Translations under genes and position numbers: made by a program
Virus record (IMG/VR): IMGVR_UViG_3300045988_094729
Reading direction: 5' to 3' (one strand)
DNA from: a virus
Length of the DNA stretch: 34,669 nt
Shown: positions 1-34,669 of the stretch, piece by piece
Layout: every line of letters starts with the position of its first letter
Numbering within the stretch: the first letter of the stretch is position 1
Notes under the pieces: generated by a model
Told to the model about the DNA's origin: nothing
The model's database searches: none
What the model saw: the letters and a program-made list of their open reading frames with translations, nothing else

Positions 1-55
1 CCAGCCACGATGTTTCTTTTGCCCCTGTGAGGTGTGGCGGGTCGAAAACAACAAG
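1..55. repeat. 55-nt terminal direct repeat (identical copy at 34615..34669); circular-closure overlap
   Basis: ccagccacgatgtttcttttgcccctgtgaggtgtggcgggtcgaaaacaacaag is present base for base at both window ends. Confidence 0.95.
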
Positions 56-265
56 TGCAAAAGCGTTGTCCGGGAAAGGTAACTGTGTAAAGTCGCATAC
101 TATATCGGGCTTGATAATGCACTTGCGTTCGCTCTGCCCCTCCCCACTTCTCCATATGCCCGTCATTTCAATTTCTCTTTTATCGCAGTAAACCGCCGCC
201 GGGTGGTGCTTATTAAACCATATCGTTCGGGATCCGCACGTTACGTCCAGTACCTTCCTATCCAC
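1..265 (-). CDS. DNA methyltransferase (DPPH motif), N-terminal part; the gene wraps and continues at 34614..34385
   Basis: Minus frame is open to the window edge. GTG at 265 lies 7 nt after AAAGGAG. Translation: VDRKVLDVTCGSRTIWFNKHHPAAVYCDKREIEMTGIW...FPDNAFALVVFDPPHLTGAKETSWL. LDVTCGS resembles SAM motif I and FDPPH a DPPY-type motif IV. It reads in frame through the 55-nt repeat into ORF 34385..34576. Confidence 0.75.
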   Translation of the reverse strand, partial: MDRKVLDVTCGSRTIWFNKHHPAAVYCDKREIEMTGIWRSGEGQSERKCIIKPDIVCDFTQLPFPDNAFALVVFDPPHLTGAKETSWL

Positions 266-267
266 GG

Positions 268-720
268 TTATATCTCCTTTTTCTCCTTTTTGGTCTCGCT
301 GCGCTCTATGGCTATGCCGATAGCGGCGGAGCCGGTGCTCTTTACAGTGGCCTTTACCCCGTCCGTGGTGGTGATGACCGCTTTATCCACAAATCCGCCG
401 TACACCCGCTCGGCAAGCTGCTGCAATATCTCCCGCGTCTGCTCGTCCACGGCCATGCGCTTCTGGTGCGGGTTGCCGGCAAAAAGCTCCTCGATCACGT
501 CATTTGCTTTTTGCAGGGCCTCAATGCGGTCGCTCTCTCCCCGAAGGGCAGCCTCATGAGCGTCACGGTCGCGTCTGGCCTCCTTGCAGTCACATATGAG
601 GGTAGCTATCCCGTCCTCGTCCGGGTCGTCGATGTTTGGGTGTAGGGCCAAATAGCTCTTGATATTGAGCAGCTGCCCGCAGTAGCGGCAAACGCCGAAT
701 GTCCTTTCAGTTGTTTCCAC
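268..720 (-). CDS. hypothetical early protein (N-terminal CxxC...CDC)
   Basis: 150-aa ORF whose stop lies 2 nt before the next gene's GTG. No family recognised. Confidence 0.6.
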   Translation of the reverse strand: METTERTFGVCRYCGQLLNIKSYLALHPNIDDPDEDGIATLICDCKEARRDRDAHEAALRGESDRIEALQKANDVIEELFAGNPHQKRMAVDEQTREILQQLAERVYGGFVDKAVITTTDGVKATVKSTGSAAIGIAIERSETKKEKKEI

Positions 721-747
721 TTTTTTTGTCCTCCTTTGATATGTTTT

Positions 748-1140
748 TTAACTCATTTGATCTGCTTGTCTGGCGTTGAGCTTGCCGCGCTCGATCAGTT
801 TGTATATTTCGTGTCTGTCGATGCCCAGCCGCTCCCTCGTCTCCTGCGTTGTCAGCCACTCGCCGTCCACTTCGACGATCCACTTCCTGTATATGCGCGG
901 CGGCTCGCTTTTCTCGTCCGGCAAAAACAGCGGGCAGGCGTGGATGACGTAGGACTGTATAATTGTCGTGTAGTTTTTGCCGTGGTAATAGTTGCTGCCC
1001 TTCAGCGTTGTCTCCCTTGCCTCCCAGCCCTCAACGGGTTCGGGGTCGGCGCGGCGAGACCAGCTACAGCCCATGCCCGGCGCGTTGGTCGCCCTCCGGC
1101 AACGCCAGCACAGGGTTTGTCCGGTTATGCATGCTTCCAT
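748..1140 (-). CDS. Cys-rich zinc-finger-like protein with C-terminal HTH
   Basis: 130-aa ORF preceded by AAAGGAGATAACC-ATG. Contains CWRC...GCSW...CPLF cysteines. The C-terminus WLTTQETRERLGIDRHEIYKLIERGKL looks like an excisionase/MerR-type HTH. Confidence 0.6.
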   Translation of the reverse strand: MEACITGQTLCWRCRRATNAPGMGCSWSRRADPEPVEGWEARETTLKGSNYYHGKNYTTIIQSYVIHACPLFLPDEKSEPPRIYRKWIVEVDGEWLTTQETRERLGIDRHEIYKLIERGKLNARQADQMS

Positions 1141-1142
1141 GG

Positions 1143-1232
1143 TTATCTCCTTTTGCGGGGCGCGAAGGCAAAGCCCGTCATTATGCCGATCACAAACATA
1201 GGCACTCCCCAGCTAAAAAATGCTCCCCACAT
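1143..1232 (-). CDS. candidate 29-aa membrane peptide (MWGAFFSWGVPMFVIGIMTGFAFAPRKRR)
   Basis: Its ATG lies 1 nt after the upstream stop (TGAtATG) and its stop sits in the next gene's RBS. It has one hydrophobic helix. Too short for the ORF track. Confidence 0.35.
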   Translation of the reverse strand: MWGAFFSWGVPMFVIGIMTGFAFAPRKRR

Positions 1233-1233
1233 A

Positions 1234-1458
1234 TCAATTGTCCTTTCCAGTTGCAACGTATAAATTGATGTAGTTGTTGTTGGCGTCCATGCACAGCAGG
1301 GACGCATCGAGCAGGGCGGCTACCGTTCTGCCGCAGACGGTGGGAAGAATATCCTCCCTCCTGAAGTCTCCGATCAGCGCCCCGTCCGGCGAGTGGTACA
1401 GCCGTACCCGCTGTGTTTTCAGCAGCGCGATCATGGGTAAAAGCTCCCTTACTTGCAT
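1234..1458 (-). CDS. hypothetical early protein
   Basis: 74-aa ORF overlapping the HNH gene end by 10 nt. The alternative frame 1190..1468 is less compatible with neighbour spacing. Confidence 0.45.
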   Translation of the reverse strand: MQVRELLPMIALLKTQRVRLYHSPDGALIGDFRREDILPTVCGRTVAALLDASLLCMDANNNYINLYVATGKDN

Positions 1459-1769
1459 ATGTAATCACTCCTCCACTTACGGTATCTCAGCTTTTCCTCG
1501 TCCCAATCCGGGTATTTGGCCATGAGGTACGCCCGGAGGGCCTTTCTGATCTCCGGCCTGCGTTCTGAATTGTCGTAATCCCTGTGGCACTCAGGGCACA
1601 GGGTAACAACATTTTCCTCCACTCCCTTGCCATTATGGGAGCGAGGGATGAAATGCGCGTCCGGGTTGCCGGGCCTGCCGCACAGGACGCAGCAATGATG
1701 ATCCCTCTCCCATACCCACCGTTTGACCTTTTGCGGTATCTCACACGCTTTTGTGCGCTTGCTTTTCAT
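1449..1769 (-). CDS. HNH endonuclease
   Basis: HHCCVLCGR...DAHFIPRSHNGKGVEENVVTLCPECH shows the CxxC ... H-N ... CxxCH zinc/HNH layout. Confidence 0.8.
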   Translation of the reverse strand: MKSKRTKACEIPQKVKRWVWERDHHCCVLCGRPGNPDAHFIPRSHNGKGVEENVVTLCPECHRDYDNSERRPEIRKALRAYLMAKYPDWDEEKLRYRKWRSDYICK

Positions 1770-1775
1770 GGCTTT

Positions 1776-2396
1776 TTATGAGCAATAGCTTTGCAGCACC
1801 GTCAATCTGTAACTGCCGTCATTATCCGGTGTGTCGTCAATCTGCACCGATTGGAGGATTATAAAAGCGGGGACAACCCCATCCGAGTACGAGGGGTTGC
1901 TGATGAAGGCGGAGCCGTCCGTGAGGACGTACCACGCGTTGACAGAGGAGTACTGTGAGGAAAGCCACCAGGCAGCAGCCGAGCCGTTAAAGGTCTTTTT
2001 GCGGTTATTCCGGCCAGTGAATATAGGCCATGTTAAGCCTTCTTCTGTTCCGTGGTTGTCGCCGCAGCCTACCATGGTCAACGTGGGAGCAAACACCTTG
2101 CGGGTTATATCCTCGGCGCCGCTGCCGTTATATAACGGGATCGTGCTTGGGATAATCATCTCTTTAAGCTCGTCGGGGTAGCTGTTGTATATTTCCGTCA
2201 TGCGTTCGTCCAGGTCTGATCCGGTGTATTTTGCGTTACCGCCGAACCGGCAAAAGCTATGAATATCTTTGCGGATAAGCGCAGCCACGCCTGCGCCGAA
2301 AAAGCCCAGGGTGTAGTCCGCCAGCTTATAGCTGTCATCTTCTTGTCGCTCGGGAATTTTGATGTTTGTCCCGAATGTCAGTTCTCCTAATTTCAT
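1776..2396 (-). CDS. free-standing DUF6273-like domain protein; paralogue of the N-terminus of the 16456..18207 tail protein
   Basis: AAAWWLSSQYSSVNAWYVLTDGSAFISNPSYSDGVVPAFIILQSVQIDDTPDNDGSY aligns with ARWWLSSLKSSGNAWYVSTDGFDNYNNPSKTYGVVPAFVIPQSTQLEDNQNPDGSY. Strong RBS (TAAGGAGGAC). The family name is from memory. Confidence 0.75.
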   Translation of the reverse strand: MKLGELTFGTNIKIPERQEDDSYKLADYTLGFFGAGVAALIRKDIHSFCRFGGNAKYTGSDLDERMTEIYNSYPDELKEMIIPSTIPLYNGSGAEDITRKVFAPTLTMVGCGDNHGTEEGLTWPIFTGRNNRKKTFNGSAAAWWLSSQYSSVNAWYVLTDGSAFISNPSYSDGVVPAFIILQSVQIDDTPDNDGSYRLTVLQSYCS

Positions 2397-2549
2397 TGTT
2401 TTGCGTCCTCCTTATGATCTGATACCCTCCAGCGGCGCGGGCTATCGGCAAACCCGTCCGCGGGAGACGCACCGGGCCTGAATCCTGTTTATGCTCGCCC
2501 GGTCGAGCTGCTAACGTGCTGTTGTGGGATTGTTAGGTCATTCGCATCA

Positions 2550-2706
2550 CCTCCCGCGAAAGGAGACAGCAGAGGGCGGTGAGCAGAAGCAGCGTTTTGT
2601 CGGACATATCAGGTGGTCTGTGTATATCAAAAAGGAGATTATAAACTCTGCCCATCGGACACCGGCCCAAGATGCCGCCCTCTGCTCTCCCCTTTCGCAC
2701 GGGGAG
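2550..2706. repeat. imperfect ~30-bp inverted repeat (arms 2550..2579 and 2675..2706; perfect 12-bp core agcagagggcgg / ccgccctctgct) with a 95-nt spacer
   Basis: Read directly. Each arm also contains its own short hairpin (ctcccc-N8-ggggag in the right arm). Confidence 0.8.
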
Positions 2707-3039
2707 CTACTGCACTTTGTATTTACAATCGTCGTACTTATGGCGGCGGGCAGCCTTTACCCTGGGCTGATCCGCTGTCTTGTCCTCTACCATGGAGGCC
2801 ATGCTCCGCACCAGTATGAGGGGGGCGTGGCCGTCGGCGGCGGTCGCCATGAGGCGCCCATCCCTGCACATGGCGCGTATGGTGCCGGGGTCTACGTTGA
2901 TGATCTCGGATGCCCGCTTGGTGGTGACATACTCGCCGTGCATCTTCACCATGCGCTCTTCCAGCGCCTCGACGCTGTTTATACGCTCGTCCACGGCGGC
3001 GGTTATCATGTCCCGCAGGAGCTTGTCAAAGTTATCCAT
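2707..3039 (-). CDS. HTH DNA-binding protein (excisionase/MerR-like)
   Basis: 110-aa ORF. TTKRASEIINVDPGTIRAMCRDGRL is a typical excisionase-type HTH. RBS: GAAAGGAAACCGCC-ATG. Confidence 0.6.
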   Translation of the reverse strand: MDNFDKLLRDMITAAVDERINSVEALEERMVKMHGEYVTTKRASEIINVDPGTIRAMCRDGRLMATAADGHAPLILVRSMASMVEDKTADQPRVKAARRHKYDDCKYKVQ

Positions 3040-3084
3040 GGCGGTTTCCTTTCTGTGGTATAATCAAAAGTAAAAAGGGGTTTT

Positions 3085-3363
3085 ATGCTGAGTTTTGCTT
3101 CTTTCCGTATTCTTGTTTACGCTTATTTTCATCGGGGCTTCGGCGTATCCGATGTTGACCGTATCGTGGGCAGAAAGTTCACACAGGGCTGTATAAACCA
3201 GCTGTATAACAAGAACTTGATATCCGTCAGGTACATCGCCGAAGGCCGTAACGGGCTTTTATTGCTCATAACGCAAGACGGTCGCGGTTTCCTGCAAAGA
3301 TCACTTGTTGGTGCGCTGGTTACAGCAGTTTCTCTATCGCTTGCAGTATTAGCCCTAATATGA
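3085..3363 (+). CDS. hypothetical protein, winged-helix-like N-terminus and C-terminal TM; opposite orientation to the early operon
   Basis: Only sizeable ORF on either strand in 3064..3320. Weak RBS (AAAAGGGG). C-terminal LVGALVTAVSLSLAVLALI. Its 3' end overlaps the minus-strand ORF 3320..3484. Confidence 0.4.
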   Translation: MLSFASFRILVYAYFHRGFGVSDVDRIVGRKFTQGCINQLYNKNLISVRYIAEGRNGLLLLITQDGRGFLQRSLVGALVTAVSLSLAVLALI

Positions 3364-3484
3364 CGAGCGCTCCGAGCACGAATATTTGCGTTTGCGTCCG
3401 CCTGACCTCTTCATAAATGCTTAGCAGTTTCTTGTCTGAGTTCTGCTCGTCCCATTTGCACGTCCACTTGTCTCTAAACATCAT
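3320..3484 (-). CDS. 54-aa membrane protein (MMFRDKWTCKWDEQNSDKKLLSIYEEVRRTQTQIFVLGALVILGLILQAIEKLL)
   Basis: Strong RBS (AGGAGGTGAGCGGC-ATG), one C-terminal TM. Below the ORF-track size cutoff. Confidence 0.5.
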   Translation of the reverse strand: MMFRDKWTCKWDEQNSDKKLLSIYEEVRRTQTQIFVLGALVILGLILQAIEKLL

Positions 3485-3517
3485 GCCGCTCACCTCCTAT
3501 GTTGTCTGTTCGCTTTT

Positions 3518-3534
3518 TGACACGCATAGTGTCA
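3518..3534. promoter_or_regulatory. operator-like palindrome TGACAC-N5-GTGTCA (distal copy)
   Basis: tgacacgcatagtgtca has the same arms and spacing as 3789..3805. It overlaps the stop of the Cro-like gene. Confidence 0.55.
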
Positions 3535-3744
3535 TGCTACATCAAAAAAAATTGCCTGTACGCTCATACCATAATAATCAGCGATTGTGATTTTGACTTC
3601 ATCACGAGGCGTTCTTTCGCCGCTCTCATATTTTCGCAAGGACGATGCCGTAAGCCCCATTTCAATAGCTGCTTTTTCGCTACTTATGCCTTTTGTCTTG
3701 CGGCATTCGCGCAACCTACGTCCTATTTCTTCTCGCGTGGGCAT
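3532..3744 (-). CDS. Cro-like XRE-family HTH regulator (first gene of the lytic-direction operon)
   Basis: MPTREEIGRRLRECRKTKGISSEKAAIEMGLTASSLRKYESGERTP is a classic XRE HTH. RBS: GGGAGGTGAAAATC-ATG. The track ORF starts further upstream at 3789. Confidence 0.8.
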   Translation of the reverse strand: MPTREEIGRRLRECRKTKGISSEKAAIEMGLTASSLRKYESGERTPRDEVKITIADYYGMSVQAIFFDVA

Positions 3745-3776
3745 GATTTTCACCTCCCATTCTTTTCTGTGTTTTA

Positions 3777-3806
3777 AGTATAGCACCATGACACTAATCG
3801 TGTCAA
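3777..3806 (-). promoter_or_regulatory. sigma-70-type promoter for the minus (lytic) operon: TTGACA-18-TATACT
   Basis: -35 at 3806..3801 and -10 at 3782..3777 on the minus strand. The operator 3789..3805 covers the spacer and the -35. Confidence 0.6.
3789..3805. promoter_or_regulatory. operator palindrome TGACAC-N5-GTGTCA
   Basis: tgacactaatcgtgtca has perfect 6-bp arms and lies in the divergent promoter region. Confidence 0.6.
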
Positions 3807-3827
3807 CACTATTTGTAACATTTTTTA

Positions 3828-3856
3828 TTTACATTTGTCACTCTCTGTGTTATAGT
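3828..3856 (+). promoter_or_regulatory. promoter for the repressor/lysogeny operon: TTTACA-17-TATAGT
   Basis: -35 at 3828..3833 and -10 at 3851..3856, followed by GAGGTG RBS and ATG at 3875. Confidence 0.5.
3836..3852. promoter_or_regulatory. degenerate operator TGTCAC-N5-GTGTTA (one mismatch per arm)
   Basis: Same 6-5-6 geometry as the other operators. It overlaps the spacer and -10 of the plus-strand promoter. Confidence 0.4.
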
Positions 3857-3874
3857 GGTGTCGAGGTGATATGA

Positions 3875-4192
3875 ATGGCTTTATTTGGTAGCCGAATTAA
3901 GCGTTTGAGAACAGAGCATGGCCATACTCAGGATGAATTAGCGAAACTTGTCGGGGTGTCAAGAAGCACAATCTCCATGGTCGAGCGCAATGAGCGCCGT
4001 CCTGATGATGAATTGCTCGAAACGATAGCCGACATATACAACGTTGATATGGATTACCTGTATGGGCGTCAAGAGGTCGAGAATCTTCATAGGCTTGTGT
4101 CCGAAAACGAGTATAAGCTTATACTGGCTTACAGAGAATTATCTCAGGAAGCCCGCGTTCTCGTCGATCATTTTGTATTATCGCAAAAATAG
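3875..4192 (+). CDS. CI-like XRE-family repressor (no peptidase domain)
   Basis: IKRLRTEHGHTQDELAKLVGVSRSTISMVERNERRP is an XRE HTH. The gene is divergent from the Cro-like gene and on the same strand as the integrase. It is only 105 aa. Confidence 0.8.
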   Translation: MALFGSRIKRLRTEHGHTQDELAKLVGVSRSTISMVERNERRPDDELLETIADIYNVDMDYLYGRQEVENLHRLVSENEYKLILAYRELSQEARVLVDHFVLSQK

Positions 4193-4561
4193 CTTTGAAT
4201 TTTTCGGGGTCTTTTAAAGCTTCAATAAAAGCTCGTTCTTTTTCATGTTCAGTCATCTTTCTACCTCCAAACACTTGTTCTGTTTTGATAATAACACGTT
4301 AGATTCAAAAAGAAAGGGGGAATTTGTATGAGAGTACCATAAGGGGGACTGCGCTCAACAATGTTGCACAAATCGTGCCTCGGATTCGCCTTTAACCGGC
4401 AGAGGGAGCGGGAGCCGCTCACCTCCGCCTCGGCCAGAACGGCGGAGAAGCTTCGTGGGAGCCGCCCCGGTCTGAATTAAGCATATCTCGTTCCCTTGGT
4501 TTTTTAAAGCCACAAATAGTATCCTTTCAGGGTAAAAATTGTTTAAATGGGGGGTAAAATA

Positions 4562-5074
4562 ATGGACTTTGAGCGATTACAGGAGCTTGTGCGGCAATCC
4601 GGTAAGACGCAGCAGGAGATCGCGGACGAATGCGGGCTGTCGCTCGCTACTGTCAAAAAGGTGCTTCACGGGCAAACATCAAATCCCGGCGTAGATACGC
4701 TGATAAGGATATTAAATACCATTGGCAAAAGTCTGCGGGATATAGATTCTGACTTTGTGAGAGTTCCGCAAGGATATAGTAAAGAGGATTTATACGAAGA
4801 ACTTATCGCCACTAACAAGGAGCGTATAAACGATCTGGTAGCCGAAGGGCGGCGTAAAAGCATTCAATTGCCCCTGTTGTCAGGTGTTTCCGTGTTATTG
4901 ATGGTGGTTTTAAGCGGAATATTTATCATAGATAGCAGATATCCGAGCATGGGGCTGATACGCCCCGAAACTAAGCATTTATCGACAATAGCAGGGGGTA
5001 TAATGCTGGTTTTCGCGATATTCGCAGGCTTTCTCATATACATCAGCATAAAAGAATGGAAAAGGTTAAAATAG
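4562..5074 (+). CDS. membrane-tethered XRE-family HTH protein (two C-terminal TM helices)
   Basis: LVRQSGKTQQEIADECGLSLATVKKVLHG is an HTH. TM segments: LLSGVSVLLMVVLSGIFII and IAGGIMLVFAIFAGFLIYISI. An alternative start exists at 4547. Confidence 0.7.
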   Translation: MDFERLQELVRQSGKTQQEIADECGLSLATVKKVLHGQTSNPGVDTLIRILNTIGKSLRDIDSDFVRVPQGYSKEDLYEELIATNKERINDLVAEGRRKSIQLPLLSGVSVLLMVVLSGIFIIDSRYPSMGLIRPETKHLSTIAGGIMLVFAIFAGFLIYISIKEWKRLK

Positions 5075-5087
5075 GAGGGTTTGGTCA

Positions 5088-5723
5088 ATGGGTATGATAC
5101 ATCAGTGCTCTCAGTGTGGGAAAAAGGGGTTGTTCTTGCCGCTCAACAACCTTGGGCACTGTGAGGAATGTATAAAAAAGAATAAGGCGGAACGAGACGA
5201 GCTCAAGGCAGAGCAGGATGAGCGCGAAGCGAAACAGATCAAATGCGAGGCGGCGCAGGACGTGCCGCTCATCGCCGAAACGGAAATTACAGACGACGAG
5301 GCAGAGAAAAAGGAGGAAGTTGAAAATATGGAAAATACCGGTGTTCGCAAACCGAATGTATCTGAAAAGGACTGGCTTACTACGCTGCTTTTATGTATAT
5401 TCCTGGGTGGCTTGGGTATACATCGGTTTTACGTCAACAAGCCGCTCACGGCTGTTCTTTGGTTGCTGACTGCCGGCTGCTTTGGTGTTGGTGTTATCAT
5501 AGATATATGCAGTATAGCCAGCGGCAGTTTTACGGACGGCGACGGGGCTGTGATCCTCTCAGAAAAGCAGCGGGACAGGGCACACGGCTCTGGTGTGCAG
5601 GACGCGCCGCCCGTTGATGCCGTCGAGCAGCTCCGCAAGCTGGGTGAATTGCGGGATAGTGGTATCCTGAGTGATGAGGAGTTTGCGGCGAAGAAGTCCG
5701 TATTGCTCGACAAGATAAAATAA
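5088..5723 (+). CDS. Zn-ribbon / TM2-domain / SHOCT-domain membrane protein
   Basis: CSQCGK...CEEC ribbon. LLLCIFLGGLGIHRFYVNKPLTAVLWLLTAGCFGVGVIIDI is TM2-like. AVEQLRKLGELRDSGILSDEEFAAKKSVLL is SHOCT-like. RBS: TAGGAGGG. Confidence 0.75.
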   Translation: MGMIHQCSQCGKKGLFLPLNNLGHCEECIKKNKAERDELKAEQDEREAKQIKCEAAQDVPLIAETEITDDEAEKKEEVENMENTGVRKPNVSEKDWLTTLLLCIFLGGLGIHRFYVNKPLTAVLWLLTAGCFGVGVIIDICSIASGSFTDGDGAVILSEKQRDRAHGSGVQDAPPVDAVEQLRKLGELRDSGILSDEEFAAKKSVLLDKIK

Positions 5724-5816
5724 AAAATCCCCCGGCTGTTGGCGCAGCGCTTATAGGGGGATTAGAGGTGGATGCTTCTCCGCCTCCGATTTTAACATAA
5801 CGGGAGGTTTTTGTAA

Positions 5817-6929
5817 ATGGCAAGGCAAAGCGACGGGAGGTATAGGGCTAAAGTAACCGTCGGCAAGGATATGAACGGCGGCAGCGTGATAAAATATGTA
5901 TCCGGGCGCACAAAGAAGGATTTGGAGGCCGCGAAGGAGGCGGTCAAGCAAGAGTTCATCACCGGGCGCACCGCGCAGAAGGACGCGCTTTTCGGCCCAT
6001 ACGCCATACAATGGTATAACGTCTACAAAAAGCCGAATATAAAGGAATCGGCGCAGAGCGGATATAAGACGGCGCTCAACAAGCACATATTGCCGGTGCT
6101 GGGAGATAAGCGGCTCACCGCAATATCCACTATGGATTTGCAGGAGCTGCTTAACTCCAAGGGCGATACGTGCGTAACCATAATCGAAAATGTACACCAT
6201 GTGTTAGAATCCGTCTTTAAGCGGGCATACTCCGAGGGGATAATCCAGCGGGACGTGACCGTGGGGCTGGTCAAGCCCACGAAAGAAAAGTCAAGCCGCC
6301 GGGCGCTGACGGAAGCGGAGGAAGTGGCGGCAAAGAAGCTGATGCAGGAGGAAAACGGCCTGCTGGTGGCATTGCTGTACTACACCGGCATGAGGCTCGG
6401 TGAAGCCCTCGGCCTGCAATGGGAATGTGTAGATTTCAGGAGGAAGGTCATACACGTCCGGCAGCAGGTCAATTTAAGGAAGGGCATGATAACCCCGCCC
6501 AAGACGAAGGAGAGCATACGGGATATACCCCTGCCGGACGAGTTGGCGGAAATGCTCGTGCGGGGATTCCCGCAGGCGTTTGTGTTCCCCGCCACCGATG
6601 GAACATACTACCGCAATTCCTCTTCAAATAGGCTATGGCGTTCGCTGATGGAGCGCATGGCAGAGTTGGAGCCGGACATTGAAACGAGAGAGGACGGCGC
6701 CTCTATCCTCACGCCGCACTACTTCCGGCACAATTACGCCTCCATACTCTATAATGCCGGCGTTGACGTGCTTTCCGCGCAGAAATTCCTCGGCCATGCC
6801 AACGTAAAAGTAACGCTTGAAATTTATTCACACCTTTCAAAGGAAAAAGAGGACGCAAGCGCGGGCGCGGTTATGGACGCTTTCAAAAAAAGGTTGCCGG
6901 AAAGTTGCCAGAATGAAACCACAAAATGA
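5817..6929 (+). CDS. int: tyrosine recombinase / phage integrase
   Basis: YYTGMRLGEALGL (catalytic Arg box), HYFRHNYAS (HxxR) and LGHANVKVTLEIYSH (catalytic Tyr). N-terminal SAM-like arm. Confidence 0.9.
   Translation: MARQSDGRYRAKVTVGKDMNGGSVIKYVSGRTKKDLEAAKEAVKQEFITGRTAQKDALFGPYAIQWYNVYKKPNIKESAQSGYKTALNKHILPVLGDKRLTAISTMDLQELLNSKGDTCVTIIENVHHVLESVFKRAYSEGIIQRDVTVGLVKPTKEKSSRRALTEAEEVAAKKLMQEENGLLVALLYYTGMRLGEALGLQWECVDFRRKVIHVRQQVNLRKGMITPPKTKESIRDIPLPDELAEMLVRGFPQAFVFPATDGTYYRNSSSNRLWRSLMERMAELEPDIETREDGASILTPHYFRHNYASILYNAGVDVLSAQKFLGHANVKVTLEIYSHLSKEKEDASAGAVMDAFKKRLPESCQNETTK
6892..6913 (+). repeat. two tandem GTTGCCRGAA motifs (within the integrase 3' end)
   Basis: ggttgccggaa agttgccagaa. 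The same motif occurs three times at 7112..7142. Confidence 0.7.
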
Positions 6930-6960
6930 GCACAAGCAAGCAAAAAAGCCCTAAACACCT

Positions 6961-6990
6961 AAGAAAAACGCCCGTGCAACACGGGCGTTT
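6961..6990. terminator. bidirectional rho-independent terminator between the convergent int and accessory cassette
   Basis: acgcccg-tgcaaca-cgggcgt stem (6968..6988) flanked by an A-run on the left and a T-run on the right. Confidence 0.7.
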
Positions 6991-7111
6991 CTGATGTTTG
7001 GTATCCGGCGGCTACCCGTTTTTTATTCAGTTCCTTGCAGTTTCTCGTCCGTAAAAAGCGGCTGTTTATCTATATTTTCCGTTTGCGCTCGTTTTAGGGC
7101 TTGAAATAAAA

Positions 7112-7142
7112 GGTTGCCAGAAAGTTGCCGGAAGGTTGCCAG
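7112..7142 (+). repeat. three tandem GTTGCCRGAA motifs; candidate integrase arm-type sites at the attP border
   Basis: ggttgccagaa agttgccggaa ggttgccag, read directly. Confidence 0.7.
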
Positions 7143-7574
7143 TTACGCAGTAAAATATTTTTCAACCTTGAAATCCTTACCGTCTATATCGTTAATGAAA
7201 TCTTTTGCAAGGCTGAAATAAAACTCCGGATCTTCTCCTCTGCCTACCATTTCGGCGGTATCGTGACTGTCGTTGTAGTACATATTCATGCACAGATAGT
7301 ATTTGCATATCGCCGTTATGCCCTTCGTCGCCAGAAACGCCTTGATGGTATCATAGTCCCATTTTTGACCGTATGGGCGCATACCCTTGACTATCTGCCT
7401 CGCCTCTTCGGGAGTTATCCGATATGCTATTTCTTCGAGGCAATACATTGTTTCTCTGTACACCTCCGGCAGACGGTCCTTTACCGTGTGCATCATATCA
7501 GAGAGTGCATCGGTCACCTCTGTCATATCGGTGTGCCTTTCGGATATCAGGCGTATGATCTCCTTAAAGCTCAT
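7143..7574 (-). CDS. hypothetical protein (last gene of the accessory cassette)
   Basis: 143-aa ORF whose start overlaps the upstream stop by 1 nt. No family named with confidence. Confidence 0.65.
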   Translation of the reverse strand: MSFKEIIRLISERHTDMTEVTDALSDMMHTVKDRLPEVYRETMYCLEEIAYRITPEEARQIVKGMRPYGQKWDYDTIKAFLATKGITAICKYYLCMNMYYNDSHDTAEMVGRGEDPEFYFSLAKDFINDIDGKDFKVEKYFTA

Positions 7575-7951
7575 TACTCTGCGCCTCCGTCAATGCTGGC
7601 AAGCCCCTGAGTGCAAGCGGTTTTGCCAAGCATTTTAAAACTGCCGCCCGTGGCGTTGGTTTTGACGATGGTAGCATACCTGGTGCGGGTGCGTATGGCG
7701 CAGGCTGTGACCTGGGCGCAGCAGCTATTTATCAGCGGGTACTGTTCCGTGCCGGCGCCTATGGTGACGAACACGGGCGTGGTTATAGTGGTAGCCGCCG
7801 GGATAGACTGAGCTACCACGATGCAGTATTTCTGATTATCGTTATAGTTGCCTGCCGGGAGGTTGATTATCAGCCCGGTTCCCGCCGTGAAGGTAACGGC
7901 CTGGGAGATTATAAGGTTGGGGCAGAGTTTGCATACATTTTTACAAGCCAT
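7574..7951 (-). CDS. Cys-rich, beta-rich small protein (MACKNVCKLC...SCCAQVTAC...)
   Basis: 125-aa ORF, RBS GAAAGGAGCATAAAAA-ATG, nine Cys residues. Function unknown. Confidence 0.65.
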   Translation of the reverse strand: MACKNVCKLCPNLIISQAVTFTAGTGLIINLPAGNYNDNQKYCIVVAQSIPAATTITTPVFVTIGAGTEQYPLINSCCAQVTACAIRTRTRYATIVKTNATGGSFKMLGKTACTQGLASIDGGAE

Positions 7952-7967
7952 TTTTTATGCTCCTTTC

Positions 7968-7996
7968 AAAAATCAAGGGGCAGCATACGCCGCCCC
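7968..7996 (-). terminator. hairpin plus T-run (attenuator-like) between cassette genes
   Basis: Minus strand reads GGGGCGGCGTATGCTGCCCC followed by TTGATTTTTG. The stem is short. Confidence 0.35.
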
Positions 7997-8019
7997 GATA
8001 TATCACGGCATAGCCGGAA

Positions 8020-8601
8020 TTAGCAGTAGCAGCCGCAATTATTACCACAGAAGGGAGAGTTCCCCGCGTTGTAGGTGTAACCGTTGGGATAGCGGACTAC
8101 TCCGTACATGCGGTTATCCATCTCAAGGCTGGACACTTTGTCCCTGAGAGCCTGCATTTCGTTCGCCTGTATCAGGGAACGGGTGGCCTCGGCCTCGGCG
8201 TGGATAGCGGTGGTTATGTCGCAGGTGTTCTGGTTCATCTGCGCTGAGAGGTTGGCTATACCGAGCCTCTGTTCACAGCAGCAGTTTGCGAGCTGGTTGG
8301 ACAGGTTCCGGCCTTCGGTGGTGATAGCGTTGTTCAGCGCGAAGGTGGAATCACATATACCGTTGCCGATGTTAGTCAGACGGTCATTGATCTGGCCGAA
8401 GTGCTGACCGAAGAGAATTTCCTGCTGAGACGCAGCGGTGGCATACTGTCCAAATTCGCCCTGGCGGTTCCAGCCGCCAAAGCCGCCGCCCATCATAGCA
8501 AAGATCAGGATTAAGGCAAATATCCAGAAGCCTCCGTTGAAGCCGTCAGTCTTGCCATCAGTTACCGCGGCTATATCCGCGAGAGAGGGCATATTATCCA
8601 T
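8020..8601 (-). CDS. Gly-rich N-terminal TM protein with central CCC motif and C-terminal CGNNCGCYC
   Basis: 193-aa ORF with GGFWIFALILIFAMMGGGFGGW, LANCCCEQR, EMQALRDKVSSLE and a Cys-rich tail. Function unknown. Confidence 0.65.
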   Translation of the reverse strand: MDNMPSLADIAAVTDGKTDGFNGGFWIFALILIFAMMGGGFGGWNRQGEFGQYATAASQQEILFGQHFGQINDRLTNIGNGICDSTFALNNAITTEGRNLSNQLANCCCEQRLGIANLSAQMNQNTCDITTAIHAEAEATRSLIQANEMQALRDKVSSLEMDNRMYGVVRYPNGYTYNAGNSPFCGNNCGCYC

Positions 8602-8658
8602 AGTTCTAAAGTTCCTTTCGATTTATATTCCAATCCCGTGCGCGCTTCGGGTAATGGT

Positions 8659-8871
8659 CTACCTTAATTCAGAAAGAATATCCTCGGGGTCTATCCCGTA
8701 TTGCTTGCAGGCCGCATAAAACATCTGTTTAGGGTCGCCGTTGCCTATCATCTGCTTTATCTTCTGTATTTGTCCGGGAACGGACATCATCTGTTTAGCC
8801 TGCGCTATCATTTGTGGGTTGAGTTTCCTCGGACTTCCTCCGCTTAGCATTTGTAGTATCGGGTTTGGCAT
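8659..8871 (-). CDS. small Met/Gln-rich hypothetical protein
   Basis: 70-aa ORF, RBS GGAGGAAATGATAA-ATG. It overlaps the 3' end of the upstream ORF by 77 nt. Confidence 0.5.
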   Translation of the reverse strand: MPNPILQMLSGGSPRKLNPQMIAQAKQMMSVPGQIQKIKQMIGNGDPKQMFYAACKQYGIDPEDILSELR

Positions 8872-9148
8872 TTATCATTTCCTCCAATCTGGCTATTCTC
8901 TGTTCAAGGCCGTTCACATCGACAGGCGGAGCGGGTTTATACGGGGTTATGCTATAAGGCGAGAGAGAGGGGAACCCCGCCCCATCCGTTGTTTTAAGCC
9001 ACACTATGGGGGCCGTTTCGTCCAACAGAAGAACGGAGCTATTAGGGGGCATTTGATATGCCTTTGCGCCGCCCTCGCCGTTCACTTTGACTACTTCGGT
9101 TCGCTGATATTGGGTTTGCTGGTTAAAATAAGGTTGGTATGGATACAC
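8795..9148 (-). CDS. hypothetical protein (VYPYQPYFNQQ...VNGEGGAKAYQMPPNSSVLLLDETAPIVWLKTTDGAGFP)
   Basis: GTG at 9148 lies 9 nt after AAGGGAG. The track ORF extends to an ATG at 9211 that has no RBS. Confidence 0.55.
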   Translation of the reverse strand: MYPYQPYFNQQTQYQRTEVVKVNGEGGAKAYQMPPNSSVLLLDETAPIVWLKTTDGAGFPSLSPYSITPYKPAPPVDVNGLEQRIARLEEMINAKPDTTNAKRRKSEETQPTNDSAG

Positions 9149-9225
9149 TGTTTCACGCTCCCTTCTACCTGAATTTTGGCATAAAAAAAGAGCCGACAGG
9201 ATTGCTCCCATCGGCTATTTATCGG

Positions 9226-9459
9226 CTATTTACAGTGCGTTTTCAGTTGTTTTTCGGCGGCCTTGCACCGCCTGCGTATCTGGTCATATTCAAGGGGTAT
9301 TTCAAATTTAAGCTGGTACTCGCCCGTCAAAGCGTCGTATGGTATCCCGTCTAAAAGGCGGCGGGTTATCAGCCAGCGGTCTTTTTCGTTATGTATCCAT
9401 TCGTGTATGAGTGCTTCCCATTCCGTGCGTGAACGGGAATTAAGCAATGCTTTATCCAT
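9226..9459 (-). CDS. small sigma-70 region-4-like / HTH regulator heading the accessory cassette
   Basis: EWEALIHEWIHNEKDRWLITRRLLDGIPYDAL resembles small phage regulators of the ...RDR.I..RRL.DG.TYE.L type. This is a recollection, not a search. Confidence 0.4.
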   Translation of the reverse strand: MDKALLNSRSRTEWEALIHEWIHNEKDRWLITRRLLDGIPYDALTGEYQLKFEIPLEYDQIRRRCKAAEKQLKTHCK

Positions 9460-9500
9460 TTCAAAGAGGCCCGCTTCTCCAAAAGCCTATACCTCCTTTA

Positions 9501-9529
9501 TAAAAATACGCCCCCCAATTAAGGGGGGC
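9501..9529 (-). terminator. rho-independent terminator after the holin
   Basis: Minus strand reads GCCCCCC-TTAATT-GGGGGGC followed by TATTTTTAT. Confidence 0.75.
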
Positions 9530-9555
9530 TATTGAAAGGGATTCCCGTCCGGGGG

Positions 9556-9756
9556 CTACTGTTTGTTGTAGTTTGCCGAGGATATGCCCAGCACCGCGCC
9601 CAGGAACGTGTCAACGGCGGTGATGGTGCCGACTATCTCCTCGGGATAGGGAAGGTTCCAGATGCCCGCAAGGGCAAAATAGAGGGTGCCTATGGCGGGG
9701 AGCCAGATCAGGGCGATTGCCTTGAGAATGTCGTATACCTTGTTCGAGAGTTTCAT
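9556..9756 (-). CDS. holin (Dp-1-like family)
   Basis: MKLSNKVYDILKAIALIWLPAIGTLYFALAGIWNLPYPEEIVGTITAVDTFLGAVLGIS. RBS TAAAGGAGGAAAAAAC-ATG. Two TM segments. Confidence 0.75.
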   Translation of the reverse strand: MKLSNKVYDILKAIALIWLPAIGTLYFALAGIWNLPYPEEIVGTITAVDTFLGAVLGISSANYNKQ

Positions 9757-9769
9757 GTTTTTTCCTCCT

Positions 9770-10069
9770 TTAATTGTTGTGTGCTTCAAGCCTGTCCAGC
9801 CGGTGGTGGGCGCTTTTCGTGCTTTCTTCCACACGAGCCACGCGGAGGTCTATGTCCTCAATTTTGGTGGCCTGCGCCCGCATATCGAGTTTGATATCGT
9901 CCACGCCGCGCTTGATGTAGTCCACGTCCGATTTAAGCGCGGTATCAATGGCGGTGTCGTGTGTCGCCGCGTCAACCGCGTCCTTTCTCGCGGTCTTTAT
10001 GTGAGCCAACCAGCCCAGCAAAATGCCGCTCAGTCCCGTTACGATTGCCAATATCCATTCTTTGGTCAT
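9770..10069 (-). CDS. lysis-module membrane protein, N-terminal TM plus coiled coil
   Basis: WILAIVTGLSGILLGWLAHI is followed by a heptad-like region. It sits between the endolysin and the holin. Confidence 0.55.
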   Translation of the reverse strand: MTKEWILAIVTGLSGILLGWLAHIKTARKDAVDAATHDTAIDTALKSDVDYIKRGVDDIKLDMRAQATKIEDIDLRVARVEESTKSAHHRLDRLEAHNN

Positions 10070-10081
10070 GGGTGCTCCTCC

Positions 10082-10855
10082 TTATTTTTTTAGTGTGCCT
10101 ACATAGATTTTGCCGTCCACGGATACGGTAGCCTGTAACACCTCCGGCAGTTCCGTTTCCCCGGTGTTTGCATAGTCGCCCGCAAATCGCCGTATGGCCG
10201 CAATGGTGTTTTTACCAGCTATGCCGTCCGCGTCCCCCGCGTCATAGCCCAGGGCGTTAAGGGCGGTCTGTAATGCCTTGATATCGTCGCCCCGCATCAT
10301 GGGGCTCGTCAGGGTTATGATCTTCCGCGCCTTTACCTCCTCCCTTTCTTCCTCCTGCTGGAGCAGGGCAAGCCGCCCCCAGTGCGTCCAGTTGCCATCG
10401 GACAGTTTGCGCTTGCATACGCCATCGTCGCGGCCTTTCGCCTCTATGGTGTAGCCGTCGCCGACGTATACGCCGACATGTACCATTTTCTTGCTGCTTT
10501 CGCTGTACTTGAATACGAGGTCGCCCGGCCATATGGGTGTTTTCCCGACGTAGCCCCTGTTTTCGTCGCACATACGGTAAAGCCCCTGGGCGTTGGTGTC
10601 GCCCTTCATCCAGTGCCTTATGTCGCTGATGTAGTGTACGATGAGGCCAGAACAGTCGAATGCGTAGAGAGGCCGTTTTTCGGCCTTCTCCATGAATTTC
10701 ACGGCGCGGTTGTAATTCGTGTCGCTGGTTTCGCGCCGTTCTATCCATGCGTAGGGGTCGCTCATGCTGTCAACCTGCTGCCCCTGCGCACCCCAGACGT
10801 ACATATCCCCGACATGACTTTCGAGGTATTCTATGAAGCCTGTTACTCTGCTCAT
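10082..10855 (-). CDS. endolysin: NlpC/P60 peptidase plus PG_binding_1 domain
   Basis: YAFDCSGLIVHY (catalytic Cys), MVHVGVYVGDGYTIEAKG (His), C-terminal GDDIKALQTALNALGYDAGDADGIAGKNTIAAIRRF. Confidence 0.85.
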   Translation of the reverse strand: MSRVTGFIEYLESHVGDMYVWGAQGQQVDSMSDPYAWIERRETSDTNYNRAVKFMEKAEKRPLYAFDCSGLIVHYISDIRHWMKGDTNAQGLYRMCDENRGYVGKTPIWPGDLVFKYSESSKKMVHVGVYVGDGYTIEAKGRDDGVCKRKLSDGNWTHWGRLALLQQEEEREEVKARKIITLTSPMMRGDDIKALQTALNALGYDAGDADGIAGKNTIAAIRRFAGDYANTGETELPEVLQATVSVDGKIYVGTLKK

Positions 10856-11406
10856 CTGCGTTTACCTGCTACCGCAAGGCCGAACCCTATCAGGGCTATG
10901 GATACCGCATATGCGAGGACGGAGGCGCCGCCGGTCTTGGGTATCACCACGGGGTTTTTCGCAATGGGCTGTTCGGCGGGCTGTGCGGCGTTGAAATAAT
11001 AAGTCTTGCTGACAGTCCTGTTTTTCTGCATGGCGTTGTAGAGCTCTTCGGCGGTAGTGGCGTTGTCGTATGCCTTGTCCTTGACGGTTATACGGAGGGC
11101 GGCGGGCTGGTCGGTAACTATGCCGCTCAGGTAATATGTGCCAGCCTCCAATCTCAGGTCGTTTGTGTCCAGCTTTACGCCGTCCAGCTCCACAATAAGC
11201 TCCATGTCGGTCAGGTCGTAGAAACGGGGTATGCCCAGGTCAACCTTGAGCAAAAATAGCTCATTATTGACGTAGGTTTTGGATACCGCCTTGCCGGTCT
11301 GGTAGTCCAGCGCGGTTATATCCAGAGTTACGGGGTCTGCGGCGTATGCTATGGTGCAAAGGCACAGCATGAGCATTACCGCGAGGATACAAGTGAGTTT
11401 CTTCAT
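10852..11406 (-). CDS. secreted, sortase-anchored (IPKTG) surface protein
   Basis: Signal peptide MKKLTCILAVMLMLCLCTIAYA. C-terminal IPKTGG followed by ASVLAYAVSIALIGFGLAVAG and KRR. Its stop overlaps the endolysin ATG (ATGA). Confidence 0.75.
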   Translation of the reverse strand: MKKLTCILAVMLMLCLCTIAYAADPVTLDITALDYQTGKAVSKTYVNNELFLLKVDLGIPRFYDLTDMELIVELDGVKLDTNDLRLEAGTYYLSGIVTDQPAALRITVKDKAYDNATTAEELYNAMQKNRTVSKTYYFNAAQPAEQPIAKNPVVIPKTGGASVLAYAVSIALIGFGLAVAGKRR

Positions 11407-11448
11407 TTTGATTTTTTCCTTTCTTTGTTTTTGTTTTTTTTAATTATG

Positions 11449-11468
11449 AAAAAAGAGCCTTGCGGCTC
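11449..11468 (-). terminator. rho-independent terminator
   Basis: Minus strand reads GAGCC-GCAA-GGCTC followed by TTTTTT, directly after the stop at 11470. Confidence 0.7.
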
Positions 11469-11469
11469 C

Positions 11470-11886
11470 TTATTCCGTGTATTCGCTCCATTTGGAGCTG
11501 CCCGCCTTGGGCTTGTAGACGGTGGACTTGATGTGCTGCTCGGTGCATTGCCATGTTTTGCCGTTGTAGGTCACTATGGTGTCCACCTCGATCACCGTGC
11601 CGTCCTCGATGTCGCTCCACGCGGGATAGGTCACGGTCTGTACCGCCCAATATGTGCCGAGGTTTTCAGCAGGTGGTTTGTTGCGGCTGTATTTGAGGGC
11701 GACATACCCACCCTCCACGGTATCTCCGGCGATATAGCGGGTCTCAGCGTCCCACGGTGCGCCCTGGGTAGGGGTGGGGGTAAGCCCCGCCCGCGCCGCC
11801 GTCAGCACCTCTACAAGGTCGGTCTCGTGTGCCTCGATTTCCGCTTTACGCACGGCTACCAGCGCCATAAGTTCACTGCGCGTCAT
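11470..11886 (-). CDS. carbohydrate-binding (chitin-binding type 3 / CBM5-12-like) protein
   Basis: Two W...Y..GD.V...G..Y/W.C...H-type modules: APWDAETRYIAGDTVEGGYVALKY and VTYNGKTWQCTEQHIKSTVYKPKAGSSKW. Confidence 0.55.
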   Translation of the reverse strand: MTRSELMALVAVRKAEIEAHETDLVEVLTAARAGLTPTPTQGAPWDAETRYIAGDTVEGGYVALKYSRNKPPAENLGTYWAVQTVTYPAWSDIEDGTVIEVDTIVTYNGKTWQCTEQHIKSTVYKPKAGSSKWSEYTE

Positions 11887-12208
11887 TTACATTCACCCCC
11901 AGCTCCGCAAGCGCGTCTATATAGTCCTGCGTGGTGGCCTGCGCCTCATGCTCCGTCCAGCTCTGGACTATCGCTTCGCCGCTGTCCTCCCACATTTCGG
12001 TATAATAAAAGCCCTCCTTTGAGGGCATGGGGGAACGGGTCACGGGCTTATAGCCCAGCTCCTTTATTGCCGCATCGTCATTGGTGGAGAGGTGCGCCCC
12101 TGCGGGGTGCGTCACACCGTTGATTATAAGCGGCGCTTGCAACTCAATCGGCAGACGTAAATATTCGGGATACCCGCCCGCCAGCTTGGCATAGTTTGTG
12201 TTTAGCAT
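11873..12208 (-). CDS. hypothetical tail-fibre-region protein
   Basis: 111-aa ORF in the operon, overlapping the next gene by 14 nt. Confidence 0.55.
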   Translation of the reverse strand: MLNTNYAKLAGGYPEYLRLPIELQAPLIINGVTHPAGAHLSTNDDAAIKELGYKPVTRSPMPSKEGFYYTEMWEDSGEAIVQSWTEHEAQATTQDYIDALAELGVNVNDAQ

Positions 12209-12220
12209 TGTATTGCTCCT

Positions 12221-12601
12221 TTATAGAGTAGTAATATAGTTCGCACCAAAGTCGAAATCGTCATAACTTAAATGATATTCACCACGAATGGTAATATCTG
12301 ACGTTACAGTATAATTGTATGTTCCGTCTTTTATTCCCCCAGCAGAGACCTTAACAGCACCATCTACTGTTACGAGACCACCGCCAGTAGGCCAACCTCT
12401 TTCAGTGGTACTATAATCAACACCTATGACCTCATTTGCGCCTACAATAAAACTTCCTCCGGTATAAACTGCGCCATTATATCTTATTGCATTATTGGCG
12501 CGTATACTGGTAGTATGTTGCCCAGTCAACGTAACTGTAAATGTTTTAGGTTTGCTCTTTGACATCATTCTGCGCCGTAAGGCAAACTGCAATGGTATCA
12601 T
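12221..12601 (-). CDS. fibre-tip paralogue B (N-terminus MIPLQFALRRRMMS)
   Basis: 126-aa low-GC ORF with no Shine-Dalgarno of its own. Its ATG overlaps the stop of the leader ORF 12598..12666 (ATGA). Confidence 0.65.
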   Translation of the reverse strand: MIPLQFALRRRMMSKSKPKTFTVTLTGQHTTSIRANNAIRYNGAVYTGGSFIVGANEVIGVDYSTTERGWPTGGGLVTVDGAVKVSAGGIKDGTYNYTVTSDITIRGEYHLSYDDFDFGANYITTL

Positions 12602-12666
12602 AGCGCGTAGGCGCTTTTTATTTTACGGAGGCTGCCCCCCCCCCCCGATAGAATTATTTTACACAT
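12598..12666 (-). CDS. 22-codon leader ORF containing the G12 tract (MCKIILSGGGGSLRKIKSAYAL)
   Basis: AAAGGAGCATACT-ATG (strong SD). In frame through G12. Terminates in ATGA with paralogue B. Confidence 0.35.
   Translation of the reverse strand: MCKIILSGGGGSLRKIKSAYAL
12635..12646. repeat. homopolymer C12 (G12 on the coding strand)
   Basis: Counted directly. It is the longest homopolymer in the window. Confidence 0.95.
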
Positions 12667-12679
12667 AGTATGCTCCTTT

Positions 12680-13048
12680 TTATTCTTGCCATGCTACATA
12701 GCGGTAAGTGCCGGTAAAGTAAACTTGATCATCCGAGCCGACCTTAACGTTTGCAATCGTGAACCCGCTGTCGTTCACAGTAAACTGAACGGATGATGCG
12801 TTCATATACCATGTATCCATGTCAAAACATAATACGTTGCCATCGTATGTACTCAAAACATGAAATTGTAATGCTGATTCCGCCCTCTCTGACGCTATAA
12901 ACACCGCAACATGGTCGGGTCTAAAGCCTGTTTGAGCAGATATTGATATTGTTGTCAAATGGGAATTTCCCGCATCTATCGTTCCCGTTGCTATATTTTT
13001 CGCCTTTGCCATGTTGCTCATCAGCCTCCTTCGTAGCATAGGTATCAT
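12680..13048 (-). CDS. fibre-tip paralogue A (N-terminus MIPMLRRRLMS)
   Basis: ATG at 13048 overlaps the TGA (13047..13045) of the fibre -1 extension. SD GGAGG lies 10 nt upstream. Low GC. Confidence 0.65.
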   Translation of the reverse strand: MIPMLRRRLMSNMAKAKNIATGTIDAGNSHLTTISISAQTGFRPDHVAVFIASERAESALQFHVLSTYDGNVLCFDMDTWYMNASSVQFTVNDSGFTIANVKVGSDDQVYFTGTYRYVAWQE

Positions 13049-15173
13049 GCGCTCACAACCTCCTGTACTGCCCACACGCCATTGTATACATCAAATTCAT
13101 AGGTCTTGTTTGCCTCTATTGCCGGGGCCGCGCCAATGAATGTGCCACTAAATGACACCGATACACTACTACCCGTAGTAAATGTGCCATGCGCCCAGCC
13201 GGATGCGGGAGGGGTGAATACATATGTACCAACAGGAGAAGATGCATTATATATAGTATTTGCCGTCAGTGCCGCGCCACTGGCGGGGAGGGAGGTTTCC
13301 TGTGTGGGTGGCGCGACATAATCAGTGCCGGGAATAGCAGCTTCAAAGAATGAGCCGTCACTTTTTTTATCATCGGATAATCAGTACGTTCGGACAAATC
13401 TACGGTCATTTGGACATACTGATTAAGCACGGCGAGAAGCGCAAGCGGCGATACATAATCACCTACGCTTGTGTCGGCATCCATGTCTTCAGCTGCCGCC
13501 ACTTTGCCGCCTGCACCCTTGAGCATGCCGTTAATGTTGGTCGCGGTGTCGGCAGTTATCTCGTTAGGGCCAGCGGGGCCCTGTTCGCCCTGTATGCCGG
13601 GGTCACCTTTCGCTCCCGTATCGCCCTGCGGGCCTTTGATGCTGGTACTTGCGGGGTTATCCAGTCCACCGTTATTGCTCCATGAGATTATGCCCTCGGC
13701 AGAGACGGCGGGGGTAAAATACGGCCCGGTGTCGCCCTTGGGGCCGGTGTCGCCTTTCACTCCCTGCTCTCCCTTTGCGCCCTGCTCACCAGTCGCGCCC
13801 TGTTCTCCCTTGGGGACGCCGAACTTAAAGGCAAATACCTTCGCGGTATCTGCGCCGGAAGCTGTCACCTCTACAGTAGCGGGGGTTCCCGCGTCAAGGG
13901 TGGTCGCCGTGGCGGTAGGTGTGCCGAATCCGGCGGCTTCGCCCGTGGGGCCTTGTTCTCCCTGCGGGCCTTTTATGTTGGCTTCGGGGGGATTAGCGAG
14001 GCCGCCGTTGTTTGTCCATGAGATAACTCCCTCGGCGGATACCGAGGGGGTAAAGTAGGGGCCGGTGTCGCCTTTAGCTCCGGCTGCGCCGGGGTCGCCC
14101 TTGGGGCCCGTATCGCCTTTAGGGCCAGTGGGGCCTTGCTCACCTTTTGCGCCCTGCAAGGGGCCGTTGTTTACCCACTTGGAATTTACGCCGTCCCAGA
14201 TATATATATCATACGGTTCGCCCGCGCCCACGCCGTAAGCGTCGCCAGCGGAGGGGTTAGATACTCCGGCTTGTAATGCCGAGAGAGAAGTGTAATAGCC
14301 CAACACGGCAAATCCTTCACCCGTATCGCCCTTGGCTCCCTGTGCGCCCTGTGGCCCCCTTATATTGACTGTGGCGGGGTTTTCCAGCCCGCCGTCATTA
14401 CTCCACGATAAATCGCCGTCAGCGGTCACAGAGGGCGTATAGTGCGCTCCTGCGGGGCCTCGTTCGCCCGTGGCTCCCGTGCCCCCTTTGGGGCCCGTTT
14501 CTCCCTTGTCTCCGGGGTCGCCTTTAGGCCCTTGGATACCCTGTTCACCTTTGGGGCCAGTGGGGCCCGTTTCTCCTGCGGCTCCCGTGTCGCCTTTATC
14601 GCCTTTCTTGCCTTCGGGGCCTTGGGGGCCGACGGGGCCGGGAGTGCCGTCCTGCCACGCCGAGCCGCTTGCGGTTCGAGTGAGTACCTGCCCCGGCGTT
14701 CCGCCCGCCGGCAATCCCCCGCCGCCGGATCCGCCGCCGCTCTGCGCCGCCTCGTTTATGGCCGCTACAAGGGTATTCTTGTCCGCGGTGGTCAACTCGT
14801 CCATGTCGCCGATTTTTGCAAGGAGTTGTTCGTACTGCGTCAGGGATATATCCGGCAGTTCGCCATCCGCAGCGCCGAATGGCAGTACGTCAAACCATAC
14901 CGGGCCCGCCGTCACGCGGCTGTCGGCCTTTATGCCGGATAGTTTCAGTTCCCAGCGTCCTGCAGTGAGGTTTATTCCCTGCGCTGCAGTGATTTCGCCA
15001 CTTGTGAGCTCCGCGGTTATGGTCTTATCTCCGCATACAAAATAGGCCGTGATAACGCGGCCGTTCCAGTCGGCGTCAAACGCAAATTTTGCAGTCAGAT
15101 AGTTTATGCTGTCCGCCACCACAAGTGGTGTACGCAGCATAAGCCTCTGCCCGCGTATAATGCCTGTAAGCAT
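13045..15173 (-). CDS. collagen-like tail fibre. The zero frame stops at 13266 (635 aa); the -1 frame after A AAA AAA (13368..13362) extends it to 13045 (709 aa).
   Basis: Long G-X-Y runs (GPQGPEGKKGDKGDTGAAGETGPTGPKGEQG...). A module Y(F)TPSVSAEGxISWxNNGGLxNP occurs three times. A startless 105-codon -1 ORF reads SDGSFFEAAIPGTDYVAPP...YEFDVYNGVWAVQEVVSA. Confidence 0.8.
13362..13368 (-). other. A AAA AAA heptamer in X XXY YYZ phase (candidate -1 shift site or A-tract indel)
   Basis: The zero frame reads ATG ATA AAA AAA GTG. The -1 frame opens only 4 codons upstream (TGA TTA TCC GAT GAT AAA AAA AGT). Confidence 0.6.
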
Positions 15174-15183
15174 AGTCGCCCTC

Positions 15184-15414
15184 CTACAGTTTGTATTCTA
15201 TGACATAAGTGCCGGATATTTTATTCACTTTTACCCGGTCGCCCGCTTTCAACGAGAGCGCGGCGTTATATTTATAGCGTTTCTGCGTAGCGGTAGTTTC
15301 TCCGTCAAATTTGAGCGTGGCTTTGCCGCCGGACACTGCCACCACAGAGGCAAATTTCGCCGCTGATGGCCTGCGCTTTTGTAAAAACAGTGCTTCCTGC
15401 TCCTGATATATCAC
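15184..15414 (-). CDS. small tail/baseplate-region protein
   Basis: 76-aa ORF overlapping the upstream gene by 4 nt. Confidence 0.5.
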   Translation of the reverse strand: MIYQEQEALFLQKRRPSAAKFASVVAVSGGKATLKFDGETTATQKRYKYNAALSLKAGDRVKVNKISGTYVIEYKL

Positions 15415-16463
15415 ACGAACACCACCTTTTTTGCCTGATGCTCCATGAGGGCGCCAGGGCGTATCTCTATTTTCCAGTCGGTTTCCTCGTATACGCCCAC
15501 CAGATCCCCGTTATACAGCGCGATAACATCTCCTACGCCATGGGCCGGGTTTATGGCCGTGTAAAATTTGATTTTTTGCGTTGCAAACATGGATTTCACA
15601 GCAAGATTATCCGCGTATTTTTGCAGCGCCGTCTGGCTTGCTATATTATCCAGTTCAACCGGCGTCGCCAATATGCGCCGCCCCCTGCGTACCGTGGACA
15701 AAGCGGAGATCATGCTGTCATTTATGCCCGTTGCGGTCATGGGGTTGTCATAGTCAGGGTTAGATACGTTGACGATGAAAACGTTGGGGGCCTCATATAT
15801 GTCCATTTCCTCTGTGTATTCCGGGGCGATAATACTATATTCGTCGTCCCGATACTCCCGGTCTATGTTGGAGCTGGACGGAGCCTCGTACCTTTCAAGG
15901 CGGGCCACCCCATCAAAATCAAACCAAACATCCGAAAAGTTTATCTCGGACAGCAGTGCATTGATAATGGTGAGATATTCCGTTCCTATTTCCCAATCCT
16001 CACGGTCTGTGGCAAGAGTGTCCTCGCAATCGTCCATCCGTATGCGCGGTATTCCGGCGTCCCGGATAAGGCTCTGTATCGCAGTCATATATGGCGTCCC
16101 CGCCGCAATATAATACCGGGCCTCGGTTTTGGTTTGTTTGAGCTTCAGTGCGCGGTCGTATGCCTCTATGGTGTCCTCGTCCTTGCCGTATTTAGTGTGT
16201 TTGGTGGTCAGCGTGCCCACCATGTATATGCCGAGAGGATACTCTATGCCGTCCTTGATGTAATACGGTCTTATTTCGTCGTTTAGATAATCCACATTGT
16301 CGTTATGCTCGAACACGCCGTATATGGAGGTTTTTATTTCGCCATCGGCAGCCATGGTGACGGTGGGATAGCTATCTCCCACCGCCGCCAGATTGTGCTC
16401 TGTAACAGCCCCGTTGTGTATCACCTCAAAGCGGCTGGCTACTATACTCAGTGTATCAGTCAT
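15411..16463 (-). CDS. tail-associated (Tal-like) baseplate/hub protein
   Basis: 350 aa, positioned immediately after the Dit-like gene in a siphovirus tail module. Assignment rests on synteny only. Confidence 0.55.
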   Translation of the reverse strand: MTDTLSIVASRFEVIHNGAVTEHNLAAVGDSYPTVTMAADGEIKTSIYGVFEHNDNVDYLNDEIRPYYIKDGIEYPLGIYMVGTLTTKHTKYGKDEDTIEAYDRALKLKQTKTEARYYIAAGTPYMTAIQSLIRDAGIPRIRMDDCEDTLATDREDWEIGTEYLTIINALLSEINFSDVWFDFDGVARLERYEAPSSSNIDREYRDDEYSIIAPEYTEEMDIYEAPNVFIVNVSNPDYDNPMTATGINDSMISALSTVRRGRRILATPVELDNIASQTALQKYADNLAVKSMFATQKIKFYTAINPAHGVGDVIALYNGDLVGVYEETDWKIEIRPGALMEHQAKKVVFV

Positions 16464-18207
16464 ACTCTATTCTCTCCATATTGTCCGTCTGCTGTATGCT
16501 GCACGAAAATGCCCTGAAAAACTGGTCTACGCTCAGTTCGAAGCCCATCAGCGGGCCGGTGCACAGGCAGCCGTGCTGATCTCTGTATATCACGGTCTTG
16601 CCCAGCAGCCCCTCAAAAGCCGCTGCCTGCGCCGCATCGTTAAAAGCAGCGTTAAAACTGTATATTTTGGTTATTTGCTGCGAGGTCTCAGCCACGGGAT
16701 ACCGCCGCCCGGCGTAAAACTGATACGCTACATCCTGATACGCCGACACGCCCAGCGGGCTATTCTGCGCGGTGGAATATTCCAGCCGCAACCATTGCAT
16801 TTCACCCAGCGCCGCTATCTCCGGCGCGTCTACCGAAAGCGTGACCGTGACCTCATTGGACATGGAGTAACTGTCTCCAGCAACGCCGCGCACTTTATAT
16901 TTGTGCGTCCCTATGGCCATTTGGTCGGAGTATGTGTGTGCCGTGGTTTTTGCTATTGGTATGTCATCGCGGTAAATATAGTAAGTTTTGTGATCCGTTT
17001 CTGTCCATGCAAGGGCCGCTTTTTCGCCGCCCGCGGCAAAAAGTGTTATTGGCGCGCCCGGGGTGTTGGCAACGGTAAATTCAGCCGTTCCCCAATCGCT
17101 CCAAAGGCCATATTCGTTTTGTATCCGCACCGCGGCTATGTGCGCGCCATCATTCAGGTATTCTTTAACCTTATACTGCCCGTCAGTGCTGTAAGCGGTG
17201 CGGAGCACCGCATCGTCTACCTTCACCTGATAAGCAAGCTGCCCTTCGCCTGTCCACGTTATCACCGGCCTTGGGCTTGCCGTTGCGGCTACCGTCGGTG
17301 TGGATGGTTTGCCCTGAGCCGTAAACGATACTTCCGTGCTCCATGCGGATACGGCATCATAAATATTAGTGCAGCGCACACGCCAGTATACGGTTCCCGC
17401 AACTAAGGTGTTCGGCGGTATGTCGGCGTATGTGTTTGCCGTTTCTCCTGTTTGCAGCTCCGTCCATTCTGTATGTGACGTGTCTTTATATTGCAGTTCG
17501 TATTTTTTCTGTGGGATGCCGTTTTCGCTTTTGTACGTCCACTCGAATCTTACGGTCTCCCAGCTTCCGGCGTATGTGTTTTTTGGTTTTGTCGCCGTTG
17601 CGGTTATTTTATCGTTTGGGAACAGGCCCTTTATGTAGTAGCTGCCGTCGGGGTTTTGGTTATCTTCCAACTGTGTTGATTGAGGGATTACAAAAGCGGG
17701 GACAACACCATACGTTTTCGAGGGGTTGTTGTAGTTGTCGAAGCCGTCCGTGCTGACGTACCAGGCGTTGCCAGAAGATTTCAGCGAGGAAAGCCACCAG
17801 CGGGCAGCCAAGCCGTTGAGGGTTTTAATCCTCGTGTGTAATTGGAGGGTTTTGCCCTCCGCAACTCCGTTGTTATTGCCGAAGCCCGCCATGGTGTAGG
17901 TCATGGCAAACATCTTACGGGTTATATTGCCAGAGCCGGAAAGATTAAACGTTACGTCCATCATTTTTTCGCGCAGCGTTTGCGGGAAACTGTTGAATAT
18001 CGTATTTTTTATAAGATTATCCAGTGTTCCGTTCGGGTATAGGGCCGAGTTTCCAAACTCCGATTCTTCGTACACTCTTTTGTATACCAGCACCGCTCCG
18101 CCGGATACGAGGTTATCTTTATCCGCCACTTCGCATAGCCTGTTTTCTTCGGTGCCTACCGGGATGAGTATTGTTGCCCCCAGCGGCAAGTCTGCTAATG
18201 TCGCCAT
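16456..18207 (-). CDS. distal tail protein (Dit-like) with N-terminal DUF6273-like domain and Ig/FN3-like repeats
   Basis: 583 aa, directly after the tape measure. N-terminal ~200 aa are paralogous to ORF 1776..2396. The middle shows repeated beta-sandwich-like W..W...F.. patterns. Confidence 0.6.
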   Translation of the reverse strand: MATLADLPLGATILIPVGTEENRLCEVADKDNLVSGGAVLVYKRVYEESEFGNSALYPNGTLDNLIKNTIFNSFPQTLREKMMDVTFNLSGSGNITRKMFAMTYTMAGFGNNNGVAEGKTLQLHTRIKTLNGLAARWWLSSLKSSGNAWYVSTDGFDNYNNPSKTYGVVPAFVIPQSTQLEDNQNPDGSYYIKGLFPNDKITATATKPKNTYAGSWETVRFEWTYKSENGIPQKKYELQYKDTSHTEWTELQTGETANTYADIPPNTLVAGTVYWRVRCTNIYDAVSAWSTEVSFTAQGKPSTPTVAATASPRPVITWTGEGQLAYQVKVDDAVLRTAYSTDGQYKVKEYLNDGAHIAAVRIQNEYGLWSDWGTAEFTVANTPGAPITLFAAGGEKAALAWTETDHKTYYIYRDDIPIAKTTAHTYSDQMAIGTHKYKVRGVAGDSYSMSNEVTVTLSVDAPEIAALGEMQWLRLEYSTAQNSPLGVSAYQDVAYQFYAGRRYPVAETSQQITKIYSFNAAFNDAAQAAAFEGLLGKTVIYRDQHGCLCTGPLMGFELSVDQFFRAFSCSIQQTDNMERIEYD

Positions 18208-18210
18208 ATA

Positions 18211-19920
18211 TTATCCTCCGTATCCCATCCGCACGCTGCGTCGGTAGTTGTTCGCCATGTCTACCAGTTTTTGTATATCGCTTATCTGTGACATATCAAC
18301 TCTGATATTAAAAGTGTCGCCGCCCACGCCGCGGCTCTCCTGGTTGGTGAGCACCTGGCTTCCCTTTGGGAGGTTGACCAGCTCCGGGCCGTTTTCGCCC
18401 ACCCAAGTCAGGCCGCCGCGCCAGTTGTCGGTGCCGGCGGCGTTATGCGCCACGCCGCCCATCCAACGCCCGAAGCTGCTGTCTGTGCCGTTAAAGACGT
18501 TGGCTATGCTCTGTATATTCGAGGTGTCAAATCTCTTCTGCCCGAAGGAGAAAAGATAATCCAGCGTGTCTGTAAGCGCTCCCACAGCGTTTACGACCAC
18601 CTTCACCGCGTCCGCGAACAGGGCCAGTACGCCGCCAATCGCCTGGAATACCGGCTTTAGCAGGTTGAGTATATCCAGCACCGGCTCTAACGCCTGTAAC
18701 AGGTTGCCCGCCAGTTCGATGATTGTGCCGAAAAGGTCAACCAGCCCCGTATCCGCCGCAAACTCCGCAAATTGCATCGCAAGGTCGCCCACGATCTGTA
18801 TTACCTGTTCGAGGGCCGGTGCAAAAGCAGCCGCAACTTTGCTTTTCGCGGCTTCCATTTTTGCCTCGAACATTCCGAGCGAATCGCTGAGAGAGGCCAG
18901 CTTTTGTATGTCCTCGTCCTTCACGATGGGCGCTGCCGAGGCTACCTGTTCTATTGCCCTGCCGTATTTTTCAAGCATGGGGATAACGGCTTCTTCGCCG
19001 GTCGTTCCCAGCAGTTTTGAGGCTATTGCATTTCTATCGGTTACGTCGGACATCTGTGCCAGAGCGCTGTATACCTCTGTAAAAAGCTGTGCCTGTGATT
19101 TCATCGTGCCGTCGGTGTTTGTCACCGATACGCCGAGGCGGTCGAACATTTCCGCCGCTTCGCCGGAGCCGCTGGCGGCGTCCTGTGCTTTCTCTGCAAG
19201 GGCGGAAAGGTCTCCCTTAGCCTGATCCATCGAGTAACCCACGGACTGCATTACATAATCGAGCCGCTGATATGATTCGGTGGACATGCCAAGCTGAGAT
19301 GAACCGCTCTCGATTTCTTTGGCCCATTCTGCCTGCTGCACCGTCAAGTCGATAAGCGCTTTTTCTACCACCACTATCGCGGCGGCTACCGCCGCAAACG
19401 TGCCTATCAGCGCCATGGATTGACCGTCTATCTTCACCATCCCGTCGAGGGTTCCCTTGATGTTGTCCGGCAGGCTTATTCCAAATTTGCTGCCCAGTTC
19501 GTCGAGCGCATCGCCCAGCCCCTTGCTGTTGTCCCCCGCATTATCAGCCCCATCGCCGTACTCTTTCAAGGCTTCCGTGTTGTTTTTCAGCTCTTTTTCG
19601 GCTTTTATGAGCGCCGTTTCGGTGTCGTTCACGGCCTTTTTCATGCGCATCGTGCGTTCGTCGGCCTCGCCATAGGCCGCGCCCACCTTCTTTAGCCACT
19701 CTTCCTGCAATTCCAGTTTGTCTTTCAGGTTCAACACGCTTTCGTCGAGGTTTTTGTTTTTTGCGTTCAACGCCTCGGCGGAATCGGCATTATCCTCAAA
19801 CTGCGCCGCCAGCTTTTTTGATTCCGATTGCAGCACTTTCATGCCGTTATCTATGCTTTTCAGCGCTTCTTTATATTCCTTTTCCCCTTCGGCTATAAAT
19901 TTCGTTCTTATGCTCGGCAT
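18211..19920 (-). CDS. tail tape measure protein
   Basis: 569 aa with a coiled-coil N-terminus and Ala/Gly-rich hydrophobic centre. It follows the G/GT chaperone pair. Confidence 0.85.
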   Translation of the reverse strand: MPSIRTKFIAEGEKEYKEALKSIDNGMKVLQSESKKLAAQFEDNADSAEALNAKNKNLDESVLNLKDKLELQEEWLKKVGAAYGEADERTMRMKKAVNDTETALIKAEKELKNNTEALKEYGDGADNAGDNSKGLGDALDELGSKFGISLPDNIKGTLDGMVKIDGQSMALIGTFAAVAAAIVVVEKALIDLTVQQAEWAKEIESGSSQLGMSTESYQRLDYVMQSVGYSMDQAKGDLSALAEKAQDAASGSGEAAEMFDRLGVSVTNTDGTMKSQAQLFTEVYSALAQMSDVTDRNAIASKLLGTTGEEAVIPMLEKYGRAIEQVASAAPIVKDEDIQKLASLSDSLGMFEAKMEAAKSKVAAAFAPALEQVIQIVGDLAMQFAEFAADTGLVDLFGTIIELAGNLLQALEPVLDILNLLKPVFQAIGGVLALFADAVKVVVNAVGALTDTLDYLFSFGQKRFDTSNIQSIANVFNGTDSSFGRWMGGVAHNAAGTDNWRGGLTWVGENGPELVNLPKGSQVLTNQESRGVGGDTFNIRVDMSQISDIQKLVDMANNYRRSVRMGYGG

Positions 19921-20450
19921 TTACGTACCTCCCAAAAATGCGGATAGGCTTTTAGTTTTCTCCTGCGTTATGCCCTGCATTTTTGCATATTCTTTGATTA
20001 TTCTTGCTATCCTGTACGGCGTGGCCGTTTTCCAGAATTCCCTTTCACTCAGTCCGAATCGTATCACCCATACCGTAAGATACCACGCGAAATTTATGGG
20101 TTCGTCTTCCGCGTGGTTTTCGCGTTTTTTGGTTCCGCTTCCTCATCGCCGCGAAGCGCCGCTGCAGTCAGTTCCATCACGAGCGACGTTACGCCCGAAA
20201 GCTGTGAGGGCGGTATGAGCCGCCCCACTTGCTTCACGGTATAAGACTTGTCGGAGCCCTCGCTGTCAAGATAGTCGTTTATCATGGCAGTCAAAAAGCA
20301 CACGATTGTCTTTGTCGTAGCGCTCCTGAGCGCTTTTGATATATTGCCGTCAAACATTTCCTGCACGTCCGCCAGCACATTCATGTTGCAGCAGAGGGTC
20401 ATTTCCTGTCCGTCAAAGGTGTATTTTGCGGTTTTCAGTCTTATATCCAT
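19921..20450 (-). CDS. tail assembly chaperone G (20094..20450) and -1 frameshift product GT (to 19921)
   Basis: CCA AAA AAC at 20132..20124. The -1 frame reads ...RENHAEDEPINFAWYLTVWVIRFGLSEREFWKTATPYRIARIIKEY... and ends in TAA immediately before the tape-measure ATG. Confidence 0.8.
20124..20130 (-). other. slippery heptamer A AAA AAC (programmed -1 ribosomal frameshift)
   Basis: In the correct X XXY YYZ phase of ORF 20094..20450, 10 codons before its stop. Confidence 0.75.
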
Positions 20451-20462
20451 GCCGTTCTCCTT

Positions 20463-21044
20463 TTATGACGCGCCGAAGCACTTGTTTATCCACGCTACCG
20501 CATCGCTTTCGCTTGCCAGTGTTGCAGTCTCCATGATATTCTTGTCCTCGCTGTCATCTGCTAAAAACTCGCCCGTGGTCGTGGGAGTCTGGAAGGTGAT
20601 GCTGTCGCCTTTTGTGGCGTATACATAGCCGGGTGCGCCAAAAAGCACCTTGTACACAAAGACGGCGGTATATTTGTCCGTGCCGTCAATAGCGTCCGGG
20701 GCGTAAAAGCCCATGCCGACATACTTCGCAATGTCCTTCGCAGTGGCTTTAAGGCTCTTTTGTGAGGTGTTTGTTCCTACGTTGCGCGTATTTTCGCTCA
20801 TGCCAAAAAGCAGTTTCTGTGCCGCGTCGGTGATGTATTTCACTCCAACGCTGACAGTGCCGCCGGTTATGAGTTTCTTGTACTCGGCAAGGCGGCTCTC
20901 GGCGTACAGTCTGCCCTCGGCAGCGGTCAGGTTCAGCTCCACGCTCATTGCGTCGCCCATGCTTACGGGCGTATCATAAGTGATGGTGCCGTCGGTATTT
21001 GTGTACTTGCCGATTTTTATTCCTCTGAGATCAAAAGTAGGCAT
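20463..21044 (-). CDS. major tail protein (phi13-like family)
   Basis: 193 aa. Position upstream of the chaperones. N-terminus MPTFDLRGIKIGKYTNTDGTITYDTPVSMGDAMSVELN is typical of this family. Confidence 0.75.
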   Translation of the reverse strand: MPTFDLRGIKIGKYTNTDGTITYDTPVSMGDAMSVELNLTAAEGRLYAESRLAEYKKLITGGTVSVGVKYITDAAQKLLFGMSENTRNVGTNTSQKSLKATAKDIAKYVGMGFYAPDAIDGTDKYTAVFVYKVLFGAPGYVYATKGDSITFQTPTTTGEFLADDSEDKNIMETATLASESDAVAWINKCFGAS

Positions 21045-21461
21045 TTAATCCAATCCTTTCTGCTTAAAAAATAGGTTTACCTTTTGGTTCAAAATTTCCT
21101 CAAATTTCTTTACTGCGCGTTCCTCGGCTATTGTCCAGAAACGGGAACCGGGGTCGTTAGAGCGCCCATAGTTGCGGCTGAATGCCACTTGCCCATTGGA
21201 CGCGCCGCTGTCGTTTTTCCCTGTGGGCTTTACCATAACATAGCGGGAGCCGTCCTTATCCTTGCCTTTTGATTTTTTGATAGAGCGTAGCAGAGAGCCG
21301 GTACGATATTCGCCATACTGATATATGGCCCGTTCGATTTCCTGTTTTGCATAGTCTGCGCCATCGTTCATCAGTTCGTCGTTTAGTTTGTCCATGCCGT
21401 CCCTTACGCCTTTTAGGGCCGCCTCCACCTCATCAAATCCGGAAAACTCAACGTTAGCCAT
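21045..21461 (-). CDS. HK97 gp10-like tail-completion protein
   Basis: 138 aa. FSGFDEVEAAL...YAKQEIERAI pattern plus synteny. Confidence 0.6.
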   Translation of the reverse strand: MANVEFSGFDEVEAALKGVRDGMDKLNDELMNDGADYAKQEIERAIYQYGEYRTGSLLRSIKKSKGKDKDGSRYVMVKPTGKNDSGASNGQVAFSRNYGRSNDPGSRFWTIAEERAVKKFEEILNQKVNLFFKQKGLD

Positions 21462-21777
21462 ATATCCCTCCTACGCCCACCGCGGTCATGGCAATGTGGT
21501 ACAGTCCCGTGTCCACTTCGTATATTTCCGCGTCCACAGTGCAACTCCAGCCTGCCGCAGCGAGCCTGCCCTTGATATCCTTTATAGCCAGCTCGAACGG
21601 GGGAGTGTCGGTGTAGTAATCCACAGAGTACATCACGCCCGTTTCCTTTTCTGCGCCCTCTGCGTATAGCGTCCCGATCTGGCCCATGCACTGATACGTG
21701 ATATAGCTGCGCTGGTCGCCCATGTAGGGCGGGTGGCATACGGTGTATCCATCCTTGAGTATCTCCGCTATGGTCAT
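21454..21777 (-). CDS. neck / tail-completion protein (hypothetical)
   Basis: 107 aa, ATGA overlap with the upstream gene. Synteny only. Confidence 0.5.
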   Translation of the reverse strand: MTIAEILKDGYTVCHPPYMGDQRSYITYQCMGQIGTLYAEGAEKETGVMYSVDYYTDTPPFELAIKDIKGRLAAAGWSCTVDAEIYEVDTGLYHIAMTAVGVGGIYG

Positions 21778-22118
21778 GCCGTCACCACCCTCTGAGCCTT
21801 AATCTCCAAAAATTCCCGGCGGTCGCCTATGTTGTCTATGCTGATGATCTCGTAAGGCTCGGCATCCCGCTCATGCCATATGCGGCACTCGACGGTCACA
21901 AGGGGCGAGTAGCGCATGGTTATGGTCACGGGCTGCCGCAAGTGCAGTTCTTCCGCCTGATATACCTCCGTACCGTGGGCATTCACCCACTTGCACCACA
22001 CGGGGCCGGGGAAAACATTTTTAAAGCTTTCCGCGCTGAATCCGGCTTTGATGCTGTATTCCGGCGCTTTTATGGTGATTTTCGTTCGCATTGCGCCTGC
22101 TCCGGCTTTAATTGCCAT
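21774..22118 (-). CDS. head-tail adaptor (head closure, SPP1 gp16 / Phage_H_T_join-like)
   Basis: MRTKITIKAPEY...VWCKWVNAHGTEVYQAEE...PYEIISIDNIGDRREFLEI. ATG at 22118 overlaps the upstream TGA. Confidence 0.7.
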   Translation of the reverse strand: MAIKAGAGAMRTKITIKAPEYSIKAGFSAESFKNVFPGPVWCKWVNAHGTEVYQAEELHLRQPVTITMRYSPLVTVECRIWHERDAEPYEIISIDNIGDRREFLEIKAQRVVTA

Positions 22119-22615
22119 CAAAACCACCAGCCTTTATATTGATTCAGCATCGCGCGAACCGCTATGTCTATCTCGGTCGTAGAACCCTGTATCACAGCCT
22201 CCCGGTTGGTGTACCAATGGCCTATGAGCAGGAGCATGGCCTGTCGCACAAGGTAGGGTGTCTCCTCGTATCCTGCGGTGTAGGTTATGACTGCGCCGGG
22301 CTTGTTTACCGTCACAGTGCCGCGGCGCACGTCTGCAGTATACTCCACCGCCTCGCCGTCCACCGTAACGCTGTCCACGCTTATCACGGGGCCACGCGGG
22401 AGTGTCACAGTGCCGCTCACCTCCGGGTAAGCGGTTATGGACTGCTCCGCAAATGACTTCCCGCAATAGTTCTCGCAATATTCGCGGGCCGCGCTTATGA
22501 GAGGAGCTATTATATCCTTGTCCTCGCTGGTATCGCCGGGGTTATTCCGCAGATGCAGTTTTACCTCTTCGAGGCTTAGCGGTTCCACTGCTGGGGGTTG
22601 TCTTGTTATTACCAT
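22118..22615 (-). CDS. head-tail connector (gp6-like, QLRG-type DNA packaging protein)
   Basis: LSLEEVKLHLRNNPGDTSEDKDIIAPLISAAREYCENYCG is a typical N-terminus. RBS GGAGGCCGACA-ATG. Confidence 0.7.
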   Translation of the reverse strand: MVITRQPPAVEPLSLEEVKLHLRNNPGDTSEDKDIIAPLISAAREYCENYCGKSFAEQSITAYPEVSGTVTLPRGPVISVDSVTVDGEAVEYTADVRRGTVTVNKPGAVITYTAGYEETPYLVRQAMLLLIGHWYTNREAVIQGSTTEIDIAVRAMLNQYKGWWF

Positions 22616-22748
22616 TGTCGGCCTCCATGGCTATGGCGTAACAGCCCCTGATGAGCTGCCGCGCCGTTGCCTCGTCTATGTCAATGATGGAGCCGGGCGG
22701 GGTTACTCCCTCCGGCCCGGCTGCCAAGGTCAACATTTTGATTTTCAT
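22542..22748 (-). CDS. small protein following the capsid gene
   Basis: 68 aa (MKIKMLTLAAGPEGVTPPGSIIDIDEATARQLIRGCYAIAME). Its start abuts the capsid stop, and it overlaps the next gene by 74 nt. Confidence 0.5.
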   Translation of the reverse strand: MKIKMLTLAAGPEGVTPPGSIIDIDEATARQLIRGCYAIAMEADNGNNKTTPSSGTAKPRRGKTASAE

Positions 22749-23935
22749 CAGCTCGCCTTCATTTTCAGACGGCTGAACGCCTCGCCTACTACGGGTGCGC
22801 CGTCGCCATAGTACTCGACAACGTAGCCTATCTCGTTGTTGACGGCGTACAGCTCGTTAAGCACCTGTATGTAGAGGCCGTCGCTGTCGCATACCCAATA
22901 GCCGGTTTTAAAGTCGCCGTATACTGCCACGTACTTGCCCGCGGCTACGGCGTTAGGCGCGTACTCGGACATATACACGGGAGCGCCCAGCAGCATATCA
23001 GGCTGTCCTGCCTGCACGGAGGGCTGCCATATATACTGGCCGTCGCTGTCCTTGAGCTTTGCGATCATCTTGCAGAGGTCGCGGTGCATTACCCAGGAGG
23101 CCCCGCGCATATACTGGCCCTTCACGCCGTATTTGCACTCTATCAGGTCGTCGGTGGCCACGGCGGTGGCGGAAGCGGCGGTAACGTCGCGCCCGGTGGC
23201 TATGCCGCTGTCAGAGGCGGTAAAGATGCCCAAAGGCTGGTTAGTGCCCGTTCCGCTCATAAAGGCGTTTTCCTGCGCCGCCTCGATCTTGTACAATATG
23301 CGGTCAAGCACGGTCTGATCAGGGCTGGGTGCGTGGCGCATGAGGGTCTTGGATATCTTAATCAGTTTGGCAAGGCGCTGGGGCTTAAATTCGCGGCGGC
23401 CGAAGGCGATGGTCGCCTCTTCGGGGGCTGCCGCCACCTCGGTTGTCCATGCCACATCAGACGCATCGGTAGTCAGGCTGGGATACCCAAGGCTCTGTGC
23501 CTGACCTATGGGGCCTACGACGTTGCATATCTGGCGCATAAACATGTCATTTTTGAGCCCGGCTATGAGCTGGTTGACAAATTCCACGGGTGCGGTCAGA
23601 TAACCGGCGGTAGCGTTTGTGCCAAGGGTCATGGTGGTGTTTTTGTACCTGGTTATGGACTCGGGATCGCCCTGCAGTGCACGGGCAAATACTTTAATGT
23701 GCTCGTCCTTCTTGTCGCCCAGCTTGTCGATCACTTCACCGGCGGCGCGTTCCCGCTCGAGCTGCTTCTGCTCGCGGATTATGTTGGCGTTGAGCGCGTC
23801 AAACTCCTTTTCGAGCCGGTTATAGGTCTCGGTGGATTCCGCGTCCATCACGCCGTCTTCAAATTTGTTCATTATTTCGCGCATCTGGGTTGCGGCATTT
23901 GCGCGATCCTGCATCATTTCGTAGAGCTTTTTCAT
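22748..23935 (-). CDS. major capsid protein, HK97 family
   Basis: 395 aa with an N-terminal coiled-coil delta-like region then the capsid fold. Sits in portal-protease-capsid synteny. Confidence 0.85.
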   Translation of the reverse strand: MKKLYEMMQDRANAATQMREIMNKFEDGVMDAESTETYNRLEKEFDALNANIIREQKQLERERAAGEVIDKLGDKKDEHIKVFARALQGDPESITRYKNTTMTLGTNATAGYLTAPVEFVNQLIAGLKNDMFMRQICNVVGPIGQAQSLGYPSLTTDASDVAWTTEVAAAPEEATIAFGRREFKPQRLAKLIKISKTLMRHAPSPDQTVLDRILYKIEAAQENAFMSGTGTNQPLGIFTASDSGIATGRDVTAASATAVATDDLIECKYGVKGQYMRGASWVMHRDLCKMIAKLKDSDGQYIWQPSVQAGQPDMLLGAPVYMSEYAPNAVAAGKYVAVYGDFKTGYWVCDSDGLYIQVLNELYAVNNEIGYVVEYYGDGAPVVGEAFSRLKMKAS

Positions 23936-23942
23936 CGGTTAC

Positions 23943-24671
23943 TTATACCTCCAAAATTTTTAGTTTAGTCGCTCTGAATCTCTTGCGCTGCTCCTGCAGT
24001 GCGGTGTTTATATCTGCTGCGGGCTGGATTGCTCCCCCGTTGTCAGGCTCCCTGTTTTCCGGCGGTTCCTTCGGCGCGTGCTTGTACAGCGCAAACCACT
24101 TTTCGCTGTTTACACAAGCCGCGATCTTTTTATTCTCGATCAGTTCATCCACAAATCCCATGTCGAGCGCCTCGGCACCGCTCATCCATGTTTCTGCTGT
24201 CATAAGGGCGGATATCTCGTCTTTCTCCTTGCCGGTGCGGGCGGCGTATATGTCCGCTATCTGGTCGTTGATACGGTCGAGCTCGTCGGCGGTCCTGCGT
24301 AAGTCCTCCGCCCCGCCGCCGGCGTATGTCCATGCATTATGTATCATCAACGTGGCGTTTTCGGGCATTTTGATGGTATCGCCCGCCATGGCAACCACTG
24401 ATGCGGCGGAGGCGGCGAGGCCGTCTATATGCACGTTTTTTGTCGCCGGGTGGCGGTTCAGTATGTTATACAAGCTAAATCCCGCAAAAATATCTCCGCC
24501 GGGGCTGTTTATATACACATCAAGGGTGGATATATCCCCCAGCGCCGTCAATTCTTTTTGAAATTGCGCAGGGGTTATTTCGTCGCCCCACCATGACGTA
24601 TCGCTGATCTCTCCGTACAAAAAAAGCTCGCCGGCGTTGCCGAGAGCTTTAAACTCCCAAAATTTATTCAT
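23943..24671 (-). CDS. ClpP-like (S14) prohead protease
   Basis: LFLYGEISD...INSPGGDIFAGFSLYNIL...AASAASVVAMAGD. Confidence 0.85.
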   Translation of the reverse strand: MNKFWEFKALGNAGELFLYGEISDTSWWGDEITPAQFQKELTALGDISTLDVYINSPGGDIFAGFSLYNILNRHPATKNVHIDGLAASAASVVAMAGDTIKMPENATLMIHNAWTYAGGGAEDLRRTADELDRINDQIADIYAARTGKEKDEISALMTAETWMSGAEALDMGFVDELIENKKIAACVNSEKWFALYKHAPKEPPENREPDNGGAIQPAADINTALQEQRKRFRATKLKILEV

Positions 24672-25926
24672 TTTTCAGGGGTGCTCCTTTCGCTTGCGCG
24701 CTTTTAGGCGCGTTGAGTTTTGCGTTTTCCAGCGGCAGCATGTTGCCGTTGATAAAGTATATCTTTCCCAGCCCATCGGGTATGGGGTTCATATCCTCCA
24801 GCTCGCGGATATCGTCAGCACACATCACGCCGTTTTGCCGCATGGTGTTGTAGTAGCTCGTGCGGGTGGCGGTGTCGCCCCTCAGCAGGCTGTTTGTGTT
24901 GAATTTAAAATAATACTTCGCCTGCTCCGCCCCGCTCAACAGGTCACGGTAAAGGGCCTGCTCTATACGCACGGATAAAGGATTTATGCAATCCCGGACG
25001 AATTCGGCGCTCTGCTGCTCAATATTTGAAAAAGTGGCTTTTTCCAGATCCATGCACATGTGCGGGGGTACGCCGAAAATGCGACATATCTCGGTTACAG
25101 CCCATTTGCGGCTATCAAGGAGCTGTGTCTTTGACATGTCCCTGTCCCACGGCTGCGCCGTGGAGCCGTTTTCCAGAAACATCCATTTCCCGGCGTTTTC
25201 TGCGCCGCCGTAGTTGCTCTGGAAGTCCTTTTTGAAGCGCTCGTATGCCGTATCGGAGAGTTGCCCCGGATAGGTTATATAGCCGCCGGGGGAAGTACCG
25301 GAAAAGCCCCTTTGCGCGTATTGTGTCATGCTGTTATTCAGTCCCAGCACGCTTGCGGCTATGGCCATTGGGTCTTCCGGCGTGCGGTCGCCAAATCTAA
25401 AACCGGGGATAAAGACAAAATCGCCCTCCCGGAGCGTTTCTGTTATGCCGTCATAGGTGACGTATATATACTGTTCCCCGTTTTCCCGGTTGGTGTACAC
25501 TTCCGAGCAGCAGGAGGTGGGCAGATTTTTGAGGTGTCGCACAAAGCCGTATCTGTCCCGCACTATGCGGAGATACCCGCCGCGAGTGAGCAGCATGTTT
25601 GCCACAAGCATCTGCATAAGCTCATACGCCGTGGTGGTGCGGTTGGGCAGCACATACAACAGCTTATACAGGGGATGATCCCGTGCCTTTTGTTTGCCCT
25701 CCCCGGTATTTTTGTACATGTGCAGGGGCAACGCCGCCATAGTCTTGCTTATCAGGTCAACGCACCGGAATACCGCCGCGACCTGTAGCGCCCCCTCTGC
25801 GCTTATGGTGTAACCCTGCCCTGCAAGATACATCTGCCATGCGCTATCATCAGATACAGATGGCAGCGGTTTCACGTTCGCCGCCCGTATCTCGTATGTT
25901 TTGCCAAAAAGTTTAAATTTCTTCAC
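24664..25926 (-). CDS. portal protein, HK97 family
   Basis: 420 aa between terL and the protease, with a typical portal length and pattern. Confidence 0.85.
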   Translation of the reverse strand: MKKFKLFGKTYEIRAANVKPLPSVSDDSAWQMYLAGQGYTISAEGALQVAAVFRCVDLISKTMAALPLHMYKNTGEGKQKARDHPLYKLLYVLPNRTTTAYELMQMLVANMLLTRGGYLRIVRDRYGFVRHLKNLPTSCCSEVYTNRENGEQYIYVTYDGITETLREGDFVFIPGFRFGDRTPEDPMAIAASVLGLNNSMTQYAQRGFSGTSPGGYITYPGQLSDTAYERFKKDFQSNYGGAENAGKWMFLENGSTAQPWDRDMSKTQLLDSRKWAVTEICRIFGVPPHMCMDLEKATFSNIEQQSAEFVRDCINPLSVRIEQALYRDLLSGAEQAKYYFKFNTNSLLRGDTATRTSYYNTMRQNGVMCADDIRELEDMNPIPDGLGKIYFINGNMLPLENAKLNAPKSAQAKGAPLKNE

Positions 25927-25934
25927 TGTTTACC

Positions 25935-27488
25935 TCACACTATTCTCAGGCCGCGGTGCTCGTATACGCTGCGCTTGGGTTCCAGTTTTACCGCCGCCGC
26001 CATCGCGTCTATCAGGGCGCACATCGGGTCTATCCGCTCTATGCTCCTGTTTTTCATGGGTTTTATGTTCTCGTTGCCGTCCTGGGCTACTACTACATTG
26101 CCAAACGCCCAGCGCCCGCAGGGGTTCCTCTCGTGGGTCATTTCGCCCTCGCGTAGGAGTCGCTCAATTTCCTTCATTGCTGGGGACATGCCGCTCATGG
26201 TCTGGGGTATGGTGATTATCTTCTGCGCCGCAACCTCCTGCTGCATGAGGGGGCGCAGGGAATCTATGCGCCATTCGTCCGCTGCAATATATTTAACGTC
26301 ATAGTCAAGCATGAGCTTGTCCAGATAGTTGGCGATATAGGCGTAGTCCACACAGTTGCCGGGGGTCGCGTGCATATGCCCCGCCTGCACCCATTTGCTA
26401 AAAGGCACATGATCCCGGTGCTCCCGTTCCCGCATGTTTTCCTCGGGAATCCACGCGTCCACAAAAAAGCGCCACTCCGTTTCCTCCGGCGGCGGTGGGA
26501 AAAGGGCCGCCACGGCGGTCAGGTCGGTGGTGCTGGACAGATCTATGCCTACATAGCAGGGCCGCCCCAGCATATCGGATTTATGCCAGCCCCCTTCGGT
26601 ATCATCCCATAGGGTGATAGGCAGCCAGCCGGTGCGTTTAAGTGAGATCCATTGATTGAGCCGGAGCCACCGGAAGAGCTTCTCTGCCGCCGGGCTGTTT
26701 CGGGCCTTTATCGCCTCGCTGCGCACATTCTCAATTTTAATGGATACGCCCAGTGAGGGATTGGCTAAGTACCAATTTGTTTCATCGTATATGTCCGCGT
26801 CCTCAGGGACGGTATAGATTTTGGCGTAAAACGCCGGGTCTGTCAGTTCGCCGCTCAGCACCTTTGTTGCTATTTCGTGCTGTTCCCATCCCACACTTTT
26901 GCGGTCGGGGTCGTCGCCCGCGGTGGTGATGCACCATATGAGCTGCTCATTCCGTGCAGCACCCGTACCAAATGTCAGCACGTCCCACAAGTCCCGCTTG
27001 GGGTGGGCGTGTAGTTCATCTATGATGACCACGGAGGGGTTAAGGCCGTGTTTGGTCGCCGCCTCTGCCGACAGCACTTTAAAGCGGCTGTGTGTGCGGA
27101 GATTCAGCATTTCCTTCGTGCTGTCTTTGATTTTGATTATCTTTGACAATACTTCGCTTTGCTCCACCATGCTCTTTGCGGCGTTAAAAGCTATTGATGC
27201 CTGGTTCCTGTCTGCGGCGCCGCAGTATATCTCGCCGCCCGGTGCGTCCATGACCAGGTGATACAGGCTCAGCGCGGCGATAAGTTCGGTCTTGCCGTTT
27301 TTCTTGGCGATCTCCAAATATGCCATGTGGTACTGCCGCACGCCCTCGGCGGTCACGGTGCCGTATACGGAGTTTATGACCTCTATCTGCCATGGTAAAA
27401 GCACAAAGGGTTTGCCGTAAAAATCGCCGGTATGTTTAAGGGCCTGTACAAACTCGATAACTTCGAGGGTCTTGTTTGAGTTAACCAC
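25935..27488 (-). CDS. terL: terminase large subunit
   Basis: 517 aa. FVLLPWQ..., Walker-A-like AKKNGKTEL, VIIDELHAH (Walker B), and a C-terminal nuclease region. Confidence 0.9.
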   Translation of the reverse strand: MVNSNKTLEVIEFVQALKHTGDFYGKPFVLLPWQIEVINSVYGTVTAEGVRQYHMAYLEIAKKNGKTELIAALSLYHLVMDAPGGEIYCGAADRNQASIAFNAAKSMVEQSEVLSKIIKIKDSTKEMLNLRTHSRFKVLSAEAATKHGLNPSVVIIDELHAHPKRDLWDVLTFGTGAARNEQLIWCITTAGDDPDRKSVGWEQHEIATKVLSGELTDPAFYAKIYTVPEDADIYDETNWYLANPSLGVSIKIENVRSEAIKARNSPAAEKLFRWLRLNQWISLKRTGWLPITLWDDTEGGWHKSDMLGRPCYVGIDLSSTTDLTAVAALFPPPPEETEWRFFVDAWIPEENMREREHRDHVPFSKWVQAGHMHATPGNCVDYAYIANYLDKLMLDYDVKYIAADEWRIDSLRPLMQQEVAAQKIITIPQTMSGMSPAMKEIERLLREGEMTHERNPCGRWAFGNVVVAQDGNENIKPMKNRSIERIDPMCALIDAMAAAVKLEPKRSVYEHRGLRIV

Positions 27489-27975
27489 CGTACTTGCTCA
27501 GATATGCGGCCATGGGGTCGCTCTCTGCGGCTTTTTTCGCTGCTGCTACACCCATGCGAGCACGGCCCACCGGCGACAGGCACAGCTGCTCGGCGTATTT
27601 TATGATATTCTGCCCCTCCCGGCGCATGATGGTGATATATGGGTTTTCCGTTGGCTTGCCGTCCGCCGCCCGGTATATAAGCGGGCCGTTTTGGTATTCC
27701 GCCTCGGCTTTTTGGTATATCGCCACACTCTCGCAGTAGGCAGCGAGGGCGGATATGTCCAGATCGTTAATTATCGGGGTGTCGAGCTGGCGGTAGAGCT
27801 TTACTACCCTTTTCCATTCCTTCTTCGCCTCCGGGGACAGGCTTTTGGGTGGTTTTAATTTGTCGGAGCAGCCGGTAGGTTCGCCATTCTCCCGGTTTTC
27901 CATCGTGTCTTTGGTATGCCGGTTTTTGCCGTTATCGACGAGCTTTAGCGGCCTCGGCTTTCTTCCTGTCGGCAT
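27481..27975 (-). CDS. terS: terminase small subunit, P27 family
   Basis: MPTGRKPRP...LSPEAKKEWKRVV...ISALAAYCESVAIYQKAEAE...ENPYITIMRREGQNIIKYAEQLCLSPVGRARM. RBS AGGAGGAGCCT-ATG. Confidence 0.85.
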   Translation of the reverse strand: MPTGRKPRPLKLVDNGKNRHTKDTMENRENGEPTGCSDKLKPPKSLSPEAKKEWKRVVKLYRQLDTPIINDLDISALAAYCESVAIYQKAEAEYQNGPLIYRAADGKPTENPYITIMRREGQNIIKYAEQLCLSPVGRARMGVAAAKKAAESDPMAAYLSKYGG

Positions 27976-27989
27976 AGGCTCCTCCTTTC

Positions 27990-28403
27990 TCAAATTCTGT
28001 ATTTGCCTATGATTTTTTTGTGTCCTTTGACGCTGTTGCAATGTATGCAGGCGGGCTGGTGATTGGCGGTATCCCAAAAGCGCGGGTCGCCCGGCCCGTC
28101 AGGCGGGTCTATGTGATCCACGCACCGCGCCACCATAGTGCAGCCATCATCCAGCCGCAGGGCGCAGAGTTGATGTTCCGGGGCCGACAAATACCAGCGG
28201 GAGTATTTGCTCCATCGGGCATCATATCCGCGCTGCCGGGAGCTGCCCCGCCGCTCGTCCTGGGCGTGTATCTGCTCCTGCTGCCGCAGTTCGCCCGCCG
28301 TCCGGTGCTCATCGCAGTATCGTCCGGCGGTCAGCGCATTACATCCAGGGTACTGGCAAAAATGTAGGGCTCGGCTTGCCATATTGCCGCTCATCTCCCT
28401 CAA
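27990..28403 (-). CDS. HNH endonuclease (terminase-associated)
   Basis: CQYPGC...YCDEH zinc finger and VDHIDPP...NHQPACIHCNSVKG. Immediately upstream of terS. The exact start is uncertain (TTG 28403 or downstream ATGs). Confidence 0.8.
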   Translation of the reverse strand: MREMSGNMASRALHFCQYPGCNALTAGRYCDEHRTAGELRQQEQIHAQDERRGSSRQRGYDARWSKYSRWYLSAPEHQLCALRLDDGCTMVARCVDHIDPPDGPGDPRFWDTANHQPACIHCNSVKGHKKIIGKYRI

Positions 28404-28583
28404 AATGCTAAAGGGCCGCTCTTCGCAGCCCTTTTGATGGTATTATTATAGCACATTAAGAGTGTGGGAAAGTGTTGAGTTTTATTTATCTCGTTACAGA
28501 CAACACGGTTAAGGCCCTGGGCCGGGCGTATGGTATATAATGGTGGCGCAGCTCCCCGACATCATCGGGGCGCGCTGAATGAT

Positions 28584-28610
28584 ATAAGAGGGCTATATCA
28601 GCCCTCTTAT
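28584..28610. terminator. 10-bp perfect hairpin (ataagagggc-tatatca-gccctcttat) after the late-activator gene
   Basis: Read directly. The weak T-run makes its terminator function uncertain. Confidence 0.4.
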
Positions 28611-28622
28611 ACGGTATTCTCT

Positions 28623-29120
28623 TTACGCTGCTATTCTGCCTATCAGTCTGTCTACCCCCTGTCTCTCAAGGGTCTTCGCCCAATCAATCGAGACGTGCAT
28701 TTGCTGCGCTATCCGCTCCCAATATCCCCCTTTTGCCACTCCGTATTTAACGTACCGCAGTCTTATTGCCTCATATTCCAGCGGCGGCAAGCACATCACT
28801 TCAAATTCTATCATTCCCACCCAATGGTCGAGATTTTGTAATTCGTCTTCCAGCCGTTTTTTCTTCTTTCGCAGTCTTTTTAATTCCCGCGAAGCTTTTA
28901 TCACCGTGGCCGGAGTGCTGTCCGGCAGCTCGGTACCGTGCGGCAAGCCCGTAATCTGCTGCGGGTGAAGGTCGTATTGCGCGTCGATCTCCTCGTCAAC
29001 GCTAATTAACAACCGCTCTTTTTCCGTCCTCGTGCGCTCTGCATTACCCCAATACATCAGCAGTCGCCGCACGGCTGCCCGCTCATCTCGCCTTTCCCGC
29101 GTTGCTTTTTTCGGATTCAA
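28623..29120 (-). CDS. putative late-gene transcriptional activator (sigma-70 region-4-like, ArpU/RinA-type)
   Basis: TTG start after AAAGGAGGCGAAAAA. C-terminal LPPLEYEAIRLRYVKYG...WERIAQQMHVSIDWAKTLERQGVDRL looks like region 4. Positioned just before the packaging genes. Confidence 0.45.
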   Translation of the reverse strand: MNPKKATRERRDERAAVRRLLMYWGNAERTRTEKERLLISVDEEIDAQYDLHPQQITGLPHGTELPDSTPATVIKASRELKRLRKKKKRLEDELQNLDHWVGMIEFEVMCLPPLEYEAIRLRYVKYGVAKGGYWERIAQQMHVSIDWAKTLERQGVDRLIGRIAA

Positions 29121-29438
29121 TTTTTCGCCTCCTTTTTGGATTAAAAACCGTCGTTTTTGATGTAATTTTACAAATCTTTTCGATGACCAATTTGCCGCCG
29201 CCGTTTATTTGTAGTTTTGTTGTTTTGGGGCGCCCCATTGCCGTTCATTTTCGAAGCTTCTCAAAAATCGAAAAATTTTTCTTCCGATGGGCCGCCCCGG
29301 TACCACGGAGGGTTGATTTAGCTTTTTGATGCCCCCCTCCCCTCTATTTTGGCCTGTTTCCTCCGGCACAGGTTTGCTGTGTTCCCCCACCGGCGGAGTT
29401 GCCCCCGAACCCTCCAACGCTTTTCCCTATCATTCATT

Positions 29439-29783
29439 TCAACACTTCTTTCCGTGCTTATATGGCCGCCCACGATTATAGGTCATCTTTTGTCGCACAA
29501 TCTCGTCCGCGTCCAGTCCCTCATGACTAAACCAATCCAGTATGCGGATAAGACAATCCGCCATCTCGGTGGCTATGCCCTCGGGCTTGCCGTCCTCGTT
29601 TGCCCATACCATAGGGCGCCCGGCACGGTACTCCTCTACCGCCTCGGACAGCTCGCTATGGCAAAGGGCGACAATCTCCAGCAGGTTGCGAGGCTCGTCC
29701 CACCAGCCGTGAGTAACGGCGTTTTCGTGTATTTCCTTCGCCAACTTGTACAGCGGCTCTTCGTTGTTGTGGATCGTTATCAT
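29439..29783 (-). CDS. MazG-like all-alpha NTP pyrophosphohydrolase (copy 2)
   Basis: CHSELSEAVEEYRAG...KPEGIATEMADCLIRILDW...KMTYNRGRPYKHGKK. RBS GGGAGGGAGAAAA-ATG. Confidence 0.75.
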   Translation of the reverse strand: MITIHNNEEPLYKLAKEIHENAVTHGWWDEPRNLLEIVALCHSELSEAVEEYRAGRPMVWANEDGKPEGIATEMADCLIRILDWFSHEGLDADEIVRQKMTYNRGRPYKHGKKC

Positions 29784-30050
29784 TTTTCTCCCTCCCATAT
29801 CAGCGGCTTCCCCTCTGCGTCTACCATTATGCATATGCCGCCTTGGTATACTTTTAGGTATTGTATCCCCGTGAGGTTATCGACATATATCGTATACGAT
29901 GCACCCGTTTCCAGCGTTCGCAGTCTGTAAGTACCAGCCTCAGCCTTGTTGCACCCGCATGACGGGCAATGAAACACGCCTATTCGCCAAATTATGCACA
30001 ACACGCCGGTTCTGCCGCAGTCTTCGCATGGATACGTTATTCTTTTCACG
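29780..30050 (-). CDS. Zn-ribbon protein with DUF6440-like C-terminus
   Basis: GTG start overlaps the upstream stop (GTGA) after GGAAGGAGG. Contains CEDCGR...CPSCGC, then YVDNLTGIQYLKVYQGGICIMVDAEGKP. Confidence 0.55.
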
Positions 30051-30342
30051 CTTCCTCCTTCCTTTCGCCGCGACCACAAAAATGCTGTTTTTGTACGCTT
30101 ACCGGAAATACATCATTATCCACGATACAAAGTTCATATTCTGCGTTATCCGCTGTCGCCGAGATACAGTACCGGCAATCTATACATCTCACCACTTCCA
30201 CTACATCGGCGGCGGGTTCTTTGTCGATAAATGCCATCCAATCACAATCGCTCGGTTCGCACGGTTCTTCACTGCATACCTCGTTGCAATGCCCACATAC
30301 AAACTGCTTTGCTCTGTTTTTAGTTATATATTCTTTTGTCAT
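30046..30342 (-). CDS. Cys-rich small protein (14 Cys; contains PAADVVEVVRCIDCRYC)
   Basis: 98-aa ORF with ATGA overlap to the upstream gene. Confidence 0.6.
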   Translation of the reverse strand: MTKEYITKNRAKQFVCGHCNEVCSEEPCEPSDCDWMAFIDKEPAADVVEVVRCIDCRYCISATADNAEYELCIVDNDVFPVSVQKQHFCGRGERKEEA

Positions 30343-30536
30343 ACTTCTTCCAATGCCTTTTCAGCTTCTTCACGGACTGCAACCATGTCAACATACTCTT
30401 GCGGGTTATGCGCTTTTACATGTGGGTCGCTAAATTTTTTAGCACTCTCAAGCAGTGCTTCTATAATTATGTCTTTATTTGTATTGCAGTCGCACCTGGC
30501 AAAGCAATAATATTTGTCGCCGATTTTTACAGGCAT
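30339..30536 (-). CDS. hypothetical small protein
   Basis: 65-aa ORF with TAATG overlap to the radical-SAM gene. Confidence 0.55.
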   Translation of the reverse strand: MPVKIGDKYYCFARCDCNTNKDIIIEALLESAKKFSDPHVKAHNPQEYVDMVAVREEAEKALEEV

Positions 30537-31246
30537 TATTCTTCCTCCTTCGGCGGTTTGACCATTTCTACCCGTAAGCTCTCTTTTATGTAGTAATCAA
30601 TGCCAAGTTGCTTGCATAGTTGTTCGGCTTCTTCCCCAAACTGTTTCCAGTTAATATTTGACGAATAGTAATTCAATTTCCCAATTTTAACCTTGTCAAA
30701 TATGTCATAACAGTTCTCGATACATTCCAAAACCCGATCTGCGTCCGTTACAGGCTCAAAAGAACACCATGTTTTTATTCCCCAGTCATGCGCTTCTTTC
30801 ACATCTATAAGCCTGTCGCTTGGCATATATAAACCGCCATACATACCATCATAGGTAATACCGTACCAATCGTTTTCATCCAGCAAATCAAAGTCACGGC
30901 TCCCATCGCCCTTTGTAAGTATCTGAACATGGTTCCCACTTGCCTTGATAGCCTTTATAATCTGCCGTGTCGCCGTGGTATCATGTCCTGTGGGGTATGG
31001 GTCACAGGTGAAACACAGGTGTATCAATTTGCCCGCGATTCCTTCCCGCTCTAACTGTTTAATAGTTGCCTCCACAATTCCATCACGAGGCTTTATGTTA
31101 GTGTGAAACTGTTCCCGATCTTTCCTTAACACTGACGGGGCAAAGCAGTAATAACATCTGTGAGGACATCCCGTGTAAATGTTGATAGCATAATCGCCGT
31201 ACTCTTTTGCTTTTCCTTTAGGTATATAAATTGGCTTCATCTTCAT
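30536..31246 (-). CDS. radical SAM enzyme (short, no SPASM extension)
   Basis: INIYTGCPHRCYYCFAP carries CxxxCxxC. The G-C-x-H-x-C-x-Y-C context resembles the COG1533/SplB-like group (from memory). 236 aa, low GC. Confidence 0.8.
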   Translation of the reverse strand: MKMKPIYIPKGKAKEYGDYAINIYTGCPHRCYYCFAPSVLRKDREQFHTNIKPRDGIVEATIKQLEREGIAGKLIHLCFTCDPYPTGHDTTATRQIIKAIKASGNHVQILTKGDGSRDFDLLDENDWYGITYDGMYGGLYMPSDRLIDVKEAHDWGIKTWCSFEPVTDADRVLECIENCYDIFDKVKIGKLNYYSSNINWKQFGEEAEQLCKQLGIDYYIKESLRVEMVKPPKEEE

Positions 31247-31416
31247 ACCTCCTTTGGCGGTTCGGCCACCTCCACTACATCGGCGGCGGGGATATCCTTC
31301 AAGTCGATTTCCTTGATGTACCTGTGCAATACAACTCCGCTCAATTCAGGGTCGTAGTGCTTTACTTCAATAACCTTTTCCAGCGCCTTTTCTCGCTCTA
31401 TGTACTCTTTAGCCAT
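31243..31416 (-). CDS. 57-aa hypothetical protein (ends ...IPAADVVEVAEPPKEV)
   Basis: RBS TAGGAGGTACTGACA-ATG. Its stop overlaps the radical-SAM ATG (ATGA). Below the ORF-track cutoff. Confidence 0.55.
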   Translation of the reverse strand: MAKEYIEREKALEKVIEVKHYDPELSGVVLHRYIKEIDLKDIPAADVVEVAEPPKEV

Positions 31417-31428
31417 TGTCAGTACCTC

Positions 31429-31890
31429 CTATTTCTGCCAGATCACAACCATGCTTGGGAACGGCGCTGGCATTGGCCGCCCATCGCGATCATGTATGGG
31501 CTTGCCCTTAATCTCGAATTTGAGCCGCCCACGGATGAAGCGAATTTCGGCTTTGCCGAGTATGTACTCGTGAAAGCTGGATCTGTCTGTCCGGGCGGGT
31601 ATCAGCAGCACAACCGTTGTGTTGGGTTTCTGTGCCTCGCGGTAGCATTTCTCCGTCCATTGTCCTGTTTCCCTGTTACCATAGGGCGGATTGCAAAACA
31701 CTGTTTCGCCCTGCCAATTTTGCAGTAAACCGTTATCCTTTTTTGTGAAATACTTCTCGCATTTGTGGTTGGCGTCGCTGGCCGCCGCGTCCAGTGTGAA
31801 ATTAGACTCGGCGTTTAGCTCATCAAACAGGCTTTGCGGCGTTTCCCAGTAGTCCTTGTCGCTCGAAAACATAGTGGTGAGATTAGTCAT
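31429..31890 (-). CDS. phage N6-adenine DNA methyltransferase (Dam-type, NPPY)
   Basis: DYWETPQSLFDELN...FTLDAAAS...ETVFCNPPYG. RBS CAGGAGGCAAGGAAA-ATG. Confidence 0.85.
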   Translation of the reverse strand: MTNLTTMFSSDKDYWETPQSLFDELNAESNFTLDAAASDANHKCEKYFTKKDNGLLQNWQGETVFCNPPYGNRETGQWTEKCYREAQKPNTTVVLLIPARTDRSSFHEYILGKAEIRFIRGRLKFEIKGKPIHDRDGRPMPAPFPSMVVIWQK

Positions 31891-32166
31891 TTTCCTTGCC
31901 TCCTGTTTCTGCCGCCTCCATGCGCTCATTGAGCCGCTCAATCTTCTTGGTAATCCACTCTGCCATCTGCCCGCCTACGTTGAATATGCAACAGAGCTGC
32001 CACAGCATTATCTGTACGTCAGCCATTTCCTCTGCAAGATGGTCAGAGTTCGGCTTGCCACGCAAAGCTTTGGTCAGTTTTTTTGTAGCTCTGCACATTC
32101 CTCGATGGCGACTATGGTCTGGATGGGTTCGCCGTATTTCTCGATGGCTCTGCGCAGAATTTTCAT
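31883..32166 (-). CDS. MazG-like NTP pyrophosphohydrolase (copy 1), interrupted by a -1 frame change at CAA AAA AAC (A7 = 32084..32078)
   Basis: The 5' frame reads MKILRRAIEKYGEPIQTIVAIEECAELQKN* and the 3' frame reads ...KKLTKALRGKPNSDHLAEEMADVQIMLWQL.... Joined, they give a typical EE..EL...EE.AD MazG core. An alternative GTG start at 32184 overlaps the upstream TGA. Confidence 0.65.
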
Positions 32167-32180
32167 TGTGTTTTTACTGT

Positions 32181-32625
32181 TCACAGTTCAGTGTCTCCTT
32201 TCAAATACTCCTCAATCACCGCCGCCGCGCAGGGCCAGCCGTAGCAGACCGCGCAATAGTAGCCCTCGGCTATAGCGCCGCTCATAAACTCGTTTTGGTT
32301 TGGGGTCGGATTATTAGCGCCAGTTTTGAGCTCGACGTATATGCCATGGTAGCCGCCCCGGGCGGCAGGGATAAATACATCGGGTACGCCGGAATGTACC
32401 CCCTGCCATATCAGCCGCACAGCGGTGCGCTTATCGCGTAAGCCGCCGTTGGGTATGTGGTGGTAGAGCCGCAGTGCACGGATACTGCGTCCGCATCATC
32501 CGTGCCCAGTTGGTCAGGGCGGTCTGGTGCTCGTCCTCTTTGCCTATTACCGGCTGGGCAGGTCGCCATACGGGTATACCGGCCCGGTTGGGGGTCATGG
32601 TGTAATCTTTCAGCAATTGTTTTTT
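32181..32625 (-). pseudogene. VRR-NUC nuclease with a +1 frame break near 32478
   Basis: The 5' frame reads ...EDEHQTALTNWARMMRTQYP. The 3' frame reads ALRLYHHIPNGGLRDKRTAVRLIWQGVHSGVPDVFIPAARGGYHGIYVELK. Skipping one nt in TAT CCG t GCA CTG restores a canonical VRR-NUC. TTG start at 32625 follows AAAGGAGGT. Confidence 0.7.
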
Positions 32626-32699
32626 ACCTCCTTTTTGATATCGTCGTAAAATCCGACGCATTTACAAGGCCCCGGTAAAAGCCTTGCGCTTTGCGCCGC

Positions 32700-33425
32700 T
32701 TAACACCGCCGCTTGGGCGGGATTTTGACATACTTGAAATAGGCAAAGCCGAACTCTGTCGCGCCGCTCTCGACGAGGATATAGTCTTTCGGAGAGCGCG
32801 GCGGCTTGGCCGGCGTGTAGTTGCGTTTTATGGGTTTTGTCTGCTCCCTGCCGCAGGGGGCAAGGTTACGGGTCGCCATGTAGTGGTGCCCGCCCTGCTC
32901 CGGCGTCCAGTGATTAAACAAGTAATTGGCTAATCCCGTATAATCGGGGCCGTGGTCTATGCCGTCATAGTGGACGTGGGCCCGGAGGTGCTCGCAGCGA
33001 TTGACGCTGCCCAGCGTCCATTGTTTGCGTATGGCCTCCTCCGGTATGCCGTCCGTCAGCATGTGGGCGTGTATGCGGTGGGTGTTTTTGCCTCGGCCCA
33101 TGTAGATAACGATTTTTGCCTCCGGGTAGGCGTAGAGCAGCCGGCGCCGGAAGTTGACGCAGAGGCGGCGGAAGTCCTTAAAATCGTGTACCTCGTGCTC
33201 GTCGTCCTGGGTCAATGTGCTGTATATCGAGGCCGGGGTAAAGTTTTCGTTGACCAGCCGGGTATGGGCCCGGCGGGCTACCTCAGAGTTAAACCGCGCC
33301 CTTTCCTCGTCCGTTTTAAATCTCGGCTTCCGCGGGCGGTAGGGTTTTTGCGTCCTGTCGCCCACGGAGTATATGATCCGCTCCAGCACCACGCCGGAAT
33401 ATATATCACGCCGTACCCGCTGCAT
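32700..33425 (-). CDS. HUH-type rolling-circle replication initiator (Rep)
   Basis: STLTQDDE (motif 1-like), THRIHAHML (HUH), DYTGLANYLFNH (Tyr motif). RBS AAAAGGAGGCCGCC-ATG. Confidence 0.6.
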   Translation of the reverse strand: MQRVRRDIYSGVVLERIIYSVGDRTQKPYRPRKPRFKTDEERARFNSEVARRAHTRLVNENFTPASIYSTLTQDDEHEVHDFKDFRRLCVNFRRRLLYAYPEAKIVIYMGRGKNTHRIHAHMLTDGIPEEAIRKQWTLGSVNRCEHLRAHVHYDGIDHGPDYTGLANYLFNHWTPEQGGHHYMATRNLAPCGREQTKPIKRNYTPAKPPRSPKDYILVESGATEFGFAYFKYVKIPPKRRC

Positions 33426-33591
33426 GGCGGCCTCCTTTTTTAATAATCATGTCTTGGCCCTTTGCCGGGGGCGGTGGTTTGCGGTGCGGGCGTTTCCCCG
33501 TTGGCCGCACCTGCCGCCACCCTATCAATGGAGGACCGGGTGATTGCCGCACCCGGCAAAAGGTCAAGTCCTGCCCGTGTTATCGGGCAGG
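33426..33591. promoter_or_regulatory. hairpin-rich region upstream of rep; candidate replication origin
   Basis: Stems at 33484..33510 (gtgcgg/ccgcac), 33536..33556 (ccgggtg/cacccgg) and 33570..33591 (cctgcccg/cgggcagg). TTGATA on the minus strand at 33529..33524. Confidence 0.3.
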
Positions 33592-33861
33592 CTTTAATGC
33601 GTGTATGTCCTCTTTTTCTTTTGCACGGCGCGGTATAAATATCTGCTCCATTACACCGTGGCTGCCATCGTCCATGAGCCTGTCCGCCTCAAGGATCCGC
33701 AGCTCCCGCCCGTCAATGCACAGGCGGCATGAGCCCTTGTACTGGGCATATGTCCGTCTGGCTTTCGCAAAGTCGTTGGTCTTAATAACGGTCTGCGTCC
33801 CGGTGGGCGTGCGGATCAGGACTGTATAGGTGGGTAGCGCTTCTTTTTTCTTTTTCGGCAT
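33580..33861 (-). CDS. hypothetical protein
   Basis: 93-aa ORF starting 2 nt after the upstream stop. Confidence 0.55.
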   Translation of the reverse strand: MPKKKKEALPTYTVLIRTPTGTQTVIKTNDFAKARRTYAQYKGSCRLCIDGRELRILEADRLMDDGSHGVMEQIFIPRRAKEKEDIHALKPAR

Positions 33862-33863
33862 TT

Positions 33864-34382
33864 TCAGTCCTCCCCCAAATCCCCGATTAGATCAACGCCT
33901 ATTTTCGCCAGCTCGTCGGCGGAGTATTGGTGCTGAATGTGGTTCATAAAATAACTCCCAGCGATTTTTTTGACGTTGGTTTTCGCCGCCGCAAGGTAGC
34001 CCTCAAATTTCTCGCTGTTAAATAGGGTGCAGGGGCGCATATACTCCTGCATGCTTGTCCCCTTCCACGTTGCCCAGCGGCTGTCTATTACCCGGCGGCA
34101 GTCCTCCGGCGTATGGTCCTCCGCAATGCGGGCGTTGATATAGCTGCGGTTTTTCGGCGTTTTTTGATATTTCGTCCCGGCAACAGTGTTGAGGTAGTCT
34201 ATTACCGCGTCGGCGGCGGTCGTGTCAGTGATCGCATTGCGGGCGGTAACCTCTCCGGTCTCCCGGTTTATCGTTACTATCAGGGCGGGCCTGCCGTTGA
34301 TGCTGACAGCGGCCCGGCCTTTTGTGTCCATGTGCTCCCCTATGGCGCGGATTAGGGCGCTGTATATCTCCTTTTCCCCCAT
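33864..34382 (-). CDS. DnaD-like replisome organiser (phage conserved C-terminal domain)
   Basis: AVIDYLNTVAGTKYQKTPKNRSYINARIAEDHTPEDCRRVIDSRWATWKGTSMQEYMRPCTLFNSEKFEGYL matches the phage replisome-organiser C-terminal pattern. ATG at 34382 follows AAGGGAG. The track start at 34409 is a GTG inside the upstream gene. Confidence 0.75.
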   Translation of the reverse strand: MGEKEIYSALIRAIGEHMDTKGRAAVSINGRPALIVTINRETGEVTARNAITDTTAADAVIDYLNTVAGTKYQKTPKNRSYINARIAEDHTPEDCRRVIDSRWATWKGTSMQEYMRPCTLFNSEKFEGYLAAAKTNVKKIAGSYFMNHIQHQYSADELAKIGVDLIGDLGED

Positions 34383-34384
34383 AG

Positions 34385-34669
34385 TTAAATAACTCCCTTC
34401 ATAAAACACGCCCAGAACGTTTGTGATTTTTTCCCGCTATGGTGCCCAAACAGCGGCTTCTGGCCAATAGCTGCCCACACCTTATCCGCCGGAATATCGC
34501 GTTCGCTCCATTTAAAAATAAGGGTTCCGTCGGGTTTCAGAACCCTCATGCACTCTGCAAAGCCGTCATGCAGCATTTGTGGCCAGTTGTCGTCAAGCTT
34601 CCCGTATTTTTTAACCAGCCACGATGTTTCTTTTGCCCCTGTGAGGTGTGGCGGGTCGAAAACAACAAG
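34385..34669 (-). CDS. DNA methyltransferase, C-terminal part (continuation of 265..1 across the circular junction)
   Basis: ...VVFDPPHLTGAKETSWLVKKYGKLDDNWPQMLHDGFAECMRVLKPDGTLIFKW... runs in frame across the 55-nt repeat. Confidence 0.75.
   Translation of the reverse strand, partial: LVVFDPPHLTGAKETSWLVKKYGKLDDNWPQMLHDGFAECMRVLKPDGTLIFKWSERDIPADKVWAAIGQKPLFGHHSGKKSQTFWACFMKGVI
34615..34669. repeat. second copy of the 55-nt terminal repeat
   Basis: Identical to 1..55. Confidence 0.95.

Follow-up and report, generated by a model that had tools for sequence, protein, structure and literature searches.

Morons and lysogenic-conversion cassettes lie at the junction of lysis genes and attP, as exemplified by the S. 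aureus immune-evasion cluster, the streptococcal toxin/paratox genes and the late-operon stx genes. Proteins that exclude superinfecting phages at the level of the membrane, among them HK97 gp15, P22 SieA, T4 Imm and lactococcal Sie2009, are small and act singly, and they are made by the prophage or early during infection. Rz-type spanins and XhlA-like proteins combine a membrane segment, a coiled coil and Cys residues, and the BclA_C/C1q-like fold is used in fibre tips.

The window, a stretch of viral DNA of 34,669 nucleotides (IMG/VR record IMGVR_UViG_3300045988_094729), contains a block of six co-directional ORFs on the minus strand (9459..7143 in the ORF listing), here named c1 to c6 (Table 1). 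The block is flanked by the holin terminator and by a bidirectional terminator located ~150 nt from the prophage junction. A first inspection of the letters alone (the sequence-only reading) had described these ORFs as a terminator-bounded unit beside attP. The unit was borne out by the ORF listing and a hairpin scan, and its position is supported by several IMG/VR provirus contigs, which lose homology to the window at ~6987..6997. The scan returned 16 terminator-like sites in 4 kb, compared with 5.1 ± 2.5 in shuffled sequences; it confirmed the hairpins already reported and added the terminator between c1 and c2 (9216..9191), which was missing from the earlier list. The holin terminator, a 7-bp all-GC stem followed by a T run, is the upstream boundary of the block in this phage, whose structural module is HK97-type.

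Table 1. Positions of the cassette genes, regulatory elements and neighbouring features in the window.
Feature	Position	Strand	Remarks
c1, 77 aa	9226..9459	-	slot 1 of module; ORF listing
c2, 117 aa, GTG start	8795..9148	-	conserved core gene; phrog_21718
c3, 70 aa	8659..8871	-	conserved core gene; ORF listing
c4, 193 aa	8020..8601	-	anchor gene of module; phrog_16490
c5, 125 aa	7574..7951	-	Cys-rich beta protein, 'type A'; slot 5
c6, 143 aa	7143..7574	-	DUF7841 protein; slot 6, exchangeable
Intrinsic terminator after Dp-1-type holin	9500..9529	-	hairpin 9529..9510, tail GTATTTTTAT
Intrinsic terminator between c1 and c2	9183..9216	-	hairpin 9216..9191; 11-bp stem and T7 run
TGCCAAAAT, candidate extended -10 element	9173..9181	-	directly after T run of c1|c2 terminator; read from sequence
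Internal terminator/attenuator between c4 and c5	7967..7996	-	hairpin 7996..7977; 8-bp stem, 7 GC pairs, T run
Bidirectional terminator	6966..6990	.	shared with convergent integrase gene
attP core region	~6987..6997	.	provirus contigs part from window here
Tyrosine integrase	5817..6929	+	gene context
Dp-1 holin	9556..9834		separate from cassette
NlpC/P60 endolysin	10082..10855		separate from cassette

The cassette represents a single copy of a conserved gene module that is widespread in gut phages, and not the idiosyncratic, phage-specific cargo that it had been taken for. There are 4,446 homologues of c4 in the databases, forming 744 clusters at 50% identity, and 4,794 homologues of c5, and they occur in phages of quite different build. 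The module consists of c1, a terminator, a core of c2, c3 and c4, a terminator or attenuator, and an exchangeable pair formed by c5 and c6, with identical gene order in close relatives and in divergent phages. Its carriers include unrelated siphoviruses, phages with giant polyvalent proteins and a phage of 34% GC without an annotated integrase; most of those seen are temperate. They derive from human, lemur and rodent guts, and their likely hosts are Clostridia, known from metagenome bins only. Depending on the phage, the module follows lysis genes, giant polyvalent proteins or the integrase, or is inserted between portal and capsid genes. As in the window, it comes directly after the holin/endolysin genes in L058, L094, L095, L101 and L107, and it is close behind them in L078 and L105. 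Its place in the 34%-GC phage is between the portal and capsid genes. Bajarodcaudo virus 2 has it between portal and scaffold/capsid genes, and both in this phage and in Dulem virus 39 it is far from the lysis genes. The notion of six genes that travel together holds for c2, c3 and c4, which each form one family and always co-occur, but not for slots 5 and 6, which are mixed freely and filled by unrelated families elsewhere.

The core protein c2 is composed of a Q/N/Y/P-rich N-terminal tail, a small alpha/beta domain, an amphipathic helix and a charged tail. A longer ORF, from 9211, would start inside the terminator hairpin, and the 117-aa form was preferred; this form is 98% identical to database protein P0414 over 100% of its length. 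Its AF2 model has pLDDT values above 90 at residues ~20-70 and no fold match in the PDB, and 23 BFVD matches at E ≤ 0.001 come from phages that are uncultured and carry the labels sipho-, myo- and podovirus. The c3 protein is helical by prediction, carries a conserved N-terminal MxNPILQ motif and represents one family, which takes in 36 of the 41 different sequences that were gathered. Its ATG, preceded by the Shine-Dalgarno sequence GGAGGAA, lies inside the 3′ end of c2. This overlap, already reported for the window and confirmed at 77 nt, is repeated in most divergent modules.

In c4, an acidic N-terminal tail is followed by a single Gly-rich hydrophobic segment, a helical/coiled-coil region with a CCC motif, a conserved VVRYPxxxTYxAGxSPFC motif and a Cys-rich tail that is near-universal among homologues. 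The motifs quoted earlier for c4 and c5 (FWIFALILIFAMMGGGFGGW, LANCCCEQR, CGNNCGCYC and MACKNVCKLC) are all present in the translations. The same reading had placed the Cys-rich proteins in extracytoplasmic assemblies. This placement is unsupported, since c4 is the one protein of the cassette with a hydrophobic segment, and a signal peptide is absent from all six translations. In 41 diverse c4 proteins, each with a single hydrophobic segment, the net charge of the N-terminal tail averages -2.8 and the segment is followed by about one K/R residue; on these charge statistics, themselves weak, a cytoplasmic location of the C-terminal domain is weakly favoured. In two natural in-frame fusions, the N-terminus and membrane segment of c4 run straight into another domain of the module, a BclA_C-like domain in P0332 and DUF7841 in P0294.

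The c5 protein is β-rich and has seven invariant Cys residues (C3, C7, C10, C43, C78, C84 and C113 in a 37-sequence alignment). Type A, to which it belongs, is the slowest-evolving component of the module: c5 of the 34%-GC phage is 58% identical to that of the window, whereas the c4 proteins share just 29%, and the conservation spans phages of 50% and 34% GC. No match to c5 was found in Pfam, or in the PDB by sequence profile, and its AF2 model (pLDDT 65, 8 strands) gave no Foldseek match in the PDB. One of the two main families that occupy slot 5, found in sister modules, is a BclA_C/C1q-like protein. Four of nine such sister proteins scanned match BclA_C in Pfam (best E = 5.6e-7), and comparison with the PDB returned BclA (2e-5) and cerebellin (3e-7). 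We considered a BclA_C/C1q-TNF-like domain for c5 of the window as well and rejected it by Pfam, HMM and fold; type A was not detected at E < 1 by an HMM made from slot-5 proteins of the BclA_C-like family. Nor is c5 similar to this phage's own collagen-like fibre protein.

The start codon of c6 overlaps the stop codon of c5 (ATGA). The six proteins had been described as having no recognisable function; c6 can be recognised as a match to the Pfam family DUF7841 over residues 53-141 (33.0 bits against a cut-off of 25.2 bits, E = 7.6e-8), and its homologues in L101 and L105 are likewise annotated as PF25223. DUF7841 has no relative in the PDB and no similarity to ferritin. At least four families occupy slot 6 across modules, among them DUF7841 and a small ferritin-like protein. 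The latter has about 100 aa, whereas a ferritin subunit is twice as long, and its match to the ferritin BfrB covers helices A and B (E = 1.1e-6), with E and H residues conserved in six aligned members; a larger slot-6 type has no ferritin match. All PHROG matches of the cassette proteins are to families without assigned function. No component of the module matches characterised virion, lysis, replication or defence families in Pfam, PHROGs, NCBIfam, PDB or PADLOC, and the view that the proteins do not resemble virion, lysis or replication proteins holds by Pfam, by PHROGs and by PDB sequence and fold. Toxin, enzyme or known effector domains were likewise not found in the module with Pfam, NCBIfam and PADLOC.

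The first gene had been read as a sigma-region-4/HTH regulator. No Pfam profile, HTH profiles included, matches c1 of the window at E ≤ 1. Its homologue in L058 (49% identical) yields a sub-threshold match to Sigma70_r4_2 (E = 0.016), and slot-1 genes of sister modules exceed the threshold for GerE (E = 1.5e-11, 44.2 bits) and, in another case, for Sigma70_r4 (26.7 bits against a cut-off of 24.1 bits). Based on these relatives, c1 is probably a small sigma-70-region-4/LuxR-type HTH regulator; the assignment stands for sister slot-1 genes, and Pfam does not extend it to c1 itself. The block is probably self-regulated via this small HTH protein. Directly downstream of the c1|c2 terminator, the putative -10 element TGCCAAAAT has a counterpart, TGC[CG]AAAAT, at the equivalent place in L058 and L088, and could serve as a c1-dependent promoter for c2-c4. 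A consensus promoter scan did not call TGCCAAAAT; upstream of c1 and of c2 the scan detected no promoter of the sigma-70 type, and its two minus-strand matches are both at or inside c4. In L058, L095, L105 and L062, c1 starts 0-8 nt from the upstream late/lysis gene, which points to a feed by late transcription rather than to expression in the prophage state. However, a strong terminator separates the holin gene from c1 in the window, which counts against read-through feed of c1 here, and the module of Dulem virus 39 is located among early or replication genes, so that late timing is not universal.

A hairpin with a T run is present at the c1|c2 position in 13 of 18 divergent modules and at the c4|c5 position in 16 of 24 (strict rule), while none of 20 modules has a terminator-like hairpin at the c3|c4 junction and none of 17 at the c5|c6 junction. 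The hairpin pointed out earlier between the 193-aa and 125-aa genes is hence a conserved feature of the module, with stems that vary in sequence from module to module. Since the c5 Shine-Dalgarno sequence GAAAGGAG comes right after this hairpin and a promoter would not fit in between, transcription of c5 and c6 must depend on read-through of the terminator. The fixed gene order, the two conserved terminators, the slow-evolving Cys-rich protein and the swapping of the last two genes indicate that the genes work together under selection. Flanking and internal terminators and variable positions in unrelated phages are also features of moron-type cassettes; to these the module may add a promoter of its own.

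What the analysis shows is how the module is laid out, that this layout is conserved, that slots 5 and 6 can be exchanged and that terminators are present. Our preferred reading, to which we assign a probability of roughly 0.35, is that of a mobile, autonomous accessory (moron-type) unit of gut Bacillota phages, usually fed by late transcription, that encodes a membrane complex at the cytoplasmic face with an exclusion-like role. We infer the course of events up to the assembled complex, and its role is a guess. The c1 protein would be made by read-through or co-transcription with upstream, usually late or lysis, genes and would activate the candidate promoter overlapping the terminator ahead of c2. 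The c4 protein would then enter the cytoplasmic membrane via its single Gly-rich segment, with the coiled-coil, Cys-rich domain facing the cytoplasm, and c2 and c3, which are devoid of signal peptides, would dock at it. The attenuator would pass lower amounts of c5 and c6, which would join the complex, c5 as a Cys-rich β protein here and as a trimeric C1q/BclA-like head in sister modules, and c6 as a helical protein; the Cys clusters might hold metal or cross-links. The complex could act at the cell membrane as an inner-face gatekeeper against the entry of further phage DNA, in superinfection exclusion or a defence-like function, and not in virion building, lysis or DNA replication. This exclusion role is guessed by elimination and analogy. 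Six genes are many for superinfection exclusion, PADLOC offers no matching model, and the 58% identity of c5 across the GC divide is unlike that of arms-race proteins; all three count against it.

Several other explanations have to be weighed against this one. The module might be cargo of the prophage state, expressed from its own promoter in the lysogen for lysogenic conversion or a new anti-phage defence, with c4 as membrane effector and c5 and c6 as exchangeable sensor or specificity parts. The classic lysis-attP slot, the terminators that insulate both sides in the window, the dedicated HTH regulator and the prevalence of temperate carriers agree with this, and a conserved core with swapped accessory genes recalls many defence systems. 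We nevertheless consider it unlikely. Defence cargo had been suggested before, but no PADLOC-DB v2 model was matched (c4, c5 and c6 gave best E values of 0.02-0.035 to unrelated models, c1-c3 nothing). Further points against it are the lack of a sigma-70-type promoter upstream of c1 or c2 in the scan, the coupling of c1 to upstream late genes in several phages, the portal/capsid location in the phage without an annotated integrase and the unusual conservation of c5 type A. Another explanation is that the products are accessory proteins associated with the virion, for instance decoration of the head or tail, appendages resembling fibres or proteins for ejection, which would be synthesized late, assembled in the cytoplasm and stabilized by disulfides outside the cell. 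The module is co-directional with late operons and at their end, lies between the portal and scaffold/capsid genes of Bajarodcaudo virus 2 and has a BclA_C/C1q-like domain in sister slot 5, and its many Cys residues without signal peptides fit assembly in a reducing cytoplasm and release to air. The clear membrane segment of c4, in contrast, is at odds with a virion role, as are a dedicated regulator and internal terminators, which are unusual among structural genes. The presence of one module in very differently built phages argues against fitted structural partners, c5 does not resemble the phage's own collagen-like fibre protein, and virion structural homology is absent in PHROGs, Pfam and the PDB by sequence or fold; we regard this explanation as improbable.

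An accessory function in lysis or egress, either as a membrane-anchored coiled-coil complex that tunes or completes envelope disruption or as proteins freed by phage lysis, would account for the position next to holin/endolysin genes in the window and in five of the phages named above (L058, L094, L095, L101 and L107), and c4 has the spanin-like combination of membrane segment, coiled coil and Cys. However, the late operon ends after the lysis genes, so that this position may mean no more than that, and in Bajarodcaudo virus 2 as well as in Dulem virus 39 the lysis genes are distant. The likely hosts, Clostridia, to our knowledge have no outer membrane, and we know of no lysis role for BclA_C-like or ferritin-like proteins, which are partners in this module. 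Neither Pfam nor PHROG revealed homology to holins, endolysins or spanins, and the ORF listing contains no lipobox-bearing spanin partner in or next to c4, which leaves little to be said for this function. Remodelling of the spore surface is very improbable. Here, coat- or exosporium-like proteins would be directed from the mother-cell cytoplasm to the forespore membrane under a GerE-like regulator. A GerE-family HTH does occupy slot 1 of some modules, many have a BclA_C-like slot 5 and some a ferritin-like slot 6, and a Cys-rich, Q/N/Y-rich composition without signal peptides recalls coat and exosporium proteins. Yet, apart from the BclA_C domain, Pfam and NCBIfam yielded no match to coat families (CotY/ExsY, CotJ, Coat_F, GerQ, YjcZ), no sporulation-type promoter motif was seen by eye in the upstream sequences inspected, the hosts are known from metagenome bins alone, and c5 and c6 of the window are not of the BclA_C or ferritin types.

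A moron-type unit with an exclusion-like membrane complex thus remains our preferred reading. It is conceivable, if rather doubtful, that the module is a new multi-protein system, widespread in phages of gut Clostridia, in which a membrane-anchored, Cys/metal-linked stalk of c2, c3 and c4 would carry heads that can be exchanged, either the Cys-rich β protein or a trimer of C1q/BclA type, together with exchangeable helical partners, either DUF7841 or a ferritin-like protein, be switched on by the HTH protein via the terminator-promoter junction and serve as a new kind of device for exclusion, defence or envelope remodelling. The module is common, with more than 4,000 homologues each of c4 and c5, and its core proteins have no characterised relative. 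Solving its function would provide annotation for thousands of 'hypothetical' genes of the gut virome, and could reveal a new way for temperate gut phages to act on the host cell membrane. If the function is routine exclusion or a minor structural add-on, the gain would mainly be better annotation.

Compared with Rz/Rz1 spanins and XhlA-type proteins, c4 shares the single membrane segment, the coiled coil and conserved Cys residues, and the module includes an overlapping gene pair and often adjoins holin/endolysin genes. The overlap, however, is at c2/c3 and not at c4, the module lacks a lipoprotein partner and homology to these proteins, and it is sometimes far from the lysis genes. The likeness to bacterioferritin (BfrB) concerns helices A and B of one sister slot-6 family, which is of half length; c6 of the window belongs to DUF7841, and the larger slot-6 type is unmatched. 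What the module shares with the superinfection-exclusion proteins is a membrane protein that the phage encodes, that is non-essential and that occupies an accessory position; in the case of c4, a location at the cytoplasmic face is plausible. It differs in being multi-gene and usually late-fed, and in having no sequence similarity to them. Sister slot-5 proteins contain a domain like that of the BclA exosporium fibre and the C1q-TNF superfamily, c4 provides an anchor and a helical stalk, and in one natural variant anchor and BclA_C-like domain are fused; by analogy, a trimeric head may sit on the c4 stalk in sister modules. In contrast to BclA, the module is devoid of collagen repeats, separate genes encode head and stalk, and type A c5 of the window has no similarity to BclA_C detectable by HMM or fold search. 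Finally, the module resembles phage morons in being an accessory block that closes the late operon at its 3′ end, next to attP, in having terminators at its boundaries and in moving between unrelated phage backbones. Unlike them, it is without a toxin, enzyme or known effector domain and has a fixed architecture of five or six genes, which includes a dedicated regulator and an internal attenuator, and it is conserved over thousands of phage sequences and found also in head-gene clusters.

The window phage is a temperate HK97-type siphovirus, and six co-directional minus-strand ORFs, c1 to c6, lie between its holin and integrase genes as the sequence-only reading had described. All peptide motifs quoted in that reading are found in the predicted proteins, as is the 77-nt overlap of c2 and c3, the latter with its own Shine-Dalgarno sequence (GGAGGAA). 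Several IMG/VR provirus contigs lose homology to the window at ~6987..6997, so that the block adjoins the attachment site, as had been proposed.

Coordinates of the six-gene module and of other features in the window
Feature	Position	Strand	Remark
Terminase, portal, protease, capsid and tail genes	~28 kb down to 11.4 kb	minus	
DUF6273 protein	16456-18207	minus	tail region; also with Ig-like domain
635-aa fibre-like protein	13266-15173	minus	several collagen (G-X-Y) repeat blocks
NlpC/P60 endolysin	10082..10855	minus	
Membrane/coiled-coil protein	9770..10069	minus	
Dp-1-type holin	9556..9834	minus	
Terminator-like hairpin	9529..9510		after holin
37-aa ORF	9369-9482	minus	TTG start; other frame, overlaps c1 start
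c1	9226..9459	minus	
Terminator-like hairpin	9216..9191		after c1
c2	8795..9148	minus	
c3	8659..8871	minus	
c4	8020..8601	minus	
Terminator-like hairpin	7996..7977		between c4 and c5
c5	7574..7951	minus	
c6	7143..7574	minus	
Terminator-like hairpin	6966..6990		after c6
Tyrosine integrase	5817..6929	plus	repressor genes also plus
TM2 + SHOCT membrane protein	5088-5723	plus	directly upstream of integrase, downstream of HTH_3 protein
Pistol ribozyme (Rfam RF02679)	2448-2508	minus	40.9 bits (gathering score 34.5), E = 2.6e-4
DUF6273 protein, 206 aa	1776-2396	minus	Pistol ribozyme lies just upstream

Several of these features lie outside the block. The TM2 + SHOCT protein is another candidate prophage-expressed membrane protein. 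DUF6273 occurs in two window proteins, one in the tail region and the other far off, near the Pistol ribozyme, and a related prophage (L105) carries a reverse transcriptase (RVT_1) beside a collagen/DUF6273 fibre gene; this phage group may thus possess a diversity-generating retroelement. In the 635-aa fibre-like protein, repeated units of the form YFTPSVSAEG.ISW.NNGGL.NP separate the collagen blocks.

The block is a conserved module and not private cargo. The sequence-only reading had placed it in the slot beside attP where temperate phages usually carry cargo, but the same gene order recurs widely, including in phages of other build. A 90%-clustered protein collection contains 4,446 homologues of c4 at E ≤ 0.001, forming 744 clusters at 50% identity, and 4,794 of c5; none of these is named or has a Pfam domain, and many are encoded on 30-45 kb contigs. 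Among the 80 IMG/VR loci compared, close relatives carry the full set of six at ~86-100% identity, except that c6 is only 66-67% identical in five of them, and divergent loci retain the order with 50-60% identity for c2 and c4. The module usually stands behind the lysis genes, at the 3' end of the late operon. The same order is also present in phages with giant (~1,700-3,100-aa) proteins upstream and in a 58-kb phage; in Dulem virus 39 the module follows an integrase and stands among replication genes, and in Bajarodcaudo virus 2 (34% GC, no annotated integrase) it lies between the portal and scaffold/capsid genes. A tblastn search of 50,697 phage records with c2, c4 and c5 returned only metagenomic phages, none of them cultured with its host or proteome known, and the matches in a genome-collection scan were mostly metagenome bins, for which the taxonomy is unreliable.

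Clustering of positional equivalents yielded one family each for c2, c3 and c4, two main families for slot 5 and at least four for slot 6, the slots being the gene positions equivalent to c1-c6 in sister modules. Slot-5 and slot-6 types occur in free combination. Co-occurrence of the six families therefore holds for the fixed c2-c3-c4 core, whereas slots 5 and 6 are exchangeable. The giant proteins upstream of the module, found in several phage lineages, measure 1,664-3,128 aa; they lie directly upstream in loci L062 (21-5015) and L105 (3725-9646) and ~7.5 kb upstream, at the start of the locus, in L101-L103, the only ones for which polyvalent-type matches (ART-PolyVal, faint MPTase-PolyVal) were recorded. 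In a further six loci (L049-L053 and L079), c3 and c4 are separated by a ~790-bp insertion, which encodes a 221-aa reverse-strand ORF (L050, 5231-5896, minus strand) that by eye resembles an HNH/AP2-type homing endonuclease; this would be a selfish element that entered at the conserved c3/c4 junction.

Within the core, c2 belongs to phrog_21718 and c4 to phrog_16490, both of unknown function. The c2 protein consists of a Q/N/Y/P-rich tail, a small alpha/beta domain, a helix and a charged tail. The alpha/beta domain was predicted by AF2 with pLDDT above 90, and this good core has no PDB fold match. A search of BFVD with c2 gave 23 matches at E ≤ 0.001, all to uncharacterised proteins of uncultured phages labelled as sipho-, myo- or podovirus, some of the proteins bearing evidently automatic names. 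The c3 protein is helical, of ~70 aa, and starts with a conserved MxNPILQ motif. In c4, an acidic N-tail precedes a single Gly-rich hydrophobic segment, the only membrane segment among c1-c6; this segment is followed by a helical region containing a CCC motif, by a conserved VVRYPxxxTYxAGxSPFC stretch and by a Cys-rich tail. None of the six proteins has a signal peptide. The N-tails of 41 diverse c4 proteins average a net charge of -2.8, with about one K/R after the segment, a charge distribution that speaks weakly for an N-out, C-in orientation. When PDB sequences were searched with profiles of c2, c4 and c5, nothing significant was returned. Two proteins of the representative library are in-frame fusions of the c4 N-terminus and membrane segment, with a BclA_C-like domain (P0332) or with the C-terminal half of DUF7841 (P0294). 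They may be natural deletion fusions, or equally artefacts of deletion or assembly, and hint faintly that the joined parts could act on the same side of the membrane.

The c5 protein of the window represents one of the two slot-5 families, type A, an alignment of whose sequences (37 in all) shows seven invariant cysteines. Between the window (50% GC) and Bajarodcaudo virus 2 (34% GC) this protein is 58% identical, compared with only 29% for c4. AF2 gave a mediocre model of c5 (pLDDT 65, eight strands), for which Foldseek found no match in the PDB, the best being OB folds at E = 0.3 and low probability. The other slot-5 family is BclA_C/C1q-like: Pfam BclA_C was detected in four of nine members scanned (best E = 5.6e-7), and PDB matches were to BclA (2e-5) and cerebellin (3e-7). 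An HMM of these proteins does not detect type A, and we regard the two types as positional analogues. The idea that c5 is a receptor decoy copying the phage's fibre tip was dropped, as c5 and the 635-aa collagen-like protein show no similarity. A tether between the N-terminus of c5 and the Cys-rich tail of c4 was likewise rejected: the tail is near-universal, with or without N-terminal cysteines in c5, and so the two do not co-vary. In slot 6, c6 is a member of DUF7841, so the earlier description of six proteins of no recognisable function needs amending to the extent that one has a Pfam match, albeit to a domain of unknown function. DUF7841 has no relative in a profile search of PDB sequences, and no paper on it was found. 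A ~100-aa slot-6 alternative matches the ferritin BfrB (1.1e-6); for the larger slot-6 family, a ferritin-like assignment found no match.

Slot-1 genes encode small HTH proteins. L061-type members match GerE (1.5e-11) and Sigma70_r4_2 (4e-8), L107-type members exceed the cut-off for Sigma70_r4, and the L058 homologue, 49% identical to window c1, matches only Sigma70_r4_2 (E = 0.016). Window c1 itself has no Pfam match; judged from the sister proteins, it may be the sigma-region-4/HTH regulator that had been proposed. Only 0-8 nt separate the start of c1 from the late gene before it in several phages, which suggests that late transcription supplies c1; in the window, unlike these cases, a terminator precedes c1. 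The c1 ATG has no Shine-Dalgarno sequence nearby, and the overlapping 37-aa ORF has a strong one (AAGGAGG) 8 nt before its start.

A consensus scan found 16 terminator-like sites in 4 kb, compared with 5.1 ± 2.5 in shuffles, and called no promoter of sigma-70 type in front of either c1 or c2. Directly past the T run of the c1 terminator, the window, L058 and L088 share TGC[CG]AAAAT, a possible extended -10 element. A rule-based count in 24 divergent modules gave a hairpin plus T run at the c1/c2 junction in 13/18, at c3/c4 in 0/20, at c4/c5 in 16/24, at c5/c6 in 0/17 and after c6 in 11/17. The c4-c5 hairpin, which had been noted as possibly setting stoichiometry, is hence a conserved feature of the module. 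Per-sequence folding recovered it, GC-rich and with a T run, in almost every divergent module with a spacer; the stems vary in sequence, and each is directly followed by GAAAGGAG and the c5 start. Conservation was judged from these folds and the count and not from a spacer alignment, as MAFFT/RNAalifold did not bring the hairpins into register. Most simply, the hairpin would be an attenuator keeping c5 and c6 below c2-c4.

The analysis shows how the module is laid out and conserved, where its terminators lie and that slots 5 and 6 are exchangeable. Building on this, we propose that c1 would activate c2-c4 at a terminator-promoter junction, c4 would anchor a complex that contains c2 and c3 and faces the cytoplasm, c5 and c6 would enter it in lower amounts, and the Cys clusters would bind metal or cross-link. 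Our guess is that the module serves the phage at the level of the membrane, for example by stopping further DNA entry; this is favoured because it is an accessory, mobile and membrane-bound unit, unrelated to families for virion, lysis or replication proteins.

Other readings were weighed against the membrane-level role. That the genes are cargo of the prophage state or form a new defence system is unlikely, though the likeliest of these; the block adjoins the attachment site, and no PADLOC or NCBIfam model matches c1-c6. Virion accessory proteins are improbable, and a lysis or egress accessory, despite the usual place after the lysis genes, a little more so: none of the six matched a defence, lysis or virion family, and the earlier statement that they resemble no virion, lysis or replication protein stands in the libraries and PDB searches. 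Remodelling of the spore surface, which the BclA-like sister proteins bring to mind, seems very improbable; window c5 is not a BclA_C member.

Searches of Pfam, PHROGs, PADLOC and NCBIfam with all six proteins returned only DUF7841 and two PHROGs of unknown function, and no description of the module was found in the libraries or literature searched, including searches for DUF7841 and for BclA with prophage and C1q. We rate the module as a phage accessory cassette and think it unlikely, though by no means negligible, that a multi-protein phage system of a truly new kind is at hand. In behaviour it is a moron-type cassette, and in build its sister modules are like a BclA/TNF-like fibre split into anchor, stalk and C1q-like head.

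Follow-up and report, generated by a model that had tools for sequence, protein, structure and literature searches.

A length-variable G tract in a 22-codon leader ORF as a candidate translational switch for a tail-fibre accessory gene in uncultured gut phages

Between two small genes that follow the tail fibre of an uncultured phage lies a short leader ORF, which carries a run of 12 guanines and ends on the start codon of the second gene. On balance, the sequence evidence favours reading this G tract as a slipped-strand contingency locus that acts via translational coupling. The tract would thus sit in a dedicated leader ORF, not in a gene or promoter, and the leader would relay translation to an optional second fibre accessory cassette. 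Coordinates refer to the window, by which we mean the whole 34,669-nt stretch analysed (IMG/VR record IMGVR_UViG_3300045988_094729); features are on the minus strand unless stated otherwise.

The leader, or relay, ORF (12598..12666) has 22 codons and a stop, ATG TGT AAA ATA ATT CTA TCG GGG GGG GGG GGC AGC CTC CGT AAA ATA AAA AGC GCC TAC GCG CTA TGA, and reads MCKIILSGGGGSLRKIKSAYAL. Its Shine-Dalgarno (SD) sequence, AAAGGAG (12673..12679), is placed 6 nt 5′ of the ATG and directly follows the TAA (12680-12682) of the first small gene, cassette 1. Most relatives have GGAG at the spacing found in the window; the ...INWKM class has a weaker site, AAAGGAA at 12-13 nt. No homopolymer of the window exceeds 8 except the G12 tract (12635..12646; C12 on the plus strand). 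G9 occurs four times in the window, as overlapping matches that all lie inside the tract, compared to a mean of 0.39 in shuffles. Downstream of the tract, CCGTAAAATAA (12618..12628) is the source of the TAA stops met in the two phases that do not couple.

In the 3n phase, the leader stops at a TGA (12598-12600) that shares two bases with the start ATG (12599-12601) of the second small gene, cassette 2, as CTATGA. No GGAGG-like site is present within 20 nt 5′ of this ATG. A hairpin, AGCGC-CTAC-GCGCT (12602..12615; −7.3 kcal/mol), is predicted there instead, and its last base adjoins the start codon. The locus therefore shows both the stop-start overlap expected for translational coupling and a downstream start that lacks a ribosome-binding site and/or is occluded by structure. 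A preliminary description of this DNA had proposed each of these elements: a G12 tract in a 22-codon leader with a strong SD and ATG, termination of the G12 leader on the start codon of ORF 12221..12601 through a stop-start overlap, and a downstream gene with this hairpin in place of an SD. All of them hold in the sequence. For other tract lengths, the same description gave the correct stop codons and incorrect distances. The G11 leader ends ...GTA AAA TAA, 16 nt before the cassette 2 ATG, and the G13 leader ends ...CCG TAA, 21 nt before it, where 20-26 nt had been stated. Fusion by frameshift was considered and rejected, as the tract is flanked by stops in the cassette frame and the leader joins neither neighbour at any length.

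The mechanism we envisage is as follows. Ribosomes that have completed cassette 1 (TAA at 12680), or fresh ones, would load at AAAGGAG and begin the leader. Tracts of 3n length (G9, G12) would carry them through the small hairpin to the UGA that overlaps the SD-less AUG, where they would terminate and reinitiate on cassette 2. Any other length would bring them to a halt earlier, 16-21 nt upstream of the AUG, on either of two UAA codons that precede the hairpin or lie at its edge, and cassette 2 would be poorly translated. Slippage during replication would often alter the phase, and with frequent changes of phase a phage population would come to mix particles with and without the cassette 2 protein. 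Three parts of this model are inferred: translation of the leader, an influence of its phase on cassette output, and a cassette protein that is located at the tip of the fibre and has a bearing on host range. The hairpin is weak, with the folding energy of the region no better than that of shuffles. Since the hairpin would probably be melted even by a ribosome that ends its run 16 nt upstream, the 'off' state may be leaky, and output of cassette 2 may be graded over the three phases instead of on/off.

To describe variation in the tract, copies of the element were pooled from an exact-flank IMG/VR scan, an anchor-gene scan and a metagenome scan, yielding 92 non-redundant contigs. The element is near-invariant across these contigs, and the tract ranges from G7 to G12: 9 copies have G7, 35 have G8, 33 have G9, 10 have G10, one has G11 and two have G12. 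The remaining two tracts are interrupted; the other 90 of 92 are not. A fixed tract length in deep data, together with leader-independent expression, had been named in the preliminary description as a finding that would speak against a switch, and in these contigs the length is not fixed. Five lengths (G7, G8, G9, G10 and G11) occur on one identical 60-nt upstream flank, and an identical 126-aa cassette 2 protein is found with G8, G9, G10 and G12. Four Logan contigs encode this 126-aa protein, three of them with G10, G9 and G8 and the fourth breaking within the tract, which may hint at switching inside a population. For the gene adjoining the tract, dS is just 0.02-0.1. Both a long uninterrupted simple repeat (G12 here, G7-G13 over all families) and differences in repeat length among near-identical genomes are characteristic of contingency loci. 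These comparisons of assembled contigs show the tract to be hypermutable.

The leader is strictly associated with the presence of a second cassette. Leader and tract are present in all two-cassette loci (∼32 IMG/VR, 48 metagenome and several Logan contigs), and the leader/ATGA arrangement, whose absence from every relative had also been raised as a possible objection, is kept in all relatives with a second cassette. Where a MIPLQFALRRR gene directly follows the fibre, 28 of 28 loci are without leader or tract. At these loci, the cassette ATG overlaps the fibre TGA, and AGGAGG is found within the fibre codons Q-E-V, 10 nt upstream. Leader-bearing loci all have a preceding cassette and single-cassette loci have no leader. 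The leader thus appears to take over from the 3′ end of the fibre gene the part of a translated frame lying upstream, without providing an SD for the cassette. As far as gene arrangement can tell, these data show conservation of the design and its strict tie to extra cassettes.

Changes within the leader are those of a reading frame. Its ATG is present in 91 of 92 copies, the exception (L125) having AGG, and the sole indel outside the tract is the loss of one whole codon, seen in 29 copies. A divergent leader, MYKKITS, is unchanged in length. In L101, two substitutions after the tract spare both out-of-phase stops as well as the in-phase frame. Judging from this pattern of substitution, the leader behaves as an ORF. 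The hairpin loop occurs in five forms (CTAC, CTAT, CTGT, CCCT and CTGC) on a stem that is invariant save for two substitutions (L078, L107), each of which results in a G.U pair. These stem changes are weak evidence for the hairpin, since C-to-T changes always give such pairs.

Across about 170 related loci, the order of genes is constant: fibre, at least one small cassette, a 107-111-aa gene (MLNTNYAKL...), a CBM5/12 protein and lysis genes. In the window, cassette 1 (12680..13048; 122 aa, MIPMLRRRLMS...YRYVAWQE) is ATGA-coupled to the fibre C-terminal domain. It starts at the ATG at 13048, not at the GTG given in the ORF list, and at least three different cassette types occupy its position in relatives. 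Cassette 2 (12221..12601; 126 aa, MIPLQFALRRRMMSKSKPKTF...) is without its own SD, and more than 10 unrelated types of 114-297 aa are found at this second position. The array ends with the conserved 111-aa gene MLNTNYAKLAGGYPEYLRLP... (11873..12208), which has its own AAAGGAG and which served as the anchor that retrieved 79 related loci.

All that the cassette proteins have in common is an N-terminal motif, MI(A/P)MLRRRLM or MIPLQFALRRRMM. Beyond this motif they comprise more than 10 unrelated types of 109-297 aa, some with DUF6273 or Gly_rich_2 domains, and one cassette type can sit at either the first or the second position. Cassettes 1 and 2 of the window had been described as fibre-tip paralogues. 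This is borne out for a motif of 11-13 N-terminal residues and not for the rest of the proteins; an alignment of the two (E = 0.002) covers no more than ∼37 residues at the N-terminus. L020 and L069 differ from other loci by four synonymous substitutions within MIPLQFALRRR, which argues that the motif is translated and that the downstream start is real. In P0007, a 356-aa protein from a distant relative, an N-terminal region of ∼235 residues is fused in frame to ...IPQNYALRRRMM and a tip domain homologous to cassette 2, suggesting that the motif acts as a linker or docking peptide.

Cassette 2 shows dN/dS values of 0.1-0.4 across genomes and in all three tract phases, and by this measure it is functional and under purifying selection. 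Its AF2 model (pLDDT 67) is an all-beta sandwich. Cassette 2 has no match in Pfam or PHROGs, Foldseek searches with the model returned no PDB match below E = 0.06, and two further homology searches gave no named relative; nothing among Pfam, PHROG and PDB entries ties it, by sequence or by fold, to a receptor-binding protein already known. It is nevertheless reasonable to regard cassette 2 as a putative fibre-tip host-range gene, given its position after the fibre, its hypervariability, the all-beta fold and the example of P0007.

The fibre itself is broken in the window. Its collagen-repeat portion is read as a 635-aa frame (13266..15173; PHROG tail-fibre, 1.9e-40, and Pfam Collagen), and the frame break occurs at an A7 run (A AAA AAA G; 13362..13368). 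In relatives the fibre is a single ORF of 782-800 aa with the C-terminal end ...NGVWAVQEVVSA, and three relatives with identical flanks (L059, L062, L128) have A8 and an intact fibre. Fibre length varies from 96 to 800 aa across the about 170 loci, and fibres of many lengths share this one terminal domain. Three-frame translation locates the C-terminal domain of the window, ...KTYEFDVYNGVWAVQEVVSA, in the −1 frame (13045..13361). Its TGA overlaps the cassette 1 ATG, with AGGAGG 10 nt before that ATG. Production of this domain and of the coupled cassette 1 in the window needs a −1 slip or the insertion of one A (+1). Possible readings of the A7 run are that it is another contingency tract, that it serves programmed −1 frameshifting, or that the window represents a defective variant.

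The leader/ATGA design extends beyond the relatives of the window, recurring with unrelated sequence in other phages. The general scan used the pattern SD-ATG-G8. Stop-start overlap, hairpins and fibre context formed no part of this pattern, so the recurrence of these features is informative. The unrelated versions have in common an SD, an ATG, a few codons, a G7-13 tract, early stops, a hairpin abutting the start, and a stop-start overlap in one phase. In type B (L101, G10; L168, G8), the leader lies between the fibre stop and a cassette beginning MNQQMALRRRMM. Its parts are ordered TAAGGAGG, ATG, 5 codons, tract, CAGCACCTCCTAAATAAAAATAA (which contains two stops) and a hairpin TGCC-TGCS-GGCA (S = G or C), with an ATGA overlap in the 3n phase. 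A looser scan gave L163 and L165, both with G8. From the general scan came the L196 family (7 contigs, G8-G10), L192 and L273 (G9 and G13) and L175 (G11), and the L178 family (G9-G12) has two leaders per contig. The overlap is ATGA in type B, L196, L178 and L175, TAAATG in L163, and TAATTATG in L192. In 6 of 7 families a hairpin lies against the start codon or overlaps it, each time with unrelated sequence. At the loci examined (L163, L178 and L254), small paralogous genes are arrayed after the tail fibre, and baseplate genes are also found at L163 and L178.

Several of the leader peptides are similar (MHNFSMLKSGG, MQNFSVLKPGG, MTNFHNLVRGG, MKNFIGGG), and, as peptides, the MxNFxxLKxGGG leaders (L196, L187, L163, L178 and type B) and MCKIILSGGG of the window look related. 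More tentatively, then, G-tract relay leaders may form a widespread, partly homologous class in phages, in which a constitutive first cassette would be followed by further ones, each under the control of a hypermutable leader of its own, so that a single genome would stochastically yield a combinatorial set of virions differing in their receptor-binding tips. This broader proposal is one we hold with less than even confidence.

Tract lengths show no preference for the coupling phase. In the main family, 35 of 90 tracts are in the 3n phase, which is no enrichment, and the lengths form a single smooth hump with its top at G8-G9 and show no 3-nt periodicity. In the other families, 2 of 20 tracts are in the coupling phase. 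Cassette 2 is intact in all phases (31/31 in-phase and 50/52 out-of-phase loci). The phase switch put forward in the preliminary description thus retains two of its supports, hypermutability and a conserved architecture, and is not helped by the distribution of phases. Absence of phase preference together with intact cassettes fits a rapidly reversible, non-essential switch and, equally, a tract whose length is irrelevant. Both defective second cassettes lie behind out-of-phase tracts (L127, G8; L122, G7), a difference that is not significant (2/52 versus 0/31); the defect is a TAA in frame at codon 29 in one case and shortening by a rearrangement in the other.

The main rival of the coupling switch holds that the tract is a mere passenger in a recombination joint. 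According to this explanation, a block of ∼120 nt, made up of the leader and the first 13 cassette codons, stays uniform because it serves as the homology box for cassette swaps, and the G run is simply unstable DNA in that block, with no effect on expression. The block indeed links at least five upstream sequence classes to more than 10 unrelated downstream cassettes, and both the lack of phase preference and the integrity of the cassette in all phases would be expected. Left unexplained are the joint recurrence of SD, ATG, codon-sized indels, early stops, hairpin and G run in unrelated families, the uninterrupted tract in 90 of 92 copies, and the fact that single-cassette junctions recombine without the block. 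We consider this explanation unlikely, although the near-invariance of the ∼120-nt element could be owed largely to a role as recombination joint between shuffled cassettes.

Somewhat less probable still is that the tract works at the RNA or DNA level and not via the leader frame, through 5′-UTR structure, promoter spacing or an antisense terminator. In the 5′-UTR variant, the G run would pair with a downstream CCUCC, or free or mask the leader SD. Three leader families share a core, G(n)CAG..CCTCC..TAAA, which is read in different frames and holds a CCUCC (CACCUCCU in type B) that mimics the 16S anti-SD. The core hints, from its sequence, at a nucleic-acid-level role outside the coupling model. 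In the form CAG(C)(N)CCTCC(G)TAAA, it is located at 12626-12634 of the window, 245-262 of L101 and 10344-10356 of L163. The G run pairs with CCUCC in the predicted fold, and a precedent exists in hmw1A, where a transcribed 5′-UTR repeat acts through RNA structure (PMC12721329). However, any run of at least five G's pairs alike, so length changes between 7 and 12 should matter little. Folding energies are unexceptional, that of the whole intergenic region being no better than in shuffles, which led us to reject an exceptional RNA structure. A known RNA family was rejected as well, Rfam having returned only two sub-threshold chance matches.

The other two variants fare similarly. On the gene strand no promoter-like site spans the tract, which argues against promoter-spacer phase variation; a TAAAAT occurs 9 nt downstream of the tract, without a −35 match at 16-18 nt. 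On the plus strand, a palindromic hairpin followed by TTTTATTTTA (12602-12625) resembles an intrinsic terminator and scores as terminator-like, both in the window type (A) and in type B. The T run on this strand is missing in the L196 and L192 families, and an antisense terminator was rejected.

An improbable explanation is that of a constant mixture, in which slippage of RNA polymerase or of ribosomes along the G run would yield a fixed in-phase fraction from every genome, with DNA length nearly irrelevant. Transcriptional slippage is possible on long homopolymers, and a constant mixture would suit the absent phase preference. Slippage is, however, documented best for A/T runs, and the DNA length polymorphism is left unexplained, although the two are compatible. 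Sequencing or assembly artefact, with G12 and the length differences being homopolymer miscalls, is very improbable: G12 does lie at the tail of the distribution, the other G12 contig has just 2.8x coverage, the fibre of the window has an A7/A8 frameshift and one Logan contig breaks within the tract, but length differences persist in contigs at 10-213x, across several assemblers and collections, and 2.9 kb of conserved coding DNA in the window shows zero indels against relatives, on which ground a homopolymer-error-prone assembly was rejected.

Slipped-strand phase variation is classical in bacteria such as Neisseria, Haemophilus and Campylobacter. The coupling switch proposed here would share with those contingency loci the mutational mechanism and the signature of different lengths on identical backgrounds. 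The position of the repeat differs: in bacterial loci it is the regulated ORF, a promoter spacer (−35/−10) or a transcribed 5′-UTR, whereas in the window it is an upstream relay ORF. Coupling by stop-start overlap (ATGA/TAATG), with ribosomes opening an inhibitory hairpin, is likewise textbook knowledge, known from MS2 coat-replicase and many phage late operons. Classical coupling resembles the present case in the stop-start overlap, the SD-less downstream start and the hairpin over the initiation region. It is fixed, however, whereas the upstream ORF in the window is without evident product function and carries a frame-scrambling tract. The invertible G/C segments of Mu and P1 and diversity-generating retroelements also provide alternative distal tail-fibre parts from one genome. 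Inversion or retroelement switching was rejected for the window, since its scanned ORFs include no invertase or reverse transcriptase, inverted repeats are lacking, and the cassettes are all on the same strand.

Among phages, the closest parallels are found within coding sequences. PolyG tracts inside receptor-binding protein genes of Campylobacter Fletchervirus phages are described as hypermutable (Sorensen et al. 2021, Cell Rep 35:109214; PMC12823448, PMC10877375). As portrayed in these reports, they too are phage G homopolymers, variable by slippage, attached to a host-recognition module and proposed to generate phenotypic mixtures. The Fletchervirus tract, in these accounts, is in the coding frame and truncates or restores the regulated protein. 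The tract in the window lies outside that frame, in a separate 22-codon leader that leaves the protein frame untouched, and, unlike Fletchervirus polyG as reported, would affect translation initiation. In T2/T4 and other coliphages, in-ORF repeats have been presented as contingency loci (bioRxiv 10.1101/2025.10.21.683753). These are, according to the abstract, simple-sequence repeats with reversible frameshifts, read as bet-hedging (bioRxiv 10.1101/2025.10.21.683753). They differ in being in-ORF, in many gene classes and in cultured phages, and the abstract describes no leader-ORF or coupling arrangement. A full-text literature search returned no hypermutable tract in a dedicated relay ORF gating a stop-start-coupled gene.

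If leader phase does set cassette translation, this would be phase variation without damage to the regulated gene, achieved via a disposable upstream frame whose phase is read out by ribosome coupling. It would also provide a simple, testable explanation for hedging between alternative fibre accessories in uncultured temperate gut phages. Under the combinatorial reading, if true, such leaders would add a third general means of host-range bet-hedging to those offered by invertible segments and by diversity-generating retroelements. As the design lends itself to pattern searches, it could be used to flag host-range modules in metagenomic phages. Real population heterogeneity at such tracts would be collapsed by assemblies. 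Engineered or therapeutic phages with such leaders would, if the coupling switch operates, not breed true for their adsorption apparatus.

The genome is that of a temperate, siphovirus-like phage or prophage. Its plus strand encodes a tyrosine integrase (5817-6929) as well as a repressor, and the structural and lysis genes (terminase, portal, capsid, tail proteins) are on the minus strand, including those for the tape measure (18211-19920) and an NlpC/P60 lysin (10082-10855). DNA comparison with cultured phages gave no match and hence no close cultured relative; for TerL, the best identity to Paenibacillus phages is ≤57%. GTDB species genomes, scanned twice for a host, gave no match. All relatives found come from human-gut metagenomes.

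Other homopolymers were seen in the course of these comparisons. Many other IMG/VR phage families (L176, L181, L183, L271, L226, L209, L197 and relatives) have a G8-G11 tract within the first few codons of a genuine ORF, such as MFNKLIRGGG... (179 aa), MAKTSGGIRGGG... (104 aa) and MINNPVVSSTGGG... (118 aa). In these families the length varies between contigs, and several have cassette-like MINNP N-termini; from their sequences, the in-ORF tracts look like classical contingency loci. In the window, positions 11434-11441, between a 184-aa gene and the CBM5/12 gene, are T8 versus T7 or T6 in relatives, and near 9556 the window has G5 versus G6 in relatives. Finally, an inverted pair of the form C6-7...G7 (cgCCCCCCaattaaGGGGGGGc) is intergenic in many relatives (L037, L056, L057, L086-L088, L095 and L098), where it adjoins AGGAGG ∼1.6 kb from the locus end and resembles a strong hairpin or terminator.

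Follow-up and report, generated by a model that had tools for sequence, protein, structure and literature searches.

The collagen-like fibre gene and its poly-A run

The window analysed here is a stretch of viral DNA of 34,669 nucleotides. Its minus strand carries a tail fibre ORF of 635 aa (13266..15173) composed of an N-terminal attachment part, collagen-like sequence (Pfam Collagen PF01391, E = 1.2e-19, 4 stretches) and repeated "YFTP.VSAEG.ISWSNNGGL" units. Its PHROG matches are to tail fibre families (best E = 9e-41). The gene order is tape measure, DUF6273 protein, tail protein, fibre, and then endolysin and holin. With its Gly-X-Y repeats, its tail module and its position between baseplate/tail proteins and lysis genes, the ORF has the features of a collagen-like phage tail fibre.

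Close to the 3' end of this ORF, the minus strand reads CCG ATG ATA AAA AAA GTG ACG on inspection. The run of seven A (13362..13368, minus strand) forms an in-phase A AAA AAA heptamer, marks the site of the frame change and is A8 in relatives. The heptamer and a 105-codon continuation in the -1 frame, both reported in a preliminary description of this DNA, are present. The span given there for ATG ATA AAA AAA GTG, 13370..13359, holds ATA AAA AAA GTG, whereas the ATG sits at 13373..13371. After MIKK, the zero frame runs through a 31-residue end, VTAHSLKLLFPALIMSRHPHRKPPSPPVARH, to its stop (13266..13361, minus strand). In relatives with A8, the DNA of this end is read in the other frame as part of a conserved module, and VTAHSLKLLFPALIMSRHPHRKPPSPPVARH is evidently module-coding DNA translated in an alternative frame, not a domain.

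The -1 frame and the distal module

The -1 frame opens four codons ahead of the lysine codons (LSDD-KK) and continues for 105 codons and a TGA (13045..13362, minus strand). A -1 shift at the tract would give MIKK-SDGSFFEAAIPGTDY...VWAVQEVVSA and a fused protein of 709 aa. The predicted tryptic peptides are SDGSFFEAAIPGTDYVAPPTQ... for the fused product, and VTAHSLK and LLFPALIMSR for the zero-frame tail. The frame contains the end of a linker, SDGSFFEAAIPGTDY, followed by a distal module of ~95 aa. It had been called protein-like, and 171 aa spanning the junction indeed matched 692 database proteins, the best with E = 1e-92, 89% identity and 100% query coverage. On this homology the -1 frame is judged to be genuine coding sequence, beyond chance, and the earlier view that the fibre continues in it, in a frame conserved among relatives, stands. 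The frame has no ATG; the assertion that it has no start codon overlooks GTG at codons 75, 102 and 109 (open-frame numbering), but all three lie deep within the module, so the assertion is effectively right and the module has no usable start of its own.

An alignment of homologues gives the module consensus PP..LPASG.ALTANTIY..GWAHG..YEFDV.NGVWAVQEVVSA, with 36 invariant columns. The structure model (pLDDT 81.6) has seven strands. Structure matches in BFVD, of which the best has E = 1e-12, are to tail fibre proteins and tail proteins, and a fold search against PDB gave weak matches to tailspike domains (best E = 0.012). As modelled, the module is a conserved all-beta distal fibre domain. Elsewhere it is joined to many fibres or forms its own stand-alone gene; among GTDB genomes it occurs in one, a Clostridiales MAG.

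The pattern of variation in the alignment (NASSP/AVADA/AVATA and so on) brought up the idea of DGR targeting of the module. This was rejected: the window has no template repeat (a second DNA copy of the module), and no RT is found among the Pfam-annotated genes in ~22 kb of L004, a related contig described below.

The TGA of the module (13047..13045) lies inside an ATGA (13045..13048, minus strand) that includes the ATG of the next gene, an overlap noted earlier and seen again here. This gene (12680..13048, minus strand; MIPMLRRRLMSNMAKAK..., MIPMLRRRLMS...) encodes 122 aa. Its Shine-Dalgarno sequence, AGGAGG (13059..13064, minus strand), is 10 nt ahead of the ATG and falls within the invariant last codons of the module (VQEVVSA). 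In L020 and similar relatives the gene and the module form a cassette that moves as a unit, and the "ATGATACC" junction occurs a second time at 12601..12598. The downstream small genes, including the 122-aa gene, had no PHROG match. With the zero-frame stop of the window, ribosomes end 218 nt short of the next gene instead of at the ATGA overlap.

The tract in relatives

Among relatives that share the linker, the fibre is a single continuous ORF with A8 at the tract in six distinct contigs (L001, L003, L008, L011/L018, L016 and L017). The DNA at the tract is ATGATAAAAAAAAGTGAC (A8) in L001 and L003, and in the other four the flanks are identical to those of the window, from which these copies differ by exactly one A. 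Two of these, L008 and L017, also share the window's own N-terminus, that of L008 being cut by the contig end. A seventh contig, L002, has A7+GCT, which also leaves the fibre in frame. The out-of-frame form, A7+GT, is found only in the window (also represented by L005) and in L004. Tracts of both lengths, A7 and A8, are seen between identical flanks, and the out-of-frame A7 is confined to a single lineage. Changing A8 to A7 switches the product from a continuous fibre of the 709-aa type to the truncated product of 635 aa. In three homologous proteins (P0001-P0003, with DNA in L001-L003), DYPMIKK(S/A)DGS(F/L)(F/L)EAAIPGTDY lies within one ORF. In the continuous gene, the run is made up of Ile-Lys-Lys-Ser codons (ATA AAA AAA AGT) in a linker just ahead of the distal domain, and conservation covers the linker cassette as a whole and does not single out a signal adjoining the tract. 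The module of the window is intact, with the same protein sequence as in-frame relatives such as P0004.

Among 76 viral loci in which the end of the module could be recognised, none is split at the junction: the module lies inside an open frame of 193-960 codons in 55, is a stand-alone gene with its own ATG in 20, and is cut by a contig edge in one. Module-only proteins of about 96-100 aa were checked as candidates for further broken fibres. Two were rejected: the P0026-type protein (L020) is a real stand-alone gene with its own RBS, and P0009 arises artefactually at the edge of a contig that begins with a Nextera adapter. In L019 (P0047), the junction is broken by a 17-nt tandem duplication and not at a homopolymer, which indicates that sporadic breakage of the module junction occurs by other routes too. 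Near-identical DNA to the window was not found in GenBank phages, nor was the tract pattern found in GTDB genomes.

Persistence of the A7 allele

L004, a Logan contig of run ERR14020357, encodes the very same 635-aa product. It is a distinct strain from the window: over 12.2 kb the two have 90 mismatches, and one segment has been replaced. Between 22093 and 13066 (9 kb) they differ by 2 SNPs. Given this near-identity, the two are members of one recent lineage in which A7 was inherited. They come from two samples and different runs, assembled by different pipelines; one lineage recovered in this way makes it almost certain that A7 is a real, inherited A8-to-A7 deletion and not a random assembly error. 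Because A7 is shared by descent, the two genomes count as one event, and are evidence of persistence, not recurrence.

A 55-nt terminal repeat closes the window into a circle, and the L004 contig is of about the same length. Both A7 genomes therefore look like complete, actively replicating phage. This is somewhat hard to square with a crippling mutation, and compensation or a functional short form would be conceivable.

Explanations for the interrupted fibre gene

There are several possibilities for the interruption. The one we favour, and hold to be probably correct, is that a single base has truly been lost, and the loss inherited (A8 to A7), from a poly-A run prone to slippage; the fibre gene that holds the run is normally continuous and encodes 709 aa. 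The deletion would have arisen by replication slippage at the run, and the A7 allele would act as an OFF, or truncation, allele. Ordinary decoding in the A7 lineage yields a fibre of 635 aa, without the ~95-aa distal beta module and with the 31-residue nonsense tail at its end. Full-length fibre would be produced from A7 only through rare events, namely reversion to A8, transcriptional addition of an extra A or a -1 ribosomal slip, and published values for bare heptamers suggest that together these probably amount to well under a few percent. The best reading of the locus is a truncation allele with at most trace rescue.

The preliminary description had also considered that one A was lost in assembly, in which case the real sequence would be A8 and the gene an ordinary 709-aa ORF. 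Relatives do carry A8, and versions of the window contig do not fully agree in homopolymer length, since a poly-G run is G12 in the window and G11 in its ENA copy. At the fibre tract, however, A7 is identical in the window, in the ENA copy and in the Logan contig, which was assembled independently from a different run and represents a different strain. Six related contigs have A8 at this site, which argues against systematic under-calling, and other homopolymers had been reported as in frame (we located these at 3544..3551 and 24619..24625, confirming their positions; A7/T7 runs also occur at 6885, 9183 and elsewhere). An artefact is therefore very improbable.

Also very improbable is programmed recoding, in which this lineage would produce two fibre isoforms in a fixed proportion, through -1 ribosomal slippage or transcriptional insertion of an A. 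The attraction of this explanation is the tract itself, since A AAA AAA (13368..13362) is in the zero frame and of the canonical X XXY YYZ form, and the motif A_AA.A_AA.A is used by IS elements (PMC4066793). In addition, the -1 frame has no usable start from which the module could otherwise be made, and Citrobacter rodentium tssM1 is a precedent for poly-A (A11) rescue of a truncated structural gene with two needed forms (PMC4256274). The tail-chaperone frameshift site of this same phage is a related heptamer, A AAA AAC (20130..20124); because that site is A-rich, slippage at such heptamers in this host may exceed the figures for E. coli. Those figures are low: bare A-rich heptamers without a stimulator shift at ~0.1-0.3% in E. 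coli (PMC4066793). Here no stimulatory element was found at ~5-9 nt downstream, where only a weak local stem lies next to the tract; the sole strong hairpin starts about 42 nt downstream (fold z-score -1.4), and no SD-like GGAGG is present upstream of the tract. For transcriptional slippage to be efficient, a run of about 9 is generally needed, with 8 sufficing in some organisms (PMC1088944), and A7 falls below these lengths. Two C-terminal isoforms made by programmed slippage, as had been proposed, are also not supported in that neither the motif nor the two-frame layout is conserved among homologues: every other relative examined is continuous, through A8 (six contigs) or A7+GCT, with 0/76 loci split, and run length and overlapping-ORF organisation are likewise not conserved. 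The lineage of the window and L004 is itself too young for a conserved arrangement within it to carry meaning. From these comparisons, the tract is not a conserved programmed recoding site.

A different question, raised in the preliminary description as a phase-variable A-tract, is whether the deletion belongs to a contingency locus, that is, a selected and reversible DNA switch between a fibre with the module (A8, ON) and a truncated fibre (A7, OFF) that diversifies host recognition. This explanation shares its DNA facts with the deletion that we favour and adds the claims of high-rate reversibility and adaptive use. Both tract lengths exist in nature with identical flanks, the module is perfectly intact in the OFF allele, and that allele persists in two samples in an apparently active circular genome. 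A poly-A contingency locus has been demonstrated experimentally in the agt gene of phage T2, which has a 9-base A run (PMC12633550), and a far clearer hypervariable poly-G run lies 700 nt downstream in the same locus. Yet OFF occurs in only 1/8 lineages, compared with about 50:50 for the poly-G run, and A8 is among the shorter of the hypermutable lengths. The tract is no more than the I-K-K-S codons, and its cassette shows little variation overall, so the run gives no sign of selection to keep it, and the GCT of L002 broke the extendability of the run at no apparent cost. A selected switch at the fibre tract is a tentative proposal that we think unlikely. Reversible phase variation as such would be plausible, and the run may act as a useful reversible switch or just carry a tolerated mutation in a temperate phage.

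The gene should be annotated as a frameshifted allele of the 709-aa-type fibre, and not as a 635-aa protein with an orphan frame or as a recoding site. The distal domain of this fibre is joined through a mutable run. Should reads show mixtures of A7 and A8, the locus would be a natural phase-variable fibre tip in a human-gut temperate phage.

A poly-G run downstream

The poly-G run (12635..12646, G12 in the window) lies in a leader mini-ORF of 13-22 codons, 700 nt downstream of the A-tract. Across 32 sequences its length ranges from G8 to G12, half in the coupled frame and half out of it, and identical flank haplotypes carry different run lengths. This run looks like a true contingency tract, and the leader is a stronger lead than the A-tract for phase variation. 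PolyG tracts have reportedly been seen in receptor-binding genes of Campylobacter phages.

A more speculative proposal, to which we give limited credence, is that the host-recognition locus of these gut clostridial temperate phages has two homopolymer switches. The A8/A7 run would attach or remove the distal module of the fibre, and the G8-G12 run would couple or uncouple translation of the swappable downstream cassette gene. If so, the window would represent one phase combination, with the module OFF and the cassette ON, and tropism would be phase-variable in uncultured gut phages. We know of no description in phage of a translational-coupling switch of this design.

Comparison with known systems

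Canonical phage -1 frameshifts (the tail assembly chaperone G/GT) and those of dnaX and IS1/IS3 have a conserved two-frame layout and often stimulators. The fibre tract resembles such sites in its in-phase, A-rich X XXY YYZ heptamer and its C-terminally extended -1 product, but has neither the conserved layout nor a stimulator.

In tssM1 of Citrobacter rodentium (Gueguen et al. 2014, PMC4256274), as here, a structural gene is without its essential C-terminal domain in frame: a poly-A run lies just before a stop, and the domain is in another frame. That run is A11, slips efficiently and yields two forms that are both required, and slippage affects a related Yersinia gene as well; the fibre run has 7 A and its arrangement is not conserved. 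The fibre gene also resembles the "pseudo-pseudogenes" (Baranov et al. 2005, PMC1088944), in which the gain or loss of one base in a homopolymer interrupts an ORF that homologues keep whole, and slippage at the run could in principle bring back a small amount of full-length product. These have runs of 9 and efficient transcriptional slippage; because the disrupted state here is A7 and not 9, any rescue should be much weaker.

The T2 agt poly-A run and other T-even SSRs (Gomez, Barrick and Waters 2025 preprint, PMC12633550) differ from the fibre run in that reversibility and an elevated rate were measured there, whereas for the fibre run they are proposed. Here the OFF length is found in one lineage only, and the hosts belong to an uncultured clostridial lineage of the gut. 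What the fibre run shares with the T-even contingency loci is a change of plus or minus 1 that switches the frame, natural variants of both lengths, and a place in a host-interaction gene.

Fibre gene and its distal module

The fibre gene lies on the minus strand, where a run of seven A (13368..13362) stands in the sequence ...GAT TAT CCG ATG ATA AAA AAA GTG ACG.... The zero-frame ORF (635 aa, 15173..13266) continues for 31 residues past MIKK (VTAHSLKLLFPALIMSRHPHRKPPSPPVARH) and then stops. The −1 frame is open from four codons ahead of the lysine codons and, after a −1 shift, reads SDGSFFEAAIPGTDY...YEFDVYNGVWAVQEVVSA over 105 codons. As the preliminary description claimed, it ends in a TGA that shares the ATGA at 13048..13045 with the start codon of the next gene. 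The predicted product of the two frames fused is 709 aa. We found that description of tract and frames accurate save for a three-base slip in placing the ATG. Its further statement that the −1 frame lacks a start codon is in effect correct: there is no ATG, and the only start-like codons are three GTGs, all deep within the conserved distal module.

Matches to Pfam Collagen (E = 1.2e-19) and to PHROG tail fibre families identify the zero-frame part as a collagen-like tail fibre. Its gene belongs to a tail module with the order tape measure, DUF6273 protein, tail protein, small ORF, fibre, then endolysin and holin. A 164-nt direct repeat (77% identity; 1834..1997 and 17663..17826) has its copies near the lysogeny end and in the DUF6273 tail gene.

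A 171-aa query across the junction matched 692 proteins, which bears out the claim that the −1 frame encodes protein-like sequence; judged by these homologues, it is genuine coding sequence. The last ~95 residues, the module, are sharply conserved (36 invariant columns in a 50-sequence alignment). They were modelled as an all-beta domain (mean pLDDT 81.6). The viral proteins that resemble this domain in structure are tail fibre, tail, collagen-like and tropism-determinant proteins; matches in the PDB were weak and to tailspike domains. The module end could be recognised at 76 IMG/VR loci. At 55 of these the module lay within an open frame of 193-960 codons, at 20 it was an ORF by itself, ~97-114 codons long and with an ATG of its own, at one it was cut by a contig edge, and at none was it split at the junction. 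The related locus L020, where the stand-alone form has its own RBS, confirms this form as a true gene. These layouts therefore mark the module as a portable distal domain of fibres. A candidate 100-aa "module-only" database protein, P0009, was rejected as spurious because its contig (L102; ENA ERZ14206909 NODE_92200) begins with a Nextera transposase adapter (1..32, CGTCGGCAGCGTCAGATGTGTATAAGAGACAG) that makes a false upstream stop.

The A-tract in relatives

The closest proteins (P0001-P0003, 84-89% identical) carry ...DYPMIKK(S/A)DGS(F/L)(F/L)EAAIPGTDY... as a single ORF. Including further tract copies from collection scans beyond the loci of these proteins, six distinct contigs (L001, L003, L008, L011, L016 and L017; L018 is the L011 contig, counted once) have A8 + GT and a continuous ORF ending ...VWAVQEVVSA. 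L002 is in frame as A7 + GCT. The window (with L005, its own ENA record) and L004 have A7 + GT and are out of frame, so that the OFF length occurs in one of eight lineages. The window's own N-terminus is also found in L008, where the copy is cut by the contig end, and in L017.

L004, a Logan assembly from another run (ERR14020357), is a strain distinct from the window: the two show 90 mismatches over 12.2 kb and are 97.7% identical in another block, and the segment just after the fibre gene is replaced. Between 22093 and 13066, just two SNPs separate the two, with the differences between them bunched in recombined blocks. The window and L004 are therefore one recent lineage, and A7 is one inherited event rather than two; the intact −1-frame module is thus uninformative on selection. 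The difference blocks lie at 13042..12212 and 22100..25024, and one boundary falls at the fibre gene end, directly past the invariant ...VWAVQEVVSA codons. This position suggests that the conserved module end and the ATGATACC junction act as a recombination seam.

An exact 55-nt direct repeat at the window's ends (1..55 and 34615..34669), the length of an assembler k-mer overlap, closes it as a circle of ~34.6 kb; this is the complete genome of a temperate phage and includes an integrase. Since the L004 contig is also about genome length, the A7 lineage appears to excise or replicate in two samples. Either the phage copes with a truncated fibre, or flips of the tract are frequent enough to count. 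A second, unrelated junction break is seen in L019 (Logan ERR13955056 contig, 3990..4025), where 17 nt shortly before the module are duplicated in tandem (GCAGGCGGCAAAGTGGC x2). The duplication puts the fibre out of frame and leaves the module intact, which was called from an internal GTG as an ORF of 100 aa (P0047). Breakage of this fibre therefore occurs sporadically in nature.

A poly-G leader and swappable downstream genes

A hypervariable poly-G (12646..12635, minus strand) lies inside a leader mini-ORF (region 12598..12683) that encodes 22 aa in the window (MCKIILSGGGGSLRKIKSAYAL; ATG at 12666), with a GGAG six nt upstream (12676..12673). In the coupled frame (G9 or G12), the leader ends in a TGA that forms an ATGA (12601..12598) with the start codon of the next gene (ATG at 12601), and that gene has no SD of its own. 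Of 32 related sequences, 15 have G9 and one G12, the only lengths that keep the coupling; the leader stops early with G8 (nine sequences), G10 (six) and G11 (one). Different lengths occur on identical flank haplotypes, and the window, with G12, differs from its ENA record, with G11, in the poly-G alone. The tract looks like a contingency tract that would gate translation of a swappable cassette gene; the alternative is that the length spread reflects Illumina noise at long G runs.

The gene after the leader always begins MIPLQFALRRR... (MIPLQFALRRRM...), followed by one of at least eight unrelated bodies of 114-297 aa, some with DUF6273. The post-fibre gene opens similarly (MIPMLRRRLMS), and both genes begin at the ATGATACC overlap. 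Together, the minus-strand genes at 12221..12601 and 12680..13048 and their counterparts in L004, L017 and L020-L097 look like a system for exchanging cassettes whose junction sequences are conserved. A PHROG search with the window's two cassette genes gave no match.

Origin of the frame change

The preliminary description allowed for one A having been lost in assembly. This is unlikely, because A7 is shared by L004, a different run and strain, while relatives are reported with A8 by the same pipelines and technology. It also proposed that slippage at A AAA AAA yields two fibre isoforms, and such a programmed frameshift is not supported. Recoding is recognised in the field when homologues keep the slippery run as well as the overlapping-ORF layout (PMC1088944), and the homologues compared, including the 76 loci, do not conserve them. 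The 141 nt surrounding the tract show no unusual folding (z = −1.4), the sole strong hairpin starts ~42 nt downstream, too distant for a −1 stimulator, and an SD-like sequence was looked for upstream of the tract and was absent. Low variation among relatives extends over all ~180 nt of the linker cassette, without a focus at the tract. Published rates are also low: bare A-rich heptamers in E. coli give ~0.1-0.3% frameshifting against a background of ~0.05% (PMC4066793), and A7 is shorter than the runs of ~9, or 8 in some organisms, that support efficient transcriptional slippage (PMC1088944). Between its 118-aa and tape-measure genes the phage carries an in-phase A AAA AAC (CCA AAA AAC; 20130..20124, minus strand), probably the canonical −1 site of a tail-assembly chaperone; the −1 frame adds roughly 70 codons and ends just ahead of where the tape-measure gene starts. 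Slippage on A-rich heptamers is therefore available in this host, which keeps trace rescue of full-length fibre plausible and does not make the fibre site programmed.

The most likely mechanism is that replication slippage deleted one A (A8 to A7) within the I-K-K-S codons of the linker. The deletion yields a fibre without the distal domain, and translation now terminates 218 nt ahead of the next gene; with an AGGAGG of its own (13064..13059), that gene need not be silenced. Full-length fibre would then come only from reversion or from rare slips at the RNA or ribosome level. That the A-tract is a reversible, phase-variable switch we consider rather improbable: the OFF length is confined to a single lineage, and the case is much weaker than that for the poly-G, even though the presence of this far clearer hypervariable run at the same locus lends the idea some weight. 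Such a switch would have a phage precedent in T2 agt, where a poly-A contingency locus was shown experimentally (PMC12633550). The feature itself is a naturally occurring allele, frameshifted at a slippery homopolymer, and events of this kind are already known.

Follow-up and report, generated by a model that had tools for sequence, protein, structure and literature searches.

A compact radical SAM protein of the SPL/PA0069/M6-gp53 branch, encoded as a putative single-gene cassette in a phage accessory-gene block

Gene organization of the locus

The window, that is, the whole stretch of viral DNA analysed here (34,669 nucleotides; IMG/VR record IMGVR_UViG_3300045988_094729), has tail, capsid, portal, terminase and lysin genes as its large ORFs. 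On the minus strand, seven back-to-back genes occupy positions 29439–31890 in the order methyltransferase (MTase), orf57, radical SAM (rSAM) gene, orf65, orf98, Zn-ribbon/DUF6440 gene and MazG-like gene. The block was originally predicted to be early. It is located between the replication genes and the late regulator, HNH and terminase genes, and middle is the more suitable term.

The first gene (31429–31890, minus strand) has an ATG start and encodes a Dam-type N6-adenine DNA MTase of 153 aa with a CNPPYG motif. It matches Pfam PF05869 (E 2.5e-30) and the PADLOC orphan MTase model (E 1.3e-51), and its score against TIGR01712 is 95.1 bits for a cut-off of 97.05. The product of orf57 (31243–31416, minus strand) is a small protein with a PAADVVEV motif, without a match in Pfam or PHROG. 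It belongs to a multi-copy phage family and groups with the relatives of orf98. The rSAM gene (30536–31246, minus strand) encodes 236 aa (TGCPHRCYYCFAP). The small protein encoded by orf65 (30339–30536, minus strand) has no family match in Pfam, PHROG or NCBIfam. In orf98 (30046–30342, minus strand), the PAADVVEV motif is followed by CxxCxxC, and the encoded Cys-rich small protein contains 10 Cys, not 14 as counted originally. A role of this protein in supplying electrons to the rSAM enzyme, in the manner of a ferredoxin, was considered and rejected, since its matches to ferredoxin-subunit models are at chance level only (E about 0.01) and it is not linked to the rSAM gene.

The next gene (29780–30049, minus strand) starts with GTG and encodes 89 aa. 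PF20037 is matched with an E value of 3.5e-10 at residues 60–94 of the 99-aa ORF. In the related loci L006–L009, the Zn-ribbon and DUF6440 halves are separate genes, and the fusion point lies at the common TGCGGGTGC. By this comparison, the 89-aa protein is a chimera produced by deletion, in which an N-terminal Zn-ribbon is followed by the mature portion of a DUF6440 lipoprotein. The last gene (29439–29783, minus strand) encodes a MazG-like nucleoside triphosphate pyrophosphohydrolase of 114 aa. It matches the pyrophosphatase family phrog_3301 (E 2.1e-35), has no Pfam match, and gives weak matches to MazZ and dCTPase in the PDB (E 0.13–0.9). Directly upstream of the block, a second MazG-like gene (31883–32184, minus strand; phrog_2245, E 4.5e-15) is broken. 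According to direct comparison with L009, which has an intact 100-aa ORF, it is frameshifted by a 1-nt deletion in the A7 run at 32078–32084. The identities originally predicted for the Dam MTase, rSAM, Zn-ribbon and MazG-like genes all hold up in the family searches.

The MTase start overlaps the stop of the preceding gene (ATGACTAA). The junction between the MTase gene and orf57, as read from the sequence, is a 12-nt gap containing GGAGG. The five junctions after orf57 are, in order, ATGA, TAATG, ATGA, GTGA and ATGA, exactly the chain of overlapping stop/start signals that had been described before. A rough tiling of the minus-strand genes of the window gives 50 junctions. Overlaps occur at 15 of them, and 6 of these 15 follow one another at this block. 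Thus, stop/start coupling is denser in the block than elsewhere in the window, yet it is a general trait of this phage.

Mosaic inheritance of the block

The G+C contents of the rSAM gene, orf65 and orf98 are 42.3, 40.4 and 45.1%, compared with 52.8% for the whole window, 52% for the MTase gene and 54.5% for the MazG-like gene. The AT-richness of the rSAM segment was noted correctly in the original prediction (40–42% against 53% G+C in the window). The recent acquisition that was proposed from it is now supported, as horizontal acquisition, by homology breakpoints that coincide exactly with the borders of the rSAM gene. Using blastn, at least 10 related phage contigs were found to share 98–99% nucleotide identity with the window over 30538–31263 (minus strand), a mobile single-gene cassette consisting of the rSAM ORF and 17 nt carrying the ribosome-binding site. 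In L010, L011, L013–L015 and L017–L019, the match spans 31263 (31257 in L015) to 30538 and leaves out the adjoining small genes. The 31263 boundary is common to L016 and L020–L022 as well. A megablast search of GenBank phages with 29300–32100 gave no match and no similar isolated phage.

Beside rSAM genes of 96–100% identity, the presence of the flanking genes orf57, orf65, orf98, MTase and MazG varies from locus to locus. A 100% identical copy of orf65 is present in only some relatives, orf98 is missing beside near-identical rSAM genes in L010–L020, and in L022 orf65 and orf98 are located upstream of the rSAM gene. The 128 loci compared correspond to 114 distinct ±3-gene neighbourhoods, of which 14 contain the most frequent neighbour family. 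No precursor-peptide-like conserved neighbour was found among them. By a crude motif count, an MTase-motif protein lies within 5 kb of the rSAM gene in 42 of 132 loci of the window's clade, about a third. Adjacency to an MTase was rejected as a rule, as the families beside the rSAM gene differ (PF05869, PF02086, PF00145 and PF01555).

These data bear on the reading that the seven coupled genes form one pathway, in which the MTase, the rSAM enzyme, the Cys-rich proteins and MazG act jointly on DNA or the nucleotide pool. This reading accords with the five consecutive overlaps, with their higher density in the block than in the rest of the window, and with the family assignments of three block genes to enzymes acting on nucleic acids or nucleotides. 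However, linkage is lost even at 96–100% rSAM identity, and many contigs are without orf65, orf98, the MTase or MazG. The upstream position of orf65 and orf98 in L022 and the absence of any neighbour family from more than 14 of 114 neighbourhoods point the same way, as do the deletion chimera inside the block and the frameshifted MazG-like gene next to it. We regard a single pathway as very improbable, and the comparative data have largely refuted it. Conserved linkage, on which the original prediction had staked its co-functioning block, is not found among the relatives. Its argument from co-translation also fails, because the flanking genes are not conserved beside near-identical rSAM genes, and co-translation is thus uninformative on function. 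As judged from the sequence comparisons, the block appears to be assembled from phage accessory genes that are swapped independently of one another, with the rSAM gene as a self-contained cassette.

Fold and active site of the rSAM protein

The rSAM protein scores 35.9 bits against PF04055, above the gathering score of 29.5, and thus belongs to the rSAM superfamily. The structure prediction and profile searches that had been proposed as checks were performed. The AF2 model is confident (pLDDT 95.3, pTM 0.91), with alternating strands and helices forming the partial (beta/alpha)6 TIM-barrel of the superfamily. Ten Foldseek matches have E values of 1e-3 or lower, and all are rSAM enzymes. The best PDB match is SPL (4fhf; E 6.7e-6, TMq 0.64), and ranks 2–10 include SuiB, SkfB, BioB and viperin (TMq 0.54–0.63 for SuiB, SkfB and viperin). 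In BFVD, Foldseek found no close viral model, the best TMq being 0.66. The best curated NCBIfam models are PA0069 (38.9 bits), mobile-pair-B (37.3 bits) and Rv2578c (35.5 bits), all far under their cut-offs of 360–430.

Invariance was examined in two alignments of relatives, of 73 and 88 sequences, covering both clades of the compact family. The cluster residues C27, C31 and C34 (C27-x3-C31-x2-C34) are invariant in both alignments. They are the only invariant Cys, and Cys for an auxiliary cluster are absent. The active-site residue set is likewise invariant in both clades. By these results, the 236-aa protein is a compact rSAM enzyme that falls in the SPL/PA0069/M6-gp53 branch of the superfamily. 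The original description as SplB-like is supported, as SPL is the best PDB match both by sequence and by fold.

The protein falls in phrog_13321, a PHROG family of unknown function. PADLOC gave no match for it or for its cellular relative P0301. No literature on the compact family was found under PA0069, DUF5131, TcmP, COG1533/SplB-like, phage rSAM or ParB + rSAM. The NCBIfam scores are far below cut-off as well, and no function has been characterized for this family. A related literature item is the description of SOS-linked SplB-like enzymes by Aravind.

Comparison with characterized enzymes

The family and SPL (4FHD/4FHF; TIGR04070) have in common the partial TIM-barrel core, a similar cluster motif (CxHGCxYCYAP in the family, CMGHCHYCYLQ in SPL), the TxD(P) strand and the (I/V)(L/T)TK strand. 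Many Clostridia hosts form spores. A true SPL, acting on 5-thyminyl-5,6-dihydrothymine to repair phage or prophage DNA that has passed through host spores, would agree with this trait, with the top PDB match and with the naming of relatives as 'DNA repair photolyase' in the source databases. However, the score against TIGR04070 is only 14.3 bits for a cut-off of 400, and that against PF20903 is 13.3 bits for a cut-off of 27; the protein is not a member of the SPL family by these models. The window protein has 236 aa whereas SPL has about 340, and approximately 100 C-terminal residues of SPL are missing. In the profile alignment, the H-donor Cys140 of SPL (G. thermodenitrificans numbering), which is catalytic, aligns with F79 of the family, and this Phe is present in 73/73 and 88/88 sequences. 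In addition, unlike SPL, the family has a host range including non-spore-formers: relatives are found in environmental phages and in phages of Bacteroides, Parabacteroides and Alistipes, which do not sporulate. We consider an SPL function quite unlikely.

The second characterized homologue is gp53 of Pseudomonas phage M6, which is also a phage-encoded, SPL-like rSAM protein. In the 5-NedU pathway of thymidine hypermodification, it serves as the rSAM isomerase and acts on DNA-bound glycinyl-thymidine (PMC8989533). As of 2021, SPL and M6 gp53 were the only rSAM enzymes known to act on DNA (PMC8989533). The similarity of the family to gp53 is not visible at the BLAST level. The family profile matches gp53 with an hhalign probability of 96% (E 2.8e-9, 158 columns) and with 29.7 bits over 157 positions by hmmsearch, indicating a homologous rSAM core. 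The aligned columns take in the EP/NPV strand as well as SFT-DPF(L)PI(E). In the NCBIfam search, gp53 matches the same three models at similar scores (PA0069, 39.5 bits). The original prediction, in which an SPL-like rSAM enzyme belonged to no phage DNA-modification pathway, had missed this protein. gp53 has 481 aa, with about 120 N-terminal and 180 C-terminal residues more than the window protein. Its pathway needs 5-hmdU and the kinase 5-HMUDK, aGPT-Pplase and a PLP decarboxylase encoded alongside (PMC8989533). Neither these three enzymes nor other 5-hmdU pathway genes were found among the window ORFs scanned, which included only part of the small ORFs, and the gp53-pathway genes are absent from the recurrent neighbour clusters of the rSAM loci.

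PA0069/Rv2578c (NF033668, NF038135; COG1533 'DNA repair photolyase') are the best-scoring curated models for the family, and these families are themselves uncharacterized. The conserved strand motifs TDPYQP, TK and EPxAxxPxxR...G(I)...(EP/AP)(V/I) are common to both sides. The score of 38.9 bits against NF033668 is far from the cut-off of 360 for a full-length match. The 348-position model is covered at about 58–170 by the window protein and at 61–241 by relatives, and the N- and C-terminal parts of PA0069/Rv2578c are missing in the window family. Mobile pair protein B (TIGR04470) is also mobile-element-borne and is matched over residues 16–182 with a cut-off of 410, but protein A (TIGR04471), its defining partner, is absent. 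Several relatives have weak matches to PF07505, the model of the TcmP-partnered three-Cys-motif proteins (DUF5131; PADLOC PDC-M41), whereas the window protein has none. RadicalSAM.org puts the SPL, DUF5131 and MJ0683-like families in one megacluster.

The similar size and faint NrdG matches (12 bits) could suggest an NrdG-type glycyl-radical activase, and QueE of the 7-deazaguanine pathway was considered together with it, with the partners encoded elsewhere in each case. Both identities were rejected as extremely improbable. The cut-offs of the NrdG models are 126–131 bits, no QueE model of NCBIfam was matched at E<0.1, and the Foldseek match to QueE (5tgs) has an E value of 0.012 and a TMq of 0.49. 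The partner genes were not found: NrdD/PFL is absent from the large ORFs of the window, and queC, queD and dpdA are absent from every scanned neighbourhood.

Relatives and partner proteins

Relatives of the rSAM protein form 4105 clusters at 90% identity (E≤1e-3) and 245 clusters at 50% identity (E≤1e-30). In the GTDB species genomes, 392 stretches encode a relative, and the best 80 of these 392 loci are mostly from Oscillospiraceae/Clostridia MAGs. A tblastn search of GenBank phages gave 9 weak records only. The family is large, uncharacterized and compact, with members of approximately 230–250 aa, and is borne by phages and mobile elements.

In environmental phages, relatives with 35–45% identity are found in a module of a ParB_N protein, an MTase-like protein and the rSAM protein beside terminase genes. 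Among 87 such loci examined, the class-I MTase-like protein is present in 47 and the ParB_N protein in 30, and both are usually direct neighbours of the rSAM and terminase genes. The MTase-like partner has about 200 aa. Its class-I MTase fold is supported, and its motif IV is most like that of the tRNA m2,2G methyltransferase Trm1. HMMs of the two partners detected neither among the ORFs of at least 40 aa in the 34.7-kb window, and the MTase-like HMM found no member in any locus of the window's clade. The cellular relative P0301 (38% identity) directly follows a TcmP gene (TIGR04474, 211.8 bits for a cut-off of 53), which matches the PADLOC candidate PDC-M41A. TcmP genes are missing from the window and from all loci of its clade. 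Homology of TcmP to the MTase-like partner was not supported (hhalign probability 0.9%). Two fusion proteins were uninformative as functional clues: P0240 joins the rSAM protein to Prim-Pol, and the extra part of P0209 matches neither Pfam nor the ParB and MTase-like proteins.

Proposed function

Post-replicative radical chemistry on phage DNA is the most likely function of the rSAM protein, and we favour it with modest confidence. The original prediction also proposed DNA chemistry. That part stands as the best guess, while its basis in co-translation does not. The proposal is now made because of the homology to SPL and gp53 and the ParB and MTase-like partners of distant relatives. Several points weigh against it. 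SPL and gp53 are the nearest characterized homologues, yet they are only 13–22% identical and both are much longer, with additional regions at both termini. The window contains neither the MTase-like nor the ParB_N partner, no 5-hmdU pathway genes accompany the enzyme among the scanned ORFs, and an MTase-motif protein is nearby in only about a third of the clade loci by the crude count.

A non-DNA substrate was weighed against this proposal. The enzyme might modify RNA or tRNA, might make or destroy a nucleotide-derived small molecule (viperin-like, or removing a defence signal), or might mature a peptide. RNA, peptides and small molecules are substrates of rSAM enzymes with similar cores, the Foldseek matches to SuiB, SkfB and viperin and the Trm1-like motif IV of the partner are compatible with such substrates, and the TcmP neighbour of the cellular relative points to conflict systems in general. 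However, the sequence relates the enzyme to the SPL/PA0069/gp53 group rather than to viperin or SPASM proteins, no Cys beyond the three of the cluster is invariant, the ParB_N partners are DNA-binding proteins, and a precursor-peptide-like neighbour is lacking in the neighbourhoods scanned. A non-DNA substrate seems to us rather unlikely.

The block is best explained as the place for accessory genes in a temperate siphophage infecting gut Clostridia (Oscillospiraceae-type hosts), filled with small, independently exchanged genes packed end to end, and the rSAM gene as a self-contained single-gene cassette drawn from the large compact family. In the case of DNA chemistry, the following mechanism may be proposed. 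In the anaerobic host, the [4Fe-4S] cluster would be reduced by host flavodoxin or ferredoxin and would then cleave SAM, giving the 5'-deoxyadenosyl radical. Acting on double-stranded phage DNA once it has been replicated, the radical would take a hydrogen atom from a base, probably at a C5 substituent of a pyrimidine. The DNA might thereby gain a modification that shields it from host nucleases, or a lesion might be reversed. In the window's clade, the enzyme would work without a dedicated phage partner, and in environmental phages its relatives would work with the ParB_N protein and the small class-I MTase-like protein.

More tentatively, the compact rSAM protein could provide the catalytic core for a phage DNA-marking system not described before, accompanied by the ParB_N and MTase-like proteins in environmental phages and having turned into a solo, freely exchanged 'orphan' in prophages of gut Clostridia, comparable to orphan methyltransferases. 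Both forms would install a radical-derived base mark against host restriction or TcmP-type defence.

Next to SPL and gp53, the compact family makes up a third group of the branch, stripped down and very abundant. It numbers thousands of sequences, found both in environmental phages and in prophages of common gut Clostridia, with the gene either mobile on its own or part of a three-gene module beside packaging genes. If the enzyme does not modify DNA, it would be one more uncharacterized phage rSAM gene in a mosaic accessory region. If it does, the family would represent a new chemical class among phage anti-restriction marks and would offer a minimal scaffold for the study of DNA-directed radical chemistry.

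Arrangement of the block and its phage setting

The block consists of seven minus-strand genes, whose start codons were picked by ribosome-binding sites. In the order of transcription, they encode a Dam-type methyltransferase (MTase; 31429–31890, 153 aa, CNPPYG; PF05869, E 2.5e-30), orf57 (31243–31416), the radical SAM (rSAM) protein (30536–31246, 236 aa, TGCPHRCYYCFAP), orf65 (30339–30536), orf98 (30046–30342), a Zn-ribbon/DUF6440 protein (29780–30049, 89 aa, GTG start) and a MazG-like pyrophosphohydrolase (29439–29783, 114 aa; phrog_3301, E 2e-35). The genes are chained by overlapping stop/start signals (ATGA, TAATG, ATGA, GTGA and ATGA) as originally predicted, and the first junction is a 12-nt gap containing GGAGG. 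A further overlap joins the start of the MTase to the stop of a MazG-like gene that lies upstream. When the minus-strand genes of the window were tiled roughly, 15 of 50 junctions overlapped, and 6 of the 15 form a consecutive run in the block. The overlap run is denser here than elsewhere, yet overlapping genes are typical of this genome generally. The rSAM/orf65 stretch is AT-rich (40–42% G+C versus 52.8% for the window), which agrees with the original prediction. The observation was confirmed as a whole apart from orf98, which contains 10 Cys residues and not 14.

The window, a temperate siphophage or prophage, encodes an integrase (5817–6929), TerL, TerS and HNH genes (25935–28403), a sigma-like late regulator (28623–29120), and capsid, portal, tape-measure, collagen-repeat fibre and NlpC/P60 lysin genes. 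Two replication-initiation genes (32700–33425 and 33864–34409) and a VRR-NUC gene are located upstream of the block. The block, with the replication module on one side and the late/packaging module on the other, is therefore an accessory slot. A second DNA methyltransferase (34385–34669, minus; VVFDPPH...RVLKPDG; phrog_954, E 3.7e-21), upstream of the replication-initiation genes, is truncated by the window end; thus, the phage carries at least two MTases. Adjoining the integrase, a TM2 and SHOCT membrane protein (5088–5723, plus) and an HTH_3 regulator (4547–5074, plus) are a possible superinfection-exclusion or lysogeny module. A 635-aa tail-fibre-like protein (13266–15173, minus) contains collagen triple-helix repeats, and DUF6273 is present in two separate proteins (16456–18207 and 1776–2396).

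Several small genes show features of their own. The motif PAADVVEV is common to orf57 and orf98; both belong to a multi-copy family whose members are small and often Cys-rich. Of 52 related loci, 25 encode such proteins, commonly in two or three copies. A deletion has made the Zn-ribbon protein a chimera with a junction at about 29945–29959: its N-terminal portion comes from a 61-aa Zn-ribbon gene and is fused, at the common TGCGGGTGC, to the mature portion of a DUF6440 lipoprotein that has lost its signal peptide. In the related loci L006–L009 these two genes are separate, with an 81-aa gene in between. In the PDB, the 114-aa MazG-like protein is closest to MazZ, from the 2-aminoadenine pathway of phages, but this match is not significant (E 0.13), and a PurZ gene was not seen in the window. 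The MTase is directly preceded by the second MazG-like gene (31883–32184, minus), in which the loss of 1 nt in the A7 run at 32078–32084 leaves two ORFs of 36 and 71 aa (CAAAAAAACTG in the window, CAAAAAGAACTG in the IMG/VR relative L009, where the 100-aa ORF is intact). Either the gene is a pseudogene or the deletion is a sequencing error in a homopolymer. The same site, read as A_AAA_AAC, is also a slippery heptamer whose register would suit a −1 shift.

Inheritance of the rSAM gene

Loci encoding rSAM relatives (48 from IMG/VR and the best 80 of 392 GTDB stretches) were compared. According to tblastn with the window proteins, orf57, orf65, orf98, MTase and MazG are variably present, missing or rearranged beside rSAM proteins of 96–100% identity, and are almost never detectable beside those of 60–78% identity. 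The immediate neighbours of the rSAM gene are highly varied in gene-cluster strings. In total, 114 distinct ±3-gene neighbourhoods were found over the 128 loci, and the commonest neighbour family occurs in 14 of the 114. By blastn, L010, L011, L013–L015 and L017–L019 are 98–99% identical to the window from 31263 (31257 in L015) to 30538, where the similarity ends; the 31263 boundary is also common to L016 and L020–L022. The rSAM ORF and a further 17 nt of ribosome-binding site make up this span. Beyond it, similarity (79–95%) is found again only within the Zn-ribbon gene, in its DUF6440 portion.

Low G+C coincides with breakpoints exactly at the gene borders, and horizontal acquisition of the AT-rich segment is therefore supported. 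The acquired piece is a single gene, the rSAM gene. The original prediction had also taken the seven coupled genes as one functional unit. The chain of overlaps is real, but linkage of the flanking genes is not conserved over the 128 loci, an outcome that the original prediction had itself named as refuting it, and this reading is very improbable. The block is a mosaic, in which the rSAM gene is intact, widely spread and self-contained. The closest cellular copies among the best 80 GTDB loci (60–76% identity) belong to gut and rumen MAGs of Oscillospiraceae and other Clostridia.

Family assignment and structure model

The rSAM protein passes the Pfam rSAM model (35.9 bits, cut-off 29.5). All matches to curated models are partial and far under the cut-off: PA0069 (38.9 bits, cut-off 360), mobile-pair protein B (37.3, cut-off 410), Rv2578c (35.5, cut-off 430), spore photoproduct lyase (SPL; 14.3, cut-off 400) and NrdG2 (12, cut-off 131). 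In PHROGs, it falls in phrog_13321, annotated as 'unknown function'. The family comprises 4105 clusters at 90% identity (E≤1e-3) and 245 representatives at 50% identity (E≤1e-30), nearly all of 225–270 aa, and its profile gives 5958 matches at E≤1e-10. One representative, P0240 (1303 aa), has the compact rSAM domain (about 5–247) fused to a Prim-Pol primase/polymerase domain (PF09250, 276–413), which is another tie of the family to DNA metabolism.

The AF2 model, built from 88 sequences, has a pLDDT of 95.3 and a pTM of 0.91. Among PDB structures it matches SPL best (4fhf, E 6.7e-6, TMq 0.64), and SuiB, SkfB, BioB and viperin come next; no close match was found in a viral predicted-structure library. 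The only invariant Cys residues are the three cluster cysteines; Ser or Thr often replaces C78 and C81. Further invariant residues of the gut clade (the window's protein and its close relatives) and the environmental clade (relatives at 35–45% identity in environmental phages) include Y7, E15, Y16, N22, Y33, R54, F79, D82, P83, Y84, K112, R145, W160, S162, E164, W200 and K221. A second cluster and an RlmN/Cfr-type cysteine pair are absent.

True SPL activity would fit the best structural match, and some source databases label family members 'DNA repair photolyase', the COG1533 label. However, in the profile alignment the H-donor Cys140 of SPL is matched by the invariant F79, the protein is about 100 residues shorter, it scores 14.3 bits against 400, and relatives are also carried by phages that infect Bacteroides, Parabacteroides and Alistipes. 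SPL identity was thus rejected, and such activity is improbable. NrdG or QueE identity is hardly credible. NrdG was rejected by the score of 12 bits against 131 and by the lack of a glycyl-radical partner among the large ORFs of the window, which are structural or lysis genes; QueE was rejected since no QueE model matches.

A further relative is gp53 of Pseudomonas phage M6, the SPL-like rSAM of the 5-NedU hypermodification pathway, an isomerase that acts on DNA to turn N-alpha-glycinyl-thymidine into its C-alpha form (PMC8989533). Using the gp53 sequence taken from the M6 genome, the family profile matched the gp53 core with 29.7 bits over 157 positions, and hhalign gave a probability of 96% (E 2.8e-9). 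Both proteins match the same three NCBIfam models with similar scores. However, gp53 has 481 aa and relies on adjoining kinase, aGPT-Pplase and PLP-enzyme genes, which were not seen among the window ORFs scanned. The latter is thus a relative of gp53 and not an orthologue. SPL and gp53, the two characterised relatives identified, both direct their radical chemistry in DNA at a C5 substituent of thymine.

Partner genes of more distant relatives

The clade of 35–45% identity served as the seed for a second scan of IMG/VR, after which 87 loci were examined. A protein of about 200 aa is encoded in 47 of them, usually touching the rSAM gene; it has a class-I SAM methyltransferase fold (motif I VLDxFxGxG, Trm1-like motif IV DLDAYGxP). 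A ParB_N protein of about 190 aa is found in 30 loci, and a longer family of about 410 aa, also detected by the ParB_N profile, in 12. The module of ParB_N, MTase-like and compact rSAM genes (L139, 2661–4747; L001, 3846–5786; L142–L221) usually has the terminase genes as its immediate neighbours, whichever way it is oriented. The literature searched contained no account of this module of environmental phages. The isolated Dulem virus 36 has the identical order ParB, MTase-like, rSAM, and one integrative element holds these three genes and an integrase.

A cellular relative at 38% identity, P0301, directly follows a TcmP gene (TIGR04474, 211.8 bits; L056, 6164–7729; L057, 491–2056). As TcmP matches the PADLOC candidate defence gene PDC-M41A and no PADLOC model matches rSAM itself, this locus may be a variant of the candidate PDC-M41 system. 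HMMs of the ParB_N and MTase-like partners have no match in any window ORF of at least 40 aa, and that of the MTase-like partner has none in any locus of the window's clade. The gut-clade rSAM is a solo form.

Proposed function

The rSAM homologues, and the partners of rSAM relatives, are DNA-associated. A non-DNA substrate is unlikely. On balance, we favour action on phage DNA: a SAM-derived radical generated by rSAM would attack the DNA after replication, resulting in modification or repair, and in the gut clade host reductants would serve the enzyme with no dedicated phage partner. A more tentative suggestion is a new phage DNA-marking system, in which the solo form might behave like an orphan methyltransferase. 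The rSAM protein is a new compact, mobile variant inside a known enzyme branch, and its family may represent a third kind of DNA-directed rSAM enzyme, a proposal concrete enough to be tested.
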